The notes beneath the pieces are model-generated. The model was not told the DNA's origin, made no database searches, and worked only from the letters and a program-made list of their open reading frames with translations. This document shows, in pieces, positions 1 through 40,076 of a stretch of DNA of 40,076 bases. The stretch spans positions 1 to 40,076 of the forward strand of contig OX337243.1 of assembly GCA_946965045.2 (NCBI GenBank), in the 5' to 3' direction. Numbering within the stretch: position 1 is the first letter of the stretch; each line of letters begins with the position of its first letter. The stretch is from Epithemia pelagica. Lineage: Eukaryota > Protista > Bacillariophyta. Both the position numbers and the translations under genes were made by a program.

Positions 1-73
1 TTTAAATAACTCAGTTGGGTAGAGTATTGGACTGAAAATCCAAAAGGCAATAGTTCGAACCTATTTTTAAACA
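1..73 (+). tRNA. trnF: tRNA-Phe(GAA); first base is G40076 across the window junction
   Basis: Cloverleaf (G)TTTAAA/TTTAAAC, D stem ACTC/GAGT, anticodon arm TTGGA-CTGAAAA-TCCAA, T arm AATAG-TTCGAAC-CTATT. Confidence 0.95.
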
Positions 74-81
74 AAAAATAT

Positions 82-480
82 ATGCTGAAAATAATAAAAA
101 AAATTCAAATATTATTAATAAATTTTAAAAATGCACAATTTAACAAAAAACTATTAGTGATTGAAAAAAATAATTTAGTATACAAGCCTATTTTAAATTT
201 ACTATGGAACAATGGTTATATTTTATATTACAATATAAAATATAATAATGATGGGAATAATAAACTAAAAATTTATTTAAAATACTTTAATAATAAGCCA
301 GTTTTGAAATATACAAAAATATTTATTTGTTCAAAGCGAAATTTTAATTTTTCGATAAACCAAATATATAAATTAAAATCAAATAGTTATTATATATTTT
401 TGACAAAACATGGTCTAAAATCATTAATAGAATGTCAAAAAGCAAATATTAATGGAAGGCTACTATTATTAATTAATTAA
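82..480 (+). CDS. rps8: ribosomal protein S8 (divergent)
   Basis: 132-aa ORF with ILNLLWNNGYI, LKIYLKY, IFLTKHGL and C-terminal GRLLLLI motifs; upstream of rpl6 as in the spc operon. Confidence 0.9.
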   Translation: MLKIIKKIQILLINFKNAQFNKKLLVIEKNNLVYKPILNLLWNNGYILYYNIKYNNDGNNKLKIYLKYFNNKPVLKYTKIFICSKRNFNFSINQIYKLKSNSYYIFLTKHGLKSLIECQKANINGRLLLLIN

Positions 481-497
481 TAATTTTATACTAGCTT

Positions 498-1076
498 ATG
501 AAAAGCCAATTAAAAAAAATTTATTTAATTCCAATACCAAAACACATTACTTTAATTTTGATAAATGAAAAAAATCATAAATTGTTTATTTTAAAATATA
601 ATAATGTAATTAAAGCAGTAAAATTAAAATTAAATTTTAACTTAATATTATTAAAAAAAAGGATTTTTTTAATAAATAATTTAGTATTAAAAATATTTGA
701 GTATTCATTAATAATTCAAAAGTCAATTATTGTAAGCTTTTTAAAACAGTTTATATTTGAATTAAATAATTACAAAATTTACAAGCAACTAAAATTAATA
801 GGGGTAGGATTTAAAGTACATAAATTTATGGCTAATGACAGTATATTGATTTTTAAGTTTGGTTTCAGTCATTCAATATACTTTAAGTTGATAAAAAATA
901 TTACTATAAAAAATTTTCATAATACGCAAATGCTTTTTTTACTATCAAATAGTTTATTAGCTATTTTAAAATATAGTAATTTTATAAAATTACTAAAACC
1001 GATTGATGTTTACACTGGTAAAGGTGTTTTTTTTTATAACGAAAATATTCATTTAAAAAAAATAAAGCATATTTAA
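498..1076 (+). CDS. rpl6: ribosomal protein L6
   Basis: LKLIGVGFK, FKFGFSH and KPIDVYTGKGV L6 motifs. Confidence 0.92.
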   Translation: MKSQLKKIYLIPIPKHITLILINEKNHKLFILKYNNVIKAVKLKLNFNLILLKKRIFLINNLVLKIFEYSLIIQKSIIVSFLKQFIFELNNYKIYKQLKLIGVGFKVHKFMANDSILIFKFGFSHSIYFKLIKNITIKNFHNTQMLFLLSNSLLAILKYSNFIKLLKPIDVYTGKGVFFYNENIHLKKIKHI

Positions 1077-1081
1077 TATTA

Positions 1082-1621
1082 ATGAAATTACTAAAATTTG
1101 ATTATATATATAATAATAATTTTAACATCAAATTTATAAATAATAATATTTTTAAAACTATTATTATTAATATTGTTTATAAAAAAATAATACAAATTAT
1201 TTATAAATTTCATTCAACAAATAAACAAATATTATTTTTAGGTATAAATAAAACAGTAGTAGGACTTTTGAAATTAATCAAAGCACATCATAAACATTTA
1301 TTTATTCCAAATCAATTTTGGGTAAATGGTATTTTAACTAATTATTTAATTTTTAATACCATTCACTTATCGAAAAGATTCCATAAACTCTTTATAAAAC
1401 TAAAATCAAAATATACTTTAAGTTTAATCATAATATTTAAAAAATTTTCATTTACAAAGGAAGTAATCAAATCAAATATTTTGAATATTAATATAAATAA
1501 TACAATAAGTACAAAACCTTATTTATTACAATTTGGATTACCAATACAAATTCAAAATAAACTATTTTATTTATTGCTTTATAAATTGATAAAATTTAAT
1601 AATATACGTGAATTATTATAA
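1082..1621 (+). CDS. rps2: ribosomal protein S2 (divergent)
   Basis: KQILFLG and WVNGILTN S2 motifs; position in the rps8-rpl6-rps2-rps4 cluster. Confidence 0.85.
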   Translation: MKLLKFDYIYNNNFNIKFINNNIFKTIIINIVYKKIIQIIYKFHSTNKQILFLGINKTVVGLLKLIKAHHKHLFIPNQFWVNGILTNYLIFNTIHLSKRFHKLFIKLKSKYTLSLIIIFKKFSFTKEVIKSNILNININNTISTKPYLLQFGLPIQIQNKLFYLLLYKLIKFNNIRELL

Positions 1622-2270
1622 ACCAAAATTAAAAAAAATTTTAACTGTAAACGAACAGACAATTAAAAACTATAAATTTTTTAATTTTAAAAAAAAAAAA
1701 TGGCAAAAATTTATTAATTTTTATAAACTTAACTTTATAAATAAAAAACATTATAAATTTAAATTAATCGATCAAAAAAAAAACTTATTAAATTATTATT
1801 CAACGAAGTTTAGTAGTTATAAAAACAATTATAAGCATTCAATTATATATAACAAAATATTTAAATTTTTATACCAAAGTATAATGAAAATAAATAATAC
1901 TAAAAATTTTAAACAAAATACAATTTTTAATTTTTTGGAAAATCGACTTGATATAATATTATTAAAATCCAAATATTATTTAACAATTCGAGCTACTCAT
2001 TATGCAATAAAAACTGGGTATATTTTTATAAATGATATTAAGACTAAGAAAAAATCATTTATAGTAAAATCAGGTTATTTTATTAAAGTTATAAATTGTT
2101 TAATAAATTATAATAAATTTTTAATTTACTGTTTTAAATGGGTATTGCCTTTTTCAAATTATATGATCAATTATGTTACAAAGGAACTAGTTTATTTTAA
2201 TAATATGAAAATTGAAAATTTTACATTGGAATTTCCTAATTATTTATATATAAATAAACTTTTTAATTAA
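1608..2270 (+). CDS. rps4: ribosomal protein S4 (probable GTG start)
   Basis: S4 domain LENRLDIILLK...AIKTGYIFIND; overlaps rps2 by 14 nt. Confidence 0.9.
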   Translation: MNYYKPKLKKILTVNEQTIKNYKFFNFKKKKWQKFINFYKLNFINKKHYKFKLIDQKKNLLNYYSTKFSSYKNNYKHSIIYNKIFKFLYQSIMKINNTKNFKQNTIFNFLENRLDIILLKSKYYLTIRATHYAIKTGYIFINDIKTKKKSFIVKSGYFIKVINCLINYNKFLIYCFKWVLPFSNYMINYVTKELVYFNNMKIENFTLEFPNYLYINKLFN

Positions 2271-2272
2271 AC

Positions 2273-2357
2273 ACTCATTTGGTGAAATTGGTAAACACGT
2301 CAGACTTAAAATTTGATTTTTTATTTTAAATTATTGGTTCGAGTCCAATATTGAGTA
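2273..2357 (+). tRNA. trnL: tRNA-Leu(UAA)
   Basis: Anticodon arm TCAGA-CTTAAAA-TTTGA, long variable arm, T arm ATTGG-TTCGAGT-CCAAT. Confidence 0.92.
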
Positions 2358-2363
2358 TTTGTA

Positions 2364-2446
2364 ACCAAAATGGTGAAATTGGTAAACACACTAGTTTTAG
2401 GACCTAGTTATATAGTAGTTTAAGGGTTCAAGTCCCTTTTTTGGTA
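2364..2446 (+). tRNA. trnL: tRNA-Leu(UAG)
   Basis: Acceptor ACCAAAA/TTTTGGT, loop TTTAGGA, long variable arm, T arm AAGGG-TTCAAGT-CCCTT. Confidence 0.9.
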
Positions 2447-2458
2447 GTAATTAGTAAT

Positions 2459-2833
2459 ATGTCATTAAATCAATTATATAAAAAAATATATTTTCAAAAA
2501 CAAAAATCAAAAAAAAATAAAGCAATAGCTTTAAATAAATGTCCTCAAAAGCGTGGTGTTTGTTTAAAACTAGTAATAAAAGCACCGAAAAAACCAAACT
2601 CCGCTTTACGAAAACTTGTCAAATTAAAACTAACTACAAACAAAATTGTTTATGCTCATATACCAGGTGAAGGTCATAATTTACTTGAATTTTCAACCGT
2701 ATTGATTCGCGGTGGTCGTGTTAAAGACATTCCTGGTATTAAATATAAAACAATAAGGGGCAAGTATGATCTGTTGGGCATAAAGGATCGCAAATCATCG
2801 CGGTCAAAATATGGTACTAAAAAATTATGTTAA
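2459..2833 (+). CDS. rps12: ribosomal protein S12 (ATG 2459)
   Basis: [10 protein letters not shown] and [10 protein letters not shown] motifs. The TTG 2441 in the ORF track lies inside trnL. Confidence 0.98.
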
Positions 2834-3189
2834 AACTGAAAACTTCAATCATTCAAACTCTTTTGCTTAAAGGTAGTAAACCATTAAGTGAAAAATTATT
2901 TAAACAATTGGTCAAACAATTTATTATTTATAAAAAGTATAATGGTAAAAATTTATTCAAAATATTTCTTTGCTTATTATTATTTTTATTTAAACTAGTT
3001 TTTAAAACAAATAACAGTTATAAAATAATATTTCTATTGCAAACAAAATATTTTTATAGCATAAAATTTTTAGTCAAAAATAAAATTAATATTTCAAATA
3101 TTAATAAAATAATAATGTTAAAAAAACAGTATAATGATAAAATATTATTTGATTATAAAAAAATTTTATTTTTTTATCGATGGAAATAA
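2827..3189 (+). CDS. rps7: ribosomal protein S7 (short, divergent)
   Basis: Follows rps12; [14 protein letters not shown] resembles the S7 KGKK..AEKIF helix; ends FYRWK like the S7 C-terminus. Confidence 0.75.
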
Positions 3190-3190
3190 A

Positions 3191-3565
3191 ATGATTCAAC
3201 ATAAAACCAATTTAAAAATAATTGATAATTCAGGAGCTAAAACCGCTAAATGTATTAAAGTTTTTGGTGGTTATAAAAAAAAACAAGCATACATTGGTGA
3301 TATTGTTTTGGTCGCCATTACTGGTTTAAAAAAAAACACAAATAAATTAAATATAAAAAAACACACTATTTTTAAAGCCATTATTGTTAAAACCAAATCG
3401 ATTAATCAAAAAAATACTGGTTTTAAGTTAAAATTTCAAACAAATGACATCATATTATTAAATAAACAAAATAATCCTATCGCAAATCGAATTACTGATA
3501 TTATACCACGTTTTTTTAAAAATCGATTTTATAAATTATTAACTGTTTCATATAATTTAATATAA
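3191..3565 (+). CDS. rpl14: ribosomal protein L14 (ATG 3191)
   Basis: MIQ..LKIIDNSGAKTAKCIKV and IGDIVLV motifs. Confidence 0.97.
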   Translation: MIQHKTNLKIIDNSGAKTAKCIKVFGGYKKKQAYIGDIVLVAITGLKKNTNKLNIKKHTIFKAIIVKTKSINQKNTGFKLKFQTNDIILLNKQNNPIANRITDIIPRFFKNRFYKLLTVSYNLI

Positions 3566-3605
3566 ACACACTTTATTTAATACTTGATTATATTTTAGTA
3601 TATAT

Positions 3606-4575
3606 CAAATCAATTTTGCATAATTATTTGGTCATTTGGTTGAAAAGATATAATTTTAATAAATAATTTTCAACCACAAATTTGAAAATTTTATTTAAAA
3701 ATTGAAAATTTGTGGTTCAAAATTCGGTATATAATAAGGCTTAAATTAGTATCAAAATCACAAAAAATCATAAATCATAGGTAGTAACCTATGATTTTAT
3801 TTATCTGTTTTGGTTATCCGTTTTTTATTTTTTAAAATAGTATAAAAAATCAATGATAATCAATTTATTAATAAGTGATTTTAATTATCATTTTATTTCA
3901 TTTTATTAAAATAAAAATAATTTTGCATAATTATTTGGTCATTTGGTTGAAAAGATATAATTTTAACAAATAATTTTGAACCACAAATTTTCAATTTTAT
4001 TTAAAAATTGAAAATTTGTGGTTCAAAATTCGGTATATAATAAGGCTTAAATTAGTATCAAAATCACAAAAAATCACAAATCATAGGTAGTAACCTATGA
4101 TTTTATTTATCTGTTTTGGTTATCCGTTTTTTATTTTTTAAAATAGTATAAAAAATCAATGATTTTAATAATTAATAATTAATTTTGATTATCATTTTAT
4201 TTCATTTTATTAGAATAAAATCAATTTTGCATAGTTATTTGGTTATTATTTTTTAAGTAGTATAAAAAATCAATGATAATCAATTTATTAATAAGTGATT
4301 TTAATTATCATTTTATTTCATTTTATTGAAATAAAAATAATTTTGCATAATTATTTGGTCATTTGGTTGAAAAGATATAATTTTAATAAGTAATTTTCAA
4401 CCACAAATTTGAAAATTTTATTTAAAAATTGAAAATTTGTGTTTCAAAATTCGGTACATAATAAGGCTTAAATTAGTATCAAAATCACGAAAAATCATAA
4501 ATCATAGGTAGTAACCTATGATTTTATTTATCCGTTTTCTATTTTTTAAAATAGTATAAAAAATCAATTTTCACA
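3606..4575. repeat. repeat locus 1: about 3 copies plus a truncated copy of the ~305-bp hairpin unit
   Basis: Marker GGCTTAAATT at 3738, 4044, 4465; TTTTGCATA at 3614, 3921, 4225, 4341. Boundaries approximate. Confidence 0.95.
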
Positions 4576-4645
4576 GTTATTTGGTTTAATTGTATAATAA
4601 GTGTTATTATAAATCGATTTTCATATTAAATTTTTATAATATAGT

Positions 4646-4873
4646 ATGTTATTACAAGCAGCAAAATGCATTGGAGCTGGTTTAGCCACATTTGGTTTGG
4701 CTGGTGCTGGTATTGGTATTGGAAATGTTTTTGGTTCTTTATTAAATTCAATGGCTCGAAATCCCTCGTTGAAAGACGAGCTTTTCAAAATGGCTATATT
4801 GGGTTTTGCTTTAACCGAAGCTATAGCATTGTTTTCATTAATGATTGCTTTTTTATTATTATTTGCTTTTTAA
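4646..4873 (+). CDS. atp9: ATP synthase subunit c
   Basis: [11 protein letters not shown]...ARNPSL...[11 protein letters not shown]; MLLQAAK N-terminus is diatom-like. Confidence 0.99.
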
Positions 4874-4898
4874 TATTAATTAAAAAGCAAATAATAAC

Positions 4899-4971
4899 AA
4901 GTATATAACTCAATTGGTTGAGTGTGAGCCTTTTAAGCTTAATTATTTAGGTTCGAATCCTAATATACTTG
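4899..4971 (+). tRNA. trnK: tRNA-Lys(UUU)
   Basis: Acceptor AAGTATA/TATACTT, arm TGAGC-CTTTTAA-GCTTA, T arm TTAGG-TTCGAAT-CCTAA. Confidence 0.93.
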
Positions 4972-4974
4972 TTA

Positions 4975-5292
4975 ATGTTTGAATTAATTTTTTATATTAT
5001 AACTTGCAATATTTTAATATTTATTATTGGTTTTTTCGGTATATTTATAAATAAACGGAATATTTTTATGATTTTGGTTTCCATTGAAGTTTTATTTTTG
5101 GGCTTAAATTTAAATTTTGTAATTACTGCTATATATTTAGACGATATTGTTGGACATATTTTTGTTATATTTATTTTAACTATTATAACATGTGAATCCG
5201 CAATTGGCTTATCATTATTGATAATATTATATAAATTAAAAAAGTCCATTGATATTAATTTAGTTAAAGGATTATTATTAACGAAATTTTAA
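4975..5292 (+). CDS. nad4L: NADH dehydrogenase subunit 4L (ATG 4975)
   Basis: GIFINKRNIFMILVSIE...LDDIVGHIF...CESAIGL motifs. Confidence 0.96.
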   Translation: MFELIFYIITCNILIFIIGFFGIFINKRNIFMILVSIEVLFLGLNLNFVITAIYLDDIVGHIFVIFILTIITCESAIGLSLLIILYKLKKSIDINLVKGLLLTKF

Positions 5293-5322
5293 GTTGTAAC
5301 AATTAAAAAATAATAAACAAAA

Positions 5323-5526
5323 ATGCCTCAGTTTGATTTATTACTTATTTTTTCACTATTAAAAGACTTAACATTAACTTTAATATTTTATTATTTAACT
5401 TTTTCAATTTTATTTGTGCAAAATATAACAACATTTAAATTTCGAACAAAAATTTTAAAAACTCAAAATTCAATTTTATTAAAAGCTATTATAACTGCAA
5501 ACAAATTATTGTTTAAAACTATATAA
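5323..5526 (+). CDS. atp8: ATP synthase subunit 8
   Basis: MPQFD N-terminus, one hydrophobic segment, basic tail (FKFRTK). Confidence 0.9.
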
Positions 5527-6182
5527 TAGTTTTAAACAATAACTTGTTTTTTATACAAAAAATTAAAATGAGTATTAAAAAAGTATCATTATTATTATAT
5601 TTAATTACTAATGGTATACAAATACCACATTACTGTTTTTATAATGATTTATCAATAGCGGGTAATTGCCGAGTTTGTTTAGTTGAAATTAATAAAGCAC
5701 CAAAACCTATAGTATCATGTTCAACCAATATTGAAATTATTTTAAATAAAAATCAAATTTTTTTTGATACTCCATTAGTTAAAAAAGCTCGTGAAAATAT
5801 AATTGAATTTTTATTATTGAACCATCCATTAGACTGTCCGATTTGTGACCAAGGTGGCGATTGTGACTTACAGGATCAGTCAATTTTTTTTGGTTTTATT
5901 AAACGTCGTTTTTTTAATTACAAACGTATTGTTAACGATAAGGAACTTGGACCTATTATAAAAACTGTTATGACAAGGTGTATTCACTGCACGCGTTGTG
6001 TTAGGTTTTTTAATGATATTTGTGGATCAAATGAGTTAGGTGTTTTTGGGCGGGGTAATAAAAGTGAAATTGGATCATACACACATAAAATAATATTTTC
6101 CGAGCTATCAGCTAATGTAATTGATATTTGTCCTGTTGGTTGGTTGACTAATCAAATTTTCAATAGGAGCGTTAACGACTAA
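5526..6182 (+). CDS. nad11: NADH dehydrogenase subunit 11, N-terminal Fe-S part; start uncertain (ATA 5523/5526, TTG 5544 or ATG 5568)
   Basis: [35 protein letters not shown] and DICPVG Fe-S motifs. Frame open from 5517. Confidence 0.95.
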
Positions 6183-7704
6183 AAATTATCCTTTTGAAAT
6201 ACGTGGGTGGGAAATTCAACAAATTGTGCATTTTGATCCGATTGACACTTTTTGTTCAAATGTAAAATTTTTAATTAATAAAAATCAAATTTTGCAAATC
6301 GAACCAACTTACTCAAGTCAATTTCATAAAAACTCATATATAAATAATAAAACACGTTATTTTTTTGATGGTCTAAAAAATTTTAATACTACTAATTTTC
6401 TATTTTTTAATAAAATTAAAAAATTAGCCAAAACTTTAGTACAAACATTGTATATTTTTGAATTAAATTTTTTAAAATATCGGTTTATAAGTTATTTTTA
6501 TATTGTTTATGAATACTTAAATTTAAATTCGTTATGTTTATTAGCTTTATTTAAACAAAAATACTTTTTCTTTAAAATTATCAATGCTAATAATGTTAAA
6601 ACAAATAATAATTTAGAGCATACTTTATTGTTTAATTTAATAAAATTAAATAACTCAAATATGTGTTTATTAATTAATTCAAATATAAAATTGCAAAATA
6701 GTTTATTATATTTAAAACTAAAACAGCGTTTTTTGAAAGGTTCCTTTAAATTATTTAGTATTAGTTCATTTTTTAATTTAGTTTTTTCATTTAAATTGTT
6801 GAGTAATAATTTAAAAACTCTTATTTTGATTACGGAAGGTCGCCATCCAATTTGTCAAAATATAATAGCTGCGAAAGCACCATTTTTTATATTTAATTCC
6901 GATTTATATAAACGTATTGATAATCCTATTATTTATATAATTATGTTATATTTAAATAAGTTCATTTATTTTTACAAATTAAATATATTAAATTCATCAA
7001 TTTGGAATACTGGTATTAATTTAATTAATACAGATTCTAACAACACTAATAAAATTATTTATCAATTTAGTTTTATTTATTTTATTAATATTGAAAATAA
7101 AAATTTATTAATATTAACAAAAATTAAATTACTATATTTAACAAAAATTATTAACTTGATGTCAATTAAAAAAACATATCTAAATCAAAATTATTTTAAT
7201 ATGTTTTCAAATTCATTAGTATTACCGAAAAATTCAACTCATTTTTATTTACCAACAAAAAATATATTTGAAAATATCGAATTATTTTTCAATACACAAG
7301 GAATCATAAAACAAACAAACAAATTATTTTCGTTGAATAATTTAAAATCAAGTTGGAAATTATTACGAGTTCTATTAACAAAGTTAAATACTGTAAACCA
7401 AATTATTAAAAAAACTATATTTGTTAATTATAACTTATTTAGCCATTTTAATTTTATTTTTATTATTTTTTTATTTTATTTGGCCAAAAAAATAATTACA
7501 AAAAATTTAACAATAAATAATAGTAATACATTTATATTTAAAAATATATTATTTAATATAAATAAACAAGTTAAATACGTAAATACAATTATTAAATTTT
7601 CATTAAATGACTTTTTTATTGGCAATGATGGCTTCACTAATCAATCATTAATTTTAATAAAATGTTCAAAAATTAATCGAATTCAAGTAACAAATTTCTT
7701 TTAA
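6163..7704 (+). CDS. nad11: NADH dehydrogenase subunit 11, C-terminal part; no ATG near its 5' end, proposed ATA 6163
   Basis: Frame open from 6148 reads [22 protein letters not shown]..., matching the Nad11 consensus GALTSKPYAF.ARPWE. Later [12 protein letters not shown] and EGRHPICQ motifs also match. Confidence 0.88.
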
Positions 7705-7708
7705 ATGA

Positions 7709-9199
<1,491 letters not shown>

Positions 9200-9216
9200 T
9201 TATAAAACTAATTTTT

Positions 9217-9287
9217 TGGAATATGGCTGAATGGTAAAGCATTTGTTTTTGGTACAATTTATAAAGGTTCAAATCCTTTTATTCCAT
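9217..9287 (+). tRNA. trnQ: tRNA-Gln(UUG)
   Basis: Acceptor TGGAATA/TATTCCA, loop TTTTGGT, T arm AAAGG-TTCAAAT-CCTTT. Confidence 0.92.
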
Positions 9288-9291
9288 AGTT

Positions 9292-10050
9292 ATGTTATTA
9301 GCTCCTTTGGAACAATTTGAAATACTATCATTAAATAATATTTTTTTATTCAATTTTAACTTATCATTAACAAATTTTTTAATTATGAATTTATTAACTT
9401 TATTTATTATTATTATTATTATATTTTTTAATAAAAACAATTTAAAAAAGACACAATATTTTTATTTGATTCCAAATAATTGGCAATATTTAATTGAACT
9501 ATTAACTACTACAATTGTAGCACAATTAATAATTAATTCAATCACAAAAAACAACAAACAGTATTTTTTTATAATTGGATTAATATTTAATTTTATTTTA
9601 TTTAGTAATATTATTGGACTTATTCCGTATTCGTTTACAGTTACAAGTCATTTATATGTGACTTTTTTATTATCATTTTCTGTTTTTATTGGTATTAATA
9701 TTATTACTATAAACAAGTATAAATTTAAAAGCTTTTTGTTATTTTTTCCCGCAAATACGTCAATTTTTCTAGCTATAATTTTAGTTCCAATCGAATTTAT
9801 ATCATATATTGCAAAACCAATCAGCTTAGGTGTTCGTCTATTCATTAATTTAATGGCAGGACACACTCTTTTGAAAGTTATTGTTGGTTTTGCATGGGAT
9901 TTATTGTTACTCGAGCTATTAAATTCATTTTTATTATTAATACCAATGATTACTTTAGTAATTTTATTTGGTTTGGAATTAGGTGTTGCATTAATTCAAA
10001 GTTATGTTTTTACGATTTTAACATGTATATATATTGAGGATGGAAGTTAG
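9292..10050 (+). CDS. atp6: ATP synthase subunit a
   Basis: APLEQFEI, IGLIPYSFTVTSH and SLGVRLFINLMAGH motifs. Confidence 0.98.
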   Translation: MLLAPLEQFEILSLNNIFLFNFNLSLTNFLIMNLLTLFIIIIIIFFNKNNLKKTQYFYLIPNNWQYLIELLTTTIVAQLIINSITKNNKQYFFIIGLIFNFILFSNIIGLIPYSFTVTSHLYVTFLLSFSVFIGINIITINKYKFKSFLLFFPANTSIFLAIILVPIEFISYIAKPISLGVRLFINLMAGHTLLKVIVGFAWDLLLLELLNSFLLLIPMITLVILFGLELGVALIQSYVFTILTCIYIEDGS

Positions 10051-10584
10051 TTGTTATTAACAATCAATATAAAGTCAAAAAATAACAAGTCTATTTTTAA
10101 ATGTTTTTTAATATTAAGTTTTTTGTTTAATAATTCAAATGTAATCATTAAAATAGTCAATTACCAAAAAAATAAATTGATAAAATTTACTTTATTAAAG
10201 TCACCACATATTAACAAAACAGCCCAAAGTTGGTTTAATTATAATATTTATAGTACTAAAGTCAAATTAATTATTATTGATATCGAAAAATTAATATTTA
10301 ATTTTAAATACATATTAAAAATATTATTTCATGATATTTATATTAGTATAAATTACTTATATATAAATAATCGAATATTTACATTTGATTACATACTAAT
10401 TAATATAAAATCAAATAATATAAGATCAAATTTGTATTATTTCAATAATATTAATATATATATGCATATATTCAAAACTTTATTTAATATAAAAATTCAA
10501 AATTTAAATATTTTAAAAGCTAATAATTCAGTGGTAGAATATCCGTCTGATAAACGGAATGCCAACAGTTCGATCCTGTTTTAG
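10051..10584 (+). CDS. rps10: ribosomal protein S10 (TTG start; last 68 nt overlap trnI)
   Basis: KFTLLKSPHINKTAQ S10 motif. Confidence 0.88.
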   Translation: MLLTINIKSKNNKSIFKCFLILSFLFNNSNVIIKIVNYQKNKLIKFTLLKSPHINKTAQSWFNYNIYSTKVKLIIIDIEKLIFNFKYILKILFHDIYISINYLYINNRIFTFDYILINIKSNNIRSNLYYFNNINIYMHIFKTLFNIKIQNLNILKANNSVVEYPSDKRNANSSILF

Positions 10585-10588
10585 CTAA
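10517..10588 (+). tRNA. trnI: tRNA-Ile(GAU)
   Basis: Arm TCCGT-CTGATAA-ACGGA, T arm AACAG-TTCGATC-CTGTT; 1:72 A/A mismatch. Confidence 0.93.
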
Positions 10589-10690
10589 TAATTTGCCTGA
10601 AACCATAATGATTTCAAGTGCAATTTAACACTATTTTAAAATACTTAAAAAATTGGGAATCAATCAAAATATTGTTTAAATATTACATTA
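10589..10690 (+). rRNA. candidate highly derived mitochondrial 5S rRNA
   Basis: CCTGA-AACCATAATGATT-TCA-AGTG reproduces 5S helix III with a 13-nt loop C (E. coli CCUGA-CCCCAUGCCGAAC-UCA-GAAGUG). Downstream ATACT...GGGAA resembles the loop E/helix IV region. Ends uncertain. Confidence 0.5.
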
Positions 10691-10708
10691 TATATATATA
10701 TATATATA
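10689..10708. repeat. (TA)10 microsatellite
   Basis: Ten TA units read directly. Confidence 0.95.
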
Positions 10709-10714
10709 CATAAA

Positions 10715-10787
10715 ACCCTTATGGTCCAGTGGTTCACGACTTTGCTTTTTCAAAACAAATACATGAGTTCGACTCTCATTAAGGGTG
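10715..10787 (+). tRNA. trnE: tRNA-Glu(UUC)
   Basis: Acceptor ACCCTTA/TAAGGGT, loop TTTTCAA, T arm ATGAG-TTCGACT-CTCAT. Confidence 0.92.
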
Positions 10788-10805
10788 TATATATTATATG
10801 AAACT

Positions 10806-10880
10806 AAATTTATAGCTCAAAACTGGTAGAGCAAACCACTCATAATGGTTTGGTTATAGGTTCAAGTCCTATTAAATTTA
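10806..10880 (+). tRNA. tRNA with CAU anticodon (lysidine-type Ile or elongator Met; unresolved)
   Basis: Acceptor AAATTTA/TAAATTT, arm AACCA-CTCATAA-TGGTT, T arm ATAGG-TTCAAGT-CCTAT. Confidence 0.88.
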
Positions 10881-10887
10881 ATTATTT

Positions 10888-12165
10888 ATGGTTAAAAAAT
10901 TTATTCCAATAATTAATTTTTCAATAATAAGTAAATTTAAAAATTTGTTTATTATAAATTGGTTTCGACCAAACAATAATAATTATATTATATCATTTTT
11001 TGATAGTCACTTAATTCATTACCCAACACCTGTAAGTTTATCATATGCATGGAGTTTTGGCTCGTTAGCTGGAATTTGTTTAATAATTCAAATTTTAACA
11101 GGTATTTTTTTAGCAATTCATTATATACCCAATATTAAATTTGCTTTTGATTCGATTCAATATATCATGAGGGACATCCCATATGGTTGGTTAATTCGTT
11201 ATATTCATGCAAATGGAGCTTCAATGTTTTTTATTATTGTATATATGCATTTATTTCGTGGGCTTTATTATGGATCATATATTGAACCGCGTGAATATAT
11301 ATGGTCATCGGGTGTAATTATTTTATTATTAATGATGGGAACTGCATTTACTGGTTATGTTTTACCTTGGGGTCAAATGAGTTTTTGGGGAGCTACTGTG
11401 ATAACAAGTATGCTATCAATTTTACCAAAAGGTCAAATTATCGTTGAATGGTTATGGGGCGGCTTTGTAATTAAGGATCCAACATTAAGGCGTTTTTTTA
11501 TAATCCATTTTCTTTTACCATTTATTATTGTAGCTTTTAGCTTATTGCATTTAGCTTTATTACATAAAATTGGCTCAAACAATCCTATCGGTTACGATTT
11601 TGAAGGTGATTACTTAACATTTTATCCGTATTTTGCAATAAAAGACTTATTTGCATTTACTATTTTTTTATTTTTATTCGCTTATTTTATTTTTTACAAT
11701 CCTGAATACTTAAACCACCCAGATAATTATGTTCGAGCTAATCCAATGAAAACACCTTTACATGTAGTTCCTGAATGGTATTTTTTAGTATTTTATGCAA
11801 TTTTACGTGGAATACCACACAAAACTATAGGTATTTTATCGATGTTTGGATCAATTATTATATTACTAATTATACCTTTTGTAAATAGTTCCATAATTCG
11901 AAATACTAGTTATAGACCAGTTTATAAAATTTTCTTTTGGTTATTTGTTGTTGATTGTATTATATTATTATGGGTGGGTGCTATGGATATTAAATATAAA
12001 CGTTATTTAATAATAAGTCAATTTGCAACAATTTATTATTACTTATTTTTTTTGTTTATTTTACCAATTTCAGGAAAAATTGAGCAGTTATTATTAAAAT
12101 ACAATAATATACTATATGTTATCAAATATTCAATATTATACAATTCACTTAAAAACAAACCATAG
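10888..12165 (+). CDS. cob: apocytochrome b
   Basis: HYPTP, WSFGSLAG, IRYIHANGAS, LPWGQMSFWGATV and VPEWY motifs. Confidence 0.99.
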   Translation: MVKKFIPIINFSIISKFKNLFIINWFRPNNNNYIISFFDSHLIHYPTPVSLSYAWSFGSLAGICLIIQILTGIFLAIHYIPNIKFAFDSIQYIMRDIPYGWLIRYIHANGASMFFIIVYMHLFRGLYYGSYIEPREYIWSSGVIILLLMMGTAFTGYVLPWGQMSFWGATVITSMLSILPKGQIIVEWLWGGFVIKDPTLRRFFIIHFLLPFIIVAFSLLHLALLHKIGSNNPIGYDFEGDYLTFYPYFAIKDLFAFTIFLFLFAYFIFYNPEYLNHPDNYVRANPMKTPLHVVPEWYFLVFYAILRGIPHKTIGILSMFGSIIILLIIPFVNSSIIRNTSYRPVYKIFFWLFVVDCIILLWVGAMDIKYKRYLIISQFATIYYYLFFLFILPISGKIEQLLLKYNNILYVIKYSILYNSLKNKP

Positions 12166-12940
12166 TTTTCATTTAGTTGATCCAAGTCCGTGGCCTTTTA
12201 TAGGTTCAATTGGTAGTTTTTCAATAACTGTCGGTGGCGTATTATTCATGCACAATTTCAAAGGTGGGTGGAATTTATTTTTAACTGGTTTTATTTTAAT
12301 TTTATACACAATGATTTGTTGGTGGCAGGATATTATTCGGGAAGCCACATTCGAGGAAGTTCATAATTTCATTATTAAAAAAAGTTTACGGTTGGCTATT
12401 ATTTTATTTATTATATCAGAAATTATGTTTTTTTTTGCTTTTTTTTGGGGGTTTTTTCATTCGAGTATTTCACCGGTTTATAATATTGGAGCAGTTTGGC
12501 CACCAAAATACATTACTGTTATAAATTCGTACACGATTCCCTTAACTAATACGTTTCTATTATTAAGTTCAGGGATTACTATAACATGGGCACACCATGC
12601 AATTATTATTAGAAATAAAAAACAGACTATTATTGGATTATTTTTTACATTAATATTTGCAGTATTATTCACAAGTTTACAAGCTTTTGAATATAATAAT
12701 GCACCTTTTTGTATTAGTGATGGGGTATATGGGAGTTGTTTTTTTATGGCTACTGGGTTTCATGGGTTTCATGTTATTATTGGCACAATAGCTCTATTTA
12801 TCAGCTTATTGCGAATAATATTAAATCATTTTTCAAATACAAACCATTTTGGTTTTGAAGCGGCTATTTGGTATTGGCATTTTGTTGATGTAGTTTGGCT
12901 ATTTTTATTTATTAATATTTATTGGTGGAGTAACAAATAA
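12116..12940 (+). CDS. cox3: cytochrome c oxidase subunit 3
   Basis: HSFHLVDPSPWP, GFHGFHV and WYWHFVDVVW motifs. Confidence 0.99.
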   Translation: MLSNIQYYTIHLKTNHSFHLVDPSPWPFIGSIGSFSITVGGVLFMHNFKGGWNLFLTGFILILYTMICWWQDIIREATFEEVHNFIIKKSLRLAIILFIISEIMFFFAFFWGFFHSSISPVYNIGAVWPPKYITVINSYTIPLTNTFLLLSSGITITWAHHAIIIRNKKQTIIGLFFTLIFAVLFTSLQAFEYNNAPFCISDGVYGSCFFMATGFHGFHVIIGTIALFISLLRIILNHFSNTNHFGFEAAIWYWHFVDVVWLFLFINIYWWSNK

Positions 12941-12952
12941 AATTAAGTTTCA

Positions 12953-13336
12953 ATGAATAATTTTAATATATCATATTTTTTACTTAATAATTTATTTGAA
13001 ATTTTTATACTATTACTATTATCAATTTTAATAGCATCTATTTTGATTTTATTATCGTATTTTTTTATTCATCAAAAACCTGACTCTGAAAAGTTATCAG
13101 TCTATGAATGTGGGTATGAGCCATATGAAAATTCACGTCATATTGTAAACATAAATTTTTACATTATAGCTATATTTTTTATTATTTTTGATATTGAAAT
13201 TTTATTTATGCTTCCTTGGATATTAAATTTAGCAAAAAATGATTTTTTAACTTTTTGGTCAATGATTGATTTTTTATTTGAACTTGGTTTGGGATTTTTT
13301 TATATTTGGTACTGTAAATGTTTAAATTGGAAATAG
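12953..13336 (+). CDS. nad3: NADH dehydrogenase subunit 3
   Basis: EKLSVYECGYEP and FIIFDIE motifs. Confidence 0.97.
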   Translation: MNNFNISYFLLNNLFEIFILLLLSILIASILILLSYFFIHQKPDSEKLSVYECGYEPYENSRHIVNINFYIIAIFFIIFDIEILFMLPWILNLAKNDFLTFWSMIDFLFELGLGFFYIWYCKCLNWK

Positions 13337-13339
13337 TAT

Positions 13340-13618
13340 ATGTTTAAAAAATCGTTTAATATTCAAAAATTAAATAATTTATATTTTATAATACGATCAA
13401 TACGAAAACATATACTTATTAATAATTATTTAAAAACAAATATTAATATATTATTACATAACACATACAAATATTATAAATTTTTTATTAAATATAATTA
13501 TTGTATATATTCGAATAATACAAAAATATTTAATAAATTTTCGTTTTATTGTAGACATATTTTATTAAAACAAATTCAAAATGGTAATATATTTGGTATT
13601 AATAAGACATCATGGTAA
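13340..13618 (+). CDS. rps14: ribosomal protein S14 (divergent)
   Basis: C-terminal FSFYCRHIL...GNIFGINKTSW matches the S14 C-terminus. Confidence 0.85.
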   Translation: MFKKSFNIQKLNNLYFIIRSIRKHILINNYLKTNINILLHNTYKYYKFFIKYNYCIYSNNTKIFNKFSFYCRHILLKQIQNGNIFGINKTSW

Positions 13619-13624
13619 ATTATT

Positions 13625-13697
13625 GGTTAAATAACATAATTGGTTAATGTTTATAATTGCAAATTATATTATATTGGTTCAAATCCGATTTTAACTT
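13625..13697 (+). tRNA. trnC: tRNA-Cys(GCA)
   Basis: Acceptor GGTTAAA/TTTAACT, arm TATAA-TTGCAAA-TTATA, T arm ATTGG-TTCAAAT-CCGAT. Confidence 0.9.
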
Positions 13698-13699
13698 AT

Positions 13700-14680
13700 A
13701 TGAATTTTTACAATTTTTTAAAAATTATACTAAAAGTTATTATAATCATAGTACCTGTATTAATTTCTGTCGCTTATTTTACTATTGCTGAACGAAAAAT
13801 TATGGGATCAATTCAAACACGAAAAGGTCCAAATGTTATTGGTTTTATTGGATTATTGCAACCTTTAGCTGATGGATTGAAACTTTTTATTAAAGAAAAT
13901 TTATTCAATAATAGCTCTGATGAATTTGTATTTTTTTTAGCTCCAATATTAGCATTAGTTTTAAGCTTTTTAAATTGGAGTATAATACCATTTTCAAAAG
14001 GAATTTTTTTATCTGATTTAAATTTAGGCATTATTTTAATTTTTAGTATTTCCGGATTAAATATTTATAGTTTATTATTCGCTGGCTGGGGTAGTAATTC
14101 AAAATATTCATTTTTGGGAGCCATTCGATCAACTGCCCAAATGATATCCTATGAATTAAGTTTTTCATTTTCATGTATAATTATAATACTAATAATAAAC
14201 TCATATAATTTTTCAAACATAATATTAGCTCAAAAATATATTTGGTTAATAATACCTTTTTGGGGTATATTTATTATATTTTATATAACAATTTTAGCGG
14301 AAACGAACAGACATCCATTTGATTTACCTGAAGCCGAAGCCGAATTAGTATCAGGTTATAATGTTGAATATTCAGGTATACCTTTTGCTCAATTTTTTTT
14401 AGGCGAATATGGTAATATGCTATTTATGAGTACACTTGGAGCTAGTATTTTTATTGGTGGTTGGTTTATTTTCAAGTTGTTATTATTACCAGAGTCCATT
14501 ATTTTTAGTTTCAAAATAATTATTGGGATTATTTATTTTATAATTAGTCGAGCAGTATTTCCTCGTTTTCGATTTGATCAATTGATGGAACTAGGATGGA
14601 AAGCCTTATTACCAATAGTATTTGGCTATTTTTTGTTTTTATTAGGTTTTATAATAATTTTTAATGGACTGATAAATTAA
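13700..14680 (+). CDS. nad1: NADH dehydrogenase subunit 1 (ATG 13700)
   Basis: ERKIMG...RKGPNVIG, QPLADGLK and ETNRHPFDLPEAE motifs. Confidence 0.98.
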   Translation: MNFYNFLKIILKVIIIIVPVLISVAYFTIAERKIMGSIQTRKGPNVIGFIGLLQPLADGLKLFIKENLFNNSSDEFVFFLAPILALVLSFLNWSIIPFSKGIFLSDLNLGIILIFSISGLNIYSLLFAGWGSNSKYSFLGAIRSTAQMISYELSFSFSCIIIILIINSYNFSNIILAQKYIWLIIPFWGIFIIFYITILAETNRHPFDLPEAEAELVSGYNVEYSGIPFAQFFLGEYGNMLFMSTLGASIFIGGWFIFKLLLLPESIIFSFKIIIGIIYFIISRAVFPRFRFDQLMELGWKALLPIVFGYFLFLLGFIIIFNGLIN

Positions 14681-14707
14681 AGTAAACATTGAAATATATT
14701 CAATTGT

Positions 14708-17700
14708 TATTATTTTTAAAAATAGTATAAAAAATAAATGATTTTAATAATTAATTTTGATTATCATTTTATTAAAATAGAATCAATTTTGTATAATTAT
14801 TGGGTCATTTGGTTGAAAAGATATAATTTTAATAAATAATTTTGAACCACAAATTTAAAAATTTTGCCAAAAAATTGAAAATTTGTGGTTCAAAATTCGG
14901 TATATAATAAGGCTTAAATTGGTATCAAAATCACAGAAAATCACAAATCATAGGTAGTAACCTATGATTTTATTTATCTGTTTTGGTTGTCTGTTTTTTA
15001 TTTTTAAAAATAGTATAAAAAATCAATGATTTTAATAATTAATAATTAATTTTGATTATCATTTTATTTCATTTTATTAAAATAAAATCAATTTTGCATA
15101 ATTAGTTGGTCATTTGGTTGAAAAGATATAATTTTAATAAATAATTTTGAACCACAAATTTGAAAATTTTATTTAAAAATTGAAAATTTGTGGTTCAAAA
15201 TTCGGTATATAATAAGGCTTAAATTAGTATCAAAATCACAAAAAATCATAAATCATAGGTAGTAACCTATGATTTTATTTATCTGTTTTGGTTATCCGTT
15301 TTTTATTTTTAAAAATAGTATAAAAAATCAATGATTTTAATAATTAATAATTAATTTTGAACCACAAATTTGAAAATTTTATTTAAAAATTGAAAATTTG
15401 TGGTTCAAAATTCGGTATATAATAAGGCTTAAATTAGTATCAAAATCACAAAAAATCACAAATCATAGGTAGTAACCTATGATTTTAGTTATCTGTTTTG
15501 GTTGTCTGTTTTTTATTTTTAAAAATAGTATAAAAAATCAATGATTTTAATAATTAATAATTGATTTTGATTATCATTTTATTTCATTTTATTAAAATAA
15601 AATCAATTTTGCATAATTAGTTGGTCATTTGGTTGAAAAGGTATAATTTTAATAAATAATTTTGAACCACAAATTTGAAAATTTTATTTAAAAATTGAAA
15701 ATTTGTGGTTCAAAATTCGGTATATAATAAGGCTTAAATTAGTATCAAAATCACAAAAAATCATAAATCGTAGGTAGTAACCTATGATTTTATTTATCTG
15801 TTTTGGTTATCCGTTTTTTATTTTTAAAAATAGTATAAAAAATCAATGATTTTAATAATTAATAATTAATTTTGATTATCATTTTATTTCATTTTATTAA
15901 AATAAAATCAATTTTGCATAATTAGTTGGTCATTTGGTTGAAAAGATATAATTTTAATAAATAATTTTGAACCACAAATTTAAAAATTTTGCCAAAAAAT
16001 TGAAAATTTGTGGTTCAAAATTCGGTATATAATAAGGCTTAAATTGGTATCAAAATCACAAAAAATCACAAATCATAGGTAGTAACCTATGATTTTATTT
16101 ATCTGTTTTGGTTGTCTGTTTTTTATTTTTAAAAATAGTATAAAAAATCAATGATTTTAATAATTAATAATTGATTTTGATTATCATTTTATTTCATTTT
16201 ATTTCATTTTATTAAAATAAAATCAATTTTGCATAATTAGTTGGTCATTTGGTTGAAAAGGTATAATTTTAATAAATAATTTTGAACCACAAATTTGAAA
16301 ATTTTATTTAAAAATTGAAGATTTGTGGTTCAAAATTCGGTATATAATAAGGCTTAAATTAGTATCAAAATCACAAAAAATCATAAATCGTAGGTAGTAA
16401 CCTATGATTTTATTTATCTGTTTTGGTTATCCGTTTTTTATTTTTAAAAATAGTATAAAAAATCAATGATTTTAATAATTAATAATTAATTTTGATTATC
16501 ATTTTATTTCATTTTATTAAAATAAAATCAATTTTGCATAATTAGTTGGTCATTTGGTTGAAAAGATATAATTTTAATAAATAATTTTGAACCACAAATT
16601 TAAAAATTTTGCCAAAAAATTGAAAATTTGTGGTTCAAAATTCGGTATATAATAAGGCTTAAATTGGTATCAAAATCACAAAAAATCACAAATCATAGGT
16701 AGTAACCTATGATTTTATTTATCTGTTTTGGTTGTCTGTTTTTTATTTTTAAAAATAGTATAAAAAATCAATGATTTTAATAATTAATAATTGATTTTGA
16801 TTATCATTTTATTTCATTTTATTTCATTTTATTAAAATAAAATTAATTTTGCATAATTAGTTGGTCATTTGGTTGAAAAGGTATAATTTTAATAAATAAT
16901 TTTGAACCACAAATTTGAAAATTTTATTTAAAAATTGAAAATTTGTGGTTCAAAATTCGGTATATAATAAGGCTTAAATTAGTATCAAAATCACAAAAAA
17001 TCATAAATCGTAGGTAGTAACCTATGATTTTATTTATCTGTTTTGGTTATCCGTTTTTTATTTTTAAAAATAGTATAAAAAATCAATGATTTTAATAATT
17101 AATAATTAATTTTGATTATCATTTTATTTCATTTTATTAAAATAAAATCAATTTTGCATAATTAGTTGGTCATTTGGTTGAAAAGATATAATTTTAATAA
17201 ATAATTTTGAACCACAAATTTAAAAATTTTGCCAAAAAATTGAAAATTTGTGGTTCAAAATTCGGTATATAATAAGGCTTAAATTGGTATCAAAATCACA
17301 AAAAATCACAAATCATAGGTAGTAACCTATGATTTTATTTATCTGTTTTGGTTGTCTGTTTTTTATTTTTAAAAATAGTATAAAAAATCAATGATTTTAA
17401 TAATTAATAATTGATTTTGATTATCATTTTATTTCATTTTATTTCATTTTATTAAAATAAAATCAATTTTGCATAATTAGTTGGTCATTTGGTTGAAAAG
17501 ATATAATTTTAATAAATAATTTTGAACCACAAATTTGAAAATTTTATTTAAAAATTGAAAATTTGTGGTTCAAAATTCGGTATATAATAAGGCTTAAATT
17601 AGTATCAAAATCACAAAAAATCATAAATCATAGGTAGTAACCTATGATTTTATTTATCTGTTTTGGTTATCCGTTTTTTATTTTTAAAAATAGTATAAAA

Positions 17701-18877
17701 AATCAATGATTTTAATAATTAATAATTAATTTTGATTATCATTTTATTTCATTTTATTAAAATAAAATCAATTTTGCATAATTAGTTGGTCATTTGGTTG
17801 AAAAGATATAATTTTAATAAATAATTTTGAACCACAAATTTAAAAATTTTGCCAAAAAATTGAAAATTTGTGGTTCAAAATTCGGTATATAATAAGGCTT
17901 AAATTGGTATCAAAATCACAGAAAATCACAAATCATAGGTAGTAACCTATGATTTTATTTATCTGTTTTGGTTGTCTGTTTTTTATTTTTAAAAATAGTA
18001 TAAAAAATCAATGATTTTAATAATTAATAATTAATTTTGATTATCATTTTATTTCATTTTATTAAAATAAAATCAATTTTGCATAATTAGTTGGTCATTT
18101 GGTTGAAAAGATATAATTTTAATAAATAATTTTGAACCACAAATTTGAAAATTTTATTTAAAAATTGAAAATTTGTGGTTCAAAATTCGGTATATAATAA
18201 GGCTTAAATTAGTATCAAAATCACAAAAAATCATAAATCATAGGTAGTAACCTATGATTTTATTTATCTGTTTTGGTTATCCGTTTTTTATTTTTAAAAA
18301 TAGTATAAAAAATCAATGATTTTAATAATTAATAATTAATTTTGATTATCATTTTATTTCATTTTATTAAAATAAAATCAATTTTGCATAATTAGTTGGT
18401 CATTTGGTTGAAAAGATATAATTTTAATAAATAATTTTGAACCACAAATTTAAAAATTTTATTTAAAAATTGAAAATTTGTGGTTCAAAATTCGGTATAT
18501 AATAAGGCTTAAATTAGTATCAAAATCACAAAAAATCATAAATCATAGGTAGTAACCTATGATTTTATTTATCTGTTTTGGTTATCTGTTTTTTATTTTT
18601 AAAAATAGTATAAAAAATCAATGATTTTAATAATTAATAATTAATTTTGATTATCATTTTATTTGATTTTATTAAAATAAAATCAATTTTGCATAATTAT
18701 TTGGTCATTTGGTTGAAAAAATATAATTTTAATAAATAATTTTGAACCACAAATTTAAAAATTTTATTTAAAAATTGAAAATTTGTGGTTCAAAATTCGG
18801 TATATAGTAAGGCTTAAATTAGTATCAAAATCACAAAAAATCACAAATCATAGATAGTAACCTATGATTTTATTTAT
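14708..18877. repeat. repeat locus 2: tandem array of 14 copies of the ~305-bp unit
   Basis: Marker GGCTTAAATT at 14911, 15216, 15426, 15731, 16036, 16351, 16656, 16971, 17276, 17591, 17896, 18201, 18506, 18811 (spacings 305 or 315, one 210). Confidence 0.98.
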
Positions 18878-18912
18878 TAGTTTTAGTATGTTGATATTGT
18901 TTTAAAAATCAA

Positions 18913-18967
18913 AACAACTCATAAAATGGTTATGAAAATAAAACTGGTTCAAATCCGGTGGTTGTTA
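18913..18967 (+). ncRNA. 55-nt tRNA-like element lacking an anticodon arm
   Basis: Acceptor AACAACT/GGTTGTT+A, T arm ACTGG-TTCAAAT-CCGGT, one D-like hairpin CATA-AAATGGT-TATG, then an 8-nt A-rich linker. Confidence 0.6.
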
Positions 18968-19059
18968 GTAACAATATTAAAACGAAACAATAATTGATTT
19001 CATTGATAGATTTTAGTATAACCAAATAAAATAAATTATTTCAATAATTTATATTAATT

Positions 19060-20519
19060 TTTTAATAAGTTTTATTCTGGCTTTGAATGAACGCTATAAA
19101 TTCACTTAACACATGCTAGTTTAACAATTTATTTTGTAGCGTACAGGTGAGTACAAAATGAATTGATACTTTTTAGCTTTATGAAATATAAAATATTCAA
19201 AAAAATTTATTTAGTTAAAAAATAATTTGCTAAAAAATTAATTTATTTAATATTAGGTAGTTGGTAATAGTTAATAGCTTACCAAGCCAATTATATTTAA
19301 CTGTTTTTAACGAAATATCAGTCACACTGGAAATAAAAAGTTTCAGACTTTATAAGTCAGCAGTGGGGAATATTGGACAATGAATGAAAATTTGATCCAG
19401 TGAAATTTAATATATGATGACTGCTTTTATAGTTGTAAAATTTAAATTTATTAAAATCATAATGATTTTGATAATTAGTAGTCCCGACAAATATTCGTGC
19501 CAGCAGTCGCGGTAATACGAATGGGGCCAGCGTTATTCGTATTTATTAGGTGTAAAAGTATAAAAATGGTAATTTGAAATTATAATATAAATTTTAAATA
19601 GTTATTTTAAAAATTTTTATAATAATTAAATTTACTTGAGTTTTTTTCCGAAAAATGGAATTTTATACGTAAAAATAAAATTTTATAATATATAAAGGAA
19701 CATCAATTGTGAAAACTGTTTTTTAGTAAAAACTGACATTGTTATACGAAAATTTGGGTAGTAAACGGGATTAGATACCCCGGTAATCCATTTTGTAAAT
19801 TATGAATACTATAATTTAAAATAAGTTTTCAGTATTTTATTTTAAATTTTAAGCTAACGCAATAAGTATTTTACCTGAAAATTAAAATTTTATTATTTAA
19901 ATTCAAAGAAACTGACGGGAGCTAACTTTAGTGGTGGAATATGTGGTTTAATACGACAATACACGTAAAACCTTACCAATTTTTGAATATTTATAATACC
20001 AAAAAATAATTAGCATATCTTTGGTCTTGTAAATACAGGTGCTGCACGGCTGTTGTAAGTCCGTTTTGTGAAATGTTTGGTTAAATCCTTTTAACGGACG
20101 AAACCCTTATTGTTAAAAATAATAAATTATCATAAAATTTAACTTATAATTAATAACAAATTAAATAAATAAGGATTATAACAAGTCATTGTGACCCTAA
20201 TAAATTGGGCAACACACGTATTACAATAAAAATTACAAAAAATTAATAAAACATATGTTTATTTTAATTTTAAAAATTTTTTCAGTACTAATTATAATCT
20301 GAAACTTGATTATATGAAGTTGGAATCACAAGTAATCATAAATCAGCATGTTATGGTGAATAATATCTTTAGTTTTGTACATACCGCCCGTCACATGCAA
20401 AAAATTTATTTTGTTTGAAAATATAACTATTATAAATTTATATTTATTAAAAAATTTGTGATTTGTATGAAGTCGTAACAAGGTAATCGTACGTGAGCGT
20501 GCGGTTGGAAAAATAAAAC
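19060..20519 (+). rRNA. rns: small subunit rRNA (ends approximate)
   Basis: Universal motifs AGTTTTATTCTGGCT, GTGCCAGCAGTCGCGGTAA, GGATTAGATACCC, GTACATACCGCCCGTC, AAGTCGTAACAAGGTA. No anti-Shine-Dalgarno at the 3' end. Confidence 0.98.
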
Positions 20520-20545
20520 GGTTAATCAGTTAATCAATATTGTTT

Positions 20546-20620
20546 GAAAATATAACTTAAATCGGTTAAAGTGATAACTTGTCATGTTATAGATTGTGGG
20601 TTCAAGTCCCATTATTTTCG
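20546..20620 (+). tRNA. trnD: tRNA-Asp(GUC)
   Basis: Acceptor GAAAATA/TATTTTC, arm ATAAC-TTGTCAT-GTTAT, T arm GTGGG-TTCAAGT-CCCAT. Confidence 0.93.
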
Positions 20621-20633
20621 ATATTACCATATT

Positions 20634-21134
20634 ATGCTAAAACACTTTTATAAGGTATTAACTTACGATTTTTTAAATAAATATAATTATTTATTAATAA
20701 CAAAAATTCCAGTGATCAATAAATTTGTATTGATATTAAATGTAGTAACATTTAATGATTTAATAAATAATTTATTTATGCTAAATATATTTTACAACTA
20801 TGAAAAAAAAGTCATATTAAAGCTAAAAAGTGGAACACCATTTCATTTAAAAATAGTTTTTAAAAAATTTGATTTATATGCTTATTTAAACAAATTTATT
20901 ATTAATGCAGTAATATATAAAAATAAACAGTTTATAAATAATAATTATATTTATAGTGAAAATTTAATTTATTATGAAAACTCCAACTTAAAAAAAAATA
21001 CTATACTTTTAAATATAGTATTAAAATTTAAAACAATAAATAGTAGTGAGTTAAAATTTATAATCAAACAAATATTTAGTGATAAGGAAAAATGGTTGAG
21101 TGGTTATAACAAAAATTTGCTAAATTTTGTATAA
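20634..21134 (+). CDS. rpl5: ribosomal protein L5 (divergent; ATG 20634; last 49 nt overlap trnS)
   Basis: N-terminal YDFLNKY...KIPVINKFVL resembles L5 (Y.LL.K...EIPKL.KI.LN); weak conservation elsewhere. Confidence 0.7.
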   Translation: MLKHFYKVLTYDFLNKYNYLLITKIPVINKFVLILNVVTFNDLINNLFMLNIFYNYEKKVILKLKSGTPFHLKIVFKKFDLYAYLNKFIINAVIYKNKQFINNNYIYSENLIYYENSNLKKNTILLNIVLKFKTINSSELKFIIKQIFSDKEKWLSGYNKNLLNFV

Positions 21135-21177
21135 TAACAATATTATTATATCATAGGTTCGAATCCTATTTTTTCCA
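21086..21177 (+). tRNA. trnS: tRNA-Ser(GCU)
   Basis: Acceptor GGAAAAA/TTTTTCC, arm AAAAT-TTGCTAA-ATTTT, long variable arm, T arm ATAGG-TTCGAAT-CCTAT. Confidence 0.92.
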
Positions 21178-21182
21178 ATTAA

Positions 21183-23159
21183 ATGTGTTTATTAATATTA
21201 ATATTACCATTAATTAGTTCCTTATTTGTTGGTTTATTTGGCAAATATTTAGGCTTTTTAGGCTCTACAAAATTAGCTATTTTTTGTTTACTGACGTGTT
21301 TATTATTAGTAGTAAATATTTATTTCGAAATTATATTATATAAGGCTCCTATATTTATTGATTTATTTTATTGGATCGATTCCGAATTTTTAAATATTTA
21401 TTGGTGTTTTGTTTTTGATAGTTTAACAATTACAATGTGTTTTATTATTGTATTTATTTCATTTTTAGTTCATTTTTATTCGATTGAATATATGGGCCAT
21501 GATCCTTTTTTATCAAAATTTATTGCATATTTATCATTATTTACATTTTTTATGTTATTATTAATTACAAGTAATGATTTAATTCAAATGTTTATTGGAT
21601 GGGAAGGTGTTGGTTTATGTTCATATTTATTAATTAATTTTTGGTTTATTCGAATTCAAGCTAATAAAGCAGCTATAAAAGCCATGCTTATAAATCGGAT
21701 AGGTGATTTTGGATTATTAGGGGCCATTTTATTTATTTTTATAACTTTTAAAACATTAAATTATGATGCTTTAAGTTTACTTATTTGTTTATTTAAGACA
21801 AATAAACAAATAATATTTGATATACATATTTTTAATATTATTTGTTTGTTATTATTTATTGGTGCTGTAGGTAAATCAGCACAATTAGGGCTGCATACTT
21901 GGCTGCCGGATGCTATGGAAGGACCAACCCCAGTTTCAGCTTTAATTCACGCAGCTACTATGGTAACCGCTGGAGTTTTTTTATTAATTCGTTTATCATT
22001 TTTATTTGAAAATACAAATAAAATATTAAATTTAATTGTAATAGTTGGCATTTTAACTTCATCGATAAGCGCATTAGTTGGTTTGACACAAAATGATACA
22101 AAAAAAATAATAGCCTATTCCACTTGTAGTCAATTAGGTTATATGATATTTACAAATGGCTTAAGTGATTATTTCATTAGTTTATTTCATTTAACAAATC
22201 ATGCATTTTTCAAAGCACTTTTGTTTTTGAGCTCTGGATCAACTATTCATTCAATTAATGATGAACAGGATATTCGGAAAATGGGAGGACTTAAAATTCA
22301 ATTACCATTTACTTATAAAAGTACGCTTATTGGCTCGTTAGCATTAATAGGATTCCCTTATTTAACAGGTTTTTACTCTAAGGATTTTATTTTAGAGTGT
22401 ACCTTTGCAAAATACAATTTATTAGGTACTTATAGTTTTGTAATAGGTAGTATTGGTGCTTTTATCACCGCGTATTATTCATTTCGAGCAATTTTTTTAG
22501 TTTTTTTATCAAAGCCGAACGGTTTTAAAAATATTTTAGGCTATGCTATTGAGTCAAATTTTAATATAAAATTTGTTTTAAGTATTTTAATTATACCAAG
22601 TATAATTATTGGCTATTATAGTAAGGACTTGATAACTGGTTTTGGTAATAATTTTTTTAACAATACAATATTTATTAATTTAAAGTTATTTAATATTTTT
22701 GATGCAGAATTCATTTTAATTTCACATAAAGTAGCACCAACATGTTTAAGTTTATTAGGAGCTTTTTTAGCGTTTTACTTATATTTTAATTATACTAAAG
22801 TATTAGTTCAAGTAAAATTAATTCCAACTAATTTAAAAATATACAATTTTTTAAATCGAAAATGGTATTATGATAAAATATACAACGACATATTAGGACA
22901 ATGGTTTTTTAAATTTGGTTATTCAATAAGTTATAAATTTATTGATAAAGGAATTTTTGAACTACTGGGGCCTAATGGAATTTCATTTAATGCTTTACAG
23001 TTGAGTAACGTTTATAATAATATACAATTAAATTATTTTAATAGTTTATTGTGGAGTAAATTAATCGGCTTTATATTTATACTGTATCAAATAGTACATA
23101 TTACTAATATTAATATTAATTTATTATTTATAAACATATTAATACTACTATTTTTATAA
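21183..23159 (+). CDS. nad5: NADH dehydrogenase subunit 5
   Basis: GWEGVG, GKSAQLGLHTWLPDAMEGPTPVSALIHAATMV and HAFFKALLF motifs. Confidence 0.99.
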   Translation: MCLLILILPLISSLFVGLFGKYLGFLGSTKLAIFCLLTCLLLVVNIYFEIILYKAPIFIDLFYWIDSEFLNIYWCFVFDSLTITMCFIIVFISFLVHFYSIEYMGHDPFLSKFIAYLSLFTFFMLLLITSNDLIQMFIGWEGVGLCSYLLINFWFIRIQANKAAIKAMLINRIGDFGLLGAILFIFITFKTLNYDALSLLICLFKTNKQIIFDIHIFNIICLLLFIGAVGKSAQLGLHTWLPDAMEGPTPVSALIHAATMVTAGVFLLIRLSFLFENTNKILNLIVIVGILTSSISALVGLTQNDTKKIIAYSTCSQLGYMIFTNGLSDYFISLFHLTNHAFFKALLFLSSGSTIHSINDEQDIRKMGGLKIQLPFTYKSTLIGSLALIGFPYLTGFYSKDFILECTFAKYNLLGTYSFVIGSIGAFITAYYSFRAIFLVFLSKPNGFKNILGYAIESNFNIKFVLSILIIPSIIIGYYSKDLITGFGNNFFNNTIFINLKLFNIFDAEFILISHKVAPTCLSLLGAFLAFYLYFNYTKVLVQVKLIPTNLKIYNFLNRKWYYDKIYNDILGQWFFKFGYSISYKFIDKGIFELLGPNGISFNALQLSNVYNNIQLNYFNSLLWSKLIGFIFILYQIVHITNININLLFINILILLFL

Positions 23160-23166
23160 ATAACTT

Positions 23167-23240
23167 GATGAATTTAATTTAATTGGTTAAAATAATAAAT
23201 TGTGGTTTTATTTTTATAGGTTCAAGTCCTATAATTCATC
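23167..23240 (+). tRNA. trnH: tRNA-His(GUG) with encoded G-1:C73
   Basis: G-ATGAATT/AATTCAT-C, arm ATAAA-TTGTGGT-TTTAT. Confidence 0.92.
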
Positions 23241-23249
23241 ATTTTATAT

Positions 23250-26075
23250 TAAATAAAATTATTTCTAAAATGCATCAAATAATAACCTTTATATTAAAAC
23301 ATAATATCGACGTATAAAAACGAAATATATTTATAACAAACATAATCAAGTTAAATTTAAATATTATCGACCATTAAAAAATAACTTATTTTATATTTAA
23401 GTTTTTTATAAATAAAATAAAAATAAATTTAGTGAACCGAAACATCCTAGTAACTAAAATAATTAAAATCAAGCGAGAGTTTATTATTAGTTGTGAACAA
23501 AAATAAACAAAATACTAATTTACTTTTATTTATTTTAATTTTAAGCTAAAAAAGGATAGCCCTGTAAAAATATAAAAATTAAATTAAAAACATAACAATA
23601 ATTTATTGTATTGTTAAAATAAGGAACTAACCTTACAATTTAAAGTTTTAATATTATATAGCATATTTAGTACTGTAAAGGAAATTTGGTGAATAGCTTT
23701 TTCGAAATTGTAACAATTAAAATTTGATGTAAATAAATTTTTATAGTTTAATTTTAAAAACAATAAAGTACCTTTTGAATAATGGATTAATAAGTTTATT
23801 TTAAAAGCAAGCTTGAATTAAATATTATATACAAAAGCTAAAAAAAATTAAGTTTTAAAAAGCAAAGCATATTTAAGTTTTTAAAATAATTACCCGAAAC
23901 CGAGTGATTTAACCATAAACAGACTAAAAATTAATTTTTAAATTATTGGAAGGTCGAACCCGTACATGTGGCAAAATGTTGGGATGATTTATGGTTAGTG
24001 GTGAAATGCTAATCAAACTCGGAAATAGCTGGTTTTTTGCGAAATATATTTTAGTATAGCATTAAAAAAATTATGTTAAAGGTAACGCTATTAATAAACA
24101 ACGGAAATTAATATTTTACGAAGTTTATTTAAACTGTGAATTTTAACCAAAATTTTTTAATAGTCAAACATTGAATGCTAAGGTTCAAATTTGTTTAAAG
24201 GGAAACAGCCCATATTAATAGTTAAGGTTTTCAAAAGTAATTTATTAAAAAATAATCAAAAATTAAAAAATTTTGTATGTATGCTTGGAACCAGCGATCA
24301 TTTAAAGAGTACGTAAATGTTCACTAAATTAAATTTTGAATATTTATAATTAATAAAATTTAAATTATTTAATACCGAAACTTTAAATTTAATATATTAC
24401 TTAATTATAAATAATATTAAATGGTAGCAAAACGTCCTGTTAAGTAATAGTTGGAATTTTTTTTATAGTAATATAAATTTTTATCAGGATTGATAATATT
24501 AATATTAGTAATTTTAAATAATAAATAAAAATCATTATCATTTATTAGTTCACAGGTTCCAAAAAATTAATTTTTGGTTGTAAATCGGACCCTAAAAAAA
24601 TAACGACAGTTTTATTTTTAATGGGTAAATATTAGTTAAATTCATTATTATTAAATTAATGACAATATTTAAACTAATAATATATTTACTGGTTTATAAT
24701 AAAATATTAATAAAAATATTCAGGAAAAAATTAATTTTATAAAGCTTTGCTTTATAACCGTACATGACCGACACTGGTGAATTTATTTAGTATATAAAAA
24801 TGTTTATAAAAATTATATTAAAGGAACTCGGCAAAAAAGCCTTATAACTTTGGTTAAAAGGTCAATAAATAATAAATAAATTAAAGTATTTATTATAATT
24901 TATAAAAACAAAAACAGCGCCTGTTTAACAAAAACTTAGGTCCTTGCGAATTTGTAAAAACTAGTATAAGGACTGATGCCTGCCCAGTGCGAATCAGATC
25001 AAAGAGTACTAACATTATTTTGTTAATATTTCAAACTATCGTAAACGGCAGCTGTAATTTTGACAGTTCAAAGGTAGCGAAATTCCTTGGCATTTTATTG
25101 GTGTCCTGCATGAATGGCATAACGACTGTTTAACTGTCTTTAATATAAATATAATGAACTTATAATTTTTGTGCAAATACAAAACAATTATGAAAAGACG
25201 GAAAGACCCCATGAACCTTTACTATAATTAAATACTGTTAATAAAAATTTTGTATAAAGGATAGGTGGTTTTGTTATTATTAATTTGTTAATTTATTGAT
25301 GCTTATTTTATCAACATTAATAAGCACTAATAATTATAATTGGTATTAAATTTTTATTATTGTACAATAAAATATTTTTAACTAGTATGGAATACCACTT
25401 ATGAAATTTTATTTTAACTAATTTTTAACAAATTATATAAAAAATATTTATTTAATTGGTAGTTTGACTGGGGCGGTGGCCTCCTAAAATGTAACGGGGG
25501 TGTATAAAATTAATTTCACACAAAAATATAATAGTTAATATAAATTAATTGACTGTAAAATTAACCAATTAAACAGGGATTTTAATTAATCGATTATAAT
25601 GATCCAATCATTCAAAATGGTATGCTGATTGCTTAACGAATAAAAGGTACTCTGGGGATAACAGGTTAATAATTTTTGCGAGCTCCTTATCAACAAAATT
25701 GCTTAATACCTCGATGTTGGATTATCCCATCCTGGAAATGCATTTGTTTCCAAGGGTTTGACTGTTCGTCAATTAAAGGGGTACATGATCTGAGTTCAAA
25801 ACGTCGTAAGACAGTTTGGTCCTTATCTTTCACAATTGATAAAAAAATTAAGAGGCTTAAATTTTAGTACGAAAGGACCAAATTCAATAAGTAAATGATG
25901 ATTCAGCTATATTACCAAATGTAATCGCTGATTAGTTAAACTTATAAAAAATAACCATAAAAATATGTGGGAAATTTTCCTTTAATTATAATTTTTTAGT
26001 ATAAATAATAAACTATTATTTTAATAGGTTTAAAGTTTAATAAATTAAAATGCTTTAAAAAACTAACAATATAAT
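23250..26075 (+). rRNA. rnl: large subunit rRNA (ends approximate), no intron seen
   Basis: Motifs GAACCGAAACATC, CCCGAAACCGAGTGA, GGAACTCGGCAA, GGTAGCGAAATTCCTTG, GGGGATAACAGG, CCTCGATGTTGG, AGTACGAAAGGACC. Confidence 0.98.
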
Positions 26076-27950
26076 AAATCAATTTTGCATAATTTTTTGG
26101 TCATTTGGTTGAAAAGATATAATTTTAATAAATAATTTTGAACCACAAATTTGAAAATTTTATTTAAAAATTGAAAATTTGTAGTTCAAAATTCGGTATA
26201 TAATAAGGCTTAAATTGGTATCAAAGTCACAAAAAATCACAAATCATAGGTAGTAACCTATGATTTTAGTTATCTGTTTTGGTTGTCTGTTTTTTATTTT
26301 TAAAAATAGTATAAAAAATCAATGATTTTAATAATTAATAATTGATTTTGATTATCATTTTATTTCATTTTATTAAAATAAAATCAATTTTGCATAATTA
26401 GTTGGTCATTTGGTTGAAAAGGTATAATTTTAATAAATAATTTTGAACCACAAATTTGAAAATTTTATTTAAAAATTGAAAATTTGTGGTTCAAAATTCG
26501 GTATATAATAAGGCTTAAATTAGTATCAAAATCACAAAAAATCATAAATCGTAGGTAGTAACCTATGATTTTATTTATCTGTTTTGGTTATCCGATTTTT
26601 ATTTTTAAAAATAGTATAAAAAATCAATGATTTTAATAATTAATAATTAATTTTGATTATCATTTTATTTCATTTTATTAAAATAAAATCAATTTTGCAT
26701 AATTAGTTGGTCATTTGGTTGAAAAGATATAATTTTAATAAATAATTTTGAACCACAAATTTAAAAATTTTGCCAAAAAATTGAAAATTTGTGGTTCAAA
26801 ATTCGGTATATAATAAGGCTTAAATTGGTATCAAAATCACAAAAAATCACAAATCATAGGTAGTAACCTATGATTTTATTTATCTGTTTTGGTTGTCTGT
26901 TTTTTATTTTTAAAAATAGTATAAAAAATCAATGATTTTAATAATTAATAATTGATTTTGATTATCATTTTATTTCATTTTATTTCATTTTATTAAAATA
27001 AAATCAATTTTGCATAATTAGTTGGTCATTTGGTTGAAAAGGTATAATTTTAATAAATAATTTTGAACCACAAATTTGAAAATTTTATTTAAAAATTGAA
27101 GATTTGTGGTTCAAAATTCGGTATATAATAAGGCTTAAATTAGTATCAAAATCACAAAAAATCATAAATCGTAGGTAGTAACCTATGATTTTATTTATCT
27201 GTTTTGGTTATCCGTTTTTTATTTTTAAAAATAGTATAAAAAATCAATGATTTTAATAATTAATAATTAATTTTGATTATCATTTTATTTCATTTTATTA
27301 AAATAAAATCAATTTTGCATAATTAGTTGGTCATTTGGTTGAAAAGATATAATTTTAATAAATAATTTTGAACCACAAATTTAAAAATTTTGCCAAAAAA
27401 TTGAAAATTTGTGGTTCAAAATTCGGTATATAATAAGGCTTAAATTGGTATCAAAATCACAAAAAATCACAAATCATAGGTAGTAACCTATGATTTTATT
27501 TATCTGTTTTGGTTGTCTGTTTTTTATTTTTAGAAATAGTATAAAAAATCAATGATTTTAATAATTAATAATTGATTTTGATTATCATTTTATTTCATTT
27601 TATTTCATTTTATTAAAATAAAATCAATTTTGCATAATTAGTTGGTCATTTGGTTGAAAAGGTATAATTTTAATAAATAATTTTGAACCACAAATTTGAA
27701 AATTTTATTTAAAAATTGAAAATTTGTGGTTCAAAATTCGGTATATAATAAGGCTTAAATTGGTATCAAAATCACAAAAAATCATAAATCATAGGTAGTA
27801 ACCTATGATTTTATTTATCTGTTTTGGTTGTCTGTTTTTTATTTCTAAAAATAGTATAAAAAATCAATGATTTTAATAATTAATAATTAATTTTGATTAT
27901 CATTTTATTTCATTTTATTAAAATGAAAATAATTTTACATAATTATTTGG
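26076..27950. repeat. repeat locus 3: tandem array of 6 copies of the ~305-bp unit
   Basis: Marker at 26207, 26512, 26817, 27132, 27437, 27752. Confidence 0.98.
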
Positions 27951-28058
27951 TTGAATTGGAAAATATAAAAAAAATAAACATAAATAAACAACGTATAAGT
28001 AATTAGTTTATTTTAATAACTAATTACTTGAGATAAACAAGCCAACTTAGAAAAAGCT

Positions 28059-28248
28059 CAGGGGCGGTAGCAAATTAAATCCGCCTGGCATGCAAATGTC
28101 ACGATTATACAAACCTTTGAACAGCAACTTCAGCTGGGTTGTCTGTTCAAAAACTGGTATATAGTCACTACCCGCGTGATAATCGTAGGAGGAGGAGCCG
28201 TACGGATTTTTGGTTTTTGGGATAAACTCAAATTTCCTTCGGAAATTT
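28059..28248. other. GC-rich non-coding island with nested inverted repeats
   Basis: About 46% GC over 28061-28210 by hand count. Stems GGCGG/CCGCC, TTTGAACAG/CTGTTCAAA, ACGATTAT/ATAATCGT and AAATTTCC-TTC-GGAAATTT. Confidence 0.7.
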
Positions 28249-28305
28249 CCAATTTCCGCTTTTTTTTTTTTTTCTCCAATTTCTTTTTTGAAAAAAAAAA
28301 TTTTT

Positions 28306-28437
28306 GGGGGGGTCTAAAAAAAAAAAACACGATTTTTTTTTTTCAAAATTTTTTTTAAAAAAAAAAATCTCTGATTTTTTTTTTTTAAAAAAAATTTTGA
28401 AAAAAAAAAAATCGTGTTTTTTTTTTTAGACCCCCCC
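28306..28437. repeat. 132-nt palindrome 1 (G7...TCT loop...C7)
   Basis: Arms 28306-28369 and 28373-28437 are complementary except three +/-1 homopolymer differences. Confidence 0.97.
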
Positions 28438-28445
28438 TAATAATT

Positions 28446-28577
28446 GGGGGGGTATTTTTTTTTTATCACGATTTTTTTTTTTAAAAATTTTTTTTAAAAA
28501 ATGAAAACCTCTGGTTTTCATTTTTTAAAAAAAATTTTTAAAAAAAAAAAATCGTGATAAAAAAAAAATACCCCCCC
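28446..28577. repeat. 132-nt palindrome 2 (G7...TCT loop...C7)
   Basis: Arms 28446-28509 and 28513-28577 are complementary except one +/-1 homopolymer difference. Confidence 0.97.
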
Positions 28578-28581
28578 TATA

Positions 28582-28640
28582 GGGGGTGGGTGGCGGGGGG
28601 TGGGTGGCGGGGGGTGGGTGGCGGGGGGTGGGTGGCGGGG
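28582..28640 (+). repeat. 4 x 14-nt GGGGGGTGGGTGGC tandem repeat, G-quadruplex-competent
   Basis: Units at 28582 (13 nt), 28595, 28609, 28623, then GGGG; nine runs of 3 or more G. Confidence 0.95.
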
Positions 28641-28729
28641 TTAGTAACCAATTCATTCCTTACTAAAGCTATTTAGTTGAAATAGTATTACTTGAACAAA
28701 TTACTTTTAAAAATAATTGAAAGACACTG

Positions 28730-28970
28730 TTTAAAATTCGGTATATAATAAAGTTTAAATTTATACCAAAATTAAAAAAATTGAAAATGGCAAAGAGTTA
28801 TAACCTATAATTAATAAGTGATTTTAATTATCGTTTTGTTTCGTTTTATTAAACTAGTATCAAAATCACAAAAAATCATAAATCATAGGCAATAACCTAT
28901 GATTTTATTTATCTGTTTTGGTTATCCGTTTTTTATTTTTAAAAATAGTATAAGAAATCAATGATTTTGA
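28730..28970. repeat. repeat locus 4: degenerate, rearranged copy of the unit
   Basis: AAAATTCGGTATATAATAA, TAGTATCAAAATCACAAAAAATCATAAATCATAGG..AACCTATGATTTT and GGTTATCCG blocks. Confidence 0.9.
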
Positions 28971-29002
28971 TCTTAGGGTTATCTAAAGTGTACATATAAT
29001 TT

Positions 29003-29545
29003 ATGTTAATTTTTTTCGATATTCCAATTATTAAAATTCAGTATTTTTTTTCGGTAAAGTATAGTATTTTTTTAAACTCTAAAATTTTAATTAATATTTT
29101 GACTATTTTAAAATATCATTTTAAATATTATTTTAAATTATTAACATGTATATCAGGAGTCGATTATCCTGAAAATAAAAATCGATTTGTTATTATTTAT
29201 GAAATTTTATCTTTAAAATTTAATAATAGGTTACGTATTAAAGTTATTGTTAATGAAATTATAGCGATTTTTTCAATTAGCAAATTATTTATTTGTTCAA
29301 TTTGGTGGGAAAATGAAATATGGGATATGTTTGGTATTATTTTTTTAAAACGTAAAAATTTGGTACGTTTATTAACTGATTATGGTTTTCATGGTTTCCC
29401 ATTACGAAAGGATTTTCCTTTAACAGGCTTTATTGATGCTAAATATAATTTAACTAAAAATCGAATACTGTATGAAAAAATTGAATTAACTCAACATTAT
29501 CGTATTTTTAATTTTCACTCACCATGGAATAATGTGTATTTTTAA
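29003..29545 (+). CDS. nad9: NADH dehydrogenase subunit 9
   Basis: ISGVDYP, WWENEIWDMFG and LLTDYGFHGFPLRKDFPLTG motifs. Confidence 0.97.
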   Translation: MLIFFDIPIIKIQYFFSVKYSIFLNSKILINILTILKYHFKYYFKLLTCISGVDYPENKNRFVIIYEILSLKFNNRLRIKVIVNEIIAIFSISKLFICSIWWENEIWDMFGIIFLKRKNLVRLLTDYGFHGFPLRKDFPLTGFIDAKYNLTKNRILYEKIELTQHYRIFNFHSPWNNVYF

Positions 29546-29601
29546 CTATTTGGTCATTATATTTATATGATATACTATAGGTTCAAATCCTATAAAATAC
29601 A
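29536..29601 (+). pseudogene. degenerate tRNA-like sequence
   Basis: Acceptor GTATTTT/AAAATAC+A and T arm ATAGG-TTCAAAT-CCTAT are intact. D arm does not pair; anticodon arm reduced to TATAT-TTATATG-ATATA. Confidence 0.55.
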
Positions 29602-29610
29602 ATATTTTTT

Positions 29611-31080
29611 ATGGTTTTAAATTATATTTTGCTATTTATTATTTTACTCCCAATTATTGGGATAATTTTAATTTTATTTTCATCATTAAAACAAAAACTA
29701 TTCATTAAATTAATAGCTTTAAATATTTCAAGTTTAATTTTTTTAAATTTTGTTTATTTACTACTTTTTTTTGACAAATCAAGTGTTAAGTTTCAATTTA
29801 TTTGTAAATTGAAATTAATTTTATTATTTAATTTAAATTTTTTGCTCGGAATTGATGGTATATCGTTAATTTTTTTATTATTAACAACTTTATTGTTTCC
29901 AGTTTGTTTAATATTAAGCTGGAAAAGCATTCAATTTTTTTTTAAAGAATATTATATCATTTTTCTTTTTTTGGAATTTTGTTTATTAAACGTATTTTGT
30001 TGTTTGGATATTTTGTTTTTTTATATATTTTTTGAAATTATTTTAATTCCAATGTTTTTAATCATTGGTATTTGGGGTTCACGAAATCGTAAAATTTTAG
30101 CTAATTATTATTTTTTTTTATATACACTTTTTGGGTCAATTGTTATGCTAATTAGCATTATTTATATCCTTGACCAAATTGGTACCACTGATTACCAGTT
30201 ACTTTTGACTTTTTCATTTATATATAATGAACAAAAATTATTATGGTTTAGTTTTTTTTTATCATTTGCTAGCAAAGTACCAATGATTCCATTTCATTTA
30301 TGGTTACCAGAAGCCCATGTTGAAGCCCCAACCATTGGTTCTGTTATTTTAGCTGGTATTTTGTTAAAATTAGGAACTTTTGGTTTTATTCGATTTTCAA
30401 TACCAATTTTTCCTTATGGTTCATTTTATTTTACACCATTAGTTTATACTTTAGTTATTATGGGAGTAATATTTGGTTCCTTTACTGCAGTTCGACAGTC
30501 TGATTTAAAAAGGGTTATTGCTTATACATCAATTGCTCACATGAATTTGGTATTACTAGGCCTTTTTAGTTACAATACTATTGGTATGGAGGGCGCAATA
30601 TTTCAAAGTATAAATCATGGCTTCGTATCATCCGCTTTATTTTCAATTATTGGAGTTATTTATGATCGCTATAAAACTCGTATTATACAATATTATAGTG
30701 GTTTAGCTTTAGTTATGCCATTATTCACTTTATGTTTTTTATTTTTTAGTTTAGCTAATACGGGCTTTCCAGGAACAGGTAATTTTATTGGGGAATTATT
30801 AATTTTTATTGGATCATTTAAAATCAATATATTTTTAACTTTGTTAAGTGCTACCGGCTTAATTATTAGTGCAACTTACAGTTTATGGCTATTCAATCGT
30901 TTAGTATTTGGAAATTTAAAGTTACAATATACTAAACAATTTTTTGATATAAATTTCAGAGAGTTTTGTATTTTTATACCATTATTAATAGGTTCAATTA
31001 TTTCCGGCATATATAGTAATTTTTTATTGACACTCATACATTTTAATATTAATTTCTTAATTGAATTAATATATATCTAA
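29611..31080 (+). CDS. nad4: NADH dehydrogenase subunit 4
   Basis: GIDGISL, HLWLPEAHVEAP and DLKRVIAYTSIAHM motifs. Confidence 0.99.
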   Translation: MVLNYILLFIILLPIIGIILILFSSLKQKLFIKLIALNISSLIFLNFVYLLLFFDKSSVKFQFICKLKLILLFNLNFLLGIDGISLIFLLLTTLLFPVCLILSWKSIQFFFKEYYIIFLFLEFCLLNVFCCLDILFFYIFFEIILIPMFLIIGIWGSRNRKILANYYFFLYTLFGSIVMLISIIYILDQIGTTDYQLLLTFSFIYNEQKLLWFSFFLSFASKVPMIPFHLWLPEAHVEAPTIGSVILAGILLKLGTFGFIRFSIPIFPYGSFYFTPLVYTLVIMGVIFGSFTAVRQSDLKRVIAYTSIAHMNLVLLGLFSYNTIGMEGAIFQSINHGFVSSALFSIIGVIYDRYKTRIIQYYSGLALVMPLFTLCFLFFSLANTGFPGTGNFIGELLIFIGSFKINIFLTLLSATGLIISATYSLWLFNRLVFGNLKLQYTKQFFDINFREFCIFIPLLIGSIISGIYSNFLLTLIHFNINFLIELIYI

Positions 31081-31135
31081 TATTTAAAGCTTTTAATATT
31101 AAAAAATTAATCTATTTTTATTAAAATATAAAATT

Positions 31136-31738
31136 ATGTTCAATAATAATATATTTTTACTTATCATTTACTTATTTTTAGTTATTAGTTTAATGTTTGT
31201 TGTTTTAATATATAATCCAATAATTAGCTTATTGTTTTTAATTTTAAGTTTTATATTTGTTTCAATTTTAGTGCTTTTTTTTAATTGTGAATTGTTAGGA
31301 TTTTTTTTTTTAATTGTTTATGTTGGAGCTATTGCTGTACTTTTTTTGTTTGCTATTATGTCAATTGATATAAAATTTTCAAGTATGTCGAAAATTTTAA
31401 TTAGTAACTTTATTTTATTATATTTACTAATTTTTATGGCATTAATTTTGAATTTATTGATTAAAAAAACAAATTTTTTTCTATTATTTAACTCATCAAA
31501 TTTTATGATACCAATATATTTTATAAATTGGAAACATATATTATTTTTTTCTGCTGATATAAATTCATATAATTTAATATTATATACTTACTTTGTTTTA
31601 CAATTTTTAGTTACAGGTTTTATTTTATTATTAATTTTAGTCGGCATTGTTTTTATGGTTAATAGTTATTTGAATGAAAATTTTCGATACCAAAATAATT
31701 TTAAACAGATTAGTATTAACTCAGCTTTTTTTTTATAA
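31136..31738 (+). CDS. nad6: NADH dehydrogenase subunit 6
   Basis: NPIISLLFLI and LIVYVGAIAVLFLF motifs. Confidence 0.96.
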   Translation: MFNNNIFLLIIYLFLVISLMFVVLIYNPIISLLFLILSFIFVSILVLFFNCELLGFFFLIVYVGAIAVLFLFAIMSIDIKFSSMSKILISNFILLYLLIFMALILNLLIKKTNFFLLFNSSNFMIPIYFINWKHILFFSADINSYNLILYTYFVLQFLVTGFILLLILVGIVFMVNSYLNENFRYQNNFKQISINSAFFL

Positions 31739-31753
31739 ACTTAAAAATTAAAA

Positions 31754-33400
31754 ATGTTTTTTATTGGTTTTATTAAAGCAAATTATTTTTTATTTTTTAT
31801 TGAATATTTTATTGGAAGTATTTTAATTTTTATATTAATTGTTTATACATTAATTATTAATAATATTTTTGGTATTTTTGTTTGTAGGGTAATCAGCTAT
31901 TGTTTAAGTTTTATTTTTTTTTTATTAATTTATATGATTTTGAATGATATTTTATTTTTTACTATTGATTTAACTAATTATAATAATATTGGGTTAAATA
32001 AATTACTGATTTTTGATTACATTTCAATTATTTCAAAATTACTTATTTTATTTTTAGCATTTATATTTTTTTTGATTATTACTAATGTTTTAAAATTTTA
32101 CAAATTAACTTCGTTTGAATTTTTAATAATATTAACGTTTAATATATTTGGGTTAATTTTACTTTGTTCCAGTTATGATTTAATAATCATTTTTTTATCA
32201 TTTGAATTGACAGCCTTATCGTCTTATTTTTTGGTATCCTTACGAAAATCATTTAATTATTCGATTGAATCAGGACTAAAATATTTGATTATTGGTACTT
32301 TTTCATCCTCTTTTTTTTTACTTGGCAGTTTTTTACTTTATTATTATTTAGGAACACTTATTTTAGTTGATATTTATTTATTAATTTTTAATATTGAGTA
32401 TTTATTTTTCAACAATTATAGTTTATTATTCAAAAAATTTATTATTAAAGTTGAATTATTCAATATTTTATTAAATATTTACGTGTGTAAGTATTGGTTT
32501 TTAGAATATATTACTTTAAATATCGCTTTATTTAATAATACAAAGCCTATTATTGAATTAGCTTTTTTATTATTATGTTTAAGCATTTTTATTAAAATTG
32601 GATTTGCACCATTTCATATTTGGTCTATTCAAATATACGAAGTATCCGTATCGATTATTGTATTTTTTTTCATGTTATTAGTTAAGTTAAGTTATTTTTT
32701 AATTTTATTTCGAATTTATCATGTTTTTTTTAATATTAATAATACAATTTTTAGTTATTTATTTAATTTTATTGCTTTTTTGAATATATTTATTAGTTCA
32801 TTTTCAAATTTGAAAGAAAAAAAAATTAAAACTTTATTAGTCTATAGTTCACTTAGCCATATTGGTTATATTTTATTAGCATATAATATGAACTGTTTTT
32901 TAGGCTTTGAAATGTTTTATTTTTATATTATTGTTTATTTGTTATCGAACATTATTATTTGGTATACTATTATACAATTAAAGAAACATATTTATTATAA
33001 AAAAAAAATATCAAAAAACATAAGTGATTTTATTTTATTAAATAAAACGAATAAGATATTAGCTTTTGCTTTATTGATCACATTTTTATCAATAGGGGGA
33101 ATACCTCCTTTAATTGGTTTTTTTTCAAAATTAGGTATTTTTTTAGTTTTAATTTCTGAAAAATTTTTTAGTTTTTGTATCTTTATTAGTTTTTGTAGTG
33201 TAGTTTCTATTTTTTATTACTTGCGTTTAATAAAAGTTTTATATTTTGAAAATAAAACGATAGGTGAGCTCTTTCAGCCAATTTGTTCACATAATATATT
33301 TATTTTTATTTATTGTATTTTCAATTTGTTATTTTTGTTTATAAATCCTAAATTATTATATTTAATTGTACATAAAATAATCATATTTGAATATTTATAA
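31754..33400 (+). CDS. nad2: NADH dehydrogenase subunit 2
   Basis: SIESGLKYLIIG, KIGFAPFHIW, YSSLSHIGY and GGIPPLIGF motifs. Confidence 0.98.
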   Translation: MFFIGFIKANYFLFFIEYFIGSILIFILIVYTLIINNIFGIFVCRVISYCLSFIFFLLIYMILNDILFFTIDLTNYNNIGLNKLLIFDYISIISKLLILFLAFIFFLIITNVLKFYKLTSFEFLIILTFNIFGLILLCSSYDLIIIFLSFELTALSSYFLVSLRKSFNYSIESGLKYLIIGTFSSSFFLLGSFLLYYYLGTLILVDIYLLIFNIEYLFFNNYSLLFKKFIIKVELFNILLNIYVCKYWFLEYITLNIALFNNTKPIIELAFLLLCLSIFIKIGFAPFHIWSIQIYEVSVSIIVFFFMLLVKLSYFLILFRIYHVFFNINNTIFSYLFNFIAFLNIFISSFSNLKEKKIKTLLVYSSLSHIGYILLAYNMNCFLGFEMFYFYIIVYLLSNIIIWYTIIQLKKHIYYKKKISKNISDFILLNKTNKILAFALLITFLSIGGIPPLIGFFSKLGIFLVLISEKFFSFCIFISFCSVVSIFYYLRLIKVLYFENKTIGELFQPICSHNIFIFIYCIFNLLFLFINPKLLYLIVHKIIIFEYL

Positions 33401-33655
33401 TAATCAATTTTGATTATCATTTTATTTCACTTTATTAAAATAAAGTCAATTTTGCATAATTATTTGGTCATTTGGTTGAAAAGATATAATTTTAATAAAT
33501 AATTTTGAACCACAAATTTAAAAATTTTATTTAAAAATTGAAAATTTGTGGTTCAAAATTCGTTATATAATAAGGCTTAAATTAGTATCAAAATCACAAA
33601 TCATAGGTAGTAACCTATGATTTTATTTATCTGTTTTGGTTATCCGTTTTTTTAT
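33401..33655. repeat. repeat locus 5: solitary near-complete copy of the unit between nad2 and trnM
   Basis: Contains both main hairpins (TTTTGAACCACAAATTT/AAATTTGTGGTTCAAAA and AAATCATAGGT/ACCTATGATTT). Confidence 0.95.
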
Positions 33656-33656
33656 C

Positions 33657-33728
33657 AGGAATTTGGTAATTGGTTAGCCGATTTAGACTCATGATCTAAA
33701 TTTATAGGTTCAAATCCTATAATTCCTA
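33657..33728 (+). tRNA. trnM: tRNA-Met(CAU), possibly initiator
   Basis: Acceptor AGGAATT/AATTCCT, arm TTAGA-CTCATGA-TCTAA, T arm ATAGG-TTCAAAT-CCTAT. Confidence 0.88.
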
Positions 33729-33733
33729 ATTGA

Positions 33734-34924
33734 ATATTATTCAGTAAAAATAGTAATAAAATTAAAAACTATACAATAAATTTTGGTCCACAACATCCCG
33801 CAGCACATGGTGTATTACGTTTATTAATCGAACTTTCAGGTGAAATAGTATTAAATGCTATTCCACATATCGGCTTATTACATCGCGGAACTGAAAAATT
33901 GATTGAATATAAAACATATTTACAGGCTTTACCATATTTTGATCGATTGGATTATGTTTCAATGATGGCTCAGGAACATGCATATTGTTTAGCAATTGAA
34001 AATTTAACTAATATTAATGTTCCACAAAGAGCCCAATATATTAGAGTCATATTTTCTGAAATTACTCGTATTTTAAACCATTTATTAGCTATAGGTTGTC
34101 ATGCTATGGACGTTGGTGCTATGACCCCTATGCTTTGGGCTTTTGAGGAACGTGAAAAACTTATGGAATTTTATGAGCGTGTTTCTGGAGCTCGTATGCA
34201 TGCAGCATATTTTCGACCAGGTGGTGTAAACAATGACTTTCCTTTTGGTTTAATAAATGACATTTATTTATTTATAATGCAATTTAAAACAAAGATTTTA
34301 GAAATTGAGGAAATGTTAACAAATAATCGAATTTGGAAATTACGGTTAGTTAATATTGGTACTGTATCAAAAAATGATGCATTAAATTGGGGTTTCAGTG
34401 GTGTTATGTTACGAGGTTCAGGCATTAATTGGGACCTTCGAAAATCAGAACCTTATGAAATATATAATTTTTTACAGTTTAAAATACCTGTTGGAAAAAT
34501 TGGTGACTGTTATGATCGTTATTTAATACGGATTTTAGAAATAAAAGAATCACTTTCAATACTATTGCAATGTATCCAAAAATTACCAATTGGTTTAGTT
34601 AAAAATAATGATATAAAAATTACATCACCTTTTAAAATTGAAATGAAACAATCAATGGAGGCATTAATTCATCATTTTAAAATTTATACAACTGGTTTTA
34701 ATATTAAAACAAATGAGTCTTATTCGGCAATTGAAGCACCTAAAGGCGAATTTGGTGTTTATTTAATTTCAAATAATTTTAATAAGCCTTATCGATGCAA
34801 AATTAAAGCACCCGGATTTGGTCATTTACAAGCTTTAAATTTTATGTCAAAATATCATATGATTGCTGATGTAGTTACTATAATTGGAACACAGGATATT
34901 GTTTTTGGTGAAATTGATAGATAA
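33734..34924 (+). CDS. nad7: NADH dehydrogenase subunit 7 (proposed ATA start, 396 aa)
   Basis: Frame open from 33734 reads [30 protein letters not shown]...HRGTEKLIE. The ORF track start (33899) truncates this conserved N-terminus. Confidence 0.97.
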
Positions 34925-34935
34925 AAATTAAAAAA

Positions 34936-35688
34936 ATGTACTTATTTTTATGTGATACACCTACTGGTTTTTTAGGCCTTATTTTTCAAGAGCCAGCAAC
35001 ATCAACTATGGATGGAATATTTTTATTTAATTCGCATTTATTATTTATTATAATAAATATAGTTTTATTTATTTGGTGGTTATTATTTTTAATATCCAAA
35101 AATTTTTTTGATACAAGTAGTTATAAAATAAAAAATTTTTCACACTCAAACATTATTGAAATAGTTTGGACCACAATTCCAGCTTTATTATTATTAAATT
35201 TATCAAGTCCATCATTTTCCTTATTATATAGTTTGGATGAAATTATAACACCACAATTAACTTTGAAAATATTGGGCCATCAATGGTATTGGACCTATGA
35301 ACTATCCGATTATAAATTTTGTTCGCTAATAAATAATGAATTTAAATTTAGTTGTTATTTATTAACAAATGATTTCTTAAAAAACAGCCATAATTTAGGC
35401 TTATTTCGATTACTGGAAACAAATAAACGAGTAGTTTTACCAACTAATACTCATATACGACTATTAGTAACGGCTGTTGATGTATTACATAGTTGGACAA
35501 TCCCATCATTTGGTATTAAAATTGATGCTTGTCCTGGTCGTTTAAATCAAGTAAACTTATTTATAAAACGATTTGGTATTTTTTTTGGGCAATGTAGTGA
35601 AATTTGTGGTGTTAATCATGGTTTCATGCCAATCGTGATAATTGCATGTTCATCAAAGCATTTTTACCATATGGTTTTAAATAATTAA
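34936..35688 (+). CDS. cox2: cytochrome c oxidase subunit 2
   Basis: GHQWYW, DVLHSW and GQCSEICGVNHGFM CuA motifs. Confidence 0.99.
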   Translation: MYLFLCDTPTGFLGLIFQEPATSTMDGIFLFNSHLLFIIINIVLFIWWLLFLISKNFFDTSSYKIKNFSHSNIIEIVWTTIPALLLLNLSSPSFSLLYSLDEIITPQLTLKILGHQWYWTYELSDYKFCSLINNEFKFSCYLLTNDFLKNSHNLGLFRLLETNKRVVLPTNTHIRLLVTAVDVLHSWTIPSFGIKIDACPGRLNQVNLFIKRFGIFFGQCSEICGVNHGFMPIVIIACSSKHFYHMVLNN

Positions 35689-35690
35689 TT

Positions 35691-35774
35691 GGATAAATGG
35701 CTGAATTGGTTAAAGCGGTAGTTTTGAAAACTGTTTTATTTTTTATATTATAGGTTCGAGTCCTATTTTATCCT
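35691..35774 (+). tRNA. trnS: tRNA-Ser(UGA)
   Basis: Acceptor GGATAAA/TTTATCC, loop TTTGAAA, long variable arm. Confidence 0.92.
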
Positions 35775-35786
35775 ATATTTTGTGTT

Positions 35787-36482
35787 TTAATAAGTTTTAT
35801 AATAAGTTTTATAAATTAAGAAAATTATTATTATTTCATAATACAGTAGTATTGCCAATAAATTAAATAGCATATTATTAGTTAGTATTAAAATTATTGA
35901 TAGTATAATAACTATAATTATTTTACGAAATTTTTTAAAATAATATTTTGAAATATGTTGTTTAAATATTATAAATAATATAAAAACAACCAAAAAATAA
36001 TATTGACAACTAATGAAAATATGTTTGGATAGGATAAAATATTGGTTAATTTGAATTTTTAAGTAAACTGATTTAAACAATATATTGTTATCAAATGTTT
36101 GTAAATAACTTATTAAAACTGGCATCACTAAATATAATATTAATATTATATAGTTTATATATAATATTATACCAATATTGTATATATTTATTAATGTTTT
36201 ATATTCGTGTTTATAAAAGCAATATTTTATAAACATTATCAAATGATAATTTATAAAAAATATCAATATATTTAATGTTATATGATAAGTTATATTATAA
36301 TAAACATAAAATAATTCCATAATATTAGTATATATCAAATAAATTTTAAATTTTTTTGTTATTAATAGTTTTATGGATAAGAAAAAAAATATATGTTTAT
36401 AACAGTAAATAGTAATGAAAAAAAGTATAAAACTTGTACAAATTAAAACACTACGATTTTTAATTTCATTTAAAAATTTCAT
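35787..36482 (-). CDS. tatC: twin-arginine translocase subunit TatC (divergent)
   Basis: LNEIKNR, IYCYKH and IYTNIMELF N-terminal motifs; multi-TM protein. Confidence 0.8.
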   Translation of the reverse strand: MKFLNEIKNRSVLICTSFILFFITIYCYKHIFFFLSIKLLITKKFKIYLIYTNIMELFYVYYNITYHITLNILIFFINYHLIMFIKYCFYKHEYKTLINIYNIGIILYINYIILILYLVMPVLISYLQTFDNNILFKSVYLKIQINQYFILSKHIFISCQYYFLVVFILFIIFKQHISKYYFKKFRKIIIVIILSIILILTNNMLFNLLAILLYYEIIIIFLIYKTYYKTY

Positions 36483-36515
36483 AAATTAATTAAATATGTA
36501 TATATTTATATATTT

Positions 36516-36589
36516 AGGAAAATAGTTTAATGGTTCAAAAACATTAATTTCCAAAATTAGTAATAAAGGTTCAATTCCTTTTTTTCCTG
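36516..36589 (+). tRNA. trnW: tRNA-Trp(CCA)
   Basis: Acceptor AGGAAAA/TTTTCCT, arm TTAAT-TTCCAAA-ATTAG. Confidence 0.93.
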
Positions 36590-36720
36590 CTATGTTTTAA
36601 TTTTAATATTTTATTATATATTATTAATAATTTTTTTTTCATTGAAAAAATATTACTAAAAAAAAATAAATAAAATATTCCGATTACTAATAATGATTTG
36701 ATATTAAAAAATAATTTCAT
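36571..36720 (-). CDS. tatA: probable TatA, 49 aa, below the ORF-track cutoff
   Basis: MKLFFNIKSLLVIGIFYLFFFSNIFSMKKKLLIIYNKILKLKHSRKKRN*: N-terminal TM, amphipathic basic helix; lies next to tatC/trnW. Confidence 0.7.
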   Translation of the reverse strand: MKLFFNIKSLLVIGIFYLFFFSNIFSMKKKLLIIYNKILKLKHSRKKRN

Positions 36721-36739
36721 ATTTTTACTATTTAAAGAC

Positions 36740-37171
36740 ATGTTTTATAAAATAAGCCGTATTAATAAGTATTTAATTAAACATAAGGCAAAAAAAATAA
36801 TATTTTTTATTAATAAAAAATATAATCAACAAAATAATAATAGTGAATTTTTTTATAACTTTATAAAATTTAAAGTATCAGCTAATTATTTACTTAAATT
36901 GTACAAATTTTCAATATATAAAATATTATTAAATTTAATTTTTAAAAATTTATTTACAGTACTTATAAATTTCAACAATAATAAAATTTTGTATAATAAT
37001 ATTCCAATAAAGCATATTGTTGCTATTAAATTTAATAAAACATTATATTTAGGTATTTTATATTTATTATTTTTTAGCTTTAATTATTGCCAAAATAAAA
37101 AATTACTTTATAAGTTTCTTTTTACTTTAAAATTAAATATAAGTCAAAAAAATCGAAATAATGTGATTTGA
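36740..37171 (+). CDS. conserved-position ORF (143 aa from ATG 36740), possibly divergent ribosomal protein L10
   Basis: KVSANYLLKLYKFSIYKILLNL and VAIKFNKTLY loosely recall L10 KVKNTLL.. and GGKLE.KIY segments; needs an HMM search. Confidence 0.55.
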   Translation: MFYKISRINKYLIKHKAKKIIFFINKKYNQQNNNSEFFYNFIKFKVSANYLLKLYKFSIYKILLNLIFKNLFTVLINFNNNKILYNNIPIKHIVAIKFNKTLYLGILYLLFFSFNYCQNKKLLYKFLFTLKLNISQKNRNNVI

Positions 37172-37226
37172 ACACATGATTACTAATTCCCAAAATTAGC
37201 ACGCTAACCAACTACGTCATATTTCG
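37153..37226 (-). tRNA. trnP: tRNA-Pro(UGG)
   Basis: Reverse complement: acceptor CGAAATA/TATTTCG, arm CTAAT-TTTGGGA-ATTAG. Confidence 0.92.
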
Positions 37227-37231
37227 TAATT

Positions 37232-37315
37232 TAAAGGTAATAGGATTTGAACCTATGATATTATTATTTAATGGATTTACAATCCATCGCTTTTAACCAA
37301 CTCAGCCATACCTTT
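37232..37315 (-). tRNA. trnY: tRNA-Tyr(GUA)
   Basis: Reverse complement: acceptor AAAGGTA/TACCTTT, arm ATGGA-TTGTAAA-TCCAT, long variable arm. Confidence 0.93.
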
Positions 37316-37319
37316 ATAT

Positions 37320-37823
37320 TTATACTTTTATTCTTTTTAACTTTTTTTTACGGCATCCGTTGTACGAAAAACAATTAAATATTTTTATATTAATTAATAA
37401 TAATTTTTCATACAGTTTATTTAATAACCAATAAATGGTGTAATTTATATTTACTAAATGTATTACAACTTTATTGTTTATCAAAAATTTCAACTTTACA
37501 AAGATAGTTTTAATAAATTTTTGCAGTATTTGAGTAGTTTTATTTTTTTTAATAGTATAACCAAAGTAACCAACTGAATAAAAGTATAATTGATTTCCTA
37601 AACAATCCGTAATATGTACAAATATATTTGATTTTTTAAATATAAATGAAATTATAAAAGTAACTATATTTAATCTGTTTTTAATATTTAGCAATTTAAT
37701 TATTAATGTTTGATTTGATAAGTTATTTAATAATACGATATACTTTTGTAATTTTTTTATTAATAGTCTATTTTTTATTAGTATAGTCAAAAAATTGTTT
37801 TTTTGGAACAAATTATAAATCAA
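37320..37823 (-). CDS. rps11: ribosomal protein S11 (non-ATG start)
   Basis: SNIFVHITDCLGN, YSVGYFG and SYNGCRKKK motifs. Confidence 0.9.
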   Translation of the reverse strand: MIYNLFQKNNFLTILIKNRLLIKKLQKYIVLLNNLSNQTLIIKLLNIKNRLNIVTFIISFIFKKSNIFVHITDCLGNQLYFYSVGYFGYTIKKNKTTQILQKFIKTIFVKLKFLINNKVVIHLVNINYTIYWLLNKLYEKLLLINIKIFNCFSYNGCRKKKLKRIKV

Positions 37824-38593
37824 TGAATTTTTACAAATTTATAAATGGGAAAGCAACAAGCCCGTCAAAACGACATTATTTTAATATTTATTTACATTTT
37901 GAAAAAAAATTTATTTTTAAAAGGCTTTTATTATCAAGGCAACGAGCAATTGGTCGAAATTATAAAGGGACAATTACTATTCGACACAAATCAAGTTTTA
38001 ATAAAAAATTATATCGTAAAATAAAATTTAATTACAGCAACCAACAAAATATAACTGGTATTACATTCAATATTGAATATGACCCATTTCGAAATGCACA
38101 AATAGCATCCATTTTCAATATACAAACAAAATTTTTTTTTTATATAATTTCACCAAAAAATCTAAAAATTGGAAATATAATTAAATTGGGCAAAGAGGCT
38201 GATAACAAATTAGGTCATATAATACCTTTAAAAAAAGTTGTTATAGGATATTGTATTTCTGTAGTTTCAGCAATTCCAAACAGTATTGGGAAATTTGCTC
38301 GTGCTGCTGGTACTTATTGTTTTTTACTTTATAAAAAAAATTCAATTGTAAAATTAATTTTACCATCAAGCCAAAAATTATTAGTATCAATTGATTGTTT
38401 TTGTATGATTGGTTCGATATCAAATGAATTTTATTTTATAAAACAATTAGGTAAAGCTGGTCGATCACGTTGGCTTGGCAACAGGCCAACTGTACGTGGT
38501 GTTGCCATGAATTCATTTGATCATGCTAATGGTGGTGGTAACGGCAAAAAATCATCGTTCAATAAAACACCATGGGGCAAATTGAATAAATAA
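37823..38593 (+). CDS. rpl2: ribosomal protein L2
   Basis: IEYDPFRNA, ARAAGT, GKAGRSRWLGNRPTVRGVAMN and TPWG motifs. Confidence 0.98.
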   Translation: MNFYKFINGKATSPSKRHYFNIYLHFEKKFIFKRLLLSRQRAIGRNYKGTITIRHKSSFNKKLYRKIKFNYSNQQNITGITFNIEYDPFRNAQIASIFNIQTKFFFYIISPKNLKIGNIIKLGKEADNKLGHIIPLKKVVIGYCISVVSAIPNSIGKFARAAGTYCFLLYKKNSIVKLILPSSQKLLVSIDCFCMIGSISNEFYFIKQLGKAGRSRWLGNRPTVRGVAMNSFDHANGGGNGKKSSFNKTPWGKLNK

Positions 38594-39637
38594 ATGCTTA
38601 ATCCAATTATTTTTAGACTATTAAATAAAAATGATTTTATATTTAAACTAACCGAAAACAAATTTATTGATTTTAAAGTTTTTTCAACAATACATAATGA
38701 AATCCAAAATTTTATTAGTTGGTTTTTTCAAAAATATGGCTTATATATTTGTAATTTTAAGCTTTTCATTAAAATTGAAAATTTGTCCATTTTTATTAAT
38801 TATAACAGCCATAAATTTTATTACTTTTATCCTTTAAATTTCAAATTATTACAGAAAGATTCAATATTAAACAGTTTAAATAGTAATTTTTTAATTTTAA
38901 ATTTTAGGTTACATAATTTAAATACATGTTTAAAAAAAATTATATTTAAAAATATTTCAAATATAATTTTTTTTAAATACTATTTTTTATTTTTTCAATT
39001 TGTATCATTTTATTCTGTTTTTAACAGGATAAAGCCACTCAAATTCATGTATTTTATAAAAACAAAATATTACAATATAAGGCAAAATAATTTTATTAAT
39101 AATTTTATTAGTATTTTAATTTTAACATTGAAGTATTTTTTAAATACTAGTACAACAATTTTTATTATCTTTAAGCAAATTAATAAAAATATAAATTTCA
39201 AATATTATTCTAAAATTTTAAAACAACAAATTATCCTATATATTCTAAAATTACGAAAATTTAAAACAAGTCAATTTTTCAAATTAAATTTAAATTATAT
39301 ATTAATAATTTTACATTTACAGTTTAATATTTTTATAATAGCTGAACTTTTAAAGATAAATTTTAACAATTTAAAAACAATAACTGTAAATAGCACATTT
39401 GTTCGGTTTTTAAAAATTAGTTTATATTACATATTGATTTTATCAGCAATTCGTGGTATTAAATTTGTACTTAAAGGAAATTTGACAAAAAATCAACGTG
39501 CTAGTAAAATCCGCTTTTTTATTGGTAATCAACCTAATAACATAAAATTAAACACTACATTTAATTTTATTCAATCCACTTGTTTTACAAAAAAAGGTAC
39601 AATTGGTATTAAAATTTACAGTAATTATGATTATTAA
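38594..39637 (+). CDS. rps3: ribosomal protein S3 (divergent)
   Basis: N-terminal NPIIFRL; C-terminal IRGIKFVLKG..RASK and TKKGTIGIKIY motifs. Confidence 0.9.
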   Translation: MLNPIIFRLLNKNDFIFKLTENKFIDFKVFSTIHNEIQNFISWFFQKYGLYICNFKLFIKIENLSIFINYNSHKFYYFYPLNFKLLQKDSILNSLNSNFLILNFRLHNLNTCLKKIIFKNISNIIFFKYYFLFFQFVSFYSVFNRIKPLKFMYFIKTKYYNIRQNNFINNFISILILTLKYFLNTSTTIFIIFKQINKNINFKYYSKILKQQIILYILKLRKFKTSQFFKLNLNYILIILHLQFNIFIIAELLKINFNNLKTITVNSTFVRFLKISLYYILILSAIRGIKFVLKGNLTKNQRASKIRFFIGNQPNNIKLNTTFNFIQSTCFTKKGTIGIKIYSNYDY

Positions 39638-40025
39638 AAATAGAATATTTAACAATACTCGTAAAGGAAAACTCAAAAAAATTTCCTTAAAAAATAATAA
39701 ATTAAAATTTGGCTTTGTTGGTTTAAAAGCTATTCAATCGGGTATTATTAATTTAAAACAATTAAATACGTTAAAAAATATTATTTTAAAAAAAACTAAA
39801 AATAGAGTAAAATTTTGGTATAAATTGAATAATTATTACCGTATTTCAAAAAAACCAATAAATATAAAAATGGGTAAAGGATCTGGTAAAATTTCATTTT
39901 TTGCTACTAAAATTGTGGCTGGAACTATTTTATTAGAGCTTTGTAGTATAAATACAAAAGTTTTAATAAATATATTACAATTTTGTAAATTTAAATTACC
40001 AATCAAAACTAAAATCGTAACTTAA
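39627..40025 (+). CDS. rpl16: ribosomal protein L16 (ATG 39627)
   Basis: LKFGFVGLKA, KKPINIKMGKGSG and KLPIKTKIV motifs. Confidence 0.96.
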   Translation: MIIKNRIFNNTRKGKLKKISLKNNKLKFGFVGLKAIQSGIINLKQLNTLKNIILKKTKNRVKFWYKLNNYYRISKKPINIKMGKGSGKISFFATKIVAGTILLELCSINTKVLINILQFCKFKLPIKTKIVT

Positions 40026-40076
40026 AATTATAGTTTGAAATGAGCTAATAGTTAATTAACTGTTAATTCATTTTAG

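Follow-up and report, generated by a model that had tools for sequence, protein, structure and literature searches.

The nad11 locus

The window (the whole analysed stretch of 40,076 nt, contig OX337243.1 of the Epithemia pelagica assembly GCA_946965045.2) is an AT-rich mitochondrial genome using the standard genetic code; the genome carries trnW(cca), and TGA was therefore taken as a stop. Genes around the locus run in the order atp9, trnK, nad4L, a 67 aa ORF starting MPQFD, nad11a, nad11b and cox1. The 67 aa ORF (5323–5526) has no Pfam match, keeps its position between nad4L and nad11a in relatives, and is probably atp8. Elsewhere in the window, long repeat blocks at ~14,700–18,900 and 26,000–28,000, and also at 3,600–4,570, share 88–98 % mutual identity with many inverted matches of 60–66 nt, and are probably the repeat region of the mitogenome. 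A nuclear-sized contig of the same assembly (C13) contains what appears to be a whole mitochondrial copy of ~44 kb, at about 381,700–426,000. The part tested (L091, C13:406633–410233, against window positions 4400–8000) is 100 % identical over 3.6 kb, including the nad11 junction. Either a large piece of mitochondrial DNA entered the nucleus very recently, or the contig is a chimera of the assembly.

The features at the nad11 junction are as follows.

5568–6182, forward strand: nad11a coding sequence, iron–sulfur N-terminal domain of the complex I 75 kDa subunit; 204 aa, ATG at 5568, TAA at 6180–6182
6135–6161, forward strand: first linker copy, VGWLTNQIF, the C-terminal tail of Nad11a, from the reading and from orthologue tails
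6145–6147, forward strand: TGA, the last upstream stop in the nad11b frame, which confines any start to 6148–6165
6163–6165, forward strand: ATA, the most likely nad11b start, directly 5′ of GGA GCG TTA ACG (GALT)
6163–6182, forward strand: 20 nt shared by the 3′ end of nad11a and by nad11b (frame +1), read from the sequence
6163–6189, forward strand: second linker copy, IGALTTKNY, the N-terminus of Nad11b one frame over, from the reading and from 43 nad11b sequences
6163–7704, forward strand: nad11b coding sequence, molybdopterin-like C-terminal domain; 513 aa, stop at 7702–7704

In Pfam searches nad11a contains Fer2_4, NADH-G_4Fe-4S_3 and a complete Fer4_Nqo3 that ends ..CPVGWLT, a separate iron–sulfur ORF that stops just past the last Cys ligand. 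Its orthologues are ~200 aa long with 66–78 % identity, and the 75 kDa chains of complex I in the PDB match it at E of about 1e-74. Among the nad11a matches, the only named relatives are Haslea species, which are raphid. The molybdopterin-like C-terminal domain likewise has its own ORF, nad11b (Pfam Molybdopterin, E = 4e-16). Full-length orthologues of nad11b are 505–552 aa long with 35–47 % identity, and its PDB profile match to 75 kDa subunits begins at profile position 1.

The nad11b frame is open from 6148, with the next in-frame GTG at 6226 and the next in-frame ATG at 6661. These positions match the original prediction, which had noted that nad11b has no ATG before 6661 and that GTG 6226 lies beyond conserved residues. 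A comparable overlap of the two ORFs is present in four relatives (L004, L005, L006 and L008).

Two copies of the inter-domain linker

Both nine-residue segments at the junction align with the single VGALTSKPY linker of unsplit Nad11, and taking out 28 nt would bring nad11a and nad11b into one frame. The readings and coordinates originally given for 6135–6190 were all correct when re-read from the sequence. Judged within the window alone, the repeat is weakly significant and suggestive only: the two 28-mers are identical at 15 of 28 positions, a score equalled by 2.8 % of the window's block pairs at an offset of 28, and the two 9-mers have a BLOSUM62 score of 16, equalled against IGALTTKNY by 10 of 7448 proteome 9-mers.

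Solved structures of the intact subunit place the two segments more firmly. In the Arabidopsis subunit (7ar7_G), nad11a corresponds to residues 41–222 and the nad11b profile begins at 214; the second copy aligns with V214–F222 of this chain and with V228 onward of the mouse chain (6g2j_G). In Tetrahymena (7tgh_S1), nad11a covers residues 55–235 and nad11b runs from 229 onward. The nad11a end ..CPVGWLTNQ(I) aligns to ..CPVGALTSKP of solved complex I, and the nad11b profile starts on the same Val. Since the linker residues of solved intact subunits are matched by both halves, the doubling is real at the protein level, and the earlier statement that both segments match the Nad11 consensus agrees with the structures and with the relatives alike.

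Linker copies in split and unsplit relatives

All 119 nad11a relatives end CPVG-x-(L/F/I/V)-T-x-K-x-(Y/F) followed by 0–9 further residues. Conservation in this tail alternates: V is present in 119 (100 %), G in 114 (96 %), L/F/I/V in 117 (98 %), T in 94 (79 %), K/R in 92 (77 %) and Y/F in 97 (82 %), while the positions in between are free. This pattern shows that the tail is translated and under selection.

The other copy is equally regular. About 90 nad11b relatives begin (M/I)GALT-x-K-x-F, in fuller form MGALT-x-K-x-FPFELR-x-W, and 43 nad11b sequences show no variation at G2, A3, L4, T5, K7, R14 and W16. Eighteen protein relatives are of nad11b size: 10 begin MGALT.K.F, 2 read ..FIGALT and 6 were called from an internal Met. 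Two database nad11b proteins read ..LFIGALTNK. A scan of metagenome contigs yielded 80 loci, of which 78 begin MGALT.K.F; of the other two, L034 begins IGALT, with ATA, and L087 is unsplit. Since MGALT.. was itself one of two search patterns behind this set, ATG is over-represented in it. In about half of the metagenomic loci nad11b lies away from nad11a (no nad11a within 120 nt upstream), and in the 28 loci with adjacent halves the distance from the Val codon to the start ranges from 25 to 87 nt in all three phases. Eight metagenomic relatives (L036, L051, L054, L059, L066, L069, L078 and L081) have TGA at the invariant Trp of nad11b codon 16 (..ELRGWE..), which points to genetic code 4 (TGA = Trp) in these genomes, unlike the window.

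In unsplit Nad11 of the diatom type, Minutocellus and Hemiaulus included, the segment CPVGALTSKPYPF..R.WEL occurs once in 126 of 126 proteins, and none of the 126 holds a second in-frame linker copy. Every split relative examined thus has the double motif, and 0 of 126 unsplit proteins do, which answers the comparison of split and unsplit junctions that the original prediction had proposed: two copies in the former, one in the latter. One further nad11 ORF, P0006 (300 aa, on a 30.6 kb contig), carries one linker copy and breaks off after ~60 residues of the C-terminal domain; an intron may follow, which would make it an exon, or this nad11 may be split at another point.

A different species (L004) repeats the geometry of the window exactly, with the 28 nt offset, the ATA and a tail reading ..FNRSFNK before the stop. 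This makes an indel in the assembly unlikely. An error of that kind would mean either that the gene is truly continuous or that the ATA is a miscalled ATG; the junction region is AT-rich with homopolymer runs, and the evidence consists of assemblies rather than reads. However, one indel cannot make a second copy of the motif, and besides L004 there are further relatives with ATA and one (L007) with ATT. The junction was also assembled a second time, on contig C13, identically over 3.6 kb, although this copy may come from the same reads. An artefact is accordingly considered very improbable.

As far as the sequences of relatives go, the doubled linker is neither peculiar to the window genome nor to a length of 28 nt; it accompanies the known fission of nad11 in raphid pennate diatoms. 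By the same comparison, both copies are under purifying selection at the protein level across the sampled diatoms with split nad11.

The start of nad11b

For eight close relatives the junction DNA was obtained by way of nad11a, which makes it unbiased with respect to the start of nad11b. In these genomes the codon aligned to 6163, directly before GGN GCN TTA ACN, is ATG in L001, L005, L006 and L008, ATA in L002, L004 and L009 as in the window, and ATT in L007; the metagenomic L034 also has ATA. The ratio of 4 ATG : 4 ATA : 1 ATT refers to the nine genomes reached through nad11a only. Spacings in the nine are 28, 40, 29, 28, 31, 28, 29, 28 and 30 nt, placing nad11b in phase +1 relative to nad11a in six, +2 in two and 0 in L009. 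In the last of these (L009:1591–1660), nad11a, a TAG, the ATA and nad11b follow one another in a single frame (..TVF-stop-IGALTNK..), a minimal form of the split.

In a maximum-likelihood tree of nad11b, L005 (ATG) and L009 (ATA) are close sisters, and ATG, ATA and ATT are scattered through the clade of the window, all ORFs being intact. Synonymous sites in nad11b codons 2–5 vary freely (GGA/T/C/G, GCT/A/G/C, TTA/CTN/TTG and ACA/T/G/C), which places the constraint in the peptide rather than in an RNA signal.

By position in this alignment, ATA 6163 and the ATG with which nad11b starts in relatives are homologous codons, and nad11b most likely initiates at this AUA, 17 nt before the nad11a stop. 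These data agree with the simpler of the two alternatives originally put forward, in which two polypeptides are made and ATA 6163 starts nad11b. A start elsewhere, at ATC 6151 or GTG 6226, would likewise give two polypeptides. The former codon is available within the open frame and the latter is a more conventional start, from which the database protein of this genome (P0121) was in fact called. With initiation at 6226, however, 21 residues would be lost, among them positions that never vary in 43 orthologues; the residues encoded by 6148–6162 are not conserved in relatives, and the sole conserved start-like codon is the one immediately 5′ of GGN GCN. A start at either of these other codons is thus unlikely.

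ATA, ATT, GTG and TTG have been annotated as starts in other diatom mitochondrial genes (PMC3423374). The nad11b start resembles these non-AUG starts in having a near-cognate ATA where orthologues carry ATG, and in both cases, as far as was found, the near-cognate start is placed by alignment, not by protein data.

Bypassing, frameshifting and read-through

The original prediction raised the possibility of a ribosomal hop; take-off at GGT 6138 and landing at GGA 6166 would skip 28 nt and yield one Nad11 of ~700 aa. Programmed bypassing, as in T4 gene 60 and the byp elements of Magnusiomyces mitochondria, involves a non-decoded gap of 27–55 nt between matched codons. The window is similar in having a short gap between matched codons, the removal of which would restore one frame: the pairs GGT/GGA, TTG/TTA and ACT/ACG lie 28 nt apart, and nad11b has a conserved N-terminus that lacks an ATG. 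Matched take-off and landing codons, which here are synonymous and not identical, are however expected from a doubled peptide motif alone. Unlike the known systems, the window lacks a stop or unusable codon after take-off, and it has neither a significant hairpin nor a GC-rich insert. The codon following GGT is TGG, and the frame runs 14 codons further. For the RNA of 6120–6215 the minimum free energy, −16.2 kcal/mol, is no better than that of shuffled sequences (mean −15.6; z = −0.2), giving no stable structure, and the 28 nt gap is 32 % G+C. In addition, the ‘gap’ encodes a conserved protein tail: a hop would skip the Nad11a tail, which is translated, as the selection on its amino acids in 119 relatives shows.

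The geometry needed for a hop is not conserved either. Spacing and phase differ among close relatives, some have an ATG start and in some the halves are unlinked, and such relatives cannot hop; the exchange of ATG and ATA between sister taxa also argues against it. With spacings of 25–87 nt in varying phase, halves that are often unlinked and begin with ATG, no stop after take-off and a fold at z = −0.2, the proposed hop is not supported and is regarded as highly improbable.

A +1 frameshift or a read-through of the stop would instead give a fused protein with both linker copies in tandem. The frames of nad11a and nad11b overlap by 20 nt, and in L009 the halves share one frame with a single TAG between them, which speaks for such an event. 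However, there is no conserved slippery site, the frame relation among relatives is +1, +2 or 0, and 0 of 126 unsplit Nad11 proteins contain an in-frame double copy. The halves are moreover unlinked in many species, both among the loci analysed here and in published genomes (PMC6007386), which speaks against any fused product. A fusion of this kind is scarcely to be expected, and recoding at the nad11 junction has, taken as a whole, a slight chance at most.

Age and origin of the duplication

The two copies in the window share 64 % of their bases at the first two codon positions and 44 % at position 3, where composition alone predicts 34 %. The DNA similarity between the copies is therefore mostly due to constraint on the peptide. 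The synonymous codon pairs once read as a DNA footprint of duplication therefore reflect amino-acid conservation. The 28 nt duplication that was proposed to have shifted the frame stands as a duplication of the linker; an origin in the present lineage does not stand, the doubling being common to all sampled split diatoms. Thus 28 nt is the present spacing in the lineage of the window, and the original length and phase of the duplication are not recoverable.

The data fit one old duplication tied to the fission of nad11. A short tandem duplication and a whole-gene duplication with complementary loss leave the same footprint and are indistinguishable in these data. That the fission proceeded by duplicating the boundary and then cutting, with both copies selected for structural roles, is a tentative proposal and somewhat doubtful. 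If it is true, each fragment obtained a complete domain edge from a short duplication of the linker.

Comparison with other split 75 kDa subunits

Fission of nad11 has been assigned to the ancestor of raphid diatoms, each half having its own start and stop (PMC6007386; PMC8987724). The gene is split in 33 of 39 Bacillariophyceae (Wang et al., 2022; PMC8987724), and the halves lie between 14 nt and 22 kb apart, sometimes on opposite strands (Guillory et al., 2018; PMC6007386). The E. pelagica locus has the same break, between the iron–sulfur and the molybdopterin-like part, with two ORFs as in the published raphid genes (PMC3423374; PMC6007386; PMC8987724). In Phaeodactylum the halves are adjacent on the same strand, 13 bp apart, and those of the window are also adjacent on the same strand. 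The window is unlike published raphid split nad11 in its 20 nt ORF overlap and in its probable ATA start in place of ATG. Fistulifera solaris, Proschkinia and Pleurosigma are ‘unsplit’ raphids, and within Mediophyceae the only split nad11 is reported from Odontella aurita var. minima.

That split nad11 is already known, Phaeodactylum included, was stated in the original prediction and agrees with these accounts. A duplication footprint at the split was said there to be undescribed, and no description of one was found: a linker kept in both halves is not described in the literature examined, which does not include the original description of 2011, and a literature search on nad11 gene fission and duplication returned nothing. 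Thus the split, the position of the break and non-ATG starts have already been published, whereas the family-wide doubling of the linker is apparently unreported.

In complex I of Euglena gracilis the same core subunit is also made as two chains, NDUFS1A and NDUFS1B, roughly an N-terminal iron–sulfur and a C-terminal molybdopterin-like part, and this split has been solved structurally (PDB 8IUF; PMC10884005). Unlike nad11, the Euglena genes are nuclear, and the break lies inside the β-sheet of subdomain II of the C-terminal domain and not in the domain linker. Nor has a duplicated segment been reported for the Euglena subunit (PMC10884005), in contrast to diatom nad11. Independent fissions of stramenopile nad11 are known from eustigmatophytes, the PX clade, bicosoecids and labyrinthulids (Sevcikova et al., 2016; PMC4824035). 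These took place at an inter-domain position equivalent to that in E. pelagica, but one half has moved to the nucleus (PMC4824035).

Proposed arrangement and roles of the two copies

The explanation held here with considerable confidence is a fissioned nad11 of the raphid type that gives two polypeptides, with an AUA start at 6163 and an old duplication of a linker of ~9 codons kept in both halves. Nad11a (204 aa, iron–sulfur, 5568–6182) and Nad11b (513 aa, molybdopterin-like, 6163–7704) would be made separately. The AUA at 6163 falls within the last 20 nt of nad11a, and initiation may be independent of termination or coupled to it; coupling is plausible from the overlap. The fission would have come with the old duplication of the inter-domain linker (VGALTSKPY), presumably in tandem. 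The copy in Nad11a, which follows at once on the Cys-Pro of the last iron–sulfur ligand, is the C-terminal tail of that chain, and the copy in Nad11b is the N-terminus of the other.

The ferredoxin-type CxxCxxCxxxCP motifs and the domain boundaries of Nqo3/NDUFS1 suggest roles for both. On this basis, the copy in Nad11a may complete the fold around cluster N4, and the copy in Nad11b may provide a conserved lead-in to the C-terminal domain. Alternatively, the Nad11b copy may fill the groove of the ancestral linker, or may pair with the Nad11a copy and so hold the two chains together. The ancestral structural position has room for a single linker copy, although both copies are conserved. An AlphaFold2 model of Nad11a built from a 60-sequence alignment had a pLDDT of 41.6, too poor for structural use.

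Implications

The locus is best annotated as two genes, with nad11b starting at ATA 6163, and not by the mechanical call at GTG 6226, which loses 21 conserved residues; no recoding event is needed for nad11 at this locus. The frequent interchange of ATG, ATA and ATT at one conserved start site speaks, on comparative grounds, for non-AUG initiation in diatom mitochondria. The doubled linker also poses a structural question, namely where each copy is seated in diatom complex I. In the sampled diatoms with split nad11, the selected nine-residue linker present in both products is a molecular footprint of how the fission happened. Should the nad11 genes that split independently in other stramenopiles prove to have the same double linker, this would point to a general rule for the splitting of this subunit.

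Follow-up and report, generated by a model that had tools for sequence, protein, structure and literature searches.

[quoted passage not shown]

Two 132-nt palindromes of the same geometry and different sequence stand side by side in the mitochondrial DNA of Epithemia pelagica, which raises the question of how such a pair arose, what has kept both copies symmetrical, and whether it serves the genome that carries it. An initial annotation, made from the letters of the sequence, had proposed a replication or resolution module and named a double-cruciform origin, a hairpin-telomere resolution site and a bidirectional terminator as possible roles. To our knowledge, diatom mitochondrial genomes still lack a defined replication origin, promoter or terminator. 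For algae generally, the idea that the repeat region is the origin rests on analogy.

[quoted passage not shown] It contains bacterial-type rns (19059-20520) and rnl (23257-26012) genes, tatC, nad7, nad9 and ribosomal protein genes, as well as 17 tRNA genes plus one at the start of the sequence, and nearly all of its genes lie on the + strand. The nad11 gene is split into one open reading frame for the Fe-S domain and one for the molybdopterin domain (5544-6182 and 6226-7704; Pfam), and is likewise split in relatives (locus L007 and one further relative contig). The frames of cob (10888-12165) and cox3 (12116-12940) overlap by 50 nt; in one relative, cob-cox3 was called as a single 685-aa product (L002 7438-9495).

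Almost all other non-coding DNA of the genome belongs to a 305-bp repeat family, located at 3592-4570, 14707-18884, 26070-27951, 28729-28968 and 33372-33652. The family occupies the boundaries of gene blocks, and each of its units bears a hairpin with 29-nt arms. The palindromes are situated in the only unique island within this non-coding repeat-family DNA. The features of the island and its borders are as follows.

26076..27951: tandem array of the 305-bp repeat, about 6 copies; left border of the island
27952..28728: unique non-coding island of 777 bp between rnl and nad9; self-BLAST repeat matches end at 27951 and resume at 28729
28040..28260, + strand: GC-richer (about 45% GC) structured segment; RNA fold z = -2.7
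28240..28273, + strand: terminator-like hairpin (CGGAAATT/AATTTCCG) followed by T14 (T14 at 28260); consensus scan
28262..28305: decayed A/T tracts similar to a portion of a palindrome arm; direct-repeat family D1
28306..28437, strand not assigned: palindrome 1 (P1), 132 nt; G7 clamp 28306-28312, left arm to 28369, TCT loop 28370-28372, right arm 28373-28437 with the C7 clamp at 28431-28437; CACGA at 28328-28332 and TCGTG at 28412-28416
28430..28464, + strand: terminator-like hairpin C7-TAATAATT-G7 followed by T10; consensus scan
28438..28445: 8-nt spacer between P1 and P2, TAATAATT
28446..28577, strand not assigned: palindrome 2 (P2), 132 nt; G7 clamp 28446-28452, left arm to 28509, TCT loop 28510-28512, right arm 28513-28577 with the C7 clamp at 28571-28577; CACGA at 28467-28471 and TCGTG at 28552-28556
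28559..28587, - strand: terminator-like hairpin CCCCC-TATA-GGGGG followed by T10; consensus scan
28582..28640, + strand: G-rich tandem array (GGGGGTGGGTGGCG)x4.2; Tandem Repeats Finder, 100% matches
28729..28968: partial, diverged unit of the repeat family; right border of the island, just upstream of nad9 (29003)

In contigs from two sequencing runs, the repeat family (27800-27990 and 28834-28974) had a summed depth of about 2,000-9,900, compared with 10-19 on unique mtDNA. These sums are not copy numbers and lie far above what roughly 25 genomic copies would give; the excess could stem from subgenomic repeat molecules that are amplified, from nuclear copies or from other organisms.

The left half of P1 reads G7 TCT A12 CACGA T11 CAAAA T8 A11 TC and leads into the TCT loop, after which the right half reads GA T12 A8 TTTTG A12 TCGTG T11 AGA C7. 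P2 is built in the same way, with a left half of G7 TA T10 AT CACGA T11 A5 T8 A6 TGAAAACC, the TCT loop, a mirrored right arm and C7. The geometry given in the initial annotation (132 nt each, arms of 64 and 65 nt, TCT loops, G7/C7 clamps) is thus present in full. The reported difference between the spacers also stands, with A12 in P1 and T10 in P2; the P2 spacer itself had been given as TA-T10 and is actually TA-T10-AT.

The symmetry of both palindromes in the assembled sequence is far beyond chance. When the two arms of each were aligned, the mismatches consisted of homopolymer lengths differing by one, with three such positions in P1 and a single one in P2 (T11 versus A12), and neither palindrome showed a substitution mismatch between its arms. 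Alignment of P1 with P2 revealed 15 differing columns, which correspond to some five or six events, one of them the change of a block from an A run to a T run. The claim that each change is mirrored on the opposite arm was borne out for 15 of 15 columns, and no unmirrored substitution between the two palindromes was found in the arm alignment.

The predicted secondary structure is far more stable than that of shuffled sequence. Positions 28290-28650 fold as single-stranded DNA at -128.7 kcal/mol, against -52.3 ± 4.1 kcal/mol for their dinucleotide-shuffled versions (z = -18.6; none of the 100 was as stable). With DNA parameters, the individual hairpins reach -58.8 kcal/mol (P1) and -64.5 kcal/mol (P2). 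Two short alternative pairings that the annotation had pointed out can form as well, namely the hairpin C7-TAATAATT-G7 across the 8-nt gap between the palindromes (-9.4 kcal/mol) and the hairpin CCCCCTATAGGGGG at 28573-28586 (CCCCC-TATA-GGGGG), which joins P2 to the G-rich repeat (-6.2 kcal/mol).

How did the pair arise? Tandem Repeats Finder reports a 140-nt period spanning P1 and P2, which indicates that the two are tandem copies. Both have the non-self-complementary TCT loop in the same orientation, and in both the CACGA box is accompanied by T11 on the left and A12 on the right. These common asymmetries imply that a whole palindrome was duplicated, rather than two half-units being palindromised independently. 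The locus also holds traces of other internal repetition: the interior of P1 shows a 42-nt periodicity of A-run/T-run units, and 28266-28306 in the decayed stretch ahead of P1 is 80% identical to 28333-28373.

The mirrored changes could reflect either selection for pairing or arm-to-arm templated correction via the hairpin. Such correction is established behaviour of quasipalindromes and yields the same pattern; the mirrored changes alone do not show selection for structure. From mirrored divergence produced by either route we infer that the hairpins form in vivo. The divergence between P1 and P2 also makes the state with two separate hairpins (-124.8 kcal/mol) much more stable than the cross-paired state, in which for instance the left arm of P1 pairs with the right arm of P2 (-75.1 kcal/mol). 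With identical copies the two states would be nearly isoenergetic and the pair prone to deletion, and the pair presumably survives because its members have diverged. P1 and P2 offer a clean natural example of palindrome symmetry kept through sequence turnover.

Directly 3' of P2 follows the G-rich array, 59 nt long with a 14-nt unit, which is G-rich on the sense strand of all adjacent genes. A regular-expression search for G-quadruplexes on both strands of the 40,076-bp mtDNA gave 14 overlapping matches, all of them within this array. The same short stretch (28306-28640) holds all runs of six or more G and all runs of five or more C in the mtDNA, as well as 11 of the 19 A/T runs of at least 10 nt (13 if the runs at 28260 and 28291 are included). 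Genome-wide, the box formed by CACGA and a T run occurs in the four palindrome arms only. No comparable inverted repeat was found elsewhere in the mtDNA, where the next class is the 29-nt-arm hairpin of each 305-bp repeat unit. The palindrome locus is therefore the most singular non-coding locus of the genome, which makes candidate replication module, the reading of the initial annotation, a fair one; it agrees with proposals made for algal stem-loops, and the locus resembles yeast origins in layout.

The GC-richer segment upstream of P1 is possibly a gene for a divergent 5S-like RNA. On visual inspection, it is reminiscent of the loop-E region of 5S rRNA, a likeness without model support: 28040-28260 had no match in Rfam, 5S families included, and 5S covariance models gave no match at E <= 10 in 27900-29050 or at E <= 0.5 across the genome. 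The mitochondrial 5S rRNA of raphid diatoms is known to be very divergent (PMC4267664). The sequence of 28000-28207 is identical in a metagenomic relative, in which the flanking repeat differs, and the GC-richer segment has no homolog in the relative loci L001-L005.

Gene order gives the island a history. Relatives have the order nad5-trnH-rnl-rns-nad9, and in three relatives rnl-rns-nad9 or rnl-rns abut, with spacers of about 60-75 nt. Here, rns has been relocated beyond the other large array, leaving its former place to the island. Judged from these gene orders, the position of the island is a rearrangement breakpoint, and the relocation of rns behind a large array suggests that the rearrangement was repeat-mediated. 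The cumulative GC skew shows no turn at the palindromes. Since it runs monotonically with the gene strand, tracking gene orientation, it is uninformative as an origin signal.

Related mtDNAs were checked for the same architecture in five loci anchored on NAD9 or NAD5 (NAD9 64-70% identical), which include about 41 kb of a circular 48.9-kb long-read genome. None of them contained a palindrome of this kind, a G7/C7 run or a sequence homologous to the island. Searches further afield were blank as well. Metagenome contigs were scanned for NAD9, metagenome and viral contigs for a 22-mer taken from the island, viral contigs also for the motif of the G array, and prokaryote and viral contigs for a gapped pattern of clamp and CACGA; exact look-ups of two island open reading frames likewise gave no match. 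At curated thresholds, Rfam detected only rRNAs and tRNAs in the genome. Permissive Rfam matches were to generic long-hairpin models (plant miRNA precursors) far below the cut-offs and were discarded as not meaningful. On these sequence comparisons, the module is lineage-specific.

A search of the diatom literature returned no paper describing such a palindrome pair. The statement in the initial annotation that the element has no description consequently holds for the sequence, for which the database scans were blank, and fails for the kind, as algal mitochondrial stem-loops beside GC-rich islands have been described.

The related 48.9-kb diatom mitogenome has a repeat region of its own, about 16 kb long (about 14 kb of it examined) and bounded by orf105 on one side and the 3' end of rns on the other. 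It contains 467-bp arrays, a tandemly repeated GC-rich 21-mer and numerous perfect hairpins whose arms measure 16-20 nt, and has no sequence in common with the repeats described here (L001 11005-19130, L007 16337-21980).

The reality of the palindromes was assessed with independent sequence data. Logan contigs from four runs were compared with 27800-29200, with 28276-28555 masked in the comparison; the contigs break off at 28203-28275 and begin again at 28622. Contigs from three runs of the organism confirmed the two island flanks, as did those of a close relative in an independent biofilm metagenome study. A joint from 27951 to 28849 and loose ends in the read contigs represent the repeat unit running on. 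For this strain there is also a second assembly (ENA ctg994l), which is linear and 42,803 bp long, is 100% identical over the 10,716 nt compared, and contains no G7 or C7 run. One of its ends lies at position 28830, 190 nt past the G-rich array, where its repeat unit is 100% identical to the variant on the island side; the other falls within the array ahead of the island, which in ctg994l is longer (at least 4.8 kb). The circle closes exactly: the two ctg994l pieces are 11,471 nt apart, which equals 531 + 10,940 nt across the end and start of the window. The palindromes and their homopolymer lengths rest on one assembly. A break around the module, as in ctg994l, would be expected of a structure that is hard to read or of a frequent break site.

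The array behind rnl differs in length between the assemblies, with at least 4.8 kb in ctg994l (L006 15808-20617) and about 1 kb here (26975-27951). This may reflect copy-number heteroplasmy or assembly ambiguity.

These data bear on two of the alternatives. If the palindromes, or their exact form, had come from an assembly or consensus error, one would expect what is seen at 28276-28621, which is without any read-derived contig; the ends of the second assembly on either side of the island, the differing length of the adjacent array and arm mismatches confined to ±1 in long homopolymers, a typical long-read error, would fit as well. Fold-back chimeras, however, produce inverted duplications of unique sequence at the scale of reads, and do not yield a pair of 132-nt A/T-tract palindromes that differ from each other, set between unique flanks that are not inverted. 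Given that these flanks were confirmed independently, by the contigs of three runs and the biofilm metagenome, and that the second assembly reaches the island-side repeat variant without a difference, we regard an artefact as very unlikely. More improbable still is that the module resolves the hairpin telomeres of a linear genome form. Perfect palindromes are the kind of substrate on which telomere resolvases act, and ctg994l is linear and ends near the module. The sequences flanking the palindromes are unrelated, not inverted copies, and the map closes exactly into a circle of 40,076 bp, which together disfavour the resolution site named in the initial annotation. Moreover, the linear contig ends in tandem repeats, the usual place for an assembly to break, and not at a palindrome centre, and there are two different palindromes rather than one.

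Two further alternatives accept the module as it stands and differ in what they make of it. The absence of conservation in the relatives and databases searched, together with the position at a breakpoint of gene order, in a repeat region that is hypervariable and lineage-specific, is what a neutral or selfish by-product would show. According to this explanation, slippage and template switching in extremely A/T-rich, recombination-prone repeats generated the palindromes, quasipalindrome correction keeps them symmetrical, and the locus does nothing for the organelle beyond being prone to breakage or rearrangement. The repeat regions of diatoms are known to differ from species to species, the 42-nt periodicity in P1 is typical of slippage products, and arm-to-arm correction suffices to explain the mirrored changes without selection. 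Furthermore, palindromes in mitochondrial control regions have been reported to scale with AT content (PMC1762429). A by-product explains poorly why a genome of about 20% GC, which lacks such runs elsewhere, should have four G7/C7 clamps, all of them intact, and 59 nt of G-rich array, an outcome unlike that of AT-biased drift. The CACGA box is kept in four of four arms, both palindromes measure exactly 132 nt despite several indels, and a diverged pair persists where identical tandem palindromes should be lost quickly. On balance, a by-product is nearly as likely as a role in a control region. A boundary of transcription is a serious third alternative, although a less probable one that we consider unlikely. 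Here, the module would end or process the upstream transcript (rns...nad5-trnH-rnl and the GC-richer segment), insulate the nad9-nad4-nad6-nad2 unit and block antisense transcription, by means of the long hairpins or of the short C7-loop-G7 hairpins with their U runs on both strands. The location between an rRNA gene and a block of protein genes, where no tRNA serves as processing punctuation, would suit such a function. A consensus scan found 13 terminator-like sites in 27500-29300 compared with 1.1 expected, a consensus that is bacterial and may differ from that of the host; among them are 28240-28258 with a T run (+), 28430-28453 with T10 (+) and 28587-28570 with T10 (-). The block change from A12 in P1 to T10 in P2 creates T runs after both short hairpins. 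The bidirectional terminator of the initial annotation is therefore matched in form, in that short hairpins followed by T10 on both strands fit the consensus, a fit that does not imply function. Against a boundary, diatom mitochondria use a phage-type polymerase rather than the bacterial enzyme on which the scan is modelled, rnl-rns-nad9 abut in the relatives without such an element, and two 64-bp hairpins with a G-quadruplex array far exceed what a terminator needs.

We tentatively favour the view that the module is a hairpin or cruciform element of a control region for initiating replication or recombination, a preference that stops short of an even chance. A single GC-clamped A/T palindrome was duplicated in tandem with a 140-nt period, and the copies then diverged, each change being either transferred to the other arm or paralleled there. 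Both copies can therefore still fold as 64-bp hairpins, or as cruciforms when the DNA is duplex, each shut by its G7:C7 clamp, and the symmetry would be upheld by arm-to-arm templated correction, selection, or both. Together with the G-quadruplex array, the hairpins may mark a start of mtDNA replication that is initiated by recombination or a break, or primed by an R-loop. Both the formation of hairpins in vivo and the replication role are what we infer from this architecture. A more specific version, in which the twin cruciforms and the G-quadruplex array are the replication origin itself, with extruded palindromes being cut or a G-rich transcript serving as R-loop primer so that replication and molecule ends would begin at the module, and with mirrored divergence selected to keep two independent hairpins in place of one unstable cross-paired structure, appears doubtful. 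If it were true, a mitochondrial origin would be defined in a diatom for the first time, as a convergent counterpart to the yeast ori. In any case, the locus reduces to one compact candidate of about 330 nt, consisting of two hairpins and one G-quadruplex array. A defined cis-element of this kind would serve the building of mitochondrial replicons in diatoms, and modules like it break organelle assemblies, as happened in ctg994l of this strain.

How does the module compare with known systems? Double-hairpin elements of Allomyces, other fungi and Thalassiosira pseudonana, in which the mitochondrial repeat region consists of 75-bp double-hairpin elements, likewise place two adjacent hairpins in mitochondrial non-coding DNA. 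They are tens of bp long, present in many dispersed or arrayed copies and thought to be mobile, whereas the module described here is 272 nt long, single-copy and without a target duplication, and so falls outside that class. A parallel for the G-rich array is CSB II of mammals, a G-rich tract on the non-template strand of the mitochondrial control region, where an RNA/DNA G-quadruplex halts transcription and leaves a replication primer. The array is also G-rich on the sense strand, but is repeated 4.2 times and lacks a defined promoter; to ascribe a priming role to it by its likeness to CSB II would be purely speculative.

The very A/T-rich genome, the complementary GC blocks that close an A/T stretch, and the G-rich cluster are shared with the ori/rep sequences of Saccharomyces. 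The yeast ori consensus consists of GGGGGAGGGGGTGGGTGAT, about 200 A/T, GGGTCCC, 29 A/T and GGGACC (PMC5726470), and the 11-mer GGGGGTGGGTG is common to the G cluster of the yeast ori and the 14-nt array unit here. The yeast sequences have demonstrated ori activity and occur in 7-8 copies per genome, with 29 nt of A/T between the GC blocks; here there is one locus, in which a 118-nt A/T palindrome, present twice, takes the place of the 29-nt stretch. The G cluster of yeast is single and adjoins the nonamer promoter, in contrast to the 4.2-copy array, which lies on the other side relative to the sense strand. The yeast nonamer promoter WTATAAGTA has 4 matches in the genome compared with 4.4 expected, none of them within 5 kb of the module. 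The resemblance to the yeast ori is accordingly an analogy of layout, and not one of homology or membership.

The closest precedents come from algae, where stem-loops in mitochondrial repeat regions with a GC-rich island have been proposed as origins or regulatory sites (PMC2397417, PMC8283788, PMC5910586). In Hemiselmis andersenii, the single-copy type II stem-loop is located in a repeat-free segment of about 300 bp, adjoins a GC-rich stretch of 40 bp and an all-A/T stretch of 190 bp in a genome that has all its genes on one strand, and was proposed to regulate replication or transcription (PMC2397417). As in these algae, a stable, A/T-rich DNA stem-loop is predicted in the main non-coding region beside tandem repeats, and GC skew tracks gene orientation. 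The sharp contrast between GC-rich and A+T-only sequence in H. andersenii also has its counterpart, with the clamps, the G-rich array and the segment of about 45% GC set against the A/T arms. P1 and P2 have no sequence similarity to the type II stem-loop of H. andersenii, the hairpins of Rhodomonas salina or p1/p2 of Phaeocystis globosa. The stem measures 20-22 bp in H. andersenii, compared with 64 bp here, where it occurs twice, diverged and G7/C7-clamped; the palindromes of P. globosa are repeat-built and 573-588 bp long, compared with 132 nt. A further difference from the algal stem-loops is the G-quadruplex array that directly follows the palindromes. The stem-loop with a GC-rich island is thus a kind already known, and what is new here is the tandem, diverged and clamped pair together with its G-quadruplex array.
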